Part shown: in pieces, positions 1 through 64,000 of the stretch
How the letters are laid out: every line of letters starts with the position of its first letter
How positions within the stretch are numbered: position 1 is the stretch's first letter
Assembly: GCA_963977275.1 (NCBI GenBank)
Contig: CAXBNX010000010.1
Location: 58,962-122,961, forward strand
Direction of reading: 5' to 3'
Source: an uncultured Haliea sp.
GTDB lineage: Bacteria > Pseudomonadota > Gammaproteobacteria > Pseudomonadales > Halieaceae
DNA: 64,000 bases
Translations under genes and position numbers: made by a program
Notes under the pieces: model-generated
What the model saw: only the letters and a program-made list of their open reading frames with translations
Database searches by the model: none
What the model was told of the DNA's origin: nothing

Positions 1-363
1 CATCTGAAAATATTTTGCGGCGGACATTGGGGTACGGACTTTCTTGTCAACCTCGTGCGGGATAACCAAATTGTGAGCCTGGAAGAAGCACATCACAAAA
101 TGAGTGGTTTGCCAATGAGTGTTTTTGGAATCAAGGATCGGGGCACCATCCAGGAAGGTATGGCAGCAGATCTTTTGGTATACGACCTGGGTCGGCTCTA
201 TTCTGATACATCGTCATACAAGCACGCGTTCGATTTGCCCGATGGAGATTGGCGCAAACAAGCGAAAGCTGGTGGCTATGACCTGATCCTGGTTAACGGG
301 CAAGTCACGTTCCGCAGTGGCCAGCACACAGGGACATCTCCTGGTGTTGTTGTTTCGCAATAA
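1..363 (+). CDS. Amidohydrolase-family protein (N-acyl-D-amino-acid deacylase-like), C-terminal fragment; 5' end lies outside the window
   Basis: Frame 1 is open from nt 1 to the stop at 361-363. The tail GIKDRGTIQEGMAADLLVYDL...LILVNGQVTF is typical of D-aminoacylase-type amidohydrolases. Confidence 0.6.
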   Translation, partial: HLKIFCGGHWGTDFLVNLVRDNQIVSLEEAHHKMSGLPMSVFGIKDRGTIQEGMAADLLVYDLGRLYSDTSSYKHAFDLPDGDWRKQAKAGGYDLILVNGQVTFRSGQHTGTSPGVVVSQ

Positions 364-389
364 CATCATAAGATGGAGTGGGAAAGATA

Positions 390-1190
390 ATGGAAATCAA
401 CGACAAAGTAACCATCATCACTGGCGCTGGCTCCGGAATAGGTCGCGCTCTGGCGCAGAGGTTCGCGGCCAACGGAGCCCGCGTCGTTATCTGTGTGGAT
501 CTCAGCGGTGACGACGCCGCAGAAACTGCAAAATCAATTGGTTCTCAAGCATATTCAGAGCAACTTGATGTTGCCGATGAACCTGCACTTGAGCGTTTGG
601 TTGCACAGATAGAGAAAATCCACGGCGGCATTGATGTGTTTGTGTCAAATGCCGGATATGGGCGACCGGGTGGACTCGAATTGCCGACCGCAGAATGGCA
701 GCAAATGATGAGTGTGCACACATGGTCGCATCTGGCAGCGGCGCGAGCAGTGATTCCAGGTATGGTCTCACGTGGCAGTGGCTACTTGCTGAGCACCGCC
801 TCGGCCGCGGGTCTCTTGTCGGTATTTGACTCGGGAGCCTACGCGGTGTCAAAACACGCCGCGGTGGCCTTGGCTGAGTGGCTTGCGATTAATTATGTAG
901 ATCAAGGTATAGGCGTTTCGGTTCTATGCCCACAAGCGGTCCGTACTAATGTACTAAAGTACATGAAAGATCCCAATTTCAAGGTGGATATTGCTCAGTC
1001 TGGCGGTGATGGCATTCTGGAGCCCGAGGTTGTGGCTGATCTGTGTATCGAGGCTATGGCCGATGGGCGCTTCCTCGTGCTTCCACACCCAGAAGTGGAA
1101 ACGTATTTTCAGCGTAAAGCCAATAACTATGATCGTTGGTTATCAGGTATGCGGCGCGTGCGGCTCAGACACCAGAGTGAAGCAGTGTAA
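390..1190 (+). CDS. Short-chain dehydrogenase/reductase (SDR)
   Basis: Has the cofactor motif TGAGSGIGRALA and the catalytic YAVSKHA (YxxxK) motif. I prefer ATG 390 over the track's GTG 378. Confidence 0.85.
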   Translation: MEINDKVTIITGAGSGIGRALAQRFAANGARVVICVDLSGDDAAETAKSIGSQAYSEQLDVADEPALERLVAQIEKIHGGIDVFVSNAGYGRPGGLELPTAEWQQMMSVHTWSHLAAARAVIPGMVSRGSGYLLSTASAAGLLSVFDSGAYAVSKHAAVALAEWLAINYVDQGIGVSVLCPQAVRTNVLKYMKDPNFKVDIAQSGGDGILEPEVVADLCIEAMADGRFLVLPHPEVETYFQRKANNYDRWLSGMRRVRLRHQSEAV

Positions 1191-1551
1191 ATCAGTCGTC
1201 AAGGCTGGTAGTGGAGATCTGAAGCCAGCTCCGATAAACGTATTGAGGCGGTACTCATCCCATACGCGAAAAGTACGAACGCGATGGCGTTGAGTAAGTT
1301 GCCCCTGAGTGCTCCCCCTGTCGGTTCAGCATCTTTGCTTATGCGAATCAGCGACCGTGTCAAAGTCATTTCCTGTTTCAAAAATATGCAGTACAGTATG
1401 TAAGCTCTGGTGAGTTCGTGGTTCAGCGGATGACAGAATTTGACGTTGAACGAGCCAAGAGCAATATGTATGTCAGTTGTAGTAAATGACATTTCCGGGC
1501 CCGGCCAAAGGGGTGCCAGGAGCGGACGCTACACGGAGCTTGGGGAAGGTA

Positions 1552-2577
1552 ATGATTGCGGAAACCAACAACCCGATTGCACAGATATCAATGCAAGATC
1601 TGCGGGCGCTCATGGAGAAGTCCAGTTACGGCGTAGACCATTTTCCAGATTTGCTTGAGCGTTCGGGCGCGCCCTCTTCATCTTTTTCGGTAAGCGACGA
1701 CTATGTCGACTCAGGCATGGTCTGGACTGTATTGTCTTCCGTTGGTCATCAGGTAGGCGATGAGTTTCTTGGCCTGAGTACTCGTCCGGTGGCCCCCGGT
1801 AGCACTCAACTGATGGTCGCCCGCGCGATGCAGGAGCCTACTTTAGGCGAGGCGATGAGTGCCTTTGCTGGTGCAGCTAACATTCTTTGGCCGGATGTGC
1901 ATTCGGAATTGAAGTTTCGTCTCGATGAAATGCATTACTGTATGACATTTAAGAACGGTTCGCTGGATGCCCGCCAGATTTTTCTGGAATTGGCTTGCAT
2001 CCCATTCTATTGCACTTTCCAATGGTTAGCCGATACGAAATTTCCGGTCATCCGATTTCGAACTGCCAATTGCCGGCCATCCGGGGTGATACATCATTTG
2101 GCGGCACCAGATTGTTCAGTGCAGTTCGAGGGAGAAGGCGTGGATATTGTTTTGTCCAAGAGCGTCGCAAAGCTCCCAACAACGAACAGAAGCCTTGCCG
2201 ACTGGCGCTCTGAGATATATCAGATATTTTTGAATATTCTTGAGAAACGCAAGAGCGGTTTCTCGACACCGCGTCTGCAAACGTATGTCGTAAATGCTCT
2301 GCGCTCTGGTATGACGAGCCAGGACATGATTGCGGTTTCTGCAGGGATAAGTGTGGCGACCTTGCGCCGCACTCTGGCCTTGGAGAGAACCTCCTTCCGC
2401 GAGCTCAGAGACCATGTATTCCGCGAGTCCGTCAGTACGCTAATTGCCTCTGGTGAACCGATAGAGATGATTGCAGAGAAAATGAAGTACGCCGACGCTC
2501 GTAGTTTTCGGCGGGCTTTTCAGCGCGTTTTTGGCGTAAATCCATCTGCCTTCAGAAAGGATTTCCTCTCTACCTGA
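1552..2577 (+). CDS. AraC-family transcriptional regulator
   Basis: The C-terminal AraC HTH is present (ADARSFRRAFQRVFGVNPSAFRK). The start is uncertain: ATG 1552 has a GGGGAAGG upstream, versus the track start at 1486. Confidence 0.8.
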   Translation: MIAETNNPIAQISMQDLRALMEKSSYGVDHFPDLLERSGAPSSSFSVSDDYVDSGMVWTVLSSVGHQVGDEFLGLSTRPVAPGSTQLMVARAMQEPTLGEAMSAFAGAANILWPDVHSELKFRLDEMHYCMTFKNGSLDARQIFLELACIPFYCTFQWLADTKFPVIRFRTANCRPSGVIHHLAAPDCSVQFEGEGVDIVLSKSVAKLPTTNRSLADWRSEIYQIFLNILEKRKSGFSTPRLQTYVVNALRSGMTSQDMIAVSAGISVATLRRTLALERTSFRELRDHVFRESVSTLIASGEPIEMIAEKMKYADARSFRRAFQRVFGVNPSAFRKDFLST

Positions 2578-2872
2578 GCGAATTTGTCCCGTATAAACTG
2601 CGGGGAAATGCCCTTGTTGACTCTTTCTCTGGCTCGTACTCTGAGCCAACACTGAGAGGAGAGCAACCAGCAGCCACACGCCTTTCTCAATCTACCCTGT
2701 AAGCTGAATGCTGGTTTGATAAGAAACAGCATGGCGATTCAAAAATATCCTATGAGCGGATCAGTTTTTGGAACGCTGCGTCGCCGCAGGGAACTGCTTT
2801 TGTGAGCTGTCAGGTGAGCCGCCGACCTGAATACATAGACTAATGATTCGCGTTCATAGTTAAGGGAAAATC

Positions 2873-4666
2873 ATGCGAAAGCCAGTAAATTCACAATCCT
2901 ATTACGATGAGATAAAGCGAAAATTTGGCGAAGAGCGCGATATACGTCTCTCGCAACGGCCCCAGGGCAGGGCGCAATTTTTGTCAGATTTTGACGGTGA
3001 TCTCGAGAAGTACGTAATAGATCCATTTTCTGATGAGGTGAAATCGCGCGACCCGATAACGGACAGTGTTGAAGTACTGTTCATAGGCGGCGGGTTCTCC
3101 GCCCTGTTAACTTCAGCCCGTTTGCGTGAAAAAGGGGTCGAAAGTATCCGGATAGTCGAACGAGGGTCAGACGTCGGGGGTACCTGGTATTGGAATCGAT
3201 ACCCCGGAGTAGCTTGTGACGTTGTCTCTTACGACTACCTGCCACTTCTGGATGAAATGGATTACGTGCCGGTCAATCAATACTCTCGCGGTCAGGAAAT
3301 TTTCAGCCATTGCCAGGCCATTGCAAAGAAGTACGACCTCTACGATATAGCTGTTTTCAACACAACCGTTACAGCAACGGTTTGGAACGAAGAAGAAAGA
3401 ATGTGGAATATACATACGGATCGAGGTGATCACATGCGCGCACAGTTCGTTATCTGCGCAAACGGCACCCTGTCTCAACCCAAGCTATCCAAGATTTCCG
3501 GTATGGAAACATTCTCAGGCCATTCTTTCCATACTTCCCGTTGGGACTATAACTATACCGGAAAAAATCTGGAGAAATTGCACGACAAATCCATAGGAAT
3601 AGTTGGGACAGGAGCCAGTGCCGTGCAGGTGGTGCCAGAATTAGCCAAGGCTGCGAAAGAATTGTTTGTGTATCAGCGCACCCCGTCATCTATCGATATT
3701 CGTGAAGACGGGCCTACTGACCCAAACTGGGCTCGTTCTCTCGGCCCGGGGTGGCAGGCCAGCCGGCGCGAAGAAGCGATCGCCTTGTCAGAACTACCGT
3801 TGGTGCAGCGAATGACCGTGGACCAAACTGCTCCGTATGCTGAGGCGATCAATGACGAGCAATGGGAAAAGCAGCAAGCAAGAATGCAATCGTTGTCTCG
3901 AGAAGACAAAATCCAGGCACAGGAACAAGCCAATATCGACTATATGATGGGAATACATCAGCGCATAGACGATATTGTTAAAGACAAGACTACAGCAGAA
4001 TCGCTTAAACCCTGGTATATGTTTATGTGCAAGCGGCCTTGCTTCCACAACGACTATTTGCCTACGTTTAATCTTCCCAACGTCCATTTAGTCGATACAC
4101 ATGGCGAGGGTATTACGCAGATAAATCCAGACGGGCCATGTTTTGGCGGTGTGAATTACAAGCTTGATTTACTTATTTACGCTACAGGCTTCGAAGTTCA
4201 GAAGACCGGCACTTATAACCGGATTGTAGGTAAAGAGGGTGTAGACCTAAACGATAAGTACGCAGACGGAATTCGCACCCTGTTCGGCATACACACTCAT
4301 GGCTACCCCAATCTATTCATCATGGGGGGGTACCAAGCAAGCTATCAATTCAATCTGACAGAGATGTTACAGACTCAGGGAGACCATATAGCGGAATGCA
4401 TCAACTACATGCGAGAGAATAACTTTCGAACTATCGATCCTACGGAGGTGGCTGAAGAGAATTGGGTGCAAGAGGTTATAAAATCTCGAGGAAAGACAAG
4501 CTGGAATCAGGATTGTACTCCCGGGTATTACAATTTCGAGGGCGAATCCAACCGCCGCCAAGACGGTAACTACAACGGTACTTTTCGAAGCTATGTGCGG
4601 CATATGCAAGCAGCAAGGGACGCGATGTCAGAAAAGTTTGCGTTTACAGTCATGGATAGAGTTTAA
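2873..4666 (+). CDS. Type I Baeyer-Villiger monooxygenase (flavin/NADPH-dependent)
   Basis: Motifs present: GGGFSALL Rossmann, GGTWYWNRYPGVACD, canonical BVMO fingerprint FSGHSFHTSRWD, and a second Rossmann GTGASAVQ. An AAGGGA RBS precedes the start. Confidence 0.9.
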   Translation: MRKPVNSQSYYDEIKRKFGEERDIRLSQRPQGRAQFLSDFDGDLEKYVIDPFSDEVKSRDPITDSVEVLFIGGGFSALLTSARLREKGVESIRIVERGSDVGGTWYWNRYPGVACDVVSYDYLPLLDEMDYVPVNQYSRGQEIFSHCQAIAKKYDLYDIAVFNTTVTATVWNEEERMWNIHTDRGDHMRAQFVICANGTLSQPKLSKISGMETFSGHSFHTSRWDYNYTGKNLEKLHDKSIGIVGTGASAVQVVPELAKAAKELFVYQRTPSSIDIREDGPTDPNWARSLGPGWQASRREEAIALSELPLVQRMTVDQTAPYAEAINDEQWEKQQARMQSLSREDKIQAQEQANIDYMMGIHQRIDDIVKDKTTAESLKPWYMFMCKRPCFHNDYLPTFNLPNVHLVDTHGEGITQINPDGPCFGGVNYKLDLLIYATGFEVQKTGTYNRIVGKEGVDLNDKYADGIRTLFGIHTHGYPNLFIMGGYQASYQFNLTEMLQTQGDHIAECINYMRENNFRTIDPTEVAEENWVQEVIKSRGKTSWNQDCTPGYYNFEGESNRRQDGNYNGTFRSYVRHMQAARDAMSEKFAFTVMDRV

Positions 4667-4698
4667 AGAAATGCCGAAACAGCTAGAGAGAAAAGACA

Positions 4699-6237
4699 GT
4701 GCACCCAGGTAAAGTGGCTGAGCTAACACCGGACAAACCCGCGTATATCATGGCGGCTAGCCGTGAAGTCGTCACTTTCGGAGAGTTGGAGGCGCGTGCG
4801 AATCAAGGCGCACATCTCTTTAGAAGCCTCGGGCTACAGCGCGGTGACCACATCGCGATAATGCTGGAGAATCACCCTGGATTCTTGCAAATATGTTGGG
4901 CGGCGCAGCGAGCGGGTCTGTATTACACACCTGTGAGCTGGCGGCTTCAGAATGAAGAAGTCGCCTACATCGTCAACAATTGCGAAGCGCGAGTCTTCAT
5001 TACTTCATCAGCTGTAAAGGAAGTTGTTCGACCGTTATTGAAAATAACGCCCAAGGTTAGCAATTATTTAATGCTAGGCGATGTCATGGATGGGTTTATG
5101 AGTTTCGAACACGCGGTGGCACAAATGCCCGAAGTTCCTATTGCTGATCAGTGCGAGGGAGCCCTGATGCCTTATTCGTCGGGAACCACGGGTTTTCCGA
5201 AGGGTATCAAGCGACCCCTGTCAGATAGGGCTTATGGCGAGGATGAACAGTTCGCAGTAATGACAGCCCTGTATGGGGCGACTCCAGAGTCCATCTTTCT
5301 GTCCCCGGCGCCTTTGTATCACTCAGCGCCACTTGGCTTTTCAATGACCTCTCTTCGTCATGGAATCACTGTGGTGATTATGGAAAACTTCGAGGCGGAG
5401 TTTGCGCTAGAGTGTATTGAACGTTTTCGTATAACCCACAGTCAGTGGGTTCCGACGATGTTTGTGCGCATGCTGAAGCTTTCGGAAGAAGTACGCGAGC
5501 GATACGATATGAGCTCCCTGCGATGCGTTGTTCACGGCGCGGCCCCATGCCCGATTCCGATCAAGGAGCGGATGATTGATTGGTGGGGTGAGATTATCTA
5601 TGAGTATTACGCTGGAAGTGAAGCCAACGGTTTCGTCCAGCTTAATAGCGCAGAATGGCTACGCCACAAAGGTTCTGTGGGACGCCCGCTCGGTTGCGAA
5701 ATACGTATCTGTGATGACGCGGGTAACGAGCTTCCCACTGGTAAGCGCGGCATAGTCTATTTCGGGGGCGGCAGCGAGTTCGAGTACCACAATGACAAGA
5801 AAAAGACTATCAAGGCGAGGCATCCGCGTGGCTGGAGCACACTTGGCGATGTAGGCTACGTTGATGAAGAGGGATACTTATACCTCACTGACCGCAAAGA
5901 TTTCATGATCATATCCGGCGGTGTAAATATTTATCCGCAGGAAGCAGAGAACGTGCTGATTATGCATGACAAAGTTATGGACGTGGCCGTATTCGGAATA
6001 CCCAATGCGGAATACGGCGAAGAGGTTAAGGCGGCTGTACAGTTAAAAGACGTGCACCTGGCCGGCTTACCCATGGAGGCAGAGCTACTCGAATTCTGCC
6101 GGCAACGCCTTTCGGCGATCAAATGTCCACGCACAATAGATTTCCACCAGGAACTACCGCGCCATCCAACGGGAAAGCTATACAAACGGCTGCTAAAAGA
6201 CGAGTACTGGCAGATTAGTGACATACAAAAACTATAA
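4699..6237 (+). CDS. AMP-dependent acyl-CoA synthetase/ligase
   Basis: Carries the AMP-binding signature YSSGTTGFPKGI. Length is 512 aa with a GTG start. Confidence 0.9.
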   Translation: MHPGKVAELTPDKPAYIMAASREVVTFGELEARANQGAHLFRSLGLQRGDHIAIMLENHPGFLQICWAAQRAGLYYTPVSWRLQNEEVAYIVNNCEARVFITSSAVKEVVRPLLKITPKVSNYLMLGDVMDGFMSFEHAVAQMPEVPIADQCEGALMPYSSGTTGFPKGIKRPLSDRAYGEDEQFAVMTALYGATPESIFLSPAPLYHSAPLGFSMTSLRHGITVVIMENFEAEFALECIERFRITHSQWVPTMFVRMLKLSEEVRERYDMSSLRCVVHGAAPCPIPIKERMIDWWGEIIYEYYAGSEANGFVQLNSAEWLRHKGSVGRPLGCEIRICDDAGNELPTGKRGIVYFGGGSEFEYHNDKKKTIKARHPRGWSTLGDVGYVDEEGYLYLTDRKDFMIISGGVNIYPQEAENVLIMHDKVMDVAVFGIPNAEYGEEVKAAVQLKDVHLAGLPMEAELLEFCRQRLSAIKCPRTIDFHQELPRHPTGKLYKRLLKDEYWQISDIQKL

Positions 6238-6251
6238 TCAGGAGGCAGTAG

Positions 6252-7400
6252 GTGCCGGTTTGTACTGCAACACTATTGGAACTCGGGTTGGATGCAGAAA
6301 AAGTCCATGCACTTTTGAGCCGGGTGCAGCACGATGTAGAGGAGGGTTTTATTCCTGCGGCGCAAGTAGCTTTGGCGCGCAATGGCAAACTTGCTGTTTC
6401 ACAAAGCTACGGTACCGCGAAAAATAATTCTCTTACCTGTCTTTTTTCTGCCACCAAGGGCGTAGTTTATGCGGCTGCGTGGCTGTTATTTCAGGAAAAG
6501 AAACTCGCCGAGGATGAAGTTGTTGCCGATATTATTCCGGAGTTCGGTCACCAGGGTAAGGGGCATATTACGGTACAGCAATTGTTTACTCACACTTCTG
6601 GTTTTCCACATGCGCCATTTGCGCCGCTACAATGGAACTCAAAAAAAGAGACACTGGCGCGCTTTGCACAATGGCGCTTGAATTGGGAGCCAGGTACCAG
6701 ATATGAATACCATCCCACATCGTCGATGTGGGTAATAGCGGAGATTATAGAGCGCCGTAGCGAGCTTACTTACACCGAATATGTTCGCAAACGAGTGCTT
6801 GAACCGCTGGGTCTCGATTCTATCTTTGTGGGTTTGCCTGATGATGAGAACTACCGAGTGCTACCGGTAGAACACTACGGCAAGGCCGGTGCACCCAAGG
6901 ACTACGTTATGTCGCGTATGCCCATTCCTATGGCAAGTGAAATTAATGAAAAAATATTGCTCGCATTCAATCGCCCGGAGGTGCGCAGAGTGGGTGTCCC
7001 AGGTGCGGGAGGTTTTGCCAACGCATCAGACCTCGCATTGTTTTATCAGGCGCTGCTACTGGGAGGCCTTGATGGGGTGGAAGTATGGAGCTTGGAAACC
7101 CGTATGAACGCGCGGGAGATTCGCACCGGAAAACTCACTGATATGTTATCCAGGCAATCGGCCAATCGAGATCTTGGCATCATGCTTTGTGGTGACAAAG
7201 GCAGAGGGATCCGAGGGTTCGGTGATACAAATTCGGCACAATCGTTTGGCCACAATGGGGCTGGTGGTCAGTTGGCCTGGGCAGATCCGGAGACAGGCAT
7301 CTCGCTTGCTTATTTAACGCCCGGCCATGACCGCAATTACCTGAACCAGATCAGACGTGGTGTGGACATAAGTGGCCTTGCTGCACAGTGCGCGCTTTAA
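6252..7400 (+). CDS. Serine hydrolase of the beta-lactamase/esterase (EstB-like) family
   Basis: Has the S-x-x-K motif SATKG. An AGGAGG RBS sits 6 nt before the GTG at 6252. Confidence 0.8.
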   Translation: MPVCTATLLELGLDAEKVHALLSRVQHDVEEGFIPAAQVALARNGKLAVSQSYGTAKNNSLTCLFSATKGVVYAAAWLLFQEKKLAEDEVVADIIPEFGHQGKGHITVQQLFTHTSGFPHAPFAPLQWNSKKETLARFAQWRLNWEPGTRYEYHPTSSMWVIAEIIERRSELTYTEYVRKRVLEPLGLDSIFVGLPDDENYRVLPVEHYGKAGAPKDYVMSRMPIPMASEINEKILLAFNRPEVRRVGVPGAGGFANASDLALFYQALLLGGLDGVEVWSLETRMNAREIRTGKLTDMLSRQSANRDLGIMLCGDKGRGIRGFGDTNSAQSFGHNGAGGQLAWADPETGISLAYLTPGHDRNYLNQIRRGVDISGLAAQCAL

Positions 7401-7454
7401 TCGCCCACCCGCGTCCCATCAAGCAGAACTGTTCATCCACTACAAGGAATTACC

Positions 7455-8462
7455 ATGAGCATTGAACTGAAAAGCGAGCATTGGCTGGCTTCAGTACAGG
7501 AAGAAATTATTGATCCTGACCGCCGCATTATCGATACGCACCACCACTTGTGGCGTACTGGAATAGTGTATCAGGTAGAGGATCTTTGGCGAGATACGGG
7601 GTCAGGTCACAACATTGAGAAAACAGTGTTCGTAGACTGTGGTGCCGAGTATCGAACGGATGGTCCCGAGCACTTAAAATGTCTCGGCGAGACCGAATAT
7701 GTGGTCGAACAAGCCGCGCTCTCGGAGGAAGGTACAAAAGGCGAAGCCGTAATCGCCGCAATAGTTTCGAGGGCAGATCTCACATTGGGCAGCGCTGTGG
7801 GTGAGGTGCTGGACCAGCACATCGAATTGGGCAAAGGACGGTTCCGCGGTATTCGGTTGGCTGCCGCGCGCGACCCGAGTCCGGAGGCGCTGCTGCTCCC
7901 GGCCCAGGCACCAGAGGGGTTATATAGCTTGCCTGCATTCCGCAGGGGCATGAAGGAACTGAGCAATCGCGGTCTGAGTTTTGATGCATGGCACTATCAT
8001 CATCAGAATCAGGAGTTTCTGACGCTGGCGCGGGCAGTACCCTCTACCCAGATTATTCTGGATCATTTTGGTTCACCGCTGGGTGTGGGTGCTTACGCAA
8101 CAAAACGTGAAGAGATCTTTCAACAGTGGAAGCTCGATATCGAGGAGATTTCTCGATGTGATAATGTCGTTGCGAAACTTGGTGGTCTCTCCATGCCCGA
8201 CAATGGCTTTGGGTGGGACAAGCGGGGCACGGCGCCGAGCTCAGACGAATTTGTCAAAGCGCAAGGTCGCTATTTTGACCATGTCATCGAATGTTTCGGG
8301 CCCGATCGGTGTATGTTTGCGAGTAATTTCCCCGTTGACAAGCTATCCATTTCACATCACGTACTCTACAACGGCTTCAAGAAAATTGCGGCTGGATTTT
8401 CGGACGACGAAAAAGATGCCATGTTCTATGGCACAGCGGCGCGTATTTACGGGATTGATTGA
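7455..8462 (+). CDS. Amidohydrolase_2 (TIM-barrel metal-dependent hydrolase, lactonase/decarboxylase family)
   Basis: Has an N-terminal HxH metal motif (DTHHHLW). The 335-aa length is typical of the family. Confidence 0.75.
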   Translation: MSIELKSEHWLASVQEEIIDPDRRIIDTHHHLWRTGIVYQVEDLWRDTGSGHNIEKTVFVDCGAEYRTDGPEHLKCLGETEYVVEQAALSEEGTKGEAVIAAIVSRADLTLGSAVGEVLDQHIELGKGRFRGIRLAAARDPSPEALLLPAQAPEGLYSLPAFRRGMKELSNRGLSFDAWHYHHQNQEFLTLARAVPSTQIILDHFGSPLGVGAYATKREEIFQQWKLDIEEISRCDNVVAKLGGLSMPDNGFGWDKRGTAPSSDEFVKAQGRYFDHVIECFGPDRCMFASNFPVDKLSISHHVLYNGFKKIAAGFSDDEKDAMFYGTAARIYGID

Positions 8463-8478
8463 TTCGGGGTGTCGGGTT

Positions 8479-8508
8479 GATGTTAGCGCCCTTTAAGGCG
8501 CTAACATC
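8479..8508. terminator. Bidirectional intrinsic-terminator-like hairpin between convergent genes
   Basis: Perfect 12-bp stem GATGTTAGCGCC / GGCGCTAACATC with the loop CTTTAA. Confidence 0.6.
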
Positions 8509-8525
8509 GCTTCGATAAGCGCCTG

Positions 8526-10910
8526 TTACTCAGGATAGCCATAAGCCGTTGGCCAGTCGCTCATTTGCGGTGGCGGCGCGGCGCATGCCGGTGTTGCTGG
8601 TATGGCCTGGCCCGAAGCGCAATCGCTGGGGCAGAAGCCCTGCTCGTCACACTGCGCGCCGGTAGCCACCGGGGCTGTCGTGCCCCAATTCCCATCGGCA
8701 CAGGCAGACTGGGTGTTTTGCATCATTCCCCGGTCCTCGTGACCCAGGATGTGGCAATGGTTCACGAACAAACCCGTGAATTCTTTCGCGACATATCGGA
8801 GCTTGGCGTGGCCCCAGGGGGCTGCTTCATCATTAGGGTCCGAATTGGGCTCTATGCCGCTGGCCGATGCCTGCGGGATGGGCAGTGTGTCTCTCCAAAC
8901 AGGGTATGTGAACTCATTTGGCGTACGGTTGGACATGCTCAGGAGCTGAAACGGATTCTGGTGGATGTGGAACGGATGGGCAACCGCAGAATTATTGTTC
9001 CATAATGTCCACTCCTCCGGTCTGTCCAGGGTGAGGGTCTCATTAGCGCAGTCGGGGTTATACTTTGCCTGATTGATCCAGAATTGCGTGGTATTTCCCC
9101 CACCCTGACCCACCATCTGGTAGTAAATGTCGTTCATGAGAGCTGGGTCGGTCACCGGCGGAATGTCGGTGAGATAGCTGGCCATTTCAGGGTAGTCGTC
9201 GCCCTCGGGATAGAACATAATTTGTTCTTCATCCTCCTCGACCCGCAGAGTGAAGAGCGGCCCGAGGGTACCAATATCCCCGCAAGTACCTTCCACAGCT
9301 TCGGCTCTGAGCTTGTGGATAGCGTCAGCCTTTGCTTGCGCATTCTTATTCAATACCGTCGTAATGTCATACACCATGCAGTGGGACCCGGCCTCAAGCG
9401 GGGCCCGAATCAGGATGTCGATGCGATTCCCCGGGGACAGATTAAACGAGGTTAGCTCGTCGAAGGTGCTCTCGTCGGGGACTTCACTGCAATCGGGGTT
9501 GTTCAAAAAGGGTTGGCAGTCGTAGTTTTTAGGCGAAAACTGCACGCCGTCCATCGCAATCTGCCGGAGAGAGGGGCTCTCCTTGCCTTCCACATCGGGG
9601 AAGCCGATTTGCAGCGCAGCGGCGGATTGCATGGTCGCTCCCAAAAAACGCCAGCGCTGAATTTCGCCCTTTTTCATGGTGATAATTGGGTTGGCCTGAC
9701 CATTGATGAGCATCGCGTTGGTTTGATCAGCGCCTCCCAGACCGGGTTGTTTTTCCTGAATCTGCTGAATGACCAGTAGTCGGTCTTTTAGCGGCCCGCC
9801 CCCTTCGGTCTCAAAGTGCTTGTCAAGTTTCGCGTCGAACTCGCCACGAACCTGGAAGGTGCCGGCGAGCCCGTTGAGCACCTGAAGGGCTGTCGAGCCG
9901 TGTTTGTGGGCATGATACCAGTGGGTGCCAGGGGCTTGCGTATAACGTAGCGGATCAACGTCATAGTCGGAATGCCCATATTGAACCACACCATTTTCTC
10001 CGTGTGAGCTGTGCGTCGGCAGCTCAGAGGGCTCTACGCCTTGGGGTAATGGCGGGCGCAATTCAATGCCCACGAAGTCCTGCCCCAGCTGCGGGGAAAC
10101 ATGAAAGCCATGGAAGTGAAAGTTGGTCGAATTGTTGCCGTGGAAGCAATTCGGCGGCTCTACCACGACGCCGTTGACGATTTGGCTAGGCGTAAACGGG
10201 GGAACACCACCGTTATCGGGGTCGGGTTCGACGTAGCACTCGCCAGTCTCCGGGTTTATGCCGGCATTATCGCCCGAAGTATTACACTTAAAAAAGGCAT
10301 CGCATGCGAGCGGGCTCTCGTCGTACGGCATGCGGTTGTACAACCTCATCTTGAATCCGGTGCCGTCGGATGCGCCTGGCTTCGTTGCTGGAGTCAGCAA
10401 GAAGGTGGGTCCCGGTGCGCTCCAGGCGATATTCGGGCTATTGGGGTCGTCCGCATCGGCTTCGGTAATTGGGATGCTGGGGTCTCTTGGGAAGCCATAC
10501 GTGCGCAAATTAAGCGTTTGCATCTCCCAATGATCGGTAACCCATACTGGCACACAGCGTTCACGAATGCGTACCACCAATTCGGTTTCAATCTCACCCT
10601 CGTATGCCCCGATTATCGTCGGTTCAAGAAGCGGTTCCTGGGAATAGGCTTGCCCCGGCTCGCAGGCGCCATTATTCAACTCGGCCAGATCAGTTTCGTA
10701 AATAGCCCGAGGGTCCTCGACAGGCGGTGGCGGTGGTGGGGGTGGCGGTGGTGGTGGTGGCGATGAGGAATTGTTATCTGAGCATGCTGCTAGTACAAAA
10801 AAACTTACTGCAAAAATCGAGCAGGCGGCGATTCTGATCAATTGGCCCGGTGAGCGTGTGTACTTTCCGGCCTGGCTAAAGCCCTTGGCCGGAGCAGATA
10901 TTTTGAGCAT
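8526..10910 (-). CDS. Large multicopper oxidase, predicted lipoprotein
   Basis: All four Cu-binding motifs are present: HFHGFH, WYHAHKHG, HPFHIHQNPF and HCHILGHEDRGMM. Has the lipobox VLAAC. I moved the start to ATG 10910 (GAGGA RBS) instead of the track start at 11063. Confidence 0.85.
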   Translation of the reverse strand: MLKISAPAKGFSQAGKYTRSPGQLIRIAACSIFAVSFFVLAACSDNNSSSPPPPPPPPPPPPPVEDPRAIYETDLAELNNGACEPGQAYSQEPLLEPTIIGAYEGEIETELVVRIRERCVPVWVTDHWEMQTLNLRTYGFPRDPSIPITEADADDPNSPNIAWSAPGPTFLLTPATKPGASDGTGFKMRLYNRMPYDESPLACDAFFKCNTSGDNAGINPETGECYVEPDPDNGGVPPFTPSQIVNGVVVEPPNCFHGNNSTNFHFHGFHVSPQLGQDFVGIELRPPLPQGVEPSELPTHSSHGENGVVQYGHSDYDVDPLRYTQAPGTHWYHAHKHGSTALQVLNGLAGTFQVRGEFDAKLDKHFETEGGGPLKDRLLVIQQIQEKQPGLGGADQTNAMLINGQANPIITMKKGEIQRWRFLGATMQSAAALQIGFPDVEGKESPSLRQIAMDGVQFSPKNYDCQPFLNNPDCSEVPDESTFDELTSFNLSPGNRIDILIRAPLEAGSHCMVYDITTVLNKNAQAKADAIHKLRAEAVEGTCGDIGTLGPLFTLRVEEDEEQIMFYPEGDDYPEMASYLTDIPPVTDPALMNDIYYQMVGQGGGNTTQFWINQAKYNPDCANETLTLDRPEEWTLWNNNSAVAHPFHIHQNPFQLLSMSNRTPNEFTYPVWRDTLPIPQASASGIEPNSDPNDEAAPWGHAKLRYVAKEFTGLFVNHCHILGHEDRGMMQNTQSACADGNWGTTAPVATGAQCDEQGFCPSDCASGQAIPATPACAAPPPQMSDWPTAYGYPE
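10722..10760 (-). repeat. Coding (CCN)13 tract giving a poly-proline linker in the multicopper oxidase
   Basis: I count 13 consecutive Pro codons (CCA/CCG/CCC/CCT) directly after the lipobox and a SDNNSSS segment. Confidence 0.9.
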
Positions 10911-11280
10911 GAATGTTCCTCTGTAATAAACTTGCTGTAATGGAACATTATCACCATTTTGTGGGGAATACGTATCTTTTGGTTTCAAAATCACACTGGC
11001 GCAAATATTGGCAAATTGAACGTGATATTTTGCGTAGATATCGTTCTTTGATGGGATGTCCAAGGGGAAGTGCCACTAAAATAGAAGACTTGAGGGGGGA
11101 TGTAGTTTCTTTTCTCGGTAAAACCGGTAATGTCTCAGGCGGTTCCCAGCGAAGGGTCCAGTAGCGGCAAGGAAGGGGTTTGCGCTTTCTTAGCGTTTTT
11201 CTAGCTATGCAAAAAATTGCATTCTCCCCTGATAGCATACTGTATACGGGTAAGTCTGTCAGAGAGATTCAGGGTTGGGG

Positions 11281-12111
11281 TCAGGGCAGAGAGGCACGTT
11301 CTTTCACTAATGCCGTCAGCTCCGCGAGTTGCTGTTGAACCGCTGACAACTGCAGCGACATCCGCTCCCGCTCATCGTGTGCCTCCTTTGTCTGGCGGAG
11401 GTTTTTCTCCTCCCCCATGACCTCCAGTATCGATCCAATCATCATGTTCAGAAATACAAAAGCTGTGAGGAAAATGAATGTGAGGTAGTAAATCCAGCTC
11501 AGCGGGTACACTGCCATGGTGGCGTACATAATGTCGGTCCAGTCTTCAAAGGTAGCCACCCTGAATAGAGTGAGCATGGAAACAGCGACATCTCCCCATA
11601 GCACCTCGTCAATGGCCGCGAAGAACAGCGAACCCATGGCCGCATAAATGTAGAAAATGATGAACATCAGCAGGGCGATGTAGCCCATGCGAGGCATTGC
11701 CTTGAACAGTGAGTCAATCAGAAACCGAAGTTCCGGTATGACTGAGACCAACCGCAACACCCGGAAAACCCGCAGCAGTCTGCCGAGAAGCACGGCTTCG
11801 GAGCCATCAATGGGGATCAGGCTCCCTATAACCACAATGGTGTCGAATATATTCCAGCCATCGAAAAAGAAGCGTTTCTTATTGGCACATACCGCAAAGC
11901 GCAGCAGGATTTCGGCAAGAAAGAACAAGGTCACGCCCTTGTCCAGCACCATAAGACTTTGCTCCAGAAGCGGTGGGAGATCATAGGTCTTCGCGCCTAT
12001 TGCCAATGCGGACAGCACAATGATGAAAATTACAGCTCCACGAAACAGTTTACTGGACTCTATCCGCTGAAGTTGTGCCAGGCGCGAGTTGGTGCTGCTC
12101 TCAAAGGTCAT
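11281..12111 (-). CDS. Bacterial voltage-gated cation channel (NaChBac/NavAb family, single 6-TM domain)
   Basis: S4 segment RLLRVFRVLRLVS has Arg at every third position. The pore is TLFRVATFEDWTDIMY. A C-terminal coiled coil is present (LQLSAVQQQLAELTALV). Confidence 0.85.
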   Translation of the reverse strand: MTFESSTNSRLAQLQRIESSKLFRGAVIFIIVLSALAIGAKTYDLPPLLEQSLMVLDKGVTLFFLAEILLRFAVCANKKRFFFDGWNIFDTIVVIGSLIPIDGSEAVLLGRLLRVFRVLRLVSVIPELRFLIDSLFKAMPRMGYIALLMFIIFYIYAAMGSLFFAAIDEVLWGDVAVSMLTLFRVATFEDWTDIMYATMAVYPLSWIYYLTFIFLTAFVFLNMMIGSILEVMGEEKNLRQTKEAHDERERMSLQLSAVQQQLAELTALVKERASLP

Positions 12112-12171
12112 TGCTCGCTGTTGCTCAGGTGTGTTGTCGCAGACAAGAAGTGTCGGTACTCCCGATACTCG

Positions 12172-12360
12172 TTACGCGTGTTTGGAACCATCTTCCTCAT
12201 TTCCCTCAATTTTTTCGCGAAGCGTTTCGGCCTGAGCCGTGAGCACCGAATAAAGACGAATATTGCCGTTTCTCTGAGCATGAAACGCTTTGGAAACCAA
12301 CGATTCATGTTCCTTTTTCCATTGTTTCAATGGCGACCTTCTGAAAAATCCAAACATCAT
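12172..12360 (-). CDS. Small Lacal_2735-family-like protein (62 aa)
   Basis: MMFGFFRRSPLKQWKKEHESL... matches, from memory, the MFGFFKKK... pattern of this small-protein family. I placed the start at the ATGATG at 12355-12360. Confidence 0.45.
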   Translation of the reverse strand: MMFGFFRRSPLKQWKKEHESLVSKAFHAQRNGNIRLYSVLTAQAETLREKIEGNEEDGSKHA

Positions 12361-12627
12361 CTCTCTCCCTGTGCTGAGTGTTTTTATGAATAGCATAGGA
12401 AATACGTATGACGTGTACCCCAAGATCACTTTATATCCATGTGCCGCCGCGTGGGGCGCCGTGTTCGGAAAATTCGCGCGCAAATGCTATCACTATCATG
12501 GCGCGTAAACAGCAGTTCAATTTACCCACAGACAGTGGATACGCCATACGGCTGTGGGAAATGTACTAATATCACTGCCGGTGGTATATCTGGCGCCCGC
12601 TACTCTGGGTTATACGTATCTTTCGCT

Positions 12628-13674
12628 ATGAATATCAATGACATTACCGATACCATTCTGGACGAAAGCAGCTCATCCAGTGCCTTACAACAGGCGCTCG
12701 ATGCATTTTTAAAGCAGTGTAGTGACGCCAGTGGTATACAGTCCAACCGCAGTTTTGACGCCTGGGCGGGTGATACCCTGTTGGAGACAGGAGTGGCGAT
12801 AAACCCGCAGGCGGCAGCGCATTGTGTATTGGACTACCAGCGCAGCGCGGTGTTTATCCGCGGTATCTACGCTGCGATAGAAACCTTAAGGGTACGCTTT
12901 CCTGACACCCAACTGGATATTTTGTACGCTGGCTGCGGCCCTTTCGCCACGCTCCTGCTGCCGCTGCTCTGCAAGTTCTCGCCCGGTGATCTTAGAATAC
13001 ACCTGCTGGATATTCACCAACGCTCGCTGGAAAGCGTTAATTTGCTAATGACCCATTACGGGTTAGCCGGCAATGACTTCTACACCATTCAGGGCGACGC
13101 ATGTCACTATCAACACGATGTGAATCTGCACCTGATAATCGCCGAAACCATGCAGAAATCCCTGGAACAGGAACCGCAATTTGCCGTCACGGCCAATCTC
13201 GCACCGCAACTTGGCCCCAGGGGCATTTTCATTCCACAGCGTATAGAGATCTCCTTATGCCTGGCGGATCTGGATGATGAAAGCACAATATACGGAAAAT
13301 CACCGCGGGTGGACCCGAACTTAGCCGAAATGGAAGCGCGGCGGTTCCCGATAGAAACGATTTTTACCCTGTCTCCATCGCAAGTATCCGAGCAGCTGCG
13401 CACTGTACAAAAAAACAGTCACAGCAACACGCTTGAACTGGACCTCACAGTGGTAAAAATACCGCCGATAAAGGACATGGCCAGGTTTGACGCGGCGCTG
13501 TTCACGCGGATTACCGTATTTGGGCCGTATCTCCTACAGGACTATGAATCAGAGATTACACTGCCACAAAAATGCCAGGAGCTGGCACCATTGGCGGGGG
13601 GTGAACGCTACCGGATAAGCTACCAACTGGGCAGTTATCCAAGGTTCAACTTCGAACGACTTGGCAATCCTTGA
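12628..13674 (+). CDS. Hypothetical protein with a class-I SAM-methyltransferase-like (PRMT-like) core
   Basis: ILYAGCGPFA resembles motif I. An acidic LLD loop and IIAETM resemble PRMT motifs. Start moved to ATG 12628. Confidence 0.4.
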   Translation: MNINDITDTILDESSSSSALQQALDAFLKQCSDASGIQSNRSFDAWAGDTLLETGVAINPQAAAHCVLDYQRSAVFIRGIYAAIETLRVRFPDTQLDILYAGCGPFATLLLPLLCKFSPGDLRIHLLDIHQRSLESVNLLMTHYGLAGNDFYTIQGDACHYQHDVNLHLIIAETMQKSLEQEPQFAVTANLAPQLGPRGIFIPQRIEISLCLADLDDESTIYGKSPRVDPNLAEMEARRFPIETIFTLSPSQVSEQLRTVQKNSHSNTLELDLTVVKIPPIKDMARFDAALFTRITVFGPYLLQDYESEITLPQKCQELAPLAGGERYRISYQLGSYPRFNFERLGNP

Positions 13675-14056
13675 ACGAGCACACATCCGGCGCGGAAATT
13701 CTCCAGGGCAGGGCCGCAACCAGCGATGCCCGAAAAATTTTCATCCGCTATCTGGTCGTCTGATCTAGACACATTGATTGAACGTATTAAGACCAATTCC
13801 TGCTCATCGCGTTCATACGCGGCCCTGGCGGCAGTGGTTGTTTTGCTGCATGGTGACTGTTGCCCGGGCGGAAGAGGGCGAATCAAACTACTCGTTTTCT
13901 GAGGCCGCCAGGTATCCGCAGCAGGTTTCTGAGTTTGACGCCACCAGGTTGACACCGGAATGGCATGAGGCGCTGCCAGTAAAACGCATGGCCTATGCCA
14001 GACCGGAGTTGCCGCCTCGCAGCGTAAATATTAGTGGGTGAGGAGATTGTAGCGAC

Positions 14057-14719
14057 TCAATCCAGCGCGACCAATGCCGCCAGGCTGTTCAGCTCGGAAT
14101 GAAAAGGGTCAGTGTCCGCGTCTCTGTGCCAGCTATATTCGGCGGATGTCATGGCAGTCAGGGCTGCCTCCTCACCGAACAATCGCTGGATGATCGCCAG
14201 GCTCATGTCCGTACCCGCTGAGACACCTGAAGAGGTCACCACCGGCCCGTCGTCCACCCAGCGAGCCCGCTCAATCCACTCTACTTTGTCACATTGCGCG
14301 ACAGCGAGGGCGAACAGTTGCTTGTTGCTGGTGGCACGGTGGCCGTCCAGCACACCTGCTTTTGCCAGTAGTGCAGACCCTGTACATACCGACGCTGTGA
14401 TCTGCGCCTGTTTTGCCCGCTCTGCCAGAAAGGACAGCAAAGACGCATTCTCCAGCGCCGGTATTGTGCCGAAGCCGCCGGGTAGTAGCAGGATATCCAG
14501 CTGTGGTGCATCGGTGAAGTCATACTCGGCCAGCACTTTCGGGCCGTTTTCAATATCCATTCCCATCGCCGCGATGACCGGTCCTTTGTGTTCTGCCACC
14601 ATATGAATACGAACCTTTTCAGGGCCGAGCAATGAAAACATTTCCAGCGGGCCAAACAGGTCCAGCATTTCAAAGCCGGGATAGAGAATAGCGCCCAGGT
14701 TGAAGGTTTTTTCTGTCAT
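14057..14719 (-). CDS. DJ-1/PfpI-family protein
   Basis: Has the nucleophile elbow ASVCTGSALLAKAGVLDG. Length is 220 aa. Confidence 0.85.
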   Translation of the reverse strand: MTEKTFNLGAILYPGFEMLDLFGPLEMFSLLGPEKVRIHMVAEHKGPVIAAMGMDIENGPKVLAEYDFTDAPQLDILLLPGGFGTIPALENASLLSFLAERAKQAQITASVCTGSALLAKAGVLDGHRATSNKQLFALAVAQCDKVEWIERARWVDDGPVVTSSGVSAGTDMSLAIIQRLFGEEAALTAMTSAEYSWHRDADTDPFHSELNSLAALVALD

Positions 14720-15096
14720 GATCTCTCCAGATATTCGCTTATTGGTATTGGCGAGTGGGCACCGCTTATTAGTGTCAGGCGACGAAAGGATTCAACCCCT
14801 GTCGGCGATAGTTGTTCTATGCAATAAGCGGGCATAACCCGCAGGGCTTTATGTTGGTCTGCGAACAGAGGTGCCTTTTCGTCGCTCTGGCGCTCCACAG
14901 CAATAATGTGCTCTCTCCCTGGAATGGGTTCGATAAACGGGTCATCTCCGAAGTGGCCAAAATAGGATGAAAACTGTTCCAGGTCATCGTCAGTCATTGC
15001 CTCGCCGGGAAACGCCAACACGTGGTGTGTAAGCCAGGCTGCCCTGATGGCAGCGACGGTTATATTGTAGCAATTCAGTGGCTGCTTTGGCGTAAA
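14716..15096 (-). pseudogene. Remnant of a TauD/TfdA-family dioxygenase gene (N-terminal ~100 codons only)
   Basis: The open frame reads ...VAAIRAAWLTHHVLAFPGEAMTDDDLEQFSSYFGHFG..., like a TauD N-terminus. It has no proper start and lacks the HxD...H iron triad. It diverges after LFADQ and overlaps the DJ-1 start by ATGA. Confidence 0.45.
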
Positions 15097-15159
15097 TCAC
15101 TCTGGTTAATCGAGCGGAAAAATTCAAGCTGGCAATACGCTTGCCGCAGATCACTGCGC

Positions 15160-16806
15160 TTATGTTTGACTCGTTTTCGTCAGCCTGAAGCCTTCATAGC
15201 CACTGGTCACTACGTCTTCACAGATCTCCTTGTAGCGCTTGCCACCGCCCAGGTAGACCATAAACACCCGTGGTTTGCCTTTGATGTTGGCTCCGAGATA
15301 CCAGGATTCTGCGGAGGGCAGCAGGGTAGCGTCGGCGACCTCCTTGACGTGGGTAATCCACTTATCCTCTGATTCCTGCGTGGTTTCGATAGTATCGAGG
15401 TGGTGTTCCCGGAGATGACCTATACAGCCAGCAATCCATTCGCAGTGCTGTTCGATGCTCAGTGGCATATTGAACAATACGGAGGGGCTGAGTGGCCCGG
15501 TGACGGTAAAGAAGTTGGGGAAGCCGGCTGTCATCAGTCCGAGATTGGTGCGGGGCCCCGCGGACCAATGATCCTGCAACCTCTTGCCCTCGCGGCCGTG
15601 GATATTCATCTTGTAGAGCGAACCGGTAAAAGCATCAAACCCGGTGGCGTAGATAATCACATCGAGTTCATGCTCCTCTGATTTTGTGCGAACCCCGTCC
15701 GGGGTGACTTCTTTTATCGGGTCCACCTTGAGATCGACCAGGGTGACATCGTCACGATTATAGGTTTCGTAGTAGCCGGTTTCGCAAGGCTGGCGCTTGG
15801 TGCCGTAGTTCAATTCCGGTGCCGGAACCAGTTTCTCGGCTACCGCGGGGTCCTTGACCTGCTCGCGGATCTTTTCGCGCACGAAGGCGCCAGCGGTATC
15901 GTTGGCCGCCTTGTCCATCAGCAGGTCGCCGTAACTGCCCAGCCACAGACTAAAACCACCTTCATTCCAGCGGTTTTCGTAATGTTCCTGGCGCTGTTCC
16001 GGTGAATCGGCAGTTGCGGATGGACGGACATGGTAGAACGGAACTCCGGCAAAGGCATTCCACGAGTCTTCCCGGACTTGTTTATAGCGGGCTTTAATTT
16101 CGTTTTGCTCTTCCTGGCCAAGGGGACGGTTGTGCAGCGGTGCGGCGAACGGCGGGGTGCGCTGGAAAACTGTAAGGTGAGCGGCCTTCTCTGCGACGAT
16201 GGGAATCACCTGCACGGCTGTCGCGCCGGTGCCGATGATGCCAACGCGCTTACCAGCGAAATCAACACCTTCCCGGGGCCAACTGCTGGTAAAAATAGAC
16301 GTGCCCTGGAAACGATCGATGCCCTTGATATCCGGCGCTGCAGCAGTGGAGAGGGCACCGACGCCGGAGATCAGAAAGCGAGCTGTGAGGACCTTGCCAT
16401 TATCGGTTGATACATGCCAGCGGCTGTCGGCCTCGTGGTAATCGGCGCGAGTCACCCGGGTGCTGAAGCGAATGTCCTTGCTGAGATCGAATTTATTGGC
16501 GACAAATTCGAGATAGGCGAGGATTTCGGGCTGTGACGCATATTTTTCGCTCCACTCCCATTCCTGCTGCAGCTCATCCGAGAAGGAATAGGAATAATCC
16601 ATGCTGGGAATATCGCAGCGTGCCCCGGGATATCGGTTCCAGTACCAGGTGCCGCCCACGCCATCGCCAGCCTCAATCGCGGTAGCGTACAACCCCAGCT
16701 TGTCACGCAGCAGGTGCAGCATGTAAAGGCCGGCAAAACCGGCGCCGACGACGATAGCGTCGAAATCGTTTGTGGTCTGATCAGTGACATTATTATTGTT
16801 AGTCAT
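15160..16806 (-). CDS. Type I Baeyer-Villiger monooxygenase (cyclohexanone-monooxygenase-like) with an atypical fingerprint
   Basis: Motifs GAGFAGLY, GGTWYWNRYPGARCD and GTGATAVQ are present. The fingerprint reads FQGTSIFTSSWP, with Phe at the position of the conserved His. Confidence 0.85.
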   Translation of the reverse strand: MTNNNNVTDQTTNDFDAIVVGAGFAGLYMLHLLRDKLGLYATAIEAGDGVGGTWYWNRYPGARCDIPSMDYSYSFSDELQQEWEWSEKYASQPEILAYLEFVANKFDLSKDIRFSTRVTRADYHEADSRWHVSTDNGKVLTARFLISGVGALSTAAAPDIKGIDRFQGTSIFTSSWPREGVDFAGKRVGIIGTGATAVQVIPIVAEKAAHLTVFQRTPPFAAPLHNRPLGQEEQNEIKARYKQVREDSWNAFAGVPFYHVRPSATADSPEQRQEHYENRWNEGGFSLWLGSYGDLLMDKAANDTAGAFVREKIREQVKDPAVAEKLVPAPELNYGTKRQPCETGYYETYNRDDVTLVDLKVDPIKEVTPDGVRTKSEEHELDVIIYATGFDAFTGSLYKMNIHGREGKRLQDHWSAGPRTNLGLMTAGFPNFFTVTGPLSPSVLFNMPLSIEQHCEWIAGCIGHLREHHLDTIETTQESEDKWITHVKEVADATLLPSAESWYLGANIKGKPRVFMVYLGGGKRYKEICEDVVTSGYEGFRLTKTSQT

Positions 16807-16892
16807 CCGGTAGTTCCATTGTTTAGTGAAAGGGTATCAAGGATATTTTTTGGGGTCAAGGCGGGTTGAGCCTATGTCCATTTGAATGTCTT

Positions 16893-17207
16893 TCATGGCG
16901 ATATCGTTGTTACCAGAGTCTTATTAAGATAGCCCACTACTTTTAAACGTATATCCGAGCGGGGGAACACTCTGCAAGCCAATACCGTACCGGACTGTTC
17001 TTCCTGTTCTGTAACCCGTCCTCGGCTCATTTTTTTGCATTCGTATGTGCCATGCAAAATTTCAATTTTGCAAACACCGCAGCCTCCACCCCTGCAACCT
17101 ACGGGGATGCCCTTTTTGCCCAGTTGCAACATCGCGGCTAGAAGGTGTTGTGTTTCCTTGCAGTGGAAAGTCTCTTCCGTGTCGGCAATGGTGATCGTGT
17201 GCGGCAT
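16893..17207 (-). CDS. dmpQ: XylT/DmpQ-type plant-like [2Fe-2S] ferredoxin
   Basis: IPVGCRGGGCGVCKIEILHGTY...MSRGRV...LACRVFP matches the XylT signature as I remember it. Confidence 0.8.
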   Translation of the reverse strand: MPHTITIADTEETFHCKETQHLLAAMLQLGKKGIPVGCRGGGCGVCKIEILHGTYECKKMSRGRVTEQEEQSGTVLACRVFPRSDIRLKVVGYLNKTLVTTISP

Positions 17208-17215
17208 CGAGACCC

Positions 17216-18283
17216 CTAGATATTTTTGAACAAGGGACTTTTTGTCTTTTCTGATGCGCCATCCGCCGCCGTTAGAAATCTCTCCATAAACATATCTTTT
17301 TCAAAGACTCGGCCGCGCATAAGTGCGGTAATACAGGCATCGATCATCGGCGGAGGTCCACACATATAGGCCCTGTAACCTTCAAATTTACCTGAGAAAT
17401 GCTCGATCGCAACATCGTGCACAAAACCGGTAGCACCATCCCAGTCTTTCTCTATATCGGGCCCGGACAAGCCGGGAACGTAAGTAAAGTTCTCGTGCTG
17501 ACGCTCTAGCTGCAAAAACATGTCTCTGTAGTAGAGCTCTTTGAGGTTTCTCGCGCCCTGGAATAAGACAATTTCCCGGTTATCGCCACGCTCCAGTAAA
17601 TCCAGAATCATGGATTTCGGGCTCGATAGGCCCGAGCCGCCGGCAAAAAACAGTAGCGGGCGGGTGTCGGATATCCGGATGAAAAAATGACCATAGGGCG
17701 CGGAAAACGTAAGTTCATCTCCCACCTTAAGGTTTTCGTGTATCCAGGTAGTGCCTTCGCCACCTTCAATGAGGGCGATGTCAAATTCAATGACATTTCT
17801 CTCATTAGGTGACTGTGCCATGGAGAATGGCCTGGGAGTATCGAGTCCGGGGAGATGCAGGTTGGCATATTGCCCCGATTGAAACTCCAGACCATCGCCG
17901 TCGATTTCGAGAAAAACCCCCAGAATTCTAGGTGTCAATTTCTCCAGTTTGACGACCGTGCCAATATAATCCTGCACCGGGAGATTCTGCGCGTCGGGTT
18001 CTTCCTCGACATCTGCTTCAATAACCAGGTCGCTCATTGGTTTACTGCAGCAGGTCAGGCATTTTCCCTCGTCACGCTCAAAATCCAGCAGAGCAAATGG
18101 CGATGCATCGTCGCCAATTTCAACGTCTCCTTCGAGAACGTCTACTTTGCACGTACCGCAAAGTCCGTGGCCACAGGCATGCGGTAAATACACTCCCTGG
18201 CGCAGCGCCGCATCCAGTATGGTCTGGTCTTCTTCCACTTCTATGGTGACGCCCAACGGTTCTATGGTGACTTCAAAACTCAT
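17216..18283 (-). CDS. dmpP: Phenol hydroxylase reductase component ([2Fe-2S] ferredoxin + FNR-like domain)
   Basis: Has the N-terminal CGHGLCGTC...C cluster, FAD/NAD-binding motifs (RPFSMA, GGSGLSS) and the operon position expected of dmpP. Confidence 0.9.
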   Translation of the reverse strand: MSFEVTIEPLGVTIEVEEDQTILDAALRQGVYLPHACGHGLCGTCKVDVLEGDVEIGDDASPFALLDFERDEGKCLTCCSKPMSDLVIEADVEEEPDAQNLPVQDYIGTVVKLEKLTPRILGVFLEIDGDGLEFQSGQYANLHLPGLDTPRPFSMAQSPNERNVIEFDIALIEGGEGTTWIHENLKVGDELTFSAPYGHFFIRISDTRPLLFFAGGSGLSSPKSMILDLLERGDNREIVLFQGARNLKELYYRDMFLQLERQHENFTYVPGLSGPDIEKDWDGATGFVHDVAIEHFSGKFEGYRAYMCGPPPMIDACITALMRGRVFEKDMFMERFLTAADGASEKTKSPLFKNI

Positions 18284-18285
18284 GG

Positions 18286-18645
18286 CTATATTCTCGTGCC
18301 ATTAATGCCCGTCAGTCCGGGGGTCTTGAATCGTATTAGCGATTTATGCGCCACACCGTTTTCTGCCAAAGACTTTGCCATATCAGGCTCAAACGCTTCT
18401 CCGTCGAGGTTCCACAGCACCTGCGACCAGTTCACTTTCTCAAAGTCGTCGTGCCAATTAAATACTGACGACATTACGTCAGATACCAATGCCTGAAATG
18501 GCATTTGAGGGGGCAGCGGGAAGGCCTGGGCGGCACAGAATAATAAGTGATCGTCCCAGCTCACGTAAACCACCTGATTACCGTGAAAATTTTCGACCTT
18601 GTCCCGAACAATATCGACGTATCCATCTTTTGCAATAATAGCCAC
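18286..18645 (-). CDS. dmpO: Phenol hydroxylase gamma subunit (P4)
   Basis: A 119-aa ORF between the alpha subunit and the reductase, with a GTG start and GGAG RBS. Called from synteny and size. Confidence 0.8.
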   Translation of the reverse strand: MAIIAKDGYVDIVRDKVENFHGNQVVYVSWDDHLLFCAAQAFPLPPQMPFQALVSDVMSSVFNWHDDFEKVNWSQVLWNLDGEAFEPDMAKSLAENGVAHKSLIRFKTPGLTGINGTRI

Positions 18646-18680
18646 TGTTCACTCCTACCTATTAAATATATGGCAAACTC

Positions 18681-20207
18681 TCAGTCATTAGAGCCGGTTT
18701 TGGCCGGTTCATCCTTGCCGTGCCATTCCTGCCAGCGCCGGTAATCCTGAGAGTCAAAATAGTCACTGCCGTCTTCGGGCGCGAATTTGTACCACTCGCG
18801 GACTTCCGGAATAGTGGCGCCACCACAATTACCCTGAAAAATCTGATGAACTGGCAGCCAGGCCTGTGTGTATTTTTCCGGTTCGTGTTCAAAAATATCT
18901 TTACAGCCGTCAGAACAGAAATTGTATTTGTCGCCTTTGAACTCGGTACTGCGGAAGCTCAGTTGCATAGGATCAGTCTGGACCTCTGTAAACACCATGG
19001 GGATTTGGCACACCTGGCAAAGCTGTGGCAGGCTTTCCATATACTTGAAGGTGCCTTCTTTTTTCTGTTTCTTCCAATGTTCGAACCGCGGCCGGTAGTA
19101 TTTATCGAAGGTGTCCGGATATTTTTCCGATAGCCAGTCCATTTTTTCGTCGGAAGGCTCGAATGTGTGGAACCCGGTCGCGCTACCTAGCGCGCAAAAT
19201 ACTGACCATACCTGGTGGCTCAGGTGATCAGCCTCGGCGGTGGCCAACTCGTGATGCTTGGGCATTTTCAGGCCATAGCGGCCAAGGTCTTCAAACAGCG
19301 CACCACCATTTTCGACAAAATATATTTCCCAGGCTTCTTTCCAGGACATTGGGCTGTTGGTCAACATATAGTCCTGCATAGCAGAGACCAGTGCCAACAA
19401 GCGGTAGGCACGCCAGAAGTGCTTGTCTATCCAGCGTTGGATGATTGGCAGGTTATCCTCGTGTTGCTCCAGCATGAACTTGATAATTTCCAGCCCCAGC
19501 GTCATATGCCGTGATTCATCGGACTGGGCGGAGAAACCGAAGGTCGTGGTGGCCATATCCCCGTTGTAGGCAGCACCGGACATAAAGGGTACAAACAACA
19601 TATTGGTCAACACATATTCGAAGGCAAACGAAATGGAAGTAATGAACTCGAAGGGGCCCGAAGATTGCGCATCTTCTATGAATGACTTGGGCACCGACAA
19701 GTACCAGACCCGGTCAAACTGGTAGAAGGGGTCGTGAAGTCCCGTAAAGTGCTTGTTGTAGTGACTGATGGTGTGGATTTGGGTTTGGGCATGGCGTAGT
19801 TCATCAATGGCCTGCATCTGGCAGGCGACCCGGGCGCCTTCTCCCCTGAAATGCCGGCCCAGAAACGCAAAGCCCTGGTGAGCGCCATACTCGAGAGGGG
19901 TAACGCCGGTAATAAACAGTTTTATCGCACTGAGGTAGCTGGCGTCCACCAGGTTGGTCTGGCCATTATTCTGGGCGAAGCTATCGATAATTGCGTAGAG
20001 TTTCTTCTCCTTTTCTGCCTGGAATTTCCAGTAGGCGTCCATGGTCAGACGGAAAGGGTCTTCCCACTTGTCCCAGTCAGTAATCTTGATGCCTTCAAAT
20101 GAGTCATAGGGGAATACATCATCCATTTTCTGGTAAGTTGTATCCCAGCCCATACCGCGGGTGAGCAGTTCATATCGCTTACGTAAATTTAACTTTTTAG
20201 CCGCCAT
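18681..20207 (-). CDS. dmpN: Phenol hydroxylase alpha (diiron oxygenase) subunit (P3)
   Basis: Has the diiron ligand motifs DELRHAQ and DESRHM. A C-terminal Cys-rich segment is present (CQVCQ...CSDGC). Confidence 0.95.
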   Translation of the reverse strand: MAAKKLNLRKRYELLTRGMGWDTTYQKMDDVFPYDSFEGIKITDWDKWEDPFRLTMDAYWKFQAEKEKKLYAIIDSFAQNNGQTNLVDASYLSAIKLFITGVTPLEYGAHQGFAFLGRHFRGEGARVACQMQAIDELRHAQTQIHTISHYNKHFTGLHDPFYQFDRVWYLSVPKSFIEDAQSSGPFEFITSISFAFEYVLTNMLFVPFMSGAAYNGDMATTTFGFSAQSDESRHMTLGLEIIKFMLEQHEDNLPIIQRWIDKHFWRAYRLLALVSAMQDYMLTNSPMSWKEAWEIYFVENGGALFEDLGRYGLKMPKHHELATAEADHLSHQVWSVFCALGSATGFHTFEPSDEKMDWLSEKYPDTFDKYYRPRFEHWKKQKKEGTFKYMESLPQLCQVCQIPMVFTEVQTDPMQLSFRSTEFKGDKYNFCSDGCKDIFEHEPEKYTQAWLPVHQIFQGNCGGATIPEVREWYKFAPEDGSDYFDSQDYRRWQEWHGKDEPAKTGSND

Positions 20208-20239
20208 TACAATATCCTCTTCAATGCAATTATTATGTG

Positions 20240-20518
20240 TTAGCCCCAGCTCAGCTCAAATTTGTCATCGTCTTCATCAACATTGCCCGCCAGTGAAATA
20301 AGAACCAGGTGCATTTCCTGCACATCCCACTCGCGCCCTATGAGTTCTTCAACGGTCTCACGTTTCACAATGAGGCTGCCGGCTCGCTCCAGACGCACCA
20401 TGCCAGGTTGATACTGAATATTGACGCCCGGATTATCTTGCTCCACAGCCTCAATAATGGGGCGTGCGTCTTCGTTGTCCTGAAAAATTAAGAATGCTGT
20501 ATTTTTTTTACCCGACAT
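20240..20518 (-). CDS. dmpM: Phenol hydroxylase regulatory/coupling protein (MmoB/DmpM family, P2)
   Basis: A 92-aa protein reading ...IFQDNEDARPIIEAVEQDNPG...VDEDDDKFELSW, very like DmpM. Confidence 0.9.
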   Translation of the reverse strand: MSGKKNTAFLIFQDNEDARPIIEAVEQDNPGVNIQYQPGMVRLERAGSLIVKRETVEELIGREWDVQEMHLVLISLAGNVDEDDDKFELSWG

Positions 20519-20531
20519 AGTTTCCGCCCCG

Positions 20532-21530
20532 CTAAACTGTTAAGCCCTGCTTACCAAACCTGGCAAGCAATTCCTGTTTCACTTCCGCTAATTCTGCTGC
20601 GCCCTCTGTGCCGAAGGCTTTTTCTGCCACAGGTTCCAGGGCCTCTGACAATCGGTTAGTCCACTTGTCCAGCCAACTAGATAGCAACTGTTGATTCGCT
20701 TCCGATTCCTGCGCAGTAACTTTGGCCAGGGCATTGGTCCAACGCACGGTCTCGCTGTACCACTCGGACATGAATTCTGTCAGCATTGCGATCGTGCCCC
20801 CGCCATTTTGCGACAGCTTTCTCTCGAACCTGTCCCACAGCAAAGGGAAAATCAGACCGTCAAGTACGAAGTTTTGTGCCACCATCAATTCGAACCAGTC
20901 TTCCAACACGAACATGTCTTCTATGGCGTGCCGTAGTCCTTGCCATTCGGGTGCATCCATCCAGTCTTTTTTCGCAGCGTCCAGGGCGGTGACTTCGTTG
21001 CCATCGATAAGCAGGCCGATGCGCGAAATGTACTGGGCCATACCCAGGTGATCCATGGCGTTGAACATGGCTACCGAGCAAATTGTGGTGCCATAGCCCA
21101 TGCAGTCTATCTGGCAGTTATTCATGTTTGCAGCCCACTCGACGTGGCGCAACGGAACCAGTATGTCGCGTACTGCCTGTTTGATATCATCAGGCAATTC
21201 GTCCAGCAGGTCGCGCTTGTCAACAAAAGCGTAATTATGCTCGGCTACTTCCTGTTGTTTGGCGCGCGCGATGGTATAGGTACCGTAGTAATACTGGCGA
21301 GGGTCGGCGAAGCTGTACCAGTCCTCCATGACGATAGCGGTTCGGCCTGTATCGTAAATTTCATGGTTTTTATCCCACAGCGGCCGGTACTGGAAATTTG
21401 CAGTGGGCTGCACATCGTAAACCGCCTCCTGGTAACGCGAGGCGGGCCTTTTGTTGCCAAAGCGCTCCTCCAGGTTGCCATAGGACAGGCGTATGGGAGT
21501 GATTGCCTTCGCTGAAATTTCAATACTCAT
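20532..21530 (-). CDS. dmpL: Phenol hydroxylase beta subunit (P1)
   Basis: A 332-aa ORF with an AGGAG RBS, in the expected position between dmpK and dmpM. Confidence 0.85.
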   Translation of the reverse strand: MSIEISAKAITPIRLSYGNLEERFGNKRPASRYQEAVYDVQPTANFQYRPLWDKNHEIYDTGRTAIVMEDWYSFADPRQYYYGTYTIARAKQQEVAEHNYAFVDKRDLLDELPDDIKQAVRDILVPLRHVEWAANMNNCQIDCMGYGTTICSVAMFNAMDHLGMAQYISRIGLLIDGNEVTALDAAKKDWMDAPEWQGLRHAIEDMFVLEDWFELMVAQNFVLDGLIFPLLWDRFERKLSQNGGGTIAMLTEFMSEWYSETVRWTNALAKVTAQESEANQQLLSSWLDKWTNRLSEALEPVAEKAFGTEGAAELAEVKQELLARFGKQGLTV

Positions 21531-21551
21531 ATTTGCTCCTGTAAGATGATG

Positions 21552-21824
21552 CTAGTTGGCCTTGTCGTCACTGAAACCCGGCACACCAAATCGCCATTTC
21601 AATTTGTCGTAATCAACGGCAGCTTCCTGTTCGGCTGTTATATGCTGCGCGTCGTTGTCCTCGCAGAATTTCCTGAAGTGTTCGAAAGGTAAAACCAGTT
21701 CAACGTTGATGGTTGGGTCGCCAATCGCAAACTCAAATTCCACGTATTTGTCATGTAACACTTTGGTCACACGCACATATCGCTGACCTTCTATTCCGGC
21801 ATGAAGTTTTATATTTTTAGACAT
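21552..21824 (-). CDS. dmpK: Phenol hydroxylase assembly protein (P0)
   Basis: ...RYVRVTKVLHDKYVEFEFAIGDPTINVELVLPFEHFRKFC... matches DmpK. The start is uncertain: ATG 21824 has no RBS, and in-frame GTG 21776 follows a GAAGG. Confidence 0.75.
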   Translation of the reverse strand: MSKNIKLHAGIEGQRYVRVTKVLHDKYVEFEFAIGDPTINVELVLPFEHFRKFCEDNDAQHITAEQEAAVDYDKLKWRFGVPGFSDDKAN

Positions 21825-21839
21825 ATCACTGTATAGATA

Positions 21840-21854
21840 GCAATATCTGTGCCA
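21840..21854 (-). promoter_or_regulatory. Sigma-54 (-24/-12) promoter of the phenol hydroxylase operon
   Basis: The minus strand reads TGGCAC-AGATA-TTGC, an exact match to the TGGCAC-N5-TTGC consensus. It lies 15 nt upstream of ATG 21824, downstream of a sigma-54 activator gene. Confidence 0.75.
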
Positions 21855-22201
21855 GAGCCTGTTTGCTGTTATGTGGTGACCTGAACCCAGGGGAGTTTTT
21901 GCGCTGGTAAAAGGGCACAACGGTCATGGGGTAGGGCAAAAAAAAGCATTATTATTTCTATAAAAAACAATTGGATAGGGTGTTTTTCCTATAGGCGTAC
22001 AGCGACTACTCTGTAAAGACCGGCTGGGGTTGGGAAGCGATGAAGGTATTAATGTGTTGCGAAATGATTAGCGTTTTCTCAAGGTGTGGCTATGTCTAAA
22101 AGAGTAAGGTTTGTTTTTTTTTAATCAAATGATAAAGCCCCGGTCTTCGCCCTCCCGGTCAGTTCGAGCGCAGGGCTCTCCAATCGCCAGATGTCTGGTC
22201 T

Positions 22202-23029
22202 CTACTGCGCTTCAGCAAGAAAATCTTTTACCAGACGAATAAAGCGGGCGTTGTGCTCAATCTGCGTCCAGTGCCCGCAGCATCCAAACATGTGGAGTTG
22301 GGCGTTCGGAATGAGGTCAAACAGGGTTGTTGATGTAATGGGCGGCACCACGATATCTTCACGCCCGTGAAGAATCAGTGTTTCATGAGGGATGTTCTTT
22401 ATATCTTGCAGGTCACTGGCCAGGGCGTCGACACTGCGCTGTCGCGGCGCGGGAAACATTTGGCTGAAGGTTTCCTGAAAGCCCGGCTGAATGCTGGCTT
22501 CATAGCGTAGTTGTGCCAGTTCGTCAGTTACCAGGCTGCGGTCATAGGCAAACAGATCCATCATGTTTCTCATATTCGCAACCGAGGGCTCATAGCCCCA
22601 GACCTCATCCAGCCCCCGGGTCAGCTCAAAGGGAACCCCTGCTGCGCCCATAAGAATCAGCCGCTCTACTCGCTGGGGGTATCGAATTGCCAGTGCAATG
22701 GCGAGGGCCCCGCCAAATGAATTGCCTACCAGGTGGGTTTTTTTGATATCCAGCGCATCCATCAGGTCAATGGCATGCTGGACCCAGTTCTCCATCGTGT
22801 ATTCATAGCCGTTGACGCGCTCGGTATAGCCAAAGCCGGCCATATCCGGAGCGATCACCCGGTGCTGTTCCGCCAGTGCTGGAATGACCAACCGCCAGTT
22901 TGCCCAGGCGGTGACGCCGGGGCCGGAACCGTGAATGAGGAACACCGGGTCGCCACTGCCCACATCGTGATAATTTGTGGTAAAGGCTCCTGTCTGGATG
23001 CGGTTGGCTAGTTCAGGGTTATTGCTCAT
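22202..23029 (-). CDS. dmpD: Alpha/beta hydrolase, 2-hydroxymuconate-semialdehyde (meta-cleavage product) hydrolase-like
   Basis: Has the HG oxyanion motif FLIHGSGPG, the nucleophile elbow GNSFGGA and the C-terminal His motif CGHWTQIE. ATG 23029 (AGGAA RBS) is preferred over GTG 23032. Confidence 0.75.
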   Translation of the reverse strand: MSNNPELANRIQTGAFTTNYHDVGSGDPVFLIHGSGPGVTAWANWRLVIPALAEQHRVIAPDMAGFGYTERVNGYEYTMENWVQHAIDLMDALDIKKTHLVGNSFGGALAIALAIRYPQRVERLILMGAAGVPFELTRGLDEVWGYEPSVANMRNMMDLFAYDRSLVTDELAQLRYEASIQPGFQETFSQMFPAPRQRSVDALASDLQDIKNIPHETLILHGREDIVVPPITSTTLFDLIPNAQLHMFGCCGHWTQIEHNARFIRLVKDFLAEAQ

Positions 23030-23041
23030 CACGGCGATTTC

Positions 23042-24748
23042 CTAATTGGCACTTGGGGCTTGCAGCTTGGCGAGACGGTAGGCGAAGGCAGGCCGGGAAA
23101 GGCCTAAAAGCCGGGCTGCCTTTGACACGTTATCCCCGGCAAGTGTCATGGCTTTTTGTACCAACACCGACTCCACATCGTCCATAGAGATAGATTGACT
23201 GAATATGGTGTCGGCCCAGGAGTCGGGCTCCCTATTCTTTATCGGGTCGGTACTGGCTTGCGCCAATCCGGCAATATCGGTGTCGACCTGGATGGCATTT
23301 TCCTCACCCGCGCCCGGCAGTACGGAATCAAGCGTTATGCGCTGATTCTCCTCTGTCAATATCACGCCACGTTCAACGGCGTTTTCGAGTTCGCGTATAT
23401 TGCCGGGCCACTGGTGATGTAAGAGCTGATTTATGGCTCTATCAGAGAGGCCCAGCGTCTTTTTCGTATAGAGAGACTCATACTTTTTAACAAAAAAACT
23501 GACCAATAGGGGGATGTCGTCGAGTCGCTCGCGCAGGGGGGGAATATGCAGTGGAAAGACGTTGAGGCGGTAGTAGAGGTCTGCTCTAAACTTCCGCGAT
23601 TTTACCGCATCTTCCAGGTTCTCATTAGTGGCGGCGATTATGCGCACATCTACACGGCGAGTTTTTGTGCCGCCGACAGGTTCGAATTCATGTTCCTGCA
23701 ATACCCGAAGCAGGCTTGCCTGGGCGCGCGCGGACAGCTCGACCACTTCATCAAGAAAAATGGTGCCCTTATCGGCGCGCTCGAAACGGCCCTGCCGGGA
23801 ATGGGTTGCCCCCGTGTAAGCGCCTTTCTCGACACCGAATAGCTCTGCTTCCAGTAGTTCCTGTGGGATGGCGGCACAATTAATCGCGACAAATGCCTGG
23901 TCGGATCGCTCACTGTGCAGGTGAATTCCCTTCGCGATCATCTCCTTGCCTACCCCAGTTTCACCCGTTAGTAAGACAGAGGCTTTAGAGGAGGCCACCT
24001 TGTTAGCCAGGCTGCAGGTCGTTTTGAAGACTCTCGATTCGCCCACAAGCGTGGAAAATATGCCTTCATCATCTTCGCCGGATACGCCCAGTGCAACCTG
24101 TGCTTGTACGCTATAAAGGGTATCCAGCAAGGAATCCGAACGGGAAAAAATTTGATAGTCTTCAGCGTTGTCCCACTCCGCCAGAGACTTGCCTATGATG
24201 CGACATTCATTGTCGCCCTGGCCGCGGCACGAAACTTCCTTAAATAAAATATCGAAGCCCATGATGTTGGAGCCAAAGCCGCAGGCGTAACCGAGCAGAT
24301 TCCAGCACACCGGCCAGTCAAGCACACCCTTTTCCGCCAGGGAAATATCGACCTCGTAGGAGTCAATCCAGATATGCTCCATCAGGAAATGCCCCCGCGC
24401 GGGATCCAGTTCGAGCACCAGGGGTTCTACCTGGACCATGCCGCGCAGCATGTGCAATTGCGGTCCGGCAAGGAATAAGTCCTTGATGCTTGCACCGGGT
24501 CTGGACTTGCGAGCAAGCTCGGCATCCACTTTGCCATTCCTGTACCCGGCGCGCATGTACAGGCCCCGGGCTCTTTCGGTCCCTATCGATTGAATAATCT
24601 CGTGCCGTGAACTGGACAGGGCCGGGATTGTTTGCAGGACACAGCGCTGTTCATCAAGCCAGATTTTGCCCTGTTCCGGGCTGAAGTGTACATGCCGGGC
24701 TAAATCTGAGGCGTTTGGAAACTCTATGGCGGTCTGTTTCTTTTGCAT
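23042..24748 (-). CDS. dmpR: Sigma-54-dependent transcriptional activator, XylR/DmpR (NtrC) family
   Basis: Has an XylR_N/V4R-like sensor N-terminus, Walker A GETGVGKE, the GAYTGA loop and a C-terminal Fis-type HTH. ATG 24748 is preferred over TTG 24772. Confidence 0.9.
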   Translation of the reverse strand: MQKKQTAIEFPNASDLARHVHFSPEQGKIWLDEQRCVLQTIPALSSSRHEIIQSIGTERARGLYMRAGYRNGKVDAELARKSRPGASIKDLFLAGPQLHMLRGMVQVEPLVLELDPARGHFLMEHIWIDSYEVDISLAEKGVLDWPVCWNLLGYACGFGSNIMGFDILFKEVSCRGQGDNECRIIGKSLAEWDNAEDYQIFSRSDSLLDTLYSVQAQVALGVSGEDDEGIFSTLVGESRVFKTTCSLANKVASSKASVLLTGETGVGKEMIAKGIHLHSERSDQAFVAINCAAIPQELLEAELFGVEKGAYTGATHSRQGRFERADKGTIFLDEVVELSARAQASLLRVLQEHEFEPVGGTKTRRVDVRIIAATNENLEDAVKSRKFRADLYYRLNVFPLHIPPLRERLDDIPLLVSFFVKKYESLYTKKTLGLSDRAINQLLHHQWPGNIRELENAVERGVILTEENQRITLDSVLPGAGEENAIQVDTDIAGLAQASTDPIKNREPDSWADTIFSQSISMDDVESVLVQKAMTLAGDNVSKAARLLGLSRPAFAYRLAKLQAPSAN

Positions 24749-24794
24749 ACGGTCTTTAAGTATCACGTGCAAATTATTATGATTTTTACTATAT

Positions 24795-24812
24795 CAGCAA
24801 ATATTTTTGCTG
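24795..24812. promoter_or_regulatory. Inverted repeat CAGCAAA-TATT-TTTGCTG in the divergent regulator/reductase intergenic region
   Basis: Perfect 7-bp arms, about 50 nt upstream of the regulator start. The function is unknown. Confidence 0.3.
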
Positions 24813-25098
24813 GCCAACGATAAAATACCTGCATATTCAGCTTCGGTTTTATCTAATCATAAATCTCAGGGCGCACAGCATAATCTCGCCTTCCAATGCA
24901 TTGGGTAATTTCGCTAATAAAATGTTGGCGTGAAATTTGCTGCTTAATGTGTGTCTCTAGCGGGAGTTACCCATTTGAAAACTTCGCGGGCGAATTGGTC
25001 AGTTTTCGTGGACCGTATTGAAGGGTGGTTTGAGTTATGTGGCGATAACACCGAAGAAGGCACAGTTGGCACATGGCAAAATCCACGGGAGCGGTGAA

Positions 25099-26163
25099 AT
25101 GACCTACCAGGTAAAGGTGGAGCCATCGGGCGATACTTTTGACGTGGAAGCGGGGCAGACCATTTTGGACGCAGCCCTGAAGTCCGGTGTGTACCTGCCC
25201 CACGCCTGCTCGCAGGGCGTATGTTCCACTTGCAAAATTGTGGTGGTAGAGGGTGAGGTGGATATTGGACAGGCCTCCGAGTTCGCCTTGCTGGATAGCG
25301 AGCGAGGCGAGGGCAGGGTTCTGGCCTGTTGTGCGATGCCCCTTGCCGACCTGATAATCGAAGCGGATATTGAAAACGAACCCGATGCTGAGCGGCATAG
25401 AGTCGGCGACTTTGAGGCCGTGGTGACCAGTATCCAGGACCTCGCTCCCCAAATTAAATCCATTTTCCTCGCGGTGGGGGGCGATGGCCTGGATTTCCAG
25501 GCGGGGCAATACATTAATCTATCTGTCCCTGGACTGGGCGGCGCCCCCAGAGCATTCTCAATCGCGAGTCCCCCGTCTTCGAATAACGTTATTGAATTAA
25601 ACGTGTCCCTGGTGGAGGAGGGCGAAGCTACCCATTATTTACACAATACGTTACAGGTGGGCGATGTTTTAAGCGTTAGCGGCCCCTATGGACAGTTCTA
25701 TATTAGAAAATCGCTGCCTGAGCCAATGATTTTTCTCGCCGGCGGTTCTGGCTTGTCCGGTGTCAAATCCATGGTAATGGAACTTGTTGAAAGCAATGAC
25801 CCGCGCCCCATAACACTCATCTACGGGGCGCAAAGTGAGCAAGACATTTACTATCGGGACTTATTTGAACAATACGCTCGGGAGCGCACCAACGTTACCC
25901 TGCTGTTGGCGGTCAATGGCGATAACTCGCCACCCTCTGGAGACAACCGGTGGGGTAGTCTCCAGGAACTGGCCTATCGCCACTTCGAGGGGAAATTCGA
26001 AGGGTACAACACCTATGTTTGTGGCCCACCTTCAATGGTGGATAGCTGTGTAACGACATTGATGCGAGGGCGGTGTTTTGAAAAGCACCTTTTTGTCGAA
26101 AGATTTTATAACAACAGCAACAAATCAGGCAGACCAAAACACGCGGTGTTCAAACACATTTAA
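25099..26163 (+). CDS. Second DmpP-type ferredoxin-NAD(P) reductase (orphan paralogue)
   Basis: Has the CSQGVCSTC...C [2Fe-2S] motif, RAFSIA, GGSGLSG and a DmpP-like C-terminus (VFKHI versus LFKNI). GGAG RBS is present. Start moved to ATG 25099. Confidence 0.85.
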   Translation: MTYQVKVEPSGDTFDVEAGQTILDAALKSGVYLPHACSQGVCSTCKIVVVEGEVDIGQASEFALLDSERGEGRVLACCAMPLADLIIEADIENEPDAERHRVGDFEAVVTSIQDLAPQIKSIFLAVGGDGLDFQAGQYINLSVPGLGGAPRAFSIASPPSSNNVIELNVSLVEEGEATHYLHNTLQVGDVLSVSGPYGQFYIRKSLPEPMIFLAGGSGLSGVKSMVMELVESNDPRPITLIYGAQSEQDIYYRDLFEQYARERTNVTLLLAVNGDNSPPSGDNRWGSLQELAYRHFEGKFEGYNTYVCGPPSMVDSCVTTLMRGRCFEKHLFVERFYNNSNKSGRPKHAVFKHI

Positions 26164-26203
26164 GACGCTTTTACCGGACTCGACAGTACCCCGGGCGGAT
26201 GGA

Positions 26204-26222
26204 GGGTGACCCCCGGTCACCC
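26204..26222. terminator. GC-rich hairpin between convergent genes
   Basis: GGGTGACC-CCC-GGTCACCC gives a perfect 8-bp stem. There is no T-run, so terminator function is tentative. Confidence 0.35.
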
Positions 26223-26226
26223 CAGC

Positions 26227-27156
26227 TCAGCTGAGGTGCCGGCTCACGAAGTCCGCGATCGTCTCGTGCAACTCGGCACTGCGAGGCACCACGCCGGACA
26301 TCCAGTAGACGCCGTGAATCAGGCCGTCAAAACGCTTCATGGTGACGGGAACGCCCGCTTTCTCCAGGGCGTGGCCGTAGCTTTCACCCTCATCCCGGAT
26401 CGGGTCGAACTCTGCGGTCATGACCAGCGCGGGTGGCAGCCCCGCCAGGCTTTCCGCCATGATCGGCGAGGCAAGCGGATTACTCGCGTCTTCATCCCGC
26501 GCCAGGTATTGTTCCCAGAACCAGGCAATCCCCGCGGTGGTGAGCAGATAACCCTCGCGGTTCTCCTCCCGTGACGCGAAGTTACCATGACGTTGGATTA
26601 CCGGGTAGGTGAGGATTTGGGCTTTGACGGCTGGGGTACCGCGGTCGCGCGCCATCAGCGCAGCGACAGCTGCGAGATTGCCGCCGGCGCTGTCGCCGAT
26701 CACACCGAGGCGCGCGGGGTCACCGCCAAATTCCGCAGCATGTGCGCTGGCCCAGCAAAGAACAGCGTAAACGTCGTTTGTTGCAGCGGGAAATTTCGCT
26801 TCTGGCGACAGGCGGTAGGTCGCCGCCACTACGATTGCGCCATTGCGATTGGCCAGCGCACGGCAGGGCTCGTCGGCCACCGCGAGACTGCCGCCAACCC
26901 AGCCGCCGCCATGGTAGTACACCAGTACTGGCAGTGGTCCCGCCACATCGGGCACATAGACACGCACCTGTAGCGGCCCGCCTTCGCTTTCGACCGATTG
27001 CTCGATGACCTGCTTGACCTCTTGTGGCTCGGCTTGAAGCCCGACGAAGGTTTCGACGGCCCCGCGCGCTTCTTCAACGCTCAACTGTTCAAAGGACTTG
27101 AGTCCCTGCTCCTGGAGTGCTTTCAGCAGGCCTTCTGTATGGGGGTCGAGTGGCAT
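26227..27156 (-). CDS. Alpha/beta-hydrolase fold-3 esterase/lipase (HSL family)
   Basis: Has the HGGGW oxyanion motif and the GDSAGGN nucleophile elbow. AGGAG RBS is present. Confidence 0.9.
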   Translation of the reverse strand: MPLDPHTEGLLKALQEQGLKSFEQLSVEEARGAVETFVGLQAEPQEVKQVIEQSVESEGGPLQVRVYVPDVAGPLPVLVYYHGGGWVGGSLAVADEPCRALANRNGAIVVAATYRLSPEAKFPAATNDVYAVLCWASAHAAEFGGDPARLGVIGDSAGGNLAAVAALMARDRGTPAVKAQILTYPVIQRHGNFASREENREGYLLTTAGIAWFWEQYLARDEDASNPLASPIMAESLAGLPPALVMTAEFDPIRDEGESYGHALEKAGVPVTMKRFDGLIHGVYWMSGVVPRSAELHETIADFVSRHLS

Positions 27157-27340
27157 TTTTAATATCTCCTTTTATTAGTAGTGATCGTTGACTGAAAGAT
27201 AGGCTAAATATTGCCATCGGTCAATACCGCTTCAATGACTTCGTCCTGAATCTGTTTCAGTTGGATTGTCGTTCTGAGGAATGCCAGGGCTATCGACGTT
27301 GTTGCCGATTTCCCTCATGCCTGCGAAGACCGGTAAAGAT

Positions 27341-28645
27341 TCAGGCAGACTGCGGCGCACTCATCTTCGCTATGCAATTCAAGGTTTCTGCCTGATACAT
27401 TTTTCCCCGTTCATTGAGAAAATCGAGCACATGCAGCGACGTGGGTACGAACCCAAAGCCAATATCCAGCTCGGGATGCCACTGAAAAATGGAGCCGCCT
27501 AGCCCCATCCACCCGAAGAAGCCTTCTCTGCCCTCATTGAAGGCACGTTCAGCCGGGGTGCTGTCCGGTGTGCAGGCTGTGAAACTGTCCACGCCGCCCT
27601 GAGTAAAGCGCGTGGTTAGTAGCGCGCCCATATCGGCTTTCACGGGGTTCTCATGCATGGCCTTCCAGGCTTGGTCGCTCAAATATTCGGTGCCCTCCGA
27701 TCGACCGCCGGCCGACATCATGGCCGCTATCTTCGCCAGGCCCCTGGCGGAACACTTGGCATTGGCTGAAGGCGTCTCGCCTCTGTCAAAGCCCGCATTA
27801 TTGAAGAACCCCATAATGCCCATCCCCACGAAAGGGGGTGGGATTCCAGCCTTTCTTCCCTTGATCAAGGACGGCATAACCCGCATGAGTTTGCCCAGGA
27901 TCTGGAAAATGTTGTGTACGATGCGCCTGCCGAGAAACCGGGGCTTGAGGCTCTGCAGGAGCTGATAACCGAAACCCAACGCACGAACTTTGGAGACTCG
28001 CTCCAATTCCTGATCATTGACACCTACCACGGCGTCGACGTTCAGTGGCTGACTGATGTCCTCGCGCAGAAATTCGCCGATGGTGCGGCCCGCAGGATCT
28101 ACCCTCCGAAAAACCTCATTGACGATCCAACCCCGGGTGAGGGCGTGATATTCCCGTTTTCCGCCACTAGTGCCAAAGCGTGACGCATGTCCTTCAATAA
28201 TGCGGCCCACAGCATTTTTTTTGATATTCGCTGTAAATAGATCTTCCATATCGAGCGACGTATCAAAATTGGCAAGCCCCGCTTCGTGCCTCATGAGGTC
28301 GGCAACGGTCAGCCCGTCTTTGCCATTGGCACCAAATTCTGGCCAATATTGCGTAATCCTGGCATCGTAGCTCAGCAAGCCTTTGCTCACGAGTGAGGCA
28401 ATAGCAATAGCCTCAAGGCTTTTCCCACTGCTGAAGACGTTGACCAGTGAGTCCGCTGAAAAATTGCTGTCACCGATTGCCGACGCCCACAAATCCACCA
28501 CCTTTTCGCCACGATAGTACACGCAGAGCTGGGTGTTCTGCTCCGCCATCGTGTTCATCTGGTGCTCGTATAGTTGCCGGATTGACTCAAACCCGGGCGC
28601 AACTATGCCATTGATCTGGATGTGCTTCGCTGTGCTGAGACTCAT
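27341..28645 (-). CDS. Serine hydrolase (beta-lactamase-related esterase family)
   Basis: Has the S-x-x-K motif SSGKS. Length is 434 aa with a GGAG RBS. Confidence 0.8.
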   Translation of the reverse strand: MSLSTAKHIQINGIVAPGFESIRQLYEHQMNTMAEQNTQLCVYYRGEKVVDLWASAIGDSNFSADSLVNVFSSGKSLEAIAIASLVSKGLLSYDARITQYWPEFGANGKDGLTVADLMRHEAGLANFDTSLDMEDLFTANIKKNAVGRIIEGHASRFGTSGGKREYHALTRGWIVNEVFRRVDPAGRTIGEFLREDISQPLNVDAVVGVNDQELERVSKVRALGFGYQLLQSLKPRFLGRRIVHNIFQILGKLMRVMPSLIKGRKAGIPPPFVGMGIMGFFNNAGFDRGETPSANAKCSARGLAKIAAMMSAGGRSEGTEYLSDQAWKAMHENPVKADMGALLTTRFTQGGVDSFTACTPDSTPAERAFNEGREGFFGWMGLGGSIFQWHPELDIGFGFVPTSLHVLDFLNERGKMYQAETLNCIAKMSAPQSA

Positions 28646-28966
28646 CTATTGCTCCACTGAATATTGGTCCGTTTTGCGCGGGAGAGTTGTAATACAGGAT
28701 GACCAGCCCGCTGCTTCAGCACTGAACTATACCCTGTCTTCCGATGTGATACCCCGATAACTGTTCCCCCGAGCGCCCGGCGATGTTGGCTACTCAGCCC
28801 AACTTCGTCGGAATTCGAGAGGTGTTTTCAGTGTGTGAACAAGCTACCGGGGCGTGGAAATATTCATTGTAGAGTAAGTGATACTCAGGTTCAGGACGCT
28901 GCAAACCTGGCTTGAATCAACCGGGCGCTGGTTCCGCCCGGTACTCCAGTAGTAAACGATACGGGA

Positions 28967-30547
28967 TCAATTGCTGGGCGAGTTCTTCTGCAACATTTCC
29001 AGAACCTTGTTGAGGTTAAAGCTACCCGCCTCCTGGCGCGGTGGGAACTCCTTGTAGGTCTCCAGGTGCTGTGCAACGTAGCCTACCGCCGGCAAAATCA
29101 GGTAAGCGCGGTCGAAACGCCACATGTCATAGGGAGAGGCCTCTACATCGGCCCGCTCAAACGGGTCGCCGCGCAGGTCGAACAGTTTCGGTAAGCGCAG
29201 TACGACCATGGGGTCCTGCCATACGTTGAAGCCGTGTGCCCGCTGCTCCATGAAAACCATCTTCCAGCGGCCATAGCGCAGATTCGCAAGCTGACCGTCA
29301 TCAGTCCAGTAGAAGAACTCCTGGCGTGGCCCCTCTTTAACGTCACCGTTGAAGTAGGGCATCATGTTGTAGCCGTCCAGGTGAACCTTGTAATTGCGAC
29401 CAATCGCGCGGTGCCCTTTGAGCAGTTTTTCCTTAATGTCCGGTTCTCCGGCCGCCGCCATCAAGGTGGGCAGCATGTCTTCGTGCGAGAACACGTCGTT
29501 ATAGACGGTTCCTGGCTTGATCACACCGGGCCACTTGATCATGGTAGGAACCCGATACCCGCCTTCCCAGTTGGTGTTCTTTTCGTTGCGGAAGGGCGAC
29601 ATGCCGCCGTCCGGCCAGGTAAACATCTCAGCGCCATTGTCGGTTGAGTACATGATAATAGTGTTGTCTTCGATACCAAGCGCATCGACTTTCGCCAGCA
29701 GCTCACCGACGTGCTTGTCGTGCTCGGCCATGCCATCTGCATATATCCCAAGCCCGGTAACCCCTTCGGATTCCGGCTTCAGGTGAGTGTTGACATGCAT
29801 GCGGCTAGAGTTCCACCAGAGGAAGAAAGGCTTGTTCGCCTTCACCGCTCGCTCCATGAAATTGATAGCGCCAGCAGTCACTTCCTCATCCACTGTTTCC
29901 ATACGTTTTCTGGACAGCGGCCCTGTGTCCTCGATTTTGCCGTCCGCGTTTGACTTGATGACACCGCGAGGGCCGAATTTCTTGGCGAAAGCAGCGCCCT
30001 TGGGATAGTCCGGGCTTTCGGGCTCTTCCTCGGCGTTGAGGTGATACAAGTTGCCGAAGAACTCATCGAAACCGTGGTTGGTGGGCAGATGTATGTCCAG
30101 GTCGCCCAGGTGGTTCTTGCCATACTGCGCCGTCATGTAGCCATGATTCTTCAGCAGCCCTGCCAGCGTGGGATCCTTTTCAGATATACCTTCCTTTGCG
30201 CCTGGCAGGCCAACTTTCAGCAGGCCTGTGCGAAACGGACTCTGACCAGTGATAAAGGCGGAGCGTCCTGCAGTACAGCTTTGGCCCCCATACCAGTCGG
30301 TAAAAATGGCACCCTCGGACGCAATACTATCGATATTGGGGGTTCGGTATCCCATCATGCCGCGGTTGTAAGCGCTGGTATTGAACCAGCCGATATCGTC
30401 GCCCCACAGGACGAGAATATTGGGCTTGTCCTGAGCCTGGGCGAGGCTGGCCGCAAAGAGGCTGAATAGCAGGGGTAGCCCGAGTATCCGCCCAATACGC
30501 GCTGTTGCACGTCTATTAGTCAAAAAGTGCTTTATTCTTACGAACAT
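28967..30547 (-). CDS. Arylsulfatase (secreted)
   Basis: Has a signal peptide (...LAQAQD), the sulfatase N-terminus NILVLWGDDIGW and the formylglycine motif CTAGRSAFITG. Confidence 0.9.
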   Translation of the reverse strand: MFVRIKHFLTNRRATARIGRILGLPLLFSLFAASLAQAQDKPNILVLWGDDIGWFNTSAYNRGMMGYRTPNIDSIASEGAIFTDWYGGQSCTAGRSAFITGQSPFRTGLLKVGLPGAKEGISEKDPTLAGLLKNHGYMTAQYGKNHLGDLDIHLPTNHGFDEFFGNLYHLNAEEEPESPDYPKGAAFAKKFGPRGVIKSNADGKIEDTGPLSRKRMETVDEEVTAGAINFMERAVKANKPFFLWWNSSRMHVNTHLKPESEGVTGLGIYADGMAEHDKHVGELLAKVDALGIEDNTIIMYSTDNGAEMFTWPDGGMSPFRNEKNTNWEGGYRVPTMIKWPGVIKPGTVYNDVFSHEDMLPTLMAAAGEPDIKEKLLKGHRAIGRNYKVHLDGYNMMPYFNGDVKEGPRQEFFYWTDDGQLANLRYGRWKMVFMEQRAHGFNVWQDPMVVLRLPKLFDLRGDPFERADVEASPYDMWRFDRAYLILPAVGYVAQHLETYKEFPPRQEAGSFNLNKVLEMLQKNSPSN

Positions 30548-30744
30548 GTACTGAGCTCCTGCTTATTATGTTAATTAGTCTGGAGAGGTTGGCATTGTTA
30601 CGCGCCAGATGGGCACCCGGATCGATTGTAGCCACTTATTATAAACACTAGTTCAGGAACGGACTGTTTGCAAAGGCACTAGATTATGCCGTTGTCGCTT
30701 TCTCCACACGGTTCGCGAAAAAAGCGACAGCCTTCCTCACGGCG

Positions 30745-32451
30745 TTATTTCACCGGTTCGACTTCACTCGGCCGCCAGGTCTTGGTAAAGAAAGGCTCCA
30801 GCGGGCTGTACAGGCGCAGGAGCATGTTCCAGCCCTTGCCTGGAGTTGTCTGTATCCAGTTCCCGGCCGCCGCGTCGGCGGGCTTTTCCGGGCCGAAGAA
30901 AACGGTTGTCGAACCGTCGCGGCTGGTAACAGCGGCGGGGCCTGGATAGTTCTGACTCCCCGCGCGGGGATAAAGCTGCGGTGTCGCCAGCATAGAGCGG
31001 GTCTGGTTGTCATAGGCGGTAATCGACCAGAACTTCTCCTCGGGGATGCCTTTGGGCAAGGTCACCTTGTAGGTCTTGCCGCCGTCAAAGTAGTCACCGT
31101 TCGAATCGAAGAAGGCGCCGAGGTATTGTGAGCCGATCCCTGTCAGACGCATGATCATCGCCGGTGTAATACCTGTGGCGTAGTAGAACATCGCGGTGCG
31201 TGCGTTCAGCTTGCGCGCGCCGGTGGTCGGATTAACCGTGATCGTCCCGTCGGCGCTGACCTCGGGGGGTGGTGCGTCAAAATCATAGCCGCCAACGAAG
31301 AGCATGTTCATCCACGCGGAGTCGGGGTAGTAGTAGAAGCCCTCAGAATCCCGTGGCCGCCAGTTCAGTGTTCTGCTCACGGCTGTGCCGATGGCCGCGG
31401 CATCGATCAGGATGTCCTTCATGCGCGCGTCGGGTTTGAAGGGCTTCCCTTTTGCTATACCGATCGCAGCGAGTGAGCCCATGATCTCGGGGTCGAGAGC
31501 ATCGGTTGGCTCCTGCTGGACGAGCTCATTGAGCAACTCGTAATAGCTGAAATCGCTGGGTGGTATCGTGTTGATGACCTTGCCGGTGCCCTCGATGAAC
31601 GTGGCTGGAGGCTCGGGCCGCAGGAATGCCCAGTCGAGCTTGTTGTCTTTCGAACGTGCCAGGGTCGCCTTGCCCTCCAGCGCAGAGGCGATGCTGGTGC
31701 CTAGCCCGCCGGGCAGGTAGGGGTAGATCTTGAGTGTCTTCCTGATCAGCTCGACGGTGGGCTTGGGATCTTCATTCGCCAGAAATGAGCGCCCCAGAAC
31801 CATCGCGCGGTTTGTGCGAACTTTGCGTACGATGTAGCCGTATGTGGGCAGCTCCCCCTTGTATCCCGGTGGCACCAGCAGATATTTCCCGCCCTCGCCG
31901 CGGTCCGGTCCCGGGAAACCGAAGTCGGTCACCCAGCGGAACCACATATCGTCGATGACACCCAGGGACTGTGGCGGGGTTTCGATCACCAGTGGCCCCT
32001 CCGTGAACTCCAGGTTTACCCAGAAGTAGATGACATCTGCATTGGCTGTCAGAAAGAGCGACTTCGAGTCCATCAGATCGGAGAAAATGAGGGCGGTGTT
32101 GTTGGGGATGCCCGCTTCCTTCATACCCTTGAAAATGGACATGGTTGATGCGCCGCGGTACGCGTTCACGAAGGACTCGACGGCATGCATTCGGTCGAGG
32201 TAATCGTAAGCCCTGGCGGCCGTTTCCGCGCTGGGCGCGCCGTCTGTGAACTCCAGTGTGCCCAGGGAGGAGGGGAGCTGGTCAGGGGTCGGTATGGCCT
32301 TGAGTCTATCCGGGGCAGTTTGCGCCAGGGCAGGGTTCATCGCCATGGCGAGTAGTGCCGGTCCGCAGACGAGACGGCCCAGGGCCAGTAGGGTGCGCCT
32401 TGTCTGTCCGCAGGTTTTGTCTGCGCCAGTATTCCTTATATATCCCATCAT
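30745..32451 (-). CDS. Secreted DUF1254/DUF1214-domain protein
   Basis: Has a signal peptide (...NPALAQ). The size and overall sequence resemble the DUF1254+DUF1214 fusion family. Recognition is from memory only. Confidence 0.55.
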   Translation of the reverse strand: MMGYIRNTGADKTCGQTRRTLLALGRLVCGPALLAMAMNPALAQTAPDRLKAIPTPDQLPSSLGTLEFTDGAPSAETAARAYDYLDRMHAVESFVNAYRGASTMSIFKGMKEAGIPNNTALIFSDLMDSKSLFLTANADVIYFWVNLEFTEGPLVIETPPQSLGVIDDMWFRWVTDFGFPGPDRGEGGKYLLVPPGYKGELPTYGYIVRKVRTNRAMVLGRSFLANEDPKPTVELIRKTLKIYPYLPGGLGTSIASALEGKATLARSKDNKLDWAFLRPEPPATFIEGTGKVINTIPPSDFSYYELLNELVQQEPTDALDPEIMGSLAAIGIAKGKPFKPDARMKDILIDAAAIGTAVSRTLNWRPRDSEGFYYYPDSAWMNMLFVGGYDFDAPPPEVSADGTITVNPTTGARKLNARTAMFYYATGITPAMIMRLTGIGSQYLGAFFDSNGDYFDGGKTYKVTLPKGIPEEKFWSITAYDNQTRSMLATPQLYPRAGSQNYPGPAAVTSRDGSTTVFFGPEKPADAAAGNWIQTTPGKGWNMLLRLYSPLEPFFTKTWRPSEVEPVK

Positions 32452-32891
32452 ATGTCACCCTTACTTGTTGAAGATGTACGACCTGAAACCCTGTCGGAAG
32501 AATAGCAGTAGCGGGCAGGATTTCACAATTGGGAAGTGTCGGTTTACTTGTTCCGTTTTTGTCGGGCGGGCAGTTCAACCGCCCTGATCGGCTCCAGTGC
32601 GGTGTCGATAGCCTGGTCAAGCAGAGCTTTTTTGGGCTCCAGTCGTGCCCGGGTGGAATCCTGTCTATTGACGGATGGATCAGAAATGTTCAGTCCCACT
32701 ATGAGGGAAACCCATTTCTGATGTCTGAAGATACTATCGTGCGAGATATTCCATGAACTCGAGTAATGGCAATGAGGCTGATTACGACGTAGTGGTCACC
32801 GCATCAGTGCCAGCAGTGGTAGAGTCCTATCTGCTGTTTTTTCTTTTTAACAACATACAATGAATTCAAACAATTACGGAGAGTCACGAAT

Positions 32892-33581
32892 ATGATTGAT
32901 CTATACACCGCAGCAACGCCCAACGGCCATAAAGTATCCTGTACGTTGGAAGCCCTTGGGTTGGAGTACACCGTGCATGCGATTGATCTTGGTAAGAATG
33001 AGCAGAAAGATCCCGCATTTCTGGCACTCAACCCGAATGGCCGTATACCCGCAATAGTCGATCGCTCCAACGGTGACTTCAGCTTGTTTGAGTCAGGGGC
33101 GATTATGATTTATCTGGCAGAGAAAACCGGAAAACTGTTACCCGTCGACCAGAAAGGCCGTGCACTGGTAATCCAATGGTTGATGTTTCAAATGGGCGGT
33201 ATTGGCCCGATGATGGGTCAAGCCAATGTGTTTTATCGATACTTTCCAGAGAAGATCCAACCGGCTATTGATCGCTATCAAAACGAATGCCGTCGTCTAT
33301 TCGAAGTATTGAATACGCGATTATCCGACAGCACCTGGTTGGCTGGTGATTACTCCATCGCTGACATCGCAAACTGGTGCTGGGTACGCACGCACACATG
33401 GTCCGGGGTCCCCACGTCAGGCCTGGATCATCTGCAGCGCTGGATGGCGCAGATGGATCAGCAGCCCGGCATGATGGCTGGAGTTGCTATTCCCTATAGT
33501 CTCGACAAGTTATTGCTGGGAGATAGTGAAGAAGAGAAGGAGAATTTCTTGAGTAGCGCACGGGAAATGTTACAAAAGTAA
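32892..33581 (+). CDS. Glutathione S-transferase (YfcG/YghU-like)
   Basis: Has the N-terminus [16 protein letters not shown]...[12 protein letters not shown]...[12 protein letters not shown]. Confidence 0.85.
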
Positions 33582-33729
33582 TCGAGTAGAACCCCTCTCA
33601 TCCGTATTATATGGAGAAAGCTGTTCCTACCATAGGCTTTTGGGTGTTACCGGTACTGGAGACCGCGCAGGAAGATATCATTCAGCCTAGCGCCGGTTGT
33701 TGTGAGTCCTTGAGCTTCTCTGGGGACAA

Positions 33730-34452
33730 CTACCAGGTTTCCTTGAAAGGACGTACATCCAGCTCAAATGTCCAGGTATTCCTTGGTTGGGTGTGCATGA
33801 ACCAGAAAGCCTCTGCTATCGCTTCAGGCTCAAGAGAGCCGTCTTCGCCGAGTTGATCCAGGTAGTCACCAAAGCGTGTTCGTATCATTTCACCGTTTAT
33901 GACGCCATCGACCACAACGTGGCCGACGTGTACGCCCTTGGGACCATAGTCCTTTGCCAGCGCCTGGGCCAAATTGCGCAACCCGGCTTTTGCCGCACCG
34001 AAGTGTGCGAAGCCCGGTCGGCCGCGCATTGAGGCGGAGGCGCCGGTAAAAAGCAGGGAACCACCGTTAAGCAGTAAAGTCGGTAATGCCGCCTTGGCCG
34101 TTAGAAATCCGGCCAGTGTGCATGTACGCCAGAAAGTTTCGAACGTTTGCTCCGTCAGATCCTCAAACGCCATCGGCTGGTTGTTACCGACGTTGAAAAT
34201 AACCGCTTTTACAGTGCCCAGGCTGTTGGCGTTGGCCATCAGTTTCTCCAGGGCTGAGGCGTCGGTTGCGTCACTAACGCAAAGTGAGGCTTCACCTCCT
34301 CGGGCCTTAATGTCTTCGACAACAGCGGTCAGTCGTTGCGCCCTGCGCCCTGCAACTACAGCGTGCATACCGGCGGCAGAAAATCTCCGGGCAATAGCAG
34401 CCCCCAATCCATTGGTGGCGCTTACTCCAACTACGATGGCAATGTCGGTCAT
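33730..34452 (-). CDS. SDR-family oxidoreductase
   Basis: Sequence MTDIAIVVGVSATNGLGAAIARRF... fits the family. GGGAG RBS is present. Start moved to ATG 34452. Confidence 0.8.
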   Translation of the reverse strand: MTDIAIVVGVSATNGLGAAIARRFSAAGMHAVVAGRRAQRLTAVVEDIKARGGEASLCVSDATDASALEKLMANANSLGTVKAVIFNVGNNQPMAFEDLTEQTFETFWRTCTLAGFLTAKAALPTLLLNGGSLLFTGASASMRGRPGFAHFGAAKAGLRNLAQALAKDYGPKGVHVGHVVVDGVINGEMIRTRFGDYLDQLGEDGSLEPEAIAEAFWFMHTQPRNTWTFELDVRPFKETW

Positions 34453-34541
34453 GTCTTCTGCTCCCTGTGTGAGTGGTCGATGCTTGATGCGGTGCTTATG
34501 TCCCCGCCGGCCAGTGAGGCCGTAGTGACTTTGATACAGCT

Positions 34542-35312
34542 TCAGCCATGGTTCCACCAGGCCGTATCGGAATATGCCCTGAGGTCCAACTCATGGGTCC
34601 ATACAGAGCGGTGCTGCTTTGCCACGTGAAAGTAGGTCTCTGCAATCTTCTCCGGTAGCATCAGCCCGTCATGTGCACCACCTTTGGTCTCCCGGAGTTC
34701 CTGAAATAGTTCTTCCCCAAGCATCTTGCCGAGTGTGTCGGGCGCATCAACGGAACCGTCCACGACAATATGAGCAACATGAATTCCCTTGGGTGCGAAC
34801 TCTGCATTAAGCGTCTGGCACAGCATGCGTCGGCCACCCATCGCGGCTGCGTGAGAATGCTGCCCTTTGTTGCCCCGCATTGCTGACGTGGCCGATGTCA
34901 CGAGTATCGTACCGTGGCCGCGTGCCTCCATTCGGGGAGTGAGTGCAAAGGCGAGGCGGTACAGACCGAATGTTCCCATCCGCCAGCCTCTTTCAAACAC
35001 TTTGGCGGATGTATCCGCCAGGGAGTGATCTCCTATCTGCGCGCCAAGGTTATAGAGGACCACGTCGATCTGACCGATATTGTCTTCAACCTCGGCTACC
35101 AGAGTTTCAATGGCGCCGTCTTCGATCGCGTTGAGTAGCTGGCCCGTAGCCGAGCCACCGGCCACATTTATTTGCTCAACCAGGCGATTCAGGCCTGCTT
35201 CATCGCTGCGACGGCATAAATGCGCATGATAGCCCTCAAGTGCAAACTTCTTGGCGACATTTCCGCCAATCCCGGCTCCTGCGCCGATAATGAGACACAC
35301 GGGTTTAGTCAT
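34542..35312 (-). CDS. SDR-family oxidoreductase
   Basis: Has the cofactor motif IIGAGAGIGGNVAKKF. Length is 256 aa. Confidence 0.8.
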   Translation of the reverse strand: MTKPVCLIIGAGAGIGGNVAKKFALEGYHAHLCRRSDEAGLNRLVEQINVAGGSATGQLLNAIEDGAIETLVAEVEDNIGQIDVVLYNLGAQIGDHSLADTSAKVFERGWRMGTFGLYRLAFALTPRMEARGHGTILVTSATSAMRGNKGQHSHAAAMGGRRMLCQTLNAEFAPKGIHVAHIVVDGSVDAPDTLGKMLGEELFQELRETKGGAHDGLMLPEKIAETYFHVAKQHRSVWTHELDLRAYSDTAWWNHG

Positions 35313-35343
35313 GAGGTTTACCTTTAAGCGTTGGTGTTGGACT

Positions 35344-35925
35344 TCAGGCTATCAGCTGCTTGGCTTCATCGGCAATCGTCTGAAGAGCGGTCGCGGTGTA
35401 CGGGCCGCGGCCGAGCACACGAATTGCGAGGGCAAGCGCCAGCAGTGTCTTGGCTTTCGATTCCGGGTCGATATCCTGGGGCATATCGCCGCGCGCCTGT
35501 CCCACTTCGATGCTGCGCCTGAAGAAGCCTTCAATTTCCCGCAAGCCGTTGGCGACAATTTCATTGACCTGCGCATCGTGAGTGCCACTGTCCAGGACGG
35601 TATTGAACAAAAAGCATCCCTTGCGTTCGTTATCCACCAGGGTGCTGGTGACGATGTTATCGAAAAATTCACCTACGGCCCGCTTTGGATCGTCCAGGGC
35701 TTCAAGCCGTGCCAGGGTGGCCTGTCGATTCTCCCGGTCATACTTCAGCAGTGCCTTTACAAACAGCGAGTGCTTGCCACCAAAGGCGTTGTAGAGGCTG
35801 CCTCGGTTGATTCCTGTGTGCTCAATGAGGTCGGCTATCGATGCGGAGTCAAAACCCTTACTCCAAAACACCTGCATGGCTTTATCCAGAGCAACGTCTT
35901 CATCAAAGGATTTTTCCCAGGGCAT
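35344..35925 (-). CDS. TetR/AcrR-family transcriptional regulator
   Basis: Has an N-terminal TetR HTH (FWSKGFDSASIADLIEHTGINRGSLYNAFG). Confidence 0.9.
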   Translation of the reverse strand: MPWEKSFDEDVALDKAMQVFWSKGFDSASIADLIEHTGINRGSLYNAFGGKHSLFVKALLKYDRENRQATLARLEALDDPKRAVGEFFDNIVTSTLVDNERKGCFLFNTVLDSGTHDAQVNEIVANGLREIEGFFRRSIEVGQARGDMPQDIDPESKAKTLLALALAIRVLGRGPYTATALQTIADEAKQLIA

Positions 35926-35966
35926 ATTTTTCGGCTCTCATCTAACTACATTGGCAATTTATAGCA

Positions 35967-35988
35967 TGTTTATACCGTGTGATACAAA
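35967..35988. promoter_or_regulatory. Candidate TetR operator (copy A)
   Basis: TGTTTATACCGTGTGATACAAA lies 42 nt upstream of the TetR start. It is 19/22 identical to copy B. Confidence 0.5.
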
Positions 35989-36164
35989 AAGTGATCATGC
36001 TGACTGCACCCTATGGCTAGTAGCTTATTTGAGTGCACAGAGAGCAATATACCAGATGGTATAGACAGCCGCCCAATGAGGGTCAATGCTCCGTGTTTTC
36101 GTGGACCAGAGCAGTGCTAGTCCACGCTTCATCGAATGACACGTTTCAGGGCGGCTTTCAGAAC

Positions 36165-36815
36165 CTACCCTTTGTGTGCTTTCAGTTTTTCAATAACATC
36201 TTTCGGGTCTTGTCGCAGGGTGTAGTCTACGTTCACGTAGCTGCTGATCACTGTGCCATCAACGTCAACAATAAAGGTGGCCGCGAGCGGGAAATCAAAT
36301 TGCCCTTTGCCGTTGTGTTCTTCAACTGCAATGCCGAATTTCTCGTATATAGGGCGGGTGGCTTCTGGCAAAGTGAAAACAAGACCCAGTGAACGGGCGT
36401 AGTCCGCGTTAGTGTCTGTCAAAACTTCGAAAGTGAGTTCATTTTTCTGTTTCGTTGACAGGGAAGCATCTGGTAGTTCCGGTGTGATTGCCACAAGAGT
36501 GGCACCAGTGGCCTGTATTTCCTCTAGAACGGCCTGGTATGCACGCAGTTCGAGATTGCAATAGGGGCACCAGCCACCACGGTAGAAGGTAATGACTACC
36601 GGCCCTTTTGCTCTGAGGGACGCCAGGTTCCGCTCCTCGCCGAGGTGGTTGATCAAAACGAAGTCTTTAAGTTGATCGCCTTCTTTCGGTGCGCGATCAA
36701 CCATGCCGGATTGTCCAAGATCATCGAGGTCGCCCAGCAGGCGATTTTTAACATCTTCTGGAAAGCTGGCAAGGCTTTGCGCTTTCTGAGTGGCTAGCTG
36801 TTCGGTAAGTGACAT
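36165..36815 (-). CDS. Peroxiredoxin-like (AhpC/TSA, thioredoxin-fold) protein
   Basis: Has the GGWCPYCN active-site motif. A strong AGGAGA RBS precedes ATG 36815. Confidence 0.8.
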   Translation of the reverse strand: MSLTEQLATQKAQSLASFPEDVKNRLLGDLDDLGQSGMVDRAPKEGDQLKDFVLINHLGEERNLASLRAKGPVVITFYRGGWCPYCNLELRAYQAVLEEIQATGATLVAITPELPDASLSTKQKNELTFEVLTDTNADYARSLGLVFTLPEATRPIYEKFGIAVEEHNGKGQFDFPLAATFIVDVDGTVISSYVNVDYTLRQDPKDVIEKLKAHKG

Positions 36816-36914
36816 AATTTTCTCCTGGTGGTTTGGTAGTGTGCTCATTGCCGCGATTTTGAAGGCGAGCCTCCACTATCGCCTGCATATGAGGGTAGTG
36901 ATGCCGCAAAAATG

Positions 36915-36936
36915 TGTTTATACCATATGATATAAA
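36915..36936. promoter_or_regulatory. Candidate TetR operator (copy B)
   Basis: TGTTTATACCATATGATATAAA is a near-palindrome (GTTTATAcCA-TA-TGaTATAAAC). It lies 100 nt upstream of the peroxiredoxin-like gene. Confidence 0.5.
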
Positions 36937-37082
36937 CAATGACTATGCCGCGGCGATAATTGATTGAAATATGTTCGCATTATCAAAAATAAGGGAGCAG
37001 AGAGGTTGTCTAAAGCGTTAAATGTTAGGTAAAAAGAAAGAATAGGGGATTCATTGTCCGCAGAATTTGCGAGAAAGTATTA

Positions 37083-37098
37083 TAAACCAACTGGTTTA
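37083..37098. promoter_or_regulatory. Inverted repeat TAAACCA-AC-TGGTTTA in a 514-nt intergenic region
   Basis: Perfect 7-bp arms. It resembles an operator, but no binding protein can be assigned. Confidence 0.3.
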
Positions 37099-37329
37099 AA
37101 TAGCTGTATGCTCGACAAAGAGCATGGTCGCGTGTCTGTATTGACTTTATACGCTGAAGTCACCGTACCAGGTCCTGGAGATCGTTCCCGGGGCCCCAGG
37201 AGCGCGATGCCACACTGCCAAAACCTGTAGCCTCCCCCAATCGATGACGTTTTAGAAAACTCGGGTGAGTAAAAGCGGCCTGATCGCAGTTACGCAATGC
37301 AGTCGAAGAAATGTCCCGTCGGCTTTGCC

Positions 37330-37941
37330 CTAATGCATTTCAATAGCGGTCTTGAAATGCGGGCGCGCCGCAATCCTGGCCACATAGGCCTTCAGGTTTG
37401 CCATTTCCTCACTAACACAACCCAGTTGATCGCTCATAAAACAGGCGTGCCCAAGCATAACGTCAGCAGCAGAAAAATTGCCTGTTAAGTAATCTTTACC
37501 TGAAAGTGCCGCATCTACCGGTGCCAGGGTCTTGGCCAATAAACGCTTGGCCTGCGCCAATGCCTTGTCATCGCGGCGTTCCGGCGGCAGGAGCACCGTA
37601 TTGACGACAATGATGTTAACCGATGGCATTACCATACCTTCGCAATAGTGGAACCACTGCAGGTAGTCGGGGAATTCCGGTGAGTCCACCGATGGTTTCA
37701 AGCCGCCATTTTTATGCCGCTCCAGAATGTATTCAATGATAGCGCCCGACTCAAATAGACTGACGTCGCCATCATCCAGCACCGGGACCCGCCCCAGAGG
37801 GTGGCGGGCGCGATGTTCATCGGATTTCAGCTCCTGCGGATGAAAAGCCATTTTATTGATGTTGTAGGGCAGCCCCAACTCTTCGAGTAACCAGACAATA
37901 CGTCCCGCCCTGGAATTGGGTGCAAAGTGCAGCGTTAACAT
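37330..37941 (-). CDS. Glutathione S-transferase
   Basis: Has the GST N-domain (...[23 protein letters not shown]). A strong AAGGAG RBS is present. Confidence 0.85.
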   Translation of the reverse strand: MLTLHFAPNSRAGRIVWLLEELGLPYNINKMAFHPQELKSDEHRARHPLGRVPVLDDGDVSLFESGAIIEYILERHKNGGLKPSVDSPEFPDYLQWFHYCEGMVMPSVNIIVVNTVLLPPERRDDKALAQAKRLLAKTLAPVDAALSGKDYLTGNFSAADVMLGHACFMSDQLGCVSEEMANLKAYVARIAARPHFKTAIEMH

Positions 37942-38098
37942 GAAATCTCCTTGTGAGTGGCTTGTGTAGCGTTACGTTGATTCGAGTTTACGAGTAATCA
38001 AAGTCGCGGTCGATACCTGTTTAATGCTGGCCGCTTATTGTTTTTCCTGCAGTCTTTCCCGGAGTGTTGTGGGGTATCGTGCCAGTGGTTCGGTGCTG

Positions 38099-38115
38099 TG
38101 GTATAAACTATACCA
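38099..38115. promoter_or_regulatory. Inverted repeat TGGTATA-AAC-TATACCA upstream of the MFS transporter gene
   Basis: Perfect 7-bp arms, 28 nt before the MFS start. It contains GGTATAAAC, the reverse complement of the GTTTATACC core of the TetR operator copies. Confidence 0.4.
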
Positions 38116-38142
38116 ATCACACCAGGCAATGGCAGAGCTGCG

Positions 38143-39441
38143 TTGAGTAAGAGCCCACAGGAAGTCATCGAATCCTCGCCGATGGGCGCCCTGCAGTATG
38201 TCGTTATCGCGCTCTGCGTGGTATTGATTGCTCTCGACGGATTTGACGTGTTGGCCATCAGTTTTGCGGCTCCTGGCATCACAGACGAGTGGGGTATTAA
38301 TCGCGCAACACTGGGTATTGTGCTGTCGATGGAACTGGCTGGTATGGCTTTGGGCTCGGTGTTGCTGGGGCGGCTCGCCGATCGAATTGGCCGGCGCCCC
38401 ACCATACTGTTTTGCATCGTCATCATGGCGGTGGGTATGTATCTGGCTGCACGGGCAGATAGTGTGATCTCTCTTTCGGTCATCCGCTTCATCACAGGTC
38501 TCGGCATCGGGGGGATGTTGGCGTCAGTTAACGCGATGGCGGCTGAGTTTGCGAACACCAGACGCCGGGCGGCCTGTGTTTCCCTGATGGCGGCGGGGTA
38601 CCCGTTGGGTGTCATCCTGGGCGGTGCCATTTCCTCCGTGCTGCTCGCAAAGTTCGACTGGCGCGCGGTGTTTGAATTTGGTGCATCCGTTACGATACTG
38701 GTGCTGCCGTTGGTCTGGTATTTCCTGCCGGAATCCGTCACGTGGTTGTCGCACCGGCAGCCGCCTGGCGCCCTGGTACGCGTAAACAAAACATTGAAAC
38801 GTATGGGGCTCAGTGCAGTTACTGCATTACCTGTATCGCGCGCTGCACCTCAACAACCCGGGTGGTTGGAGTTGTTCACACCCGCGCTTGCAAAGACTAC
38901 GGTGCTGCTCACTCTTGCCTACCTCGCGCACATCATGACCTTCTATTTCATCCTGAAATGGATACCTAAAATTGTGGTCGACATGGGATATACCGCCGCC
39001 TACGCCGGTAGCGTGCTGGTATGGGCGAATGTGGGCGGACTTGCGGGGGCTCTTCTTCTCAGCGCGTTGACCCAGCACTTTAATGTGCGCGCGTTGGTGA
39101 TCGTCGCGATGCTTGCTTCAACGGTGTTAGTCAATATCTTTGGCCTGGGGCAGGCGAGTCTAACGCAGCTCGCGCTGGTGGCTGCCTGCGCCGGTTTTTT
39201 CACCAACGGTGCGGTAGTCGGCCTGTACGCTATCTTTGCTCAGTCGTTTCCCACCAATGTACGCGCCGGGGGAACCGGTTTTGTGATTGGTGTTGGGCGG
39301 GGCGGGGCAGTGCTCGGCCCCATTATCGCGGGCGTCCTGTTCGAGGAAGGCCAGGGCCTGACCGCCGTGGCATTCGTGATGGCGCTGGGTTCACTGGTAG
39401 CGGCGGGCATGCTTGTACTGCTGAATCAACGCCAGGCGTAA
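38143..39441 (+). CDS. MFS transporter, aromatic acid:H+ symporter (PcaK/BenK-like) family
   Basis: 12-TM profile with the MFS loop motif GRLADRIGRRP and the N-terminus ...LCVVLIALDGFD. The TTG start at 38143 is tentative. Confidence 0.8.
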   Translation: MSKSPQEVIESSPMGALQYVVIALCVVLIALDGFDVLAISFAAPGITDEWGINRATLGIVLSMELAGMALGSVLLGRLADRIGRRPTILFCIVIMAVGMYLAARADSVISLSVIRFITGLGIGGMLASVNAMAAEFANTRRRAACVSLMAAGYPLGVILGGAISSVLLAKFDWRAVFEFGASVTILVLPLVWYFLPESVTWLSHRQPPGALVRVNKTLKRMGLSAVTALPVSRAAPQQPGWLELFTPALAKTTVLLTLAYLAHIMTFYFILKWIPKIVVDMGYTAAYAGSVLVWANVGGLAGALLLSALTQHFNVRALVIVAMLASTVLVNIFGLGQASLTQLALVAACAGFFTNGAVVGLYAIFAQSFPTNVRAGGTGFVIGVGRGGAVLGPIIAGVLFEEGQGLTAVAFVMALGSLVAAGMLVLLNQRQA

Positions 39442-39546
39442 CAATGCCCGTGAGCGCGCGTTCAGAGCCGCGCAGCCCAAAGAGCAGAAACTGGCTTGCT
39501 ACCCGACCGATGCCATGCTGCCCCTGAGATTACAGTAAGCAGCTTG

Positions 39547-40206
39547 TCACTCGTCCGGTTTTTCCGAGAGAATTTGTCCGGTGATTTCGGCCGTGCGGCG
39601 AATGTGTTGTTCATTGGCTGCACAAAGCGCCTTGGTATCCTTGGCCAGGGCTGCGTTAAAGATAGCGGTGTGCTCCTCGTGAACGTTGCGCCGGCTGGAG
39701 CGATCTATCCTGGCGATATTGCGGTAGCGCTTGTGCTGGTCATAGAGGATCTCGTGGAAGCGCATCAGCCAGACGGAGTCGCAACAGGAAACCAGTGCCA
39801 GGTGAAACTCCCGATTGCGGGTTTCCCATTCCTGGATATCCGGAGAGTCCTGGCTCTCTGCCTTGGTCAGGTGATGAAAGGCGGCGACAACCCGGGACTC
39901 CCACTCGTCGTTACTGTTCCCGGTACTTTCGGTCAATGCCATGCCTTCCAACACTACCCGTAAATTGGTGATGTCTTCCAGTTCCTCCAGTGACATATCC
40001 GCTACCCGGAAGCCGCGCTGGCCCTGTACCTGTACGAACCCGTCCGCGCTCAGCTGGTAAAGTGCCTCGCGCAATGGGGTGGCGCCTACTTCGTAGGTCT
40101 GCTTCAGGAATTCAATGCGTAATTTACTGCCCGGCGGGTATTTCCCGTGAATGATATCTTCCCGCAGGCGCCGGTAGGCCTGGTCTGTCAGCGTTTTTGA
40201 TTCCAT
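39547..40206 (-). CDS. GntR-family (FadR/FCD subfamily) transcriptional regulator
   Basis: Has an N-terminal winged HTH (YRRLREDIIHGKYPPGSKLRIEFLKQTYEVGATPLREALYQL) followed by an all-helical C-domain. Confidence 0.85.
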   Translation of the reverse strand: MESKTLTDQAYRRLREDIIHGKYPPGSKLRIEFLKQTYEVGATPLREALYQLSADGFVQVQGQRGFRVADMSLEELEDITNLRVVLEGMALTESTGNSNDEWESRVVAAFHHLTKAESQDSPDIQEWETRNREFHLALVSCCDSVWLMRFHEILYDQHKRYRNIARIDRSSRRNVHEEHTAIFNAALAKDTKALCAANEQHIRRTAEITGQILSEKPDE

Positions 40207-40272
40207 ATCGTCTACTCTGCTTGCGGTGCTCTGCCAAAAAGTTTGATTTTCAGCTTGCGGCTAAGCATAGCG

Positions 40273-40288
40273 CTAAAAATATCGATAA
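40273..40288. promoter_or_regulatory. CTAAAAATATCGATAA box upstream of the GntR gene
   Basis: This 16-mer is identical to 46253-46268. It contains the palindromic core TATCGATA and lies 67 nt upstream of the GntR start. Confidence 0.5.
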
Positions 40289-40491
40289 TCTATCAAGGTT
40301 TAGCCTAAACCCAAATTAGCGTATATATATATTTTTTATAAGGTTATTACCAGGCGGCGCTTCAGGTTACCCATCCGCCCGCGAAGGGTAGGCTTTGGCC
40401 CGCGAAAAAATTCACATCGCTGGATGCCGGGAAGGTGGCGAACAGTGCGTCCTCCTCTGACTGTACGTCAGATGTACCTCCTCAGGTCGGT

Positions 40492-41412
40492 TTAGACGGG
40501 GTCAGGTATGATCTCGCTTCGTAGTGCCCGCACCGTTTCCAGAAACGTCTGGAGAAGTGGGGACGCATCATCAGATCGGTAGATGATATCCAGGTCGAAT
40601 TCTCCATTGGCGTTGTGTTCCAGGGGTATATAGCCAACGTTCGGGAGCCTGAGGTTGCTAGCGGACTGGGTCACGAGGCTGAGCCCCATGCCGCTGGAGA
40701 CCAGTGCAATTGCGGTTGTCACATCGTCTACCTCGTGGGCGATATTCGGCGTGATGCCACATTCATGAAACATTTTTTGCACATAATCTATAAAGCTGGG
40801 GCGCACTTTTCTGGGATAGAGGATCAGTGGCTCATGGCCTATCTCCGACGGGGTAATGCTGGACTTACCGGCGAACGGGTGATCGAGGTAGACCGCCAGG
40901 TTCATTCTTTCGCTGTGAACCTTCTCCCATGAGAGTCCGGGCTCGTCGCCAAAAAAGCGATTCAATCCTGCGGTCAGTCGCCGCTCTCTCAAAGCTTTGA
41001 TCTGGCCGGGTCTGTCCAGGTTGTGCAGGATTATTTCGACTTTCGGGTGAGTGGCGCGAAATTCGCGAATGATGGTGGGCACGGCGCCGTAAATTGCCGA
41101 GCCGAATATCCCGACGTCCAGTCGGCCCAGCTGGCCTTCCCCGGCCTGTTTGGTTCGCAGCGCAGCCTGGTCGACCAGAGCCAGGATATTGTTTGCTTCC
41201 TCATACAGCACTTCGCCTGGGGCGGTGAGCTCGATGCCGCGAGACTTCCGTTCGAATAGTTTAACTTCCAGTACACCTTCCAGTTGCTGGATCTGCCTGG
41301 TAAGAGGCGGTTGCGATACGTGTAGCTGTAATGCCGCCCCTCTAAAGGTGCCCGCATCAGCTACAGCGATGAAGTAACGGAGGTGTCTCAGTTCAATAGC
41401 GGTTAGCTGCAC
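40492..41412 (-). CDS. LysR-family transcriptional regulator
   Basis: Has the N-terminal HTH LRHLRYFIAVADAGTFRGAALQLHVSQPPLTRQIQQLE. It uses a GTG start and is divergent from the meta-cleavage genes. Confidence 0.9.
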   Translation of the reverse strand: MQLTAIELRHLRYFIAVADAGTFRGAALQLHVSQPPLTRQIQQLEGVLEVKLFERKSRGIELTAPGEVLYEEANNILALVDQAALRTKQAGEGQLGRLDVGIFGSAIYGAVPTIIREFRATHPKVEIILHNLDRPGQIKALRERRLTAGLNRFFGDEPGLSWEKVHSERMNLAVYLDHPFAGKSSITPSEIGHEPLILYPRKVRPSFIDYVQKMFHECGITPNIAHEVDDVTTAIALVSSGMGLSLVTQSASNLRLPNVGYIPLEHNANGEFDLDIIYRSDDASPLLQTFLETVRALRSEIIPDPV

Positions 41413-41502
41413 TTCGGAAAGTCCCTGGTAGGATCTTGTTCAATAAGCTGGGGGTCGACTCGCATGGGTTCGATATCCTTGCATATAACCAAGGTCAACA
41501 AC

Positions 41503-41571
41503 TGATACCTTAAGTGTATCAGGACTCCCGCTGAAAGGTATTGGACTGAACTGTTCGTCCCGCAGTACAAA
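41503..41571 (+). promoter_or_regulatory. LysR-type box plus -35/-10 promoter module (copy 1)
   Basis: TGATAC-N7-GTATCAG-N11-AAAGGTATTGGAC-N17-AGTACAAA. The core ATAC-N7-GTAT is the classic LTTR T-N11-A site, and TTGGAC is a -35-like element. The same boxes at the same spacings recur at 46112-46180. Confidence 0.6.
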
Positions 41572-41692
41572 GATACTCTGGAGACTCAGGGTGTTGCGGC
41601 TTGCTCCCCGAGTTTGTAATGAATTTCTCCACAGGACTGCACCATATTCGTATCAAATTATACGAGTTGTTAATTCATAGGGGACAATATCT

Positions 41693-41914
41693 ATGCCGAT
41701 CATCCAGATGAATATGATGGAAAATCGTACCGCTGCGCAAAAGCAGGAGCTGGCGCGCAGAGTATGTGAAGCTGTTTGCCAGGTACTCGATGCGAAACCG
41801 GAATCGGTCCGCATCATGATTCATGAGCTTGGCCCCCACGATTTCTCTGTTGGTGGTGTGACTATGGCAGAACGCAAAAGTGGCAAAGAGGACGGGGTTC
41901 CTGGCAATGACTAA
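41693..41914 (+). CDS. dmpI: 4-oxalocrotonate tautomerase
   Basis: Starts MPIIQ. By my count Pro1, Arg11, Arg39 and Phe50 are all present. Confidence 0.85.
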
Positions 41915-42832
41915 AATCCCCTGTGCCCTTATAGGCTCCGGCAATATTGGTACCGATTTACTGTTCAAGCTGCAGCGAAGTGACATTCTTGACCCCGTCT
42001 GGATGGTGGGTATTGACCCAAAGTCAGAGGGCCTCGCGATTGCCCGCAAAATGGGTTTGAAAACTACCCACGAGGGAATCGATGCGGTGCTGCCGCAGCT
42101 GGGTGAGGATGGCGTCCAGATAGCCTTCGACGCGACCTCTGCGTATGCCCACGCCGAGAATTCCAGAAAAGTAAACGAGCAGGGGGTGTATATGATCGAC
42201 CTGACTCCCGCCGCAATCGGTCCGCTGTGTGTGCCCCCGTCAATCTTCGAGCTCTCGGGCAGACAATGAACGTCAACATGATCTCCTGTGCGGGGCAGGC
42301 CACTATTCCGATAGTGCATGCGGTGAGTCGCATCCAGGCGGTGGATTACGCCGAAATAATCGCCAGCCTCGCTTCGCTCTCCATTGGCCCCGGCACCCGC
42401 GCTAATCTCGACGAATTCACCTATACGACTTCCAACGCCATTTGCGAGGTGGGAGGTGCCCGCCGTGGCAAGGCACTGGCGGTGATCAACCCTGCGGCCC
42501 CGCCGATGATCATGCGCAATATTATTTATTGCCTGACCGATCAGCTGCCCGACCAGAGCAGCATTACGGAATCTGTCATGTCCATGATCGCAGAGGTTCA
42601 GCGTTACGTACCGGGGTACAAACTGGTCAATGGTCCGGTATTCGAGGGTAACAAGGTGGCGGTGTTCATGGAGGTAGCAGGCCGGGGTGACTATTTGCCG
42701 AGCTACGCAGGCAATCTCGATATTATGACAGCCGCGGCATGTCGCACAGCGGAAATGATTGCTGAAGGCTCACTCATGCGCAGGGCGGAAAGTACTGTCT
42801 TTCGATCAGTTTCGTCGGGAGAGGCCCGATGA
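41907..42832 (+). pseudogene. dmpF: Acetaldehyde dehydrogenase (acylating), disrupted by a frameshift at a C5 run
   Basis: The N-part ([18 protein letters not shown]...[10 protein letters not shown]) and the C-part ([24 protein letters not shown]...[10 protein letters not shown]) lie in different frames. They join at CCCCC 42234-42238. Confidence 0.8.
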
Positions 42833-43602
42833 GCGAGCAAAGCTTAAAGGGTCGAAAAGTACTATTGCACGACATGTGTTTACGCGATGGCATGCATGCT
42901 AAACGCGAACAGATTTCCACTGAGGAAATGGTCAATGTTGCCCGCGAACTCGGGATGGATACCTCCGGCTTTCTCATGATGGCGCATCTGAATACTGCCG
43001 AGGGCCTGCTGGCCGAAGCAAGGAAGATGGAGTCCTACGGCGCGAACACGGTTTATGTCACTGATTCAGCTGGTTACATGTTGCCTGGCGATGTGAAGAG
43101 CGTGGTTGCCCTCCTGCGTGAGAATCTCCTAGAGAAAACAGAGCTTGGCTTTCACGGTCACAATAACATGGGTATGGCGATAGCGAATTCGATAGCGGCA
43201 ATTGAAGCGGGAGCATCCCGGATCGATGCTTCTGTCGGCGGCCTCGGTGCCGGCGCCGGTAACACCCCTTCCGAGGTGTTTGTCGCAGTGTGCGATCGCA
43301 TGGGTATCGAAACCGGTTGCGACCTGTTCAAACTGATGGATATGGCCGAGGACATCATCTTGCCGATGATGGAGCATGTCGTGCGGGTAGACCGCTCATC
43401 TCTCACCATGGGCTATGCTGGTGTGTACTCAACTTTCTTGTTACACGCCAACCGCATCGGCAGCAAGTATGGCATTGCTACCCGGGACATCCTGGTCGAA
43501 CTGGGGCAACGGAAAATGATTGGTGGCCAGGAGGATATGATAGAGGATACGGCACTGACAATGGCAAAAGCACGAGGCATTAATGTCGCGGTTGCCGACT
43601 AG
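42829..43602 (+). CDS. dmpG: 4-hydroxy-2-oxovalerate aldolase homologue with a large internal in-frame deletion (probably non-functional)
   Basis: LRDGMHA, the HGHNN metal site and the C-terminal communication domain are present. The protein is 257 aa, against about 340-345 aa for the family. AREL is joined directly to [10 protein letters not shown]. Confidence 0.75.
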
Positions 43603-43692
43603 CTGGCATGCGGTGTCCGTGAATATGCGGCCGTCTGGTAGGGTGTAGTAGTCAACACGATTTGATTTTATAACCATAAAAGGGAGTGTGTC

Positions 43693-44619
43693 ATGTCTAT
43701 GAAAGGTGTACTGCGACTGGGTGAGGTGCAGATTCGGGTTACCGATCTGAACGAGGCGAAAGTCCACTACGGCGACCGGATGGGGCTGCGCGAAATGTTG
43801 GTGGATGACCAGGGTCTGGTGTACTACAAAGCCTGGGATGAAAAAGATCACCACAGTGTTGTCCTGAGGGAATCTGACTCAGCTGGCCTGGACCATTTTG
43901 CCTTCAGGGTCTACAGCGAAGAGACGCTGGATGAGCTTATGGCCACACTTGTCGAATGTGGTATCGATGTCGATCAGGTACCTGCTGGTGTGTACCCGAA
44001 ATCCGGTCGTCGGTTGAAGTTTAAACTGCCTACCGGGCATGAGATGCACCTGTATGCGGAAAAGGAATATGTTGGGAATACCCTGGGCACCACCAACCCT
44101 GGCGTTCTTCCCGATGAGGGGGTCGTGCGGGGGTTCCGCATCAACGGGTTGGATCACTGCCTGATTGCCGGCCCGAATATCGAGCAAAATACCAGCTTGT
44201 TCACCGAAGTCTTTGGGTTCGGCTTGTCCGAACAATTGTTGGATGAGGACGAGCAGCCACTGCTGATGTTTCTCAGTTGTTCCAGCAGAGCCCACGACAT
44301 AGCCTTCGCGAAGGGTCCGGAACCGGGGCTGCTCCACCATGTGTCTTTCAGGCTGGATTCCATACAGGATCATGTGCATGCAACAGACCTGATCGGAAAA
44401 TACGAGATACCCGTGGAGATGATTGACCGCCATGGTATTACTCGCGTTAAAACGGTGTATTTTTTTGATCCTTCGGGTAATCGCAATGAAGTATTTTGCG
44501 AAGGTTACACCTGGTATCCGGATCACCCCACTTTAACCTGGACGGTGGACAAACTTTCCGAAGCGGCGTTTTCGCAATCGCTGCACGTGCCGGAAAGCTT
44601 CCTTGGGGTATACACCTGA
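43693..44619 (+). CDS. dmpB: Catechol 2,3-dioxygenase (extradiol, divergent paralogue)
   Basis: 308 aa. The ligand contexts LDHCLI, HHVSF and NEVF, plus AHDIAF and YFFDPSGN, are conserved. AGGGAG RBS is present. Confidence 0.9.
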   Translation: MSMKGVLRLGEVQIRVTDLNEAKVHYGDRMGLREMLVDDQGLVYYKAWDEKDHHSVVLRESDSAGLDHFAFRVYSEETLDELMATLVECGIDVDQVPAGVYPKSGRRLKFKLPTGHEMHLYAEKEYVGNTLGTTNPGVLPDEGVVRGFRINGLDHCLIAGPNIEQNTSLFTEVFGFGLSEQLLDEDEQPLLMFLSCSSRAHDIAFAKGPEPGLLHHVSFRLDSIQDHVHATDLIGKYEIPVEMIDRHGITRVKTVYFFDPSGNRNEVFCEGYTWYPDHPTLTWTVDKLSEAAFSQSLHVPESFLGVYT

Positions 44620-44642
44620 GCAGCGGCATAAACGGAGAGATT

Positions 44643-45413
44643 ATGGAAAATAAACTGGCAGTAGTCGTTGTTGGCGCCACCGGTGAAATGGGCCGGGTGA
44701 TTACCTCGCGCCTTGCGCAGAAGGGTTACCGGGTGATCGCGGTGGCGCGATCTGAGGCGGCATTGAATGATCTGTGCGACACGGTCAGGGCTGAAGTCGA
44801 GGACGCCGATATCACCACTTGTGGCGCAGATATCAGCTCTGACAGCGCGATAGAGGCAATTTCCGCCCATATGGAGCTTGAAGTAGCCGCCGTAGTTCAC
44901 GGCCCGGGGGTGACGACAGCGGGTGGTATTCTGGCGGCGCCGACTGAAGCGATTACCAGCGCGGTGAATATCAAGGTCGGCGGCTTTGTACGGGTGGTCC
45001 GGGCGGTGAACCCCTGGCTGCGTCGAGGGTCCAGGTTGATTGCAATAGGTGGGCACTATGGTTTTGAGCCTACCGCTTACGCCGCCACCGCCGGTGTAGC
45101 CAACGCGGCGCTGGCTAATGTGGTGCGGCAATATTCCTGGGCCTATGGCGATCAGGGCGTCACGGCCCATCTTATCGCGCCGGGGCCGGCTGATACCGCC
45201 AGGCTGCGCCGCGTCGCGGAATCCCGCGCCCAGAGTGAAGGCAGCAGCGTCGATCAGGTGCTGGATACCATGCGCGGGGAATCTGCCATCGGCGCATTTA
45301 CCGACGTGGGCGATGTCGCCTGGGCAGTTGAAATGTTGCTGGCGCCGCAGGCAGACTCGCTTGCTGGCAGCACTTTGTTCATGGATGCCGGTCGGCGCAG
45401 GGGGCTGCCGTGA
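44643..45413 (+). CDS. Atypical SDR-like protein (catalytic Ser and Lys not evident)
   Basis: Has the Rossmann motif VVVGATGEMG. IGG occupies the usual Ser position, and YAATA stands in place of YxxxK. Confidence 0.65.
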   Translation: MENKLAVVVVGATGEMGRVITSRLAQKGYRVIAVARSEAALNDLCDTVRAEVEDADITTCGADISSDSAIEAISAHMELEVAAVVHGPGVTTAGGILAAPTEAITSAVNIKVGGFVRVVRAVNPWLRRGSRLIAIGGHYGFEPTAYAATAGVANAALANVVRQYSWAYGDQGVTAHLIAPGPADTARLRRVAESRAQSEGSSVDQVLDTMRGESAIGAFTDVGDVAWAVEMLLAPQADSLAGSTLFMDAGRRRGLP

Positions 45414-45446
45414 TGCACCAACCACACTATACCGGGAGGTCACAGC

Positions 45447-45875
45447 ATGCCAATTCTTACAATTAACCTGCAGCGCGACGCCTATGATCAGGCCCAGCTT
45501 GACCGGCTGCTTATAGGTGCCAGCGCGCTCTATGCGAGCGCACTGGATAGCCCGGTGGAACGGGTGCGGGTATTACTCAATCTTTTTGACGCAGGTGCAA
45601 TGGCGGTGGGTGGCAAGTTAGTTTCGCAGGGGGGGCCGCAGGCACCGTTTTTCGAAGCCATTTTGCTTCGGGGCCGACCGGCGGAGCAGAAAGAGCGTCT
45701 CATGCAGGGGGTTACGGATTTGATCGAAGACGTATTGCGGGTGGAGCGCAAGCATATCCGCGGGGTGTGTTGGTCTGTTCCACCTGAAGATTGGTGCATC
45801 GCAGGTACACCGGCCAGCGTCAAGCGCTCTCAAGAGATTGAGGCCCGGCAGAAAATAGCAGCGGACTCGGGCTGA
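45447..45875 (+). CDS. Tautomerase-superfamily protein, fused two-repeat type (142 aa)
   Basis: Starts MPILTINL (Pro1). It is about twice the length of 4-OT, with a second beta-alpha-beta-like half (FFEAILLRGRPAEQKERLMQGVTDLIEDVL). GGGAGG RBS is present. Confidence 0.6.
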   Translation: MPILTINLQRDAYDQAQLDRLLIGASALYASALDSPVERVRVLLNLFDAGAMAVGGKLVSQGGPQAPFFEAILLRGRPAEQKERLMQGVTDLIEDVLRVERKHIRGVCWSVPPEDWCIAGTPASVKRSQEIEARQKIAADSG

Positions 45876-46111
45876 CCCGTCGAGTGCAGCGCGAATACAG
45901 CCTATGATTGAACGAACAGCCGTGGGCTCCCACCCGGGGAATTTCCCCGGGAAACAGGAACGGGTGTCCCGCCTTCAAGGTTCCTGACGTACAGGAACTG
46001 CACTAACTCGAAGCCGACGGATTGGCCTGCGAAATCGTAGGCCATCATTCTGTGGGCGCCTCGCTCCGGTCGGAGATGACAAAACTGATAACGCGTAAAG
46101 CCGGGGGAGGT

Positions 46112-46180
46112 TGATACTTTTCCCGTATCAGCTAACTGACACAAAGGTATTGGACGTTATCACCGGGCTACGAGTACAAA
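46112..46180 (+). promoter_or_regulatory. LysR-type box plus -35/-10 promoter module (copy 2)
   Basis: TGATAC-N7-GTATCAG-N11-AAAGGTATTGGAC-N17-AGTACAAA, with boxes and spacing identical to 41503-41571 while the spacer sequences differ. Confidence 0.6.
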
Positions 46181-46220
46181 TAGCGTATTGGGTTTGGGTA
46201 GCTTTTATTAACCCTTATTC

Positions 46221-46324
46221 TTTATCGATATTAATATTAAATTATATATAAACTAAAAATATCGATAAAAACTTGTGAATCACGTATGCATACACTATCG
46301 TTGAAATGTCGAAATATCGATAAA
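46221..46324. promoter_or_regulatory. Array of three AATATCGATAAA boxes between the promoter and the second catechol dioxygenase gene
   Basis: The three 12-mers are identical: 46223-46234 (inverted orientation), 46258-46269 and 46313-46324. The middle copy shares 16 nt with the box upstream of the GntR gene. Confidence 0.55.
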
Positions 46325-46376
46325 CCATAATTTAATAAATCCGGCCACCCGGAGACATCGGTAGGAGTAGATAGCA

Positions 46377-47303
46377 ATGAGAAAAGGTGTAATGCGTCCA
46401 GGGCACGTCCAGATTCGGGTGTTGGACCTGGATGAAGCGATCGTGCACTACAGGGACCGGCTGGGGTTGATAGAAGTTAATCGCGATAGCCAGAACCGGG
46501 CGTATTTCAAGGGCTGGACCGAAATTGATTCGTTCTCGGTCGTACTGCGAGAAGCCGACGAGCCGGGAATGGACTTTATGGGCTTCAAAGTTACCTCGGT
46601 GGATACCCTGGAGCAACGCAAGCAGGATCTGATTGCCTACGGCTGTGAAGTTGAAACTATCCCTGCGGGAGAGTTGGAGGGCTGTGGCGAGCGGGTGCGT
46701 TTCGCCTTGCCGACCGGTCATTACTTCGAGCTTTACGCAGAAAAAGACCAACCCGGTAAATGGGGTATCCATGAGAAGAATCCGGAGGCCTGGCCGGAGG
46801 GGCTAAAGGGCATGAGGGCCACACGCTTCGATCATTGCCTGCTGTACGGTGACGACATCGATGGCACTGCCGACCTGCTGGAAAAAGTGCTGGGCTTCCA
46901 GATGTCTGAGCAGGTCGTAGACAAGGACAGCGGTTCACTAGAGGCGGCCTTTATGAGTCTCTCTATGAAGGCCCACGATGTGGCTTTTGTGCGGTACCCC
47001 GAAAAAGGTAAGTTTCACCACGCCTCGTTTTTCCTTGAAAGCTGGCAGGACGTGTTGCGTGCGGCGGATCTCATTTCCATGCACGATATGCCACTGGACC
47101 TCGGGCCTACCCGTCACGGCCTCACCCACGGCCAGACCATCTATTTCTTTGACCCCTCTGGTAACCGCACGGAAGTTTTCTGTGGCGGCGATTACACCTA
47201 CCCGGACCATCCGGTGGTGACCTGGGATGCCGACATGATCGGCAAAGCTATTTTCTACCATGATCGCGTACTCAACGAGAATTTCATGGGTGTAGTGACC
47301 TGA
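46377..47303 (+). CDS. dmpB: Catechol 2,3-dioxygenase, XylE-like
   Basis: [17 protein letters not shown]...[16 protein letters not shown]...AHDVAF...[25 protein letters not shown] closely resembles XylE as I remember it. TAGGAG RBS is present. Confidence 0.95.
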
Positions 47304-47337
47304 TATTTTTCCGACTCAACAAACAGAAGAAGTGCCA

Positions 47338-48798
47338 ATGAAAGAAGTAAAAAACTTTATTAACGGTGAGTACTGCAACTCCTCAAGCGGCAGTACCTTC
47401 GACAATATAGACCCGTGTACGGGCGCGTTGATTGGCACGGTGCACGAGGCAGCCCAAGAGGATGTGAACGCGGCAGTTCAAGCGGCTCGCGATGCGCTCA
47501 AGGGGCCCTGGGGCAGCATGAGCGATGAGGAACGTGGCGCTCTGCTGCATGCGGTTGCCGACGGCATTGATCGTCGCTTTGACGAGTTCCTCGCTGCCGA
47601 GTGTGCCGATACTGGCAAGCCCTACAATATTGCCAGTCATATTGATATTCCACGTGGCGCGGCAAACTTCCGGGTTTTCGCCGACGCTGTAAAGAATTTT
47701 GCGACCGAAGCCTTTCAGATGCCCACTCCGGACGGTAACGGTGCATTCAATATTGCGCTGCGCAAGCCCAAGGGCGTGATCGCGGTGGTTAGCCCCTGGA
47801 ATCTCCCCCTGCTGCTGATGACCTGGAAAGTTGGGCCAGCCCTCGCCTGTGGCAACACCGTGGTGGTGAAGCCTTCTGAAGAAACACCCACGACCACGTC
47901 CCTGCTGGGAGAGGTGATGAATGAGGTGGGTGTGCCACCTGGTGTGTTCAATGTGGTGAATGGCTTCGGGCCGAACTCTGCAGGCGCATTTCTAACCGAG
48001 CACCCTGGGGTCGATGCAATTACGTTTACAGGGGAAACTCGTACAGGTGAAATTATTACGCAGGCTGCGGCAAAGGGTCTGCGCGATGTTTCCATGGAAT
48101 GCGGCGGGAAAAACCCGGCATTGGTTTTTGCAGATTGCGACATGGATAAGGCGATAGAAGGCACTCTGCGTTCAGTTTTTTCCAACTGCGGGCAGGTGTG
48201 TCTGGGTACCGAGCGGGTCTATGTGGAACGGCCGATTTTTGAAGAGTTCGTTTCCCGCCTCGCCACTGAGGCGGCGAATTTTACCCTGGGGCTACCGGAA
48301 GACAAGGCGACTGATATGGGTCCGCTGGTTTCTGCAGAGCACCAGCGAAAAGTGCTTTCCTATTATGAGTTGGCCGTAGCGGAAGGCGCCACAGTGGTAT
48401 TGGGTGGCGGCATTCCCAAAATGCCGGCTGAACTGGCAGGCGGAGCCTGGGTGCAGCCCACAATTTGGACAGGGTTGAAAGACGACGCCCGTGTGATCAA
48501 TGAGGAGATCTTTGGTCCCTGTTGTCATATTCGTCCCTTTGACACCGAGGACGAGGTGATCGCCCTGGCCAATGATACGCCCTACGGTCTCGCGGCCACG
48601 CTCTGGACTGAGAACATGTCGCGCGCGCTGCGTGTTGCCCCGCAAATCGAGTGCGGAATTTGCTGGGTTAATAGTTGGTTCCTGCGCGACTTGCGCACGG
48701 CATTCGGCGGTGCCAAGGAGTCGGGTATGGGCCGTGAAGGCGGTGAGCACTCGCTGGAGTTTTATACAGAATTGCAGAACGTCTGCATCAAAATCTGA
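47338..48798 (+). CDS. dmpC: 2-hydroxymuconic semialdehyde dehydrogenase (NAD+ aldehyde dehydrogenase family)
   Basis: 486 aa. Has the ALDH motifs ECGGKNP (Glu) and FSNCGQVCLGTER (Cys), and sits directly after the dioxygenase gene. Confidence 0.9.
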   Translation: MKEVKNFINGEYCNSSSGSTFDNIDPCTGALIGTVHEAAQEDVNAAVQAARDALKGPWGSMSDEERGALLHAVADGIDRRFDEFLAAECADTGKPYNIASHIDIPRGAANFRVFADAVKNFATEAFQMPTPDGNGAFNIALRKPKGVIAVVSPWNLPLLLMTWKVGPALACGNTVVVKPSEETPTTTSLLGEVMNEVGVPPGVFNVVNGFGPNSAGAFLTEHPGVDAITFTGETRTGEIITQAAAKGLRDVSMECGGKNPALVFADCDMDKAIEGTLRSVFSNCGQVCLGTERVYVERPIFEEFVSRLATEAANFTLGLPEDKATDMGPLVSAEHQRKVLSYYELAVAEGATVVLGGGIPKMPAELAGGAWVQPTIWTGLKDDARVINEEIFGPCCHIRPFDTEDEVIALANDTPYGLAATLWTENMSRALRVAPQIECGICWVNSWFLRDLRTAFGGAKESGMGREGGEHSLEFYTELQNVCIKI

Positions 48799-48817
48799 AT
48801 CAGAGGTAAGAAAGATC

Positions 48818-49609
48818 ATGAGCACACTTTCACCCGAAGTCACAGCCCAGCTGGCTGAGCACCTGGAGAACGCAGAGCTGCAGGCTTACGACGTCACCAA
48901 AATTACCGACGATTATCCCGACATGGATTACGAGGATGCTTTTAATATCCAGTGGGAAATTCGGCGCCGGAAAGTCGCTCGAGGCCACAAGATTGTCGGC
49001 ATGAAAATGGGCCTGACATCCTGGGCAAAAATGGCGCAGATGGGCGTGGAACAACCCTGCTATGGTTTTTTGGCTGATTATTTCAGCTGCCCGAATGGGG
49101 CTGCAATTGATACTTCGAAATTGATTCACCCCAAAGTAGAAGCTGAAATAGCCTTCGTTACCAAGGCTCCGCTGAAAGGCCCCGGGATTCACGTAGGTGA
49201 TGTATATGCGGCGACTGACTTTGTGCTTCCGGCAGTGGAAATCATCGACTCCCGCTATCGCGATTTCAAGTTCGACATCAAGAGTGTCATCGCCGACAAC
49301 AGCTCCTCGTCGCGTTTTGTAACCGGTGGCCGCTGCTTGCCAGTCGATCATATGGATCTGAGCACGGCGGGCGTTGTGATGGAGAAGAACGGTGAAATCG
49401 TGGAGTTGAGTACCGGGGCGGCAGTGCTGGGAAATCCGGCGGAAAGCGTCGCTATGCTGGCCAATATGCTCGGCGAACGCGGCGAGGAGATCCCTGCGGG
49501 TACGTTCATCATGACCGGGGGCGTAACGGCTGCAGTGGCCGTGGCGGCTGGTGATTCTATCACCGTGCGTTACCACGACATGGGATCTATCAACATGAGG
49601 TTTGTCTAG
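48818..49609 (+). CDS. dmpH: 4-oxalocrotonate decarboxylase (DmpH/XylI-like; 2-keto-4-pentenoate hydratase superfamily)
   Basis: 263 aa. KIVGMKMGLTSWAKMAQMGVEQPCYGFLADYF...VIADNSSSSRFVTGG resembles DmpH rather than DmpE as I remember them. Confidence 0.75.
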   Translation: MSTLSPEVTAQLAEHLENAELQAYDVTKITDDYPDMDYEDAFNIQWEIRRRKVARGHKIVGMKMGLTSWAKMAQMGVEQPCYGFLADYFSCPNGAAIDTSKLIHPKVEAEIAFVTKAPLKGPGIHVGDVYAATDFVLPAVEIIDSRYRDFKFDIKSVIADNSSSSRFVTGGRCLPVDHMDLSTAGVVMEKNGEIVELSTGAAVLGNPAESVAMLANMLGERGEEIPAGTFIMTGGVTAAVAVAAGDSITVRYHDMGSINMRFV

Positions 49610-49645
49610 CCGGCTTACAGCGCCGACCGGCAAGTGGGAACCGAG

Positions 49646-50650
49646 ATGAAAAATACGATAATGAACCTGCTCAACAGTAAATTGCACTTTTCAGTAAGCG
49701 CTTGGATAGGCCGCCTCGGATTGCTTCTGTTGCCGCTGGTGCTGGCGGGATGTGAGGCGCCACTTAATCTCGATCAGGTAGTGGCTGAAGGAGCCAAGAC
49801 AGTGCGGCGCTACGACATGTTTCAGGCTGTCGCTGAGGCCGGTAATCGTGTGGTCGTGGTAAGTTCCGTGGGTGCAGCCCTGGTGTCTGATGATAAAGGT
49901 GTCAACTGGGAGCGCTACGAATTGTCCGGACGGCCTTCGCTCATCGATGTGACAGCCTGCGACAACGGCGACTTCTTTGCGCTGGATAGCCAGCATCGCG
50001 TTTGGCAGCTTCCCGCTGCAGGCAGCCAGTGGGTTTCCTCTACTATCGATACACTCGAGAATACGCTTGCTATCGAGTGCGCGCCGGGGAATCGTCTTTG
50101 GGTATCCGCTAGTTTTAGTACGCTTTATTCACGTGATCTGCAGTCTCAGGAGTGGCAGGAGTTCAGCCTGAGTGAAGACCTGCAATTTACCTCTGTCAAA
50201 TTTGTAGACGAGCTCAATGGCTATGCAGTAGGGGAGTTCGGCACTGTCTTGTCTACCACAGACGGTGGTGAGAACTGGTCAGCAATGGAGTCCTTACCCA
50301 ATGAATTTTATCCGATGGCGGCGGATTTTCTCGATGCCACCACGGGTTGGATAGGCGGCCTTGATGGCGTGATATGGCAAACCGAAGACGGCGGCATGAG
50401 CTGGCAACGCCAGGAAACCCTGAACGCCTCGCCAATCTACAACATCCAGGCAGGTAGCCATGGCATCTACGCTTCCGGTGGCAGCGCCAAACTCGTTGAA
50501 TTCTCCCACGGTCGCTGGCAGAAAATGGCGGATGCGCCCGAGGTGCTCACGTATATCCGCGGTCTGGCAGTGCTGTCGGATGGGTCATTATTGGTTGCCG
50601 GGGGTGGCGGTACCCTCGCCGTTGTCCCGGCTGATCACACCGACTCTTGA
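49646..50650 (+). CDS. Ycf48/BNR-repeat beta-propeller lipoprotein
   Basis: Has the lipobox LVLAGC and Asp-box repeats DKGVNWE, DGGENWS and DGGMSWQ. ATG 49646 is preferred over GTG 49634. Confidence 0.75.
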   Translation: MKNTIMNLLNSKLHFSVSAWIGRLGLLLLPLVLAGCEAPLNLDQVVAEGAKTVRRYDMFQAVAEAGNRVVVVSSVGAALVSDDKGVNWERYELSGRPSLIDVTACDNGDFFALDSQHRVWQLPAAGSQWVSSTIDTLENTLAIECAPGNRLWVSASFSTLYSRDLQSQEWQEFSLSEDLQFTSVKFVDELNGYAVGEFGTVLSTTDGGENWSAMESLPNEFYPMAADFLDATTGWIGGLDGVIWQTEDGGMSWQRQETLNASPIYNIQAGSHGIYASGGSAKLVEFSHGRWQKMADAPEVLTYIRGLAVLSDGSLLVAGGGGTLAVVPADHTDS

Positions 50651-50676
50651 TAATTTAACAATACAGGTAAGCGATA

Positions 50677-53049
50677 GTGAAAAAGGAAGGTTTGGTAAGT
50701 GCTTTTTTTGGCAAATTGGAGCGGGTTGTCTTCTATCATCCGAAGACATTTCTCGCTGTAATTTTGCTGATAACCGCATTTTTTGCCAGCCGTATCCCCT
50801 ATCTGCAAATGTATTCCAACTTTGGCGACCTGCTACCGCAGGAACACCCCTACATCCAGCTTCACAATGATGTGAAGGACACCTTTGGTGGCGCCAATAA
50901 CGTGGTTCTGTCGGTGTCGGTGAGTGAGGGTGATATTTTCAACACAGATACCCTCGCTCGCATTCACCGATTGACCCAGGGAGTGGACTCCTTACCGGGG
51001 GTGAACCACAACCTTGTACGCAGCTTGACTCATCGCACGGTGCGTAAGACATGGATGACTGAGTTGGGGAATATGAATTCCTAGGCATATTACGATCCTC
51101 TGCATCCCGATCTTTCAGACGAGCAGTTAGCTCAGCTTAAGCTGGATGTTATGGCCAATCCGACCGTCTATGGCCTGCTGGTTTCTCCCGACCTGAAGTC
51201 CGCGATGATAAAAGCGACTTTTGTCGAGGGGCAGCTAGATTACGCGGCGATCTTTCGGCAGCTGGGGGACCTTAAGAATACGGTGCAGGAGCTGAGAGCG
51301 TCCGAGTCTGCGCCCGGGATACAAATTTACGCCACAGGCCAGCCTGTGCTGATGGGCTGGGTGTACAGCTACCTGGGCCAGATATTCCAGATATTCTTTC
51401 TAACCCTGGCTATTTTGCTGGCGCTTCTGCTTGCCTATTTTCGCACCCGGGGCTACGGCATTGTCCTTCCGATGGTGGGAGTATTGGTTTCCGCCACCTG
51501 GGGCCTGGGTATTGTTTCGCTGCTCGGTTACAACCTCGATCCGCTCACCCTGGTTATCCCTTTCCTGATTTCTGCCCGGGCGATGTCGCATGGCATCCAG
51601 TTGGTAGAGCGATACTATATGGAGATCCCGAACGCCAAGGATAATCACGATGCGGCGCGCCGAACGTTTGAGTCGCTGTTCCGCCCTGGCACCCTGGGTA
51701 TTGTCTCGGACGCCATTGGCCTGCTGCTGATATCACTCGGGTCTTCACCTATTAATGTAAAACTGGGTATATACGCATCTATCTGGGCAGGCAGTGTTGT
51801 TATCACGGTGCTGATGACCGTGCCACTTATTCTTTCCATGCTGCCCTTGAGTCAACTCAGCGAAAAGCAGATGAAGCAGGGCGGCGGCGTATTCGATATG
51901 ACGGCGAAATTTGTCTCTGGCCGTAGCGGTTCACTGGCGATACTGATTTTCGCCCTGCTCGTTTATATCGGCGGCGGCCTGCTGAGTTCTAAGGTTCAGG
52001 TGGGTGAGTCGGAGCCCGGCTCTCCCATTCTCTACCCCGATCACGATTACAACGTGTCCTCAAAGAGCATCAATCTGAATTTCCCCGGTTCAGAAGAGAT
52101 GTATGTGGTGGCCACAACCAGTGAGCCAGGTGGTATCAAGCGGCCAGAAGTCTTGCACGCGTTGCAGGATTTCCAGATACATATGCTGCAGGACCCCGAT
52201 ATGGGAGGCAGCAAGGGTATTCCGGATCTGGTAAAGCAGGTAAACCAGATTCTTCACAACGATGATCCACGCTGGGCGGTTATCCCCGATGAGGCGAGTT
52301 ATGTTGGCGGCCTGATGTTTGCTTTTATGGCTTCAAGCCCCATCCCGGGCGCTCTCAAGGAATTTATCGACACAGACGAACAGTCGGCCAATCTGGTGTT
52401 TTTCTACAAGGATCATCAGGGTGAGACGCTGCGTCGAGCCATCTATATGGCAAAGCAGTGGATAGATGATCCTGCGAATCAGGTAGAGGGTCTGGAGTTG
52501 CGCCTCGCAGGGGGGCCTATAGGGGTCACCGCGGCAATTAATGAATCAGCCTTTCAAAGCAACATAGTCATTATCCCGGCAGCCATGGTACTTATCTTTT
52601 TGTTTGTCACAGTGTTCTATTCCTCGCTGCACGCGGGCTGGCTGATGTTGCTTGTTATGACGTTTTGCACGGTTGCCACTTACGCTTATATGGGAGTCGT
52701 GGGTATCGGTATCGACGTGAACACCGTTCCAATTATTGCCGTTGGCATCGGTGTGGGAATTGATTATTCCATTTATATGATGGATCGCATCAAAGAGGTC
52801 ACTTCAAGCTCTGGTGGTGACCTTCAGCTAGGTATTCGTACCGCCATCGCGACTACAGGAAAGGCTATAGGTTTTACTGCTACTGCGCTGATTGGCGGGA
52901 TTGTGATGTGGGCCTTCGTCTCCGATCTCCGATTCCAGGCGGATGCTGCGCTGCTGTTGGTTGTAATGCTGATACTGAATGCCTGGGCGGCGGTCAACCT
53001 GGTGCCGGCCTGGGTTGTGAGGTTCAAACCGAAGTTTATTGTGAGCTGA
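50677..53049 (+). pseudogene. RND/MMPL-type inner-membrane permease interrupted by one in-frame TAG (51082-51084)
   Basis: The track ORFs 50677-51084 and 51151-53049 share one frame, with only a single stop between them. Together they give about 790 codons and two 6-TM bundles. Confidence 0.75.
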
Positions 53050-53169
53050 ATATGCAGTGAAAGACCTATGTCGCCAGGCGATAGTGCCTGGAGTAGGCGG
53101 CCCGATTTGAGAGTAATTTTAATAAAAAGTAGTTTGGATTGTTGTAAGTAACCCAAGAGGGGAAAACCC

Positions 53170-55143
53170 ATGATAAAGATAAGTAGAACATTAAGTGTAA
53201 TGGGAGCGGCGACATTACTTGCCGGCTTTTACCCACTCATTGCTTCCGCCCAGGATGACGAATGGGATACTGCAGGTTTTGTGGAGAATGCGAGCTATTA
53301 CCGCGACGGACCGGGTTTGTCCAAATTCCGCAATACCGGCCAGTTCGAGTTCAGCAAAGATTTTGGCGATAACTTTGGTCTGACTAATTTTCGCGTCTCT
53401 GGTACTTTGCGTGCGACTTATGAAGGTGTGTATGACCTCAACGACGGCCAGTATGGCGACGACGCCGGGGGTTCGCGCAAATTCCAGAACTTCAACAGTA
53501 CCAACGCTGAGATAATTTATGGGGGCAACGGAGATTCGCCCTGGGGACAATCGATTCTCGGAGCCGGCGTCGGCCCAGGATTTGGCTTTGATTTGGCGAC
53601 AAATCCAAACCATGGCCTGCACGTGCTCGGTGAAGATTTCCACAGCCCGGATGGTGGTGTCACCATTGGTGTGCCGGTACAGCCCTGTGACAAGGATAAT
53701 CGCGGCTGTGGATTGAAAGATATATACATGAACAACAGCCTCAATGATCTGCGTTTTCCGGAGTTTAACGATAACCACGACTATATCCGCGAGCTGTACG
53801 TTGAAGGCAGTATTCCATTTGGAAGTAGGTCTGAACTGTTCCTGAGGGTCGGCAAGCAGCAAGTGGTTTGGGGTCGTACCGATCTGTTCCGCGTGCTGGA
53901 TATCATCAACCCGGTGGATTACTCGCGTCAGAATATCTATGACGAGTTGGAGGATATCCGCATTCCCGAGTGGATCGCCACCGCAGAGTATCGCATGGGC
54001 GCTACGGGTATCTTTGACGACCTCAACGTGCAACTGGTGTGGAACTTTGACAAGTTCAGTCCGAGCAATCTCGGGCAGGGTGGAATGCCCTACTCAATTC
54101 TGGATGCCAGCTCCTTCTTTCGTGGTATGAATAACTGCTGGGAAAATGGTTGTACCGTATCAAACTTTGTACCGGCCCAGGCACTAATTGCTGCAGGTGC
54201 ACCATTGCCAGACCCTGACGACCCCGGCCTGGTTGCAGCTGATTTCGGTCCGGGCGTTATCGGTATTCGCCAGGCCAATACGCCTGACTGGGAATTGGGG
54301 AATACCCAGGGAGGCATCAAACTGGAGGGTGTCTATAACTCCGTGGGCTTCTCTCTGAACTACTATCACTATTTCCAGCAGTTACCTTCATTGCATGGTG
54401 GTATAGAGGCGATGAACCCGTTTACCGGCGAAGTTGGAACATGGGATTATCTTATTGCCTTTGATATTGAGTATCCGGAAGTGGACTTGTTTGGTGGTTC
54501 GTTGGACTTTGATATCGATGCAATCTCAACAGTCTTTCGGGTTGAGGCGACTTATACAACCGGCGAAGAGTTCTCTAATACGCTGGACCCGAAATTGTAT
54601 TCCGAATCCGATATGTTCCGCTGGGTGCTGGGGGTAGACCGCAGTACGTTTATCCCGTTTCTTAACAAAACCCGCGCCTTCCTGATTTCTGCTCAGGTGT
54701 TCGGCGAGCACATGCTCGATCACGAACTGGAGAGGGGGCCGCTGGGCAACGTTGGTATCCCGAACTGGGAGGACAATTACACGGCGACATTGCTGATCAA
54801 AGGTTGGTACAAGTCCGACACCATCAGCCCGCAGATCATTACTGCCTGGGATCACCAGGCGAAGGCCGGTACATTCGCACCCTCGGTAGACTGGCTGGTC
54901 AATGACAACTGGCGCGTAATATTTGGGGCCAGCATCAAATTTGGTGATGGTATGGAGGACCAGAAGTTCGATGATTGTCGTACCTGTAACCCGTTCCCTC
55001 CATTCACTGCCTCGCCGGGCCAGACGCAGCCGGGGTCTCTGGGATTAGGTGGAATTGAGCCTCTGGGGCGCTTCCGTGCAGGGCCGCTGGCCAGTGCCAG
55101 TCAGGAAGACGAAATTCAGCTCACAGTACGCTACCGTTTCTAG
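53170..55143 (+). CDS. DUF1302-family outer-membrane beta-barrel protein
   Basis: Has a signal peptide (...LIASAQDD) and is rich in Gly, aromatic and Asp/Asn residues. The C-terminus ...LTVRYRF is typical of OM barrels. The family assignment is from memory. Confidence 0.65.
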   Translation: MIKISRTLSVMGAATLLAGFYPLIASAQDDEWDTAGFVENASYYRDGPGLSKFRNTGQFEFSKDFGDNFGLTNFRVSGTLRATYEGVYDLNDGQYGDDAGGSRKFQNFNSTNAEIIYGGNGDSPWGQSILGAGVGPGFGFDLATNPNHGLHVLGEDFHSPDGGVTIGVPVQPCDKDNRGCGLKDIYMNNSLNDLRFPEFNDNHDYIRELYVEGSIPFGSRSELFLRVGKQQVVWGRTDLFRVLDIINPVDYSRQNIYDELEDIRIPEWIATAEYRMGATGIFDDLNVQLVWNFDKFSPSNLGQGGMPYSILDASSFFRGMNNCWENGCTVSNFVPAQALIAAGAPLPDPDDPGLVAADFGPGVIGIRQANTPDWELGNTQGGIKLEGVYNSVGFSLNYYHYFQQLPSLHGGIEAMNPFTGEVGTWDYLIAFDIEYPEVDLFGGSLDFDIDAISTVFRVEATYTTGEEFSNTLDPKLYSESDMFRWVLGVDRSTFIPFLNKTRAFLISAQVFGEHMLDHELERGPLGNVGIPNWEDNYTATLLIKGWYKSDTISPQIITAWDHQAKAGTFAPSVDWLVNDNWRVIFGASIKFGDGMEDQKFDDCRTCNPFPPFTASPGQTQPGSLGLGGIEPLGRFRAGPLASASQEDEIQLTVRYRF

Positions 55144-55170
55144 TTTTTAGAATAATCAGGAGTACGAGAT

Positions 55171-56481
55171 ATGTTAAAACGAAGAATTGCAAGCGTCGCC
55201 CTGGCGACAGCTGTAACTGCTGGGGTCGCCTATGCGGGCAACCCTGAAGATGTGGAAACATCTTTCTATCCCTACAAGGACTCAGTTCCCGCCTTTGAAG
55301 GGTTGACTGTAGGAATGACAATAAACGCGACCAATGTTGACCAATTCAAGAGCATTCTGGACGCCGCAACCTATGAGCAGATCAAGAATGGTTGGTGGGA
55401 AATGACAGTGGGTGAAACCACCTCGTATGATCTGCATCCCAACTATGTAGAGGCTACCCGCAAAGGAGCGGCGCAGGTTTCTCTGGGTGAAGAGCTGGGT
55501 GAGATCAACGGCTTTGTTGCTGGCAGGCCCTTCCCGCAAGAGCCCGATCTAAATGATCCTCGTGCTGGTGAAAAGCTGGCCTGGAACTACAAGTATGGCT
55601 ACAACTGGGGCGACAGCGCCGCGATCTATCCGTTCTACTGGAGGTACCGCGACCTGGAGTCTGGCAAAATCGAGCGGACGCTTAAGTTTAACTTCCATTT
55701 TCTGAACTTCATGCACCGCGTAATACAAGATCCGGTACCCGAATTTGCCGACAATCCCTCAGAGATATTCAGGGCTATCTATGTACAGGTACTGGAGCCA
55801 TTCGACGTAAAAAATACCCAGCTGTTGATCTACCGCGCCGAGGACGATCTGAAGCAGGACGATACCTGGCTGTACCTGGGCTTCCAGCGCCGGGTCCGTC
55901 GCCTTTCGTCCGGCCAGATAACAGATGCGTTTCTGGGTGCAGATCTTATGATCGAGGATTTCGAAGGTTACAATGGTCGAATTTCTGACATGAACTGGAC
56001 CTATAAGGGCACCAAGAACCTGCTACTGCCTTTCTTCAATCACAATGATATGCCATTGGCCACGGACTTTGAAGAAAGTGATGGGTATCAGTTTATAGAT
56101 TTCGGTGGCAAGGGTGGCTGCTTCCCAAATATTACCTGGCAGCTTCGCAAGGTATATGAGCTTGAATCTGATCCTATCGATGACAATCATCCGATCAGTA
56201 AGCGAGTGCACTATGTGGATGCCCAGACCTTCACTCTGCCTAGAACCCTGATTTACGATCGCAAGGGCGACCTGTGGAAGTCATGGTTAATCGGACAGGC
56301 TCACCCCGATCATCATATGGAGAAAAATAAGGGTAGTGGCGTGGCCATTGATGATGCCTTTTCCATGCTCGATGTACAGGCGGGACACTGCACCACGGGC
56401 CAGTTCAAAGGCCAGGTGGATGCTGAACTGAATCCGATCAAGTTGTTTTCGGTACAGAATATGCGGGCGAAAGGTCGGTAA
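55171..56481 (+). CDS. DUF1329-family periplasmic (LolA-like) protein
   Basis: Has a signal peptide (...GVAYAG). It is 436 aa and sits in the usual position next to a DUF1302 gene. The family assignment is from memory. Confidence 0.65.
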   Translation: MLKRRIASVALATAVTAGVAYAGNPEDVETSFYPYKDSVPAFEGLTVGMTINATNVDQFKSILDAATYEQIKNGWWEMTVGETTSYDLHPNYVEATRKGAAQVSLGEELGEINGFVAGRPFPQEPDLNDPRAGEKLAWNYKYGYNWGDSAAIYPFYWRYRDLESGKIERTLKFNFHFLNFMHRVIQDPVPEFADNPSEIFRAIYVQVLEPFDVKNTQLLIYRAEDDLKQDDTWLYLGFQRRVRRLSSGQITDAFLGADLMIEDFEGYNGRISDMNWTYKGTKNLLLPFFNHNDMPLATDFEESDGYQFIDFGGKGGCFPNITWQLRKVYELESDPIDDNHPISKRVHYVDAQTFTLPRTLIYDRKGDLWKSWLIGQAHPDHHMEKNKGSGVAIDDAFSMLDVQAGHCTTGQFKGQVDAELNPIKLFSVQNMRAKGR

Positions 56482-56496
56482 AGATCCGGAGCGATT

Positions 56497-56537
56497 GCCA
56501 GCACCGGGCCATCGCGGTCGGGTGTTGGCTTTTTTTT
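56497..56537 (+). terminator. Rho-independent terminator after the DUF1329 gene
   Basis: Stem GCCAGCACC...GGTGTTGGC (9 bp with one G:U pair) followed by a T8 run. Confidence 0.7.
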
Positions 56538-56549
56538 AGTGGTGAAGCT

Positions 56550-57143
56550 ATGTGTGAACCAGTTGATGTTAAGTTGTTTTTTAATTTTCGAAGTCCTTAT
56601 TGCTATATCGCTTCGAAAACGCTGTTTGCGATATTTGATGAATTCCATACAAATCTGATCTGGCGTCCATTGGGAGGGTGGTCCGGTCGCTCCTCACCTG
56701 AACGAGCCAAGGTCAAGGTGCCACTTACGCGGCAGGACGTACGACGTATTACCGCAAAAATGGGTATTCCGATGACTCCGCCGCCGCTGACTACTGAGCC
56801 GACTAAAGCGGCTGCAGCGTCATTGTTGGCCGAGGAGCGAAATTTGCTGCGGCCCTGGATTGTCGAGGTAATGCGTGCCGAATGGGCCGGTGGCCTGGAT
56901 ATCGGTGATGAACAGGTGTTGCTCGAGGTTGGCGAAAAAGTGGGACTGGAGGCGGCGGAATTGCAGGCTGCCTTCAACGATGAAGCCAAACTGTCACAAC
57001 TGGACAAGAACTGGGAGGAAGCTCAGGAACTGGGTCTGATCGGCGTGCCCAGTTTCCAGATTGGTGATGAATTGTTCTGGGGCAGTGACCGAATTCAGTA
57101 CGTTAAGGATTTTTTAAGAGACCTGCGTGTGAGCAGGTTATAG
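56550..57143 (+). CDS. DsbA-fold 2-hydroxychromene-2-carboxylate isomerase-family protein
   Basis: Has the N-terminus KLFFNFRSPYCYIAS and the C-terminus GVPSFQIGDELFWGSDR, both typical of the HCCA isomerase / kappa-GST-like family. Confidence 0.8.
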   Translation: MCEPVDVKLFFNFRSPYCYIASKTLFAIFDEFHTNLIWRPLGGWSGRSSPERAKVKVPLTRQDVRRITAKMGIPMTPPPLTTEPTKAAAASLLAEERNLLRPWIVEVMRAEWAGGLDIGDEQVLLEVGEKVGLEAAELQAAFNDEAKLSQLDKNWEEAQELGLIGVPSFQIGDELFWGSDRIQYVKDFLRDLRVSRL

Positions 57144-57162
57144 CAAGCCTGGAGTAAGCAGA

Positions 57163-57474
57163 ATGCTGGAACTTTATACACACCCGATGTCCCACTGTGC
57201 GCAAAAAGTGCGCATTGTTTTGGCCGAGAAAGGTCTGGATTGGACCAAGCACCAGGTCAGCCTTCCCGACAAGGAAAACCTGCAGCCTGAGTATCTCAAG
57301 CTCAACCCGCTGGGTGTGGTACCGACGCTGGTGCATGAGCGGCGGCCCATTATTGAGTCGAGTATTATCTGTGAATACCTGGAAGACACTTACCCGGAGG
57401 CGTTGTTGGCCGATTTGCAGGGGAGGGGTGAGGAGGCCTGGAAGAAAGTCGAGATGTATCTGGACAAGATATGA
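57163..57474 (+). CDS. Stand-alone GST N-terminal (thioredoxin-like) domain protein, probably a truncated GST
   Basis: 103 aa. ...VVPTLVHERRPIIESSIICEYLED is a GST_N domain, and no C-terminal helical domain follows. It overlaps the next GST gene by ATGA. Confidence 0.6.
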   Translation: MLELYTHPMSHCAQKVRIVLAEKGLDWTKHQVSLPDKENLQPEYLKLNPLGVVPTLVHERRPIIESSIICEYLEDTYPEALLADLQGRGEEAWKKVEMYLDKI

Positions 57475-58091
57475 TTACACTGTATGAACGCACGGATTGC
57501 CCGTTCTGCTGGAAAGTGCGCCTGGCCCTGGCTGAGCTGGATCTGGAATATGAGGCGGTGGCAACCCGGTTGGGTGAAAAGCACCCTGAACTGGCTCGCC
57601 TGAGCCCGACGGGAACCGTACCTGTCCTGGTTGATGGCGATACAGTTATCTGGGAATCTGCGGTGATTCTTGAGTATCTGGCTGGACGTTATTCACCGGG
57701 CTCGCTATTTCCCGGTGATGCGGCCGAGCAGGCCAGGATTCGATTACTGCATGCCTACTCGGACAAGATTGTGGGCAGTTGCCTGCGTGAGCTGGTCTTC
57801 GAGCGGCGCTCGAAACCTGAGCCTGAATGGGATCAAGGCATTATTCAGGCCAGTCAACGGAAGTGGCGAGACTGTCAGGTCCGACTGGAGCAGGAGCTGG
57901 GTGAAGCGCTTTTTTTTGGCGCATGCTTTACTGCGGCAGACTGCGCCCTGGCAGCGCGTTTTGGCGTGGCGGAAGCCTATGGAGCCGGTGTGACCGCAGC
58001 GTTTCCGCGCTTGCAACAATGGTATGCAGCACTGGTCGAAAGGCCGAGCTGGCAGGCCGCTTACCCCGACTCTTTTATCAGAACAAACTAA
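57471..58091 (+). CDS. Glutathione S-transferase / glutaredoxin-2-like (CPFC motif)
   Basis: LYERTDCPFCWKVRLAL...TVPVLVDGDTVIWESAVILEYL is followed by a full C-terminal domain. Confidence 0.8.
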   Translation: MITLYERTDCPFCWKVRLALAELDLEYEAVATRLGEKHPELARLSPTGTVPVLVDGDTVIWESAVILEYLAGRYSPGSLFPGDAAEQARIRLLHAYSDKIVGSCLRELVFERRSKPEPEWDQGIIQASQRKWRDCQVRLEQELGEALFFGACFTAADCALAARFGVAEAYGAGVTAAFPRLQQWYAALVERPSWQAAYPDSFIRTN

Positions 58092-58097
58092 CTGACA

Positions 58098-58664
58098 ATG
58101 AATGATACGTCGGGCGTCAGCTCACAACAGACACATGCCGATTCGGTAACGGTTTCCGTCGCCCGCCGTGTGAAACCCGGGCGCGAGGCCGATTACGAAC
58201 AGTGGGTGAAAGGTATTACTGCGGAAGCCTTAAACTTCCCGGGCCATATGGGGGTTAACGTAATACGACCTACTGCCGCATCGCGGGACTATGTGACAAT
58301 CTTTCGATTCGACACCCACCAGCATCAACAGGACTGGGAAGCATCACAGGCGCGTGCAAACTGGCTGGCGCGCCTGGATGGCATCGTCGAGGGGGAGGGC
58401 AGTGTTAAGCGAGGTACCGGGCTTGAGTTCTGGTTCAGCTTGCCGGAATTGCCAACCTCACAGCCGTCACCTCATAAAATGGCATTGGTTCTGTTTGTTG
58501 TGGTGTCTGTTCTGGTCCTTTTACTTAACGTGATATTGTCCCCGCTGGTGGCGGATTGGCCCTATTTCTTTAAAGTCATACTGGCTGTTTTTCTGCAGGT
58601 GACACTCATGACCTATCTGGTTATGCCCCGGGTGACTCGCTTGCTGAAATCCTGGTTGTTTTGA
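58098..58664 (+). CDS. ABM (antibiotic-biosynthesis-monooxygenase-like) domain protein with a C-terminal membrane anchor
   Basis: Has a ferredoxin-like ABM pattern (VTVSVARRVKPGREADYEQW...YVTIFRFDT). Two hydrophobic helices lie at the C-terminus. Confidence 0.55.
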   Translation: MNDTSGVSSQQTHADSVTVSVARRVKPGREADYEQWVKGITAEALNFPGHMGVNVIRPTAASRDYVTIFRFDTHQHQQDWEASQARANWLARLDGIVEGEGSVKRGTGLEFWFSLPELPTSQPSPHKMALVLFVVVSVLVLLLNVILSPLVADWPYFFKVILAVFLQVTLMTYLVMPRVTRLLKSWLF

Positions 58665-58692
58665 AATAAAAACTGTGTAGCGCTGCTCTTTA

Positions 58693-60939
58693 CTACTGGA
58701 ATCGGGCCGTGGCCGCCACACCCCAGTAACGCGGATCGCCACGACGAGACACGGGCCCCGCGCCGACATCCTGCTCAAAGATGCGGTACTTCTCGTTCAG
58801 TAGGTTGCGCACAAAGATATCCAGCTGCCAGGCGTCTGACGGGGTGAAGTAACTTACCTTTGCGTCCTGCAGATAAAAACTGCCCTGGCGAGCATCGTGG
58901 CTATTCTGGACAGTGAAAAAGACCTCACTCTGGTAACTGGACAACAGGTTAGCTCCCAGCGCTCCCCAGGCGTAGTCGTCAGAGCGCCAGTTCACCGTGG
59001 CGCCGGCGCTGTACTCGGGTGCAAGAATGGGTCTATTGCCACCGAAATTGCCTTCGTCTGTCGTGTAATCTTTGAACTCCGCGTATAGCCAACTGCCATT
59101 GAGTCCCACCGTCAAACCTGGATACGGGGTATATGCCAGCTCCAGTTCGAGGCCGTGGCCGTCCACGCCGTTGGCGTTGCCTGTGCGGGCAATGCCGTCG
59201 GCAATAATCTGGACCTGATAATCCTGGTAGTCGTAAACAAAGGCAGCGAGCTGGTAGCTCAGGCGCCGCTGTAGCGTCTCGCCCCGAATTCCCAGGTCCA
59301 GATTCCACACCTGTTCCGGATCAAAGACTGACAGGGACTGCGTCGACGAGGGCTCAAAACCACCGGCCTTATACCCTTTGGCCAGATTCGCAAAGGCATT
59401 GTGATTGGGGCTGAACTGCCAGTTCAGATAGAAGCGCGGCTGCCAGTCATCCCAGCTTTCGTCAACATGTTCCCAACCATCGCTGGAATATCCCAGGACA
59501 TTACCCGAGGGATTGACCGGGGTGGTGTTCAAGCGGGTTATCACGCTGGTCACGGGTGGCGCATTGTATTTGAAGTTTTTATCATCGTAGCTGTAGCGCA
59601 AACCGGCGCCCACGGTTAGATCAGTGGATAACAACCAACTGACGTCGGCAAAAACTCCGGCACTCAAATAGTCTCCCCGCTGGTCGGATTTTTCGAGAAC
59701 ACTGTCCTGGCATACCCCCAGAACCGGCTCCAGCGTTGGGGCGCACAGTCCCAGACCTGAAAGCTGGTTGGTATCGCTGTAGCCCAGCTCGATGGTGGCA
59801 TCAATATCCTCATCAAATACGATGGCGCCGGTGACCCAGTCAAGTTGTCCGCTGTTACCCTGTAGCCGAAATTCCTGGCTCAGCGTTTCGTCCTTGCGGG
59901 TTGTGAAACCTGCCGTGGTAAGAAAAATGGCACTGCCATCGACATCAAAAAGATTGGGACTATCATTGTAGTGCCATGCGGTGATCGAGGTAAGCTGGAG
60001 CTGTTGCGAAAGTTGCCAGTTGATTTGTAGTGAGGCGTCATTACTTTTGACATTGTCATAAGTGTGAGTATCGATGGCCATCACCCCGTCAAAAGGATCC
60101 GGCTTCACTCCTCCCGCTGCGGCCAGTGCCGGCACAAGAGTTTCATAACCAAGCCCATTGGTGGTGGTTTTTTGCGAGCTCAAGCGAAAAAGGGTTTCCA
60201 TTGTATCTGCATCGAAACGCAGGGCCAGTTGCCCGCCGTTGGTATTGCTATCGCCCACGTCTCGGCCCAACCAGATGTTTTCTATGTACCCGTCATTTTC
60301 AAAGTGAAAGGCCGAAAAGCGCAGTGACCACGCGTCAGACAATGGCAGGTTAGCGGTAGCCCGGGCACCCCGGGAGTCGTTGTCTCCGGCTTCCACCGTC
60401 ACTTCCAGGGCCGGGATATCATCGGGAAGTTTGTGGCGCACCAGGATGGCGCCCGCTGAGGCATTACGCCCGAACAGTGTGCCCTGCGGGCCTTTGAGAA
60501 CTTCTACCTGGTCCACATCAATCAATGTAAGCGATGTGCTATTGATTCTGCCGCGGTAGGTTTCGTCTACAAATACCCCCAGACTGCCTTCACCGCCCAC
60601 CCCGAAACTGTTTGAGCTGATGCCGCGAATAGCGAAAATTGGTGTGCTGACACCCTGTTCCCAGCCGCTGAGTCCCGGGGTGGCTGCCACCATGCTCTCA
60701 ATACGCTCCATTCGGAACTGCTTCAGAAAGGTACTGTCCAGTACCGTGATCGACAGGGGTACATCCTCCAGCGCCTGCTTGCGCAGCTGAGCCCGGACCA
60801 CCACTTCTTCAAGAGTAACCTGATCGGGTTCGGCCTCTGTTCGAGGACCCAAGGTGAGCCCCGATAGCAGTACCATTACGATTAACGGGCCGCGCATAAA
60901 CAACCTTGTCGCCAGCCTGAACAGGCTGGCTTCGAACAT
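58693..60939 (-). CDS. TonB-dependent receptor
   Basis: Has a signal peptide, a TonB-box-like TLEEVVVRA and a plug domain (VEVLKGPQGTLFGRNASAG). The barrel is long and rich in Gly, Tyr, Asp and Asn. Confidence 0.9.
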   Translation of the reverse strand: MFEASLFRLATRLFMRGPLIVMVLLSGLTLGPRTEAEPDQVTLEEVVVRAQLRKQALEDVPLSITVLDSTFLKQFRMERIESMVAATPGLSGWEQGVSTPIFAIRGISSNSFGVGGEGSLGVFVDETYRGRINSTSLTLIDVDQVEVLKGPQGTLFGRNASAGAILVRHKLPDDIPALEVTVEAGDNDSRGARATANLPLSDAWSLRFSAFHFENDGYIENIWLGRDVGDSNTNGGQLALRFDADTMETLFRLSSQKTTTNGLGYETLVPALAAAGGVKPDPFDGVMAIDTHTYDNVKSNDASLQINWQLSQQLQLTSITAWHYNDSPNLFDVDGSAIFLTTAGFTTRKDETLSQEFRLQGNSGQLDWVTGAIVFDEDIDATIELGYSDTNQLSGLGLCAPTLEPVLGVCQDSVLEKSDQRGDYLSAGVFADVSWLLSTDLTVGAGLRYSYDDKNFKYNAPPVTSVITRLNTTPVNPSGNVLGYSSDGWEHVDESWDDWQPRFYLNWQFSPNHNAFANLAKGYKAGGFEPSSTQSLSVFDPEQVWNLDLGIRGETLQRRLSYQLAAFVYDYQDYQVQIIADGIARTGNANGVDGHGLELELAYTPYPGLTVGLNGSWLYAEFKDYTTDEGNFGGNRPILAPEYSAGATVNWRSDDYAWGALGANLLSSYQSEVFFTVQNSHDARQGSFYLQDAKVSYFTPSDAWQLDIFVRNLLNEKYRIFEQDVGAGPVSRRGDPRYWGVAATARFQ

Positions 60940-60990
60940 TACAGTGGTGGTTGCGCCCGGTACGTGGCGCAGGAAAGGCGAGGGAGCTCG

Positions 60991-62328
60991 CTACAAGGAC
61001 AATACCGCGCGCTCGTGCGACAGCTCCTTGAACCCATGTATACCGTGGTAGCGGCCTATCCCACTGTTGTTAACACCGCCGAATGGCAGGTGATGTTCAA
61101 GCGCGTGCATAACGCAATTGTTTACCGTAACGCCGCCAGAGGAGGTGCGCTGCAGCATGTCCTGAACAAACTCCTCGCTCTGGGTGAACAGGTACAGTGC
61201 GAGAGGTTTGGGCTGCTTCTGGATCGCCGATACCACCTCATCAATGTGTTTGTAGGTGTACACCGAGAGTATGGGGCCAAAGGTTTCCTCCGAGCGTATA
61301 CGGGACTGAGCGGGCACATCGGTGAGCAGGGTGGGGTGTATTGAAAGGCCCGCTTCATCTGTCTCGCCGCCGCAGACCACCGTGGCGCCCCGTTCCCTGG
61401 CGTCATCAATATAGCCTTTAACCCTTTCGAAATTGCGCAGGTCTACAATTTTGCCCTGCTCTTCGGTATCCAGTTTTCCATCGTTGTAAAACATTTCCCG
61501 ATAGGTCGCCTCGGCGACTGCCAGGAATTCATCTTTCTGTTCCTCGGCCACCCAGATCTCCTCCGGGCACAGGCAGACCTGGCCGCTATTCATATTACGT
61601 ACTGCGGCAATTTTTGTAGCGGCGTCCGCTATGTCGGCTGTGCGATCAACGATCACGGGGTTCTTGCCACCGAGCTCCAGTGTTACCGAGGCCAAATGTT
61701 TCGCGGCGGCGCCCATCACGATCTTGCCCACTGCGGGGCTGCCGGTGAAGAATATGTGGTTTACCGGTAGCTCAAGTAACTGGTTTGCTAACTCTATGCC
61801 ACCTTCGAACACTGCGACCTCGGCTGGATCAAAGACCTCGCGGATAATTTGCGCGGTGATCTTGCTGGTTTCCGGTGCCATTTCATTGGGCTTCACGATG
61901 GCGCAGTTGCCGGCGGCGATAATCGGCACCAGTGGCTCAAAAATCAGGCTGAATGGAAAGTTCCACGGCCCGAAGAGCAGAACGATGCCGCGTGCTTCGT
62001 AGGAAAGCCACGCTTTCGCTCCAGCGAACAGTTCACAGGTTTCAACTTTGACAGGCTGCATCCACTCGGTGAGATTTTCAACTGCATCATCGATATCCGT
62101 ATAGGTCATGGATAATTCCAGACCGGCGGATGTATCGTTCTTGCGCAAGTCGGCGTGCAGAGCTTGCTTGATTTCAGCTTCACGCGCCTGAATGGCTGAT
62201 TTGAGCCGCTGCAATGTGGCAATTCGTTCCTGCGCGCCCAACCGTTTGACATGCCATTGGTGCTCAAGTTGCAGGTCAAAAACCCTGCCCAGATCGCCGG
62301 TTTCCAGTTGTTTCTGCTGCTGATTCAT
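60991..62328 (-). CDS. Aldehyde dehydrogenase (ALDH3 / coniferyl-aldehyde dehydrogenase-like)
   Basis: Has the ALDH motifs ELGGKNP and NSGQVCLCPE. Length is 445 aa with a GGAG RBS. Confidence 0.85.
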   Translation of the reverse strand: MNQQQKQLETGDLGRVFDLQLEHQWHVKRLGAQERIATLQRLKSAIQAREAEIKQALHADLRKNDTSAGLELSMTYTDIDDAVENLTEWMQPVKVETCELFAGAKAWLSYEARGIVLLFGPWNFPFSLIFEPLVPIIAAGNCAIVKPNEMAPETSKITAQIIREVFDPAEVAVFEGGIELANQLLELPVNHIFFTGSPAVGKIVMGAAAKHLASVTLELGGKNPVIVDRTADIADAATKIAAVRNMNSGQVCLCPEEIWVAEEQKDEFLAVAEATYREMFYNDGKLDTEEQGKIVDLRNFERVKGYIDDARERGATVVCGGETDEAGLSIHPTLLTDVPAQSRIRSEETFGPILSVYTYKHIDEVVSAIQKQPKPLALYLFTQSEEFVQDMLQRTSSGGVTVNNCVMHALEHHLPFGGVNNSGIGRYHGIHGFKELSHERAVLSL

Positions 62329-62371
62329 ATTCGACTCCGTCGTTTGAATGTAGGAAGGGAATAGCCTGACA

Positions 62372-62396
62372 GTTTATACTATCTGCAGTATAGAAC
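62372..62396. promoter_or_regulatory. Inverted repeat in the divergent ALDH / epoxide-hydrolase promoter region
   Basis: The sequence is GTTTATACT-ATCTGC-AGTATAGAAC, with core arms TATACT/AGTATA. The left arm resembles the GTTTATACC core seen at 35968, 36916 and 38108. Confidence 0.35.
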
Positions 62397-62411
62397 AGTA
62401 GAGGAATATTG

Positions 62412-63380
62412 ATGAAGAGTCTTGTGGTCAGCGGCGGCAGCGAAGGGATTGAAATTAGCGTCAAGATTGAGGGTGAGGAGGATGCACCGCTGATTCTGTG
62501 TGTTCATGGCTGGCCAGAGCTCTGGTACTCATGGCGTCACCAGATGAGGTATTTTGCAGACCGAGGCTACCGGGTCGCGGCCATGGATGTTCGCGGTTAT
62601 GGACAAAGCGCTAAACCCGCTGCCATTGAAGCTTATACACTGAGCCAGTTGGCCGGTGATGTTGCCGCTGTGGCACAAGCGCTGGACCCAAACCCCGTCA
62701 TACTATTTGGCCACGACTGGGGAGCCCCCATCATCTACAACACGGCTTTGCTATACCCCGATGCGATCAAGGGGCTTGCCGGACTTAGCGTTCCTTTCAC
62801 GCCCTGGAGTGAAAACTCGCTACTGGCCATGATGAAACTGATCTATGAAGATCGATTCTTCTATATCAATTACTTTCAACAACCTGTGGTGCCAGAGCGG
62901 GAGATGGAAAAGGATATCGCTGTGACTCTGCGTAAAATTTACCACGCTCTTTCAGGTAACTCTCAAGCAGATGACTGGCTGAAGCCCCAATCCCTGGATA
63001 ATGGCCTATTGGATCACCTGCTTGACCCGAAACCGTTTCCGGACTGGCTCTCAGAACAGGATTTGCAGGTTTATATCGACGCCTTCGCGAGTGGCGGTTT
63101 CAGGGGGCCGCTGAATCGGTACCGGGCGCTGGAGATGGATTACACCGATTTTTCTCGCTATCGAGACCGCCATCTTTCCATGCCGGTATGTTTTATCGGG
63201 GGAGAGTTAGATGCCGTACGCGACTATGTGCCGGGTGCTGATGGGTATGCCGATCCGGGTGTCGGTTGTGATGACTTTCGCGGCTCGACCTTAATTCCGG
63301 GAGTGGGCCACTGGGTTCAGCAGGAAGCCCCGGAGGAAACCAATCGGGCCTTACTGCGCTTTCTTGAAGGTGTGCAGTAG
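62412..63380 (+). CDS. Alpha/beta-fold epoxide hydrolase
   Basis: Has the HGWP oxyanion motif (VHGWPELWYSWRHQ), the Asp nucleophile elbow GHDWGA and a C-terminal GVGHWVQQE. ATG 62412 follows an AGAGGAA RBS. Confidence 0.85.
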   Translation: MKSLVVSGGSEGIEISVKIEGEEDAPLILCVHGWPELWYSWRHQMRYFADRGYRVAAMDVRGYGQSAKPAAIEAYTLSQLAGDVAAVAQALDPNPVILFGHDWGAPIIYNTALLYPDAIKGLAGLSVPFTPWSENSLLAMMKLIYEDRFFYINYFQQPVVPEREMEKDIAVTLRKIYHALSGNSQADDWLKPQSLDNGLLDHLLDPKPFPDWLSEQDLQVYIDAFASGGFRGPLNRYRALEMDYTDFSRYRDRHLSMPVCFIGGELDAVRDYVPGADGYADPGVGCDDFRGSTLIPGVGHWVQQEAPEETNRALLRFLEGVQ

Positions 63381-63862
63381 GGAAGTGGCGAGGTAGTGTG
63401 AGTTATTGGCGGCCCATTGAGGGCCGGATTTGAGCGTACTGTTTTTGGGCGTAAGCAAATACTTCTAAATATCTGTATCGTCGCACTTACCGGAATTTTA
63501 GCCTGGATGCTCTTACGCTTGATTTCTGGCCACATAAAATTTGGAGTCGGCATAGAGAACTCCCCCCCTGCGCTAATTTCTCCGCAGTATCGGTGCCTCC
63601 CGCCTACAACTGCTGACGCGCTCGTTGACGCAAGTTGATATTGCCGGCTGAAGGCGTCGATATCCCACCAACTCGAGACTTAAAGGCATGACTACCGTTG
63701 CTGGACAGCGCTACTCTGATTACAAACCTTTCCTTTATAACTAGCAAGAATAGTCGAAGTGGACACATATACCTGCGTGGAGTACTTTATTGAATTCAAG
63801 GTGAAAAACTCCACCCCATAGTTGGTTGTAGACTTGCCGCCAGCTGGTATATTTCCCCGCTC

Positions 63863-64000
63863 ATGAAGTTTTACCCGGAAAAGGAATTAACCTTGTCGAA
63901 GCGCTGCCTGATTTTGGACCAGGACCAAGACCACGCCATCGCACTTGAAAGTGCGTGCGGCGCACTCGGTTTTAGTATCCAACGTGTTTCTACTGTAGCG
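63863..64000 (+). CDS. Possible 5' end of a gene running off the window (46 codons)
   Basis: ATG 63863 opens a frame (MKFYPEKELTLSKRCLILDQDQDHAIALE...) that stays open to the window end. The LILDQDQ segment vaguely resembles the start of a receiver domain. Confidence 0.2.
   Translation, partial: MKFYPEKELTLSKRCLILDQDQDHAIALESACGALGFSIQRVSTVA

Follow-up and report, generated by a model that had tools for sequence, protein, structure and literature searches.

An AmeABCD-type four-gene envelope system beside phenol and catechol degradation genes in Halieaceae, with a nonsense codon in the permease of one copy

What does a set of four envelope genes do behind the genes for catechol meta-cleavage? 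The window analysed here, 64,000 nucleotides of a contig from an uncultured Haliea sp. (GenBank CAXBNX010000010.1), contains four co-directional genes after dmpH (hereafter the quartet), which a sequence-only reading had described as an uncharacterised module wired into the meta-cleavage operon that looks like a trans-envelope conduit. Much of that description could be reproduced. The four open reading frames were found, the gaps of 36, 26, 120 and 27 nt return when counted from the dmpH end at 49609, and the families named for the products (Ycf48-like, MMPL RND, DUF1302 and DUF1329/LolA-like) are backed by Pfam matches to all four. The lipobox LVLAGC and Asp-box repeats can be read in the translation of the BNR protein (the three boxes are SDDKGVNW, TTDGGENW and TEDGGMSW); the translations of DUF1302 and DUF1329 each carry a signal peptide, and the former ends in ...TVRYRF. 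The identities given for dmpB, dmpC and dmpH agree with matches to NCBIfam models of equivalog level (TIGR03211, TIGR03216 and TIGR03218). The features are as follows.

46223..46322, listed on the + strand: three ATATCGATA operator-like motifs 5' of dmpB, at 46223-46231 (minus strand), 46259-46267 and 46314-46322 (motif count, alignment)
46377..47303, + strand: dmpB, catechol 2,3-dioxygenase, first gene of the inferred operon (TIGR03211 equivalog, 2.1e-128)
47338..48798, + strand: dmpC, 2-hydroxymuconic semialdehyde dehydrogenase (TIGR03216 equivalog, 8.8e-260)
48818..49609, + strand: dmpH, 2-oxo-3-hexenedioate (4-oxalocrotonate) decarboxylase (TIGR03218 equivalog, 2.2e-140)
49646..50650, + strand: BNR, Ycf48-like BNR beta-propeller lipoprotein of AmeC / PP_2018 type (Pfam PSII_BNR, 1e-14; lipobox)
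50677..53049, + strand: RND, HAE3/MMPL-type permease of AmeD / PP_2019 type, amber-interrupted (Pfam MMPL, 4.8e-23)
51082..51084, + strand: premature TAG at RND codon 136, in periplasmic loop 1 (window sequence; comparison with L001, L004 and orthologues)
53170..55143, + strand: DUF1302 outer-membrane beta-barrel of AmeA / PP_0765 type (Pfam DUF1302, 9.5e-43; signal peptide, C-terminal Phe)
55171..56481, + strand: DUF1329 periplasmic LolA-like protein of AmeB / PP_0766 type (Pfam DUF1329, 1.5e-74, and LolA_like, 2.2e-16)
56497..56537, + strand: intrinsic terminator, 9+4 bp hairpin followed by U8 (folding energy; counterparts in related loci)
56550-57143, + strand: DsbA-like protein, conserved downstream companion of the quartet (Pfam)
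57163-57474, + strand: truncated GST, downstream companion (Pfam)
57471-58091, + strand: GST, downstream companion (Pfam)
58098-58664, + strand: ABM-domain protein with a hydrophobic C-terminal tail, downstream companion (Pfam)

Is the quartet intact? The RND gene had been taken as an open frame of about 790 codons, but in the window codon 136 is TAG, which leaves one ORF of 135 aa and another of 632 aa. The identical split is present in an independent Logan assembly (L004), while a metagenome contig that is 99.45% identical (L001) has CAG (Gln) at this codon, a single C-to-T difference, and an uninterrupted RND gene of 790 aa; the start codon of the BNR gene is called identically in L001. In an alignment of 63 orthologues the internal stop occurs in the window only (0 of the 62 others), and the other orthologues have E, Q, A or K in the column of codon 136. 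In this genome the permease has most likely lost its function through the TAG, and the window copy of the quartet is probably non-functional because of this C-to-T change.

The permease matches the HAE3 model TIGR00921 at 2.4e-34, under that model's trusted cut-off, and gives weak matches to the HpnN and MmpL3 models; its hydropathy is consistent with a 1+5/1+5 arrangement of TM segments and two large periplasmic loops. The Asp that is normal in TM4 of RND proteins is absent from its first half, where a motif ARAMSHG conserved across orthologues is found, and for this reason its energy coupling may be atypical. A domain search of the locus for HAE1-type partners returned neither an MFP nor an OEP domain, and for the RND protein it gave MMPL only.

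As to the other three proteins, Ycf48 and HCF136 are seven-bladed propeller lipoproteins active in PSII assembly. Judged from its sequence, the BNR protein is a homologue of these factors and probably not a functional member: propeller homology is clear (PDB Ycf48 chains are matched at 3.7e-17), but the score against the Ycf48/HCF136 equivalog is 63.8 bits with a cut-off of 326, and the gene stands in an RND operon without photosynthesis genes. The AF2 model of the DUF1302 protein is a large barrel (pLDDT 83.5, pTM 0.83), for which Foldseek returned generic outer-membrane barrels only (AlgE, porins, TBDRs) and a sequence search found no relative in the PDB. A channel of the FadL/TodX/XylN kind, that is, a 14-stranded barrel with an N-terminal hatch and the Pfam domain Toluene_X, was considered and rejected: the sole Pfam match is DUF1302, the modelled barrel is much larger, and the top 50 Foldseek matches include no FadL-type structure. 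The DUF1329 model is matched best in the PDB by 4z48 (a DUF1329 protein), LolA3 and 3bk5. In the Lol lipoprotein-sorting pathway the LolA/LolB carrier works with the LolCDE ABC transporter; the quartet shares with it only the LolA-like fold, its partner is an RND protein, no ABC transporter is found at the locus, and this identity too was set aside.

Does the quartet keep company with aromatic catabolism elsewhere? The neighbourhood statistics that the sequence-only reading had proposed were compiled over 80 loci of one orthologous group, picked by similarity to the window protein. Among the 55 informative loci (species level, quartet complete, 4 kb or more of upstream sequence), aromatic catabolic genes, namely dmpL/N, dmpB/C/H/F/G or a DmpR homologue, flank the quartet in 52, counts which are not phylogenetically independent, many of the 80 loci being from Marinobacter. 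Of the three exceptions, L017 has a DmpP-like reductase immediately 5' of the quartet and, downstream, box-pathway-like genes (PaaA_PaaC, enoyl-CoA hydratase and ferredoxin-reductase domains). The order BNR-RND-DUF1302-DUF1329 is kept in 60 of 60 loci where the contig permits a view; it is identical on plasmid 2 of Aromatoleum EbN1, and the YCF48 and DUF1329 genes annotated on a conjugative IncP phenol plasmid of Pseudomonas veronii are consistent with it. The association with aromatic catabolism holds up in the genomes compared: marine bacteria consistently carry the quartet next to genes for phenol degradation. Behind the quartet, the Halieaceae loci and several others have a DsbA-GST pair, and 35/73 loci an ABM protein. 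Near the window quartet, GST, dmpF and dmpG are likewise damaged.

How is the quartet expressed? From its layout it looks like the tail of the dmpBCH transcription unit, in line with the earlier proposal of a distal operon half: the fusion to dmpH is kept in relatives and a hairpin stands after DUF1329. The series dmpH, 40-128 nt, and then BNR-RND-DUF1302-DUF1329 recurs in at least seven species-level genomes of Halieaceae and in two further gammaproteobacterial MAGs. The predicted terminator, hairpin plus U8, folds at -26.8 kcal/mol (z = -2.95), and a consensus terminator scan overlooked it only owing to its loop of more than 8 nt; a hairpin with a T-run is found 3' of DUF1329 in ten loci (L005-L010, L014-L016, L079), its sequence varying between them. 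There are six exact copies of ATATCGATA in the window against 0.31 expected, and the AAATATCGATAAAA core does not vary when the regions upstream of dmpB from seven Halieaceae are aligned. The 120-nt gap between RND and DUF1302 could give room for an internal promoter. Outside this arrangement, 39 of 60 loci have TGGCAC-N5-TTGCT at 40-168 nt ahead of the BNR start, where about 0.03 occurrences per locus would be expected. Such a near-consensus sigma-54 promoter precedes the quartet in Marinobacter, Pseudomonas and Neptuniibacter, mostly right after a gene for a DmpR-like activator, and the regulators tested beside sigma-54-type quartets have XylR_N, V4R and Sigma54 domains. The Halieaceae loci are without this motif, and there the quartet is joined to dmpH. 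We propose from these sequences that the two regulatory arrangements follow one logic, namely that the quartet would be co-induced with phenol/catechol catabolism.

The quartet had been called uncharacterised and without defined function, which is overstated: deletion phenotypes of AmeABCD, published cofitness and AlphaFold complexes exist. A strain deleted for ameABCD tolerates monoterpenes less well and accumulates more Nile Red; its growth on oxygenated monoterpenoids is normal, and a co-substrate rescues it (PMC6394551). All four families are cofit in several bacteria, including Shewanella and Pseudomonas, by RB-TnSeq (10.1101/072470; 10.1101/2020.07.04.188060). Complexes DUF1302-DUF1329 and DUF1329-BNR-RND were predicted with AlphaFold and the four proteins termed a substrate transport system (PMC10866462), with ipTM 0.84 in PMC13499233; the idea of a trans-envelope conduit had already been put forward from co-folding (PMC10866462; PMC13499233) and is not new. 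By its four protein families, the quartet is an AmeABCD-type four-component envelope system, a kind already described.

How close is the likeness? The families of AmeABCD from Castellaniella defragrans 65Phen (a DUF1302 outer-membrane protein, a DUF1329 LolA-like protein, a COG4447/Ycf48-like protein and an HAE3 RND of about 790 aa; PMC6394551) are the four of the window, a comparison made at the level of families; the window has a DUF1302 protein with signal peptide, a DUF1329/LolA protein and a Ycf48-like propeller. In both, four contiguous, co-directional genes lie within a catabolic gene island, which in Castellaniella serves a toxic hydrophobic carbon source. However, the gene pairs are swapped (ameA-B-C-D is DUF1302-DUF1329-BNR-RND), the context there is anaerobic monoterpene degradation and here gammaproteobacterial phenol/catechol meta-cleavage, and the window permease carries a nonsense codon. 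The same four families occur in Shewanella amazonensis (Sama_1588-1591), P. stutzeri and P. putida (PP_0765/PP_0766 and PP_2018/PP_2019), where cofitness and AlphaFold co-folding point to a single machine (10.1101/072470; 10.1101/2020.07.04.188060; PMC10866462). Those copies are housekeeping-like or fatty-ester-linked, often in two separate pairs with LuxR-type regulators, unlike the orthologous group of the window, which is dmp-linked and either DmpR/sigma-54-associated or fused to dmpBCH. DUF1302/DUF1329 genes also lie beside aromatic catabolic genes in the phn island of Delftia Cs1-4 (PMC3110197), the phenol-hydroxylase cluster of Zoogloea oleivorans, Thauera (pipA/pipB) and the ORM2a 'Nanopod' cluster (PMC7012976; 10.1101/072470; PMC13101534), and some are induced or strongly expressed on aromatics; these reports are anecdotal, mostly concern the DUF1302/DUF1329 pair alone, and involve distant relatives (21% identity for ORM2a). 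Tripartite HAE1 pumps (TtgGHI, SrpABC, AcrAB-TolC) have the role proposed here, proton-driven removal of aromatic solvents near catabolic genes, but possess a membrane-fusion protein (HlyD family), a TolC-like channel and an ACR_tran RND, none of which the quartet has; its RND belongs to the MMPL/HAE3 branch, and a soluble LolA-like carrier would bridge the periplasm in place of a continuous duct.

What, then, may the quartet do? Beyond the gene content, synteny, promoter motifs and nonsense codon established above, we infer assembly, substrate and direction, and favour, with a probability of about 0.55, a proton-driven shuttle for hydrophobic compounds, working preferably outward for tolerance and co-induced with phenol/catechol degradation. 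A proton-driven HAE3/MMPL RND permease would sit in the inner membrane, with the Ycf48-like propeller lipoprotein probably attached to its periplasmic domains; hydrophobic compounds would be handed on to the LolA-like DUF1329 carrier, which would dock on the large DUF1302 barrel as outer component. Such outward transport would ease membrane loading by phenolic or aromatic substrates during their degradation. In Halieaceae the quartet would be transcribed as the tail of the dmpB-dmpC-dmpH operon, and in other genera from its own sigma-54 promoter, mostly beside a phenol sensor of DmpR/XylR type. Export is the direction of transport in those bacterial RND proteins that have been characterised, the HAE3 member HpnN among them. 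Since phenol is fairly water-soluble and membrane-permeant, the compounds actually carried may be alkylphenols, other aromatics or lipids.

Could transport run inward instead? Uptake channels such as TodX, XylN and TbuX are common at the ends of catabolic operons, and the quartet sits in catabolic, not resistance, clusters in the 52 of 55 loci. In a possible but doubtful uptake conduit, DUF1302 would admit poorly soluble aromatics, DUF1329 would ferry them, and BNR-RND would insert or receive them at the inner membrane, feeding phenol hydroxylase and the meta pathway. We know of no importing RND transporter, HAE3 and MMPL members being exporters, and DUF1302 has no match to the FadL/TodX family by Pfam or Foldseek. 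The wording 'substrate transport system' (PMC10866462) would suit uptake, as would the poorer growth on phenanthrene of a Delftia DUF1329 deletion, as cited in PMC13101534, and the failure of P. putida mutants on Tween 20 and butyl stearate (10.1101/2020.07.04.188060), but these growth defects fit uptake as well as tolerance. The growth of the ameABCD mutant on oxygenated monoterpenoids and its rescue by a co-substrate point to toxicity, not failed uptake (PMC6394551).

HpnN, an HAE3 member, and MmpL3 export lipids, the window RND weakly matches both models, and LolA-like folds bind acyl chains. Could the quartet bring an endogenous envelope lipid or cell-wall component to the outer membrane, and be turned on together with phenol catabolism so that the envelope better resists solvent stress? 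Price et al. suggested export of cell-wall components from pleiotropic cofitness phenotypes (10.1101/072470), and in Delftia both the outer-membrane and the vesicle fractions contain DUF1302 and DUF1329, the vesicles being phenanthrene-induced (PMC3110197). We consider this quite unlikely for the present group, which nearly always neighbours genes of aromatic catabolism and occurs on mobile catabolic plasmids, odd for a housekeeping role in the envelope, and to which lipid-biosynthesis genes are not linked. That the quartet is functionally unrelated and merely downstream of the meta-cleavage genes is highly improbable: co-transcription is read from sequence, the window quartet is broken and dmpF, dmpG and GST nearby are damaged too, but synteny kept across genera and two independent regulatory arrangements tying the quartet to phenol/catechol genes argue strongly against fortuitous adjacency. 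Hardly credible is the first hypothesis of Thompson et al. (2020), that DUF1302 and DUF1329 are esterases; the fatty-ester phenotype is specific (10.1101/2020.07.04.188060), but neither protein has a hydrolase domain, their folds are an outer-membrane barrel and a LolA-like carrier, and a later paper recast the same P. putida genes as transport components (PMC10866462).

What would it mean if the favoured outward shuttle gave way to another direction? It is conceivable, if unlikely, that the quartet is a dedicated inward envelope pathway for phenolics and aromatics run by DmpR/sigma-54, or a bidirectional buffer that sets substrate loading of the membrane. If the inward reading were true, the quartet would be a periplasm-spanning carrier shuttle that supplies the catabolic enzymes with poorly soluble aromatics, and the first import route to depend on an RND protein.

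Judged from its sequence, the window is an aromatic-catabolic region, and among named genomes the nearest is the MAG of an uncultured Haliea, whose DUF1329 protein is 96% identical; at the family level its relatives are Halieaceae.

Aromatic-catabolic genes and the quartet in the window
~17.2-21.8 kb, minus strand: multicomponent phenol-hydroxylase operon, downstream of a perfect sigma-54 promoter
21839-21854, minus strand: this promoter, TGGCACAGATATTGCT, upstream of the phenol-hydroxylase operon
22.2-24.8 kb: DmpD-like hydrolase and DmpR/XylR-type activator, adjoining the phenol-hydroxylase operon (whole cluster 17216-24772)
40.5-45.9 kb: LysR gene, dmpI/F/G remnants, second extradiol dioxygenase, SDR and tautomerase
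49646-50650, co-directional with dmpH: BNR gene, Ycf48-like (Pfam PSII_BNR/Ycf48, 1e-14)
50677-53049, co-directional with dmpH: RND permease gene (Pfam MMPL, 4.8e-23)
53170-55143, co-directional with dmpH: DUF1302 gene (Pfam DUF1302, 9.5e-43)
55171-56481, co-directional with dmpH: DUF1329 gene (Pfam DUF1329, 1.5e-74; LolA_like, 2.2e-16)

The sequence-only reading placed four co-directional ORFs after dmpH with gaps of 36, 26, 120 and 27 nt, and ORF analysis gave the same values. The translations show the lipobox LVLAGC, three Asp-boxes, two signal peptides and, at a C-terminus, ...TVRYRF, and dmpB, dmpC and dmpH, 5' of the quartet, are equivalog-level NCBIfam matches; a 500-nt AT-rich stretch precedes these genes and the quartet. 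The terminator proposed after the fourth gene (56497-56537) was also recovered as a hairpin with U8 (-26.8 kcal/mol, z = -2.95), which a generic terminator scan overlooked solely owing to its loop length. Neither the 120-nt RND-DUF1302 spacer nor the 36-nt dmpH-BNR spacer has structure above shuffled controls. Within the window neither dmpB nor the BNR gene is preceded by a sigma-54 promoter, and the sole perfect site is that of the phenol-hydroxylase operon. The second C23O-like protein was looked up by exact match, with no result. The operator-like motif ATATCGATA occurs three times 5' of dmpB (46223-46322) and does not vary between genera of Halieaceae. It is to be noted that a further copy (40279-40287) lies 73 nt upstream of a GntR/FCD regulator gene (39547-40206, minus strand). 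Because the motif stands before both, it suggests that this regulator may control its own gene and the dmpB-quartet operon.

Is the quartet, as first supposed, uncharacterised and without defined function? This part of the earlier claim has to be given up, since a related system, cofitness data and complex models are already published. AmeABCD of Castellaniella defragrans, which consists of the same four families, lies within a monoterpene island and is substrate-induced; mutants that lack it tolerate monoterpenes less well and accumulate more Nile Red, and the study describes the system as a tetrapartite HAE3 exporter (PMC6394551). The four families are cofit in Shewanella, Kangiella and Pseudomonas, and DUF1329 genes were noted in aromatic clusters (Price et al., 10.1101/072470). 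DUF1302-DUF1329 and DUF1329-BNR-RND complexes have been predicted and a transport system proposed (the Foldy paper, PMC10866462), and ECLIPSE gives an 18-stranded barrel with an ipTM of 0.84 for DUF1302-DUF1329 (PMC13499233). A DUF1302/DUF1329 pair also lies inside a phenol-hydroxylase cluster of Zoogloea (PMC7012976). Thus, neither the idea of a trans-envelope conduit nor its link to the catabolism of hydrophobic or aromatic compounds is new for these families. A literature search for Ycf48, phenol hydroxylase and RND together found no paper, and what is new here is the counted association with dmp-type clusters, the two regulatory arrangements and an amber codon. Two other systems considered as relatives were set aside: AupA/AupB, for alkane uptake in Marinobacter, since the paper has AupA as FadL-like and mentions neither DUF, and PahS/PahP of Cycloclasticus, since PahS is a TonB-dependent receptor.

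For the survey, one genome per species was taken, which gave 80 loci with a DUF1329 of 51-96% identity to that of the window, and the window proteins were placed on them by tblastn. The complete order BNR-RND-DUF1302-DUF1329 is found in 60 of the 80, and 18 of the remaining 20 are cut by contig ends. Among the 55 informative loci (quartet complete, 4 kb or more of upstream sequence), the neighbourhood statistics bore out the link to aromatic catabolism: a phenol-hydroxylase, meta-cleavage or DmpR-type homologue is in the flanks of 52, a count qualified by the fact that the 80 loci are one orthologous group and phylogenetically non-independent. Since such markers make up roughly 1% of a genome (an estimate, not computed), the enrichment is very large. 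Of the three loci lacking a marker, one (L017) encodes a DmpP-like reductase immediately 5' of the quartet and has, downstream, genes resembling those of the box pathway (PaaA_PaaC, enoyl-CoA hydratase and ferredoxin-reductase domains).

The comparisons also gave several observations on the module itself. An ABM-domain protein (58098-58664, 188 aa, with a hydrophobic C-terminal tail) is encoded 3' of the quartet in 35 of 73 loci, and in 18 its gene follows DUF1329 by 70-123 nt, namely in 17 of Marinobacter and in the second quartet of a sister Haliea MAG (L032); this protein may be a fifth component. That second quartet is of the Marinobacter type (68% identity) and is accompanied by a sigma-54 motif and a DmpR-like gene. 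In some Halieaceae the ABM gene is followed by an additional paralogue of DUF1329 (~44-45% identity; 17279-18640 in L006, ~16670-17839 in L014). A quartet of the same order, with a DUF1329 31% identical, stands among beta-oxidation-like genes on plasmid 2 of Aromatoleum aromaticum EbN1 (L087, 214006-220512); the plasmid is conjugative, and its host degrades aromatic compounds anaerobically.

Two regulatory arrangements were distinguished. In arrangement A, found in Halieaceae (loci L005, L006, L009, L010, L012, L014 and L079) and two further MAGs (L015, L016), the quartet follows dmpH directly by 40-128 nt without a sigma-54 motif, and a DsbA-like gene and GSTs come after it. Relatives that do not belong to the window's lineage have dmpE, dmpF and dmpG next, all intact, and therefore the quartet there is inside the meta pathway. 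A hairpin with a T-run, varying in sequence, is 3' of DUF1329 in ten loci of this type. Arrangement B is that of Marinobacter, Pseudomonas, Halopseudomonas, Neptuniibacter, Pontibacterium and others. Here the BNR start is preceded, at a distance of 40-168 nt, by a near-consensus TGGCAC-N5-TTGCT; 39 of 60 loci have it, with ~0.03 expected per locus. In the first three genera a DmpR-like activator gene (XylR_N, V4R and Sigma54 domains in the three activators examined) is immediately upstream of this promoter, and a phenol-hydroxylase operon runs divergently from the activator gene. This layout also appears in the annotation of a conjugative IncP plasmid whose host, Pseudomonas veronii, came from a site contaminated with aniline.

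What, then, might the quartet do? The DUF1302 model is a large outer-membrane beta-barrel (pLDDT 83.5, pTM 0.83), whose structural neighbours, among the matches listed, are only generic barrels (AlgE, porins, TBDRs; query-normalised TM-score <=0.36); by sequence it has no match in the PDB, where the RND protein finds nothing beyond weak NPC1-like matches. The DUF1329 model, of lower confidence (pLDDT 65.9), best matches 4z48, a DUF1329 crystal structure, LolA3 and other LolA/RseB folds, and for the BNR protein the matches are Ycf48 structures, at ~1e-17. The RND protein keeps the typical GIGVGIDYSIY in TM10 (52720-52790), whereas TM4 (51550-51640) has a conserved ARAMSHG without Asp in place of the usual G-x-x-x-D, an asymmetry kept in all orthologues inspected. 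It seems somewhat better than even (about 0.55) that the quartet is an AmeABCD-type shuttle, powered by PMF, in which the LolA-like carrier would link the inner membrane with the barrel in the outer membrane and take hydrophobic molecules from one to the other, and that it is co-induced with phenol/catechol degradation. The outward direction, that is, tolerance, is favoured because known RND transporters are exporters and because of the Ame phenotypes. Uptake of aromatic substrates, which runs against that direction, is a doubtful but serious competitor; in Delftia, deletion of DUF1329 impairs growth on phenanthrene, as cited in PMC13101534, and PP_0765/6 and PP_2018/9 of P. putida, encoding DUF1302/DUF1329 and BNR/RND, are needed on Tween 20 and butyl stearate (Thompson et al., 10.1101/2020.07.04.188060), phenotypes that would agree with tolerance equally well. 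Export of envelope lipids as solvent adaptation is less probable still; Price et al. proposed cell-wall component export (10.1101/072470), and the DUF1302 and DUF1329 proteins of Delftia are in the outer membrane or vesicles, with their genes in a phenanthrene cluster (PMC3110197). Mere chance adjacency to meta-cleavage genes is very improbable, since two independent modes of coupling, operon fusion and a sigma-54 promoter, argue that the functional link is real. An esterase function of DUF1302/DUF1329 is contradicted by the folds and was rejected.

The window's own copy is another matter. An intact RND gene of ~790 codons had been supposed, but codon 136 is an in-frame TAG (51082-51084), which was overlooked and breaks the gene into ORFs of 135 and 632 aa. 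In L001, a metagenome contig that aligns without gaps over 12.2 kb at 99.45% identity, this codon is CAG (Gln), one C-to-T transition away. A sequencing artefact or one-off assembly error is unlikely, since an independent Logan assembly from another run (L004) carries the same split. Among 63 orthologous RND genes only that of the window has an internal stop; the column, in periplasmic loop 1, otherwise holds E, Q, A or K. Restart at Met159 would give a protein without TM1; therefore this copy is most likely inactive, and the quartet of this genome is probably pseudogenised. Nearby, dmpF lies in two reading frames (41880-42269 and 42227-42832) and dmpG (42829-43602, 257 aa) lacks ~90 N-proximal residues against the intact genes of L006, both lesions being common to contig L003. 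As no dmpE homologue is present in the window either, the lower meta pathway looks decayed at 41880-43602. The GST gene 3' of the DsbA-like gene (57163-57474) has lost 483 nt in frame by comparison with L001, L002 and L005, leaving 103 of 264 aa without the C-terminal GST domain; the deletion junction near 57390-57399 is bordered by 10-nt microhomology, and the identity of L001 falls there from 99.45% to 97.35%.

For the window, caution is thus needed, as its pump gene is probably a pseudogene and there is also damage in several of the catabolic genes nearby. The DUF1302/DUF1329/Ycf48-like/HAE3 quartet is itself widespread, and the comparison goes beyond scattered published reports: one orthologous group is nearly always wired to phenol-hydroxylase/meta-cleavage clusters, through operon fusion or through a sigma-54 promoter that mostly adjoins the gene of a DmpR-type activator, and is also carried on a conjugative phenol plasmid. 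A testable class of inducer and substrate is now clear, with Marinobacter and Pseudomonas veronii among the tractable hosts, which is relevant to bioremediation strains and to the understanding of solvent tolerance or uptake.
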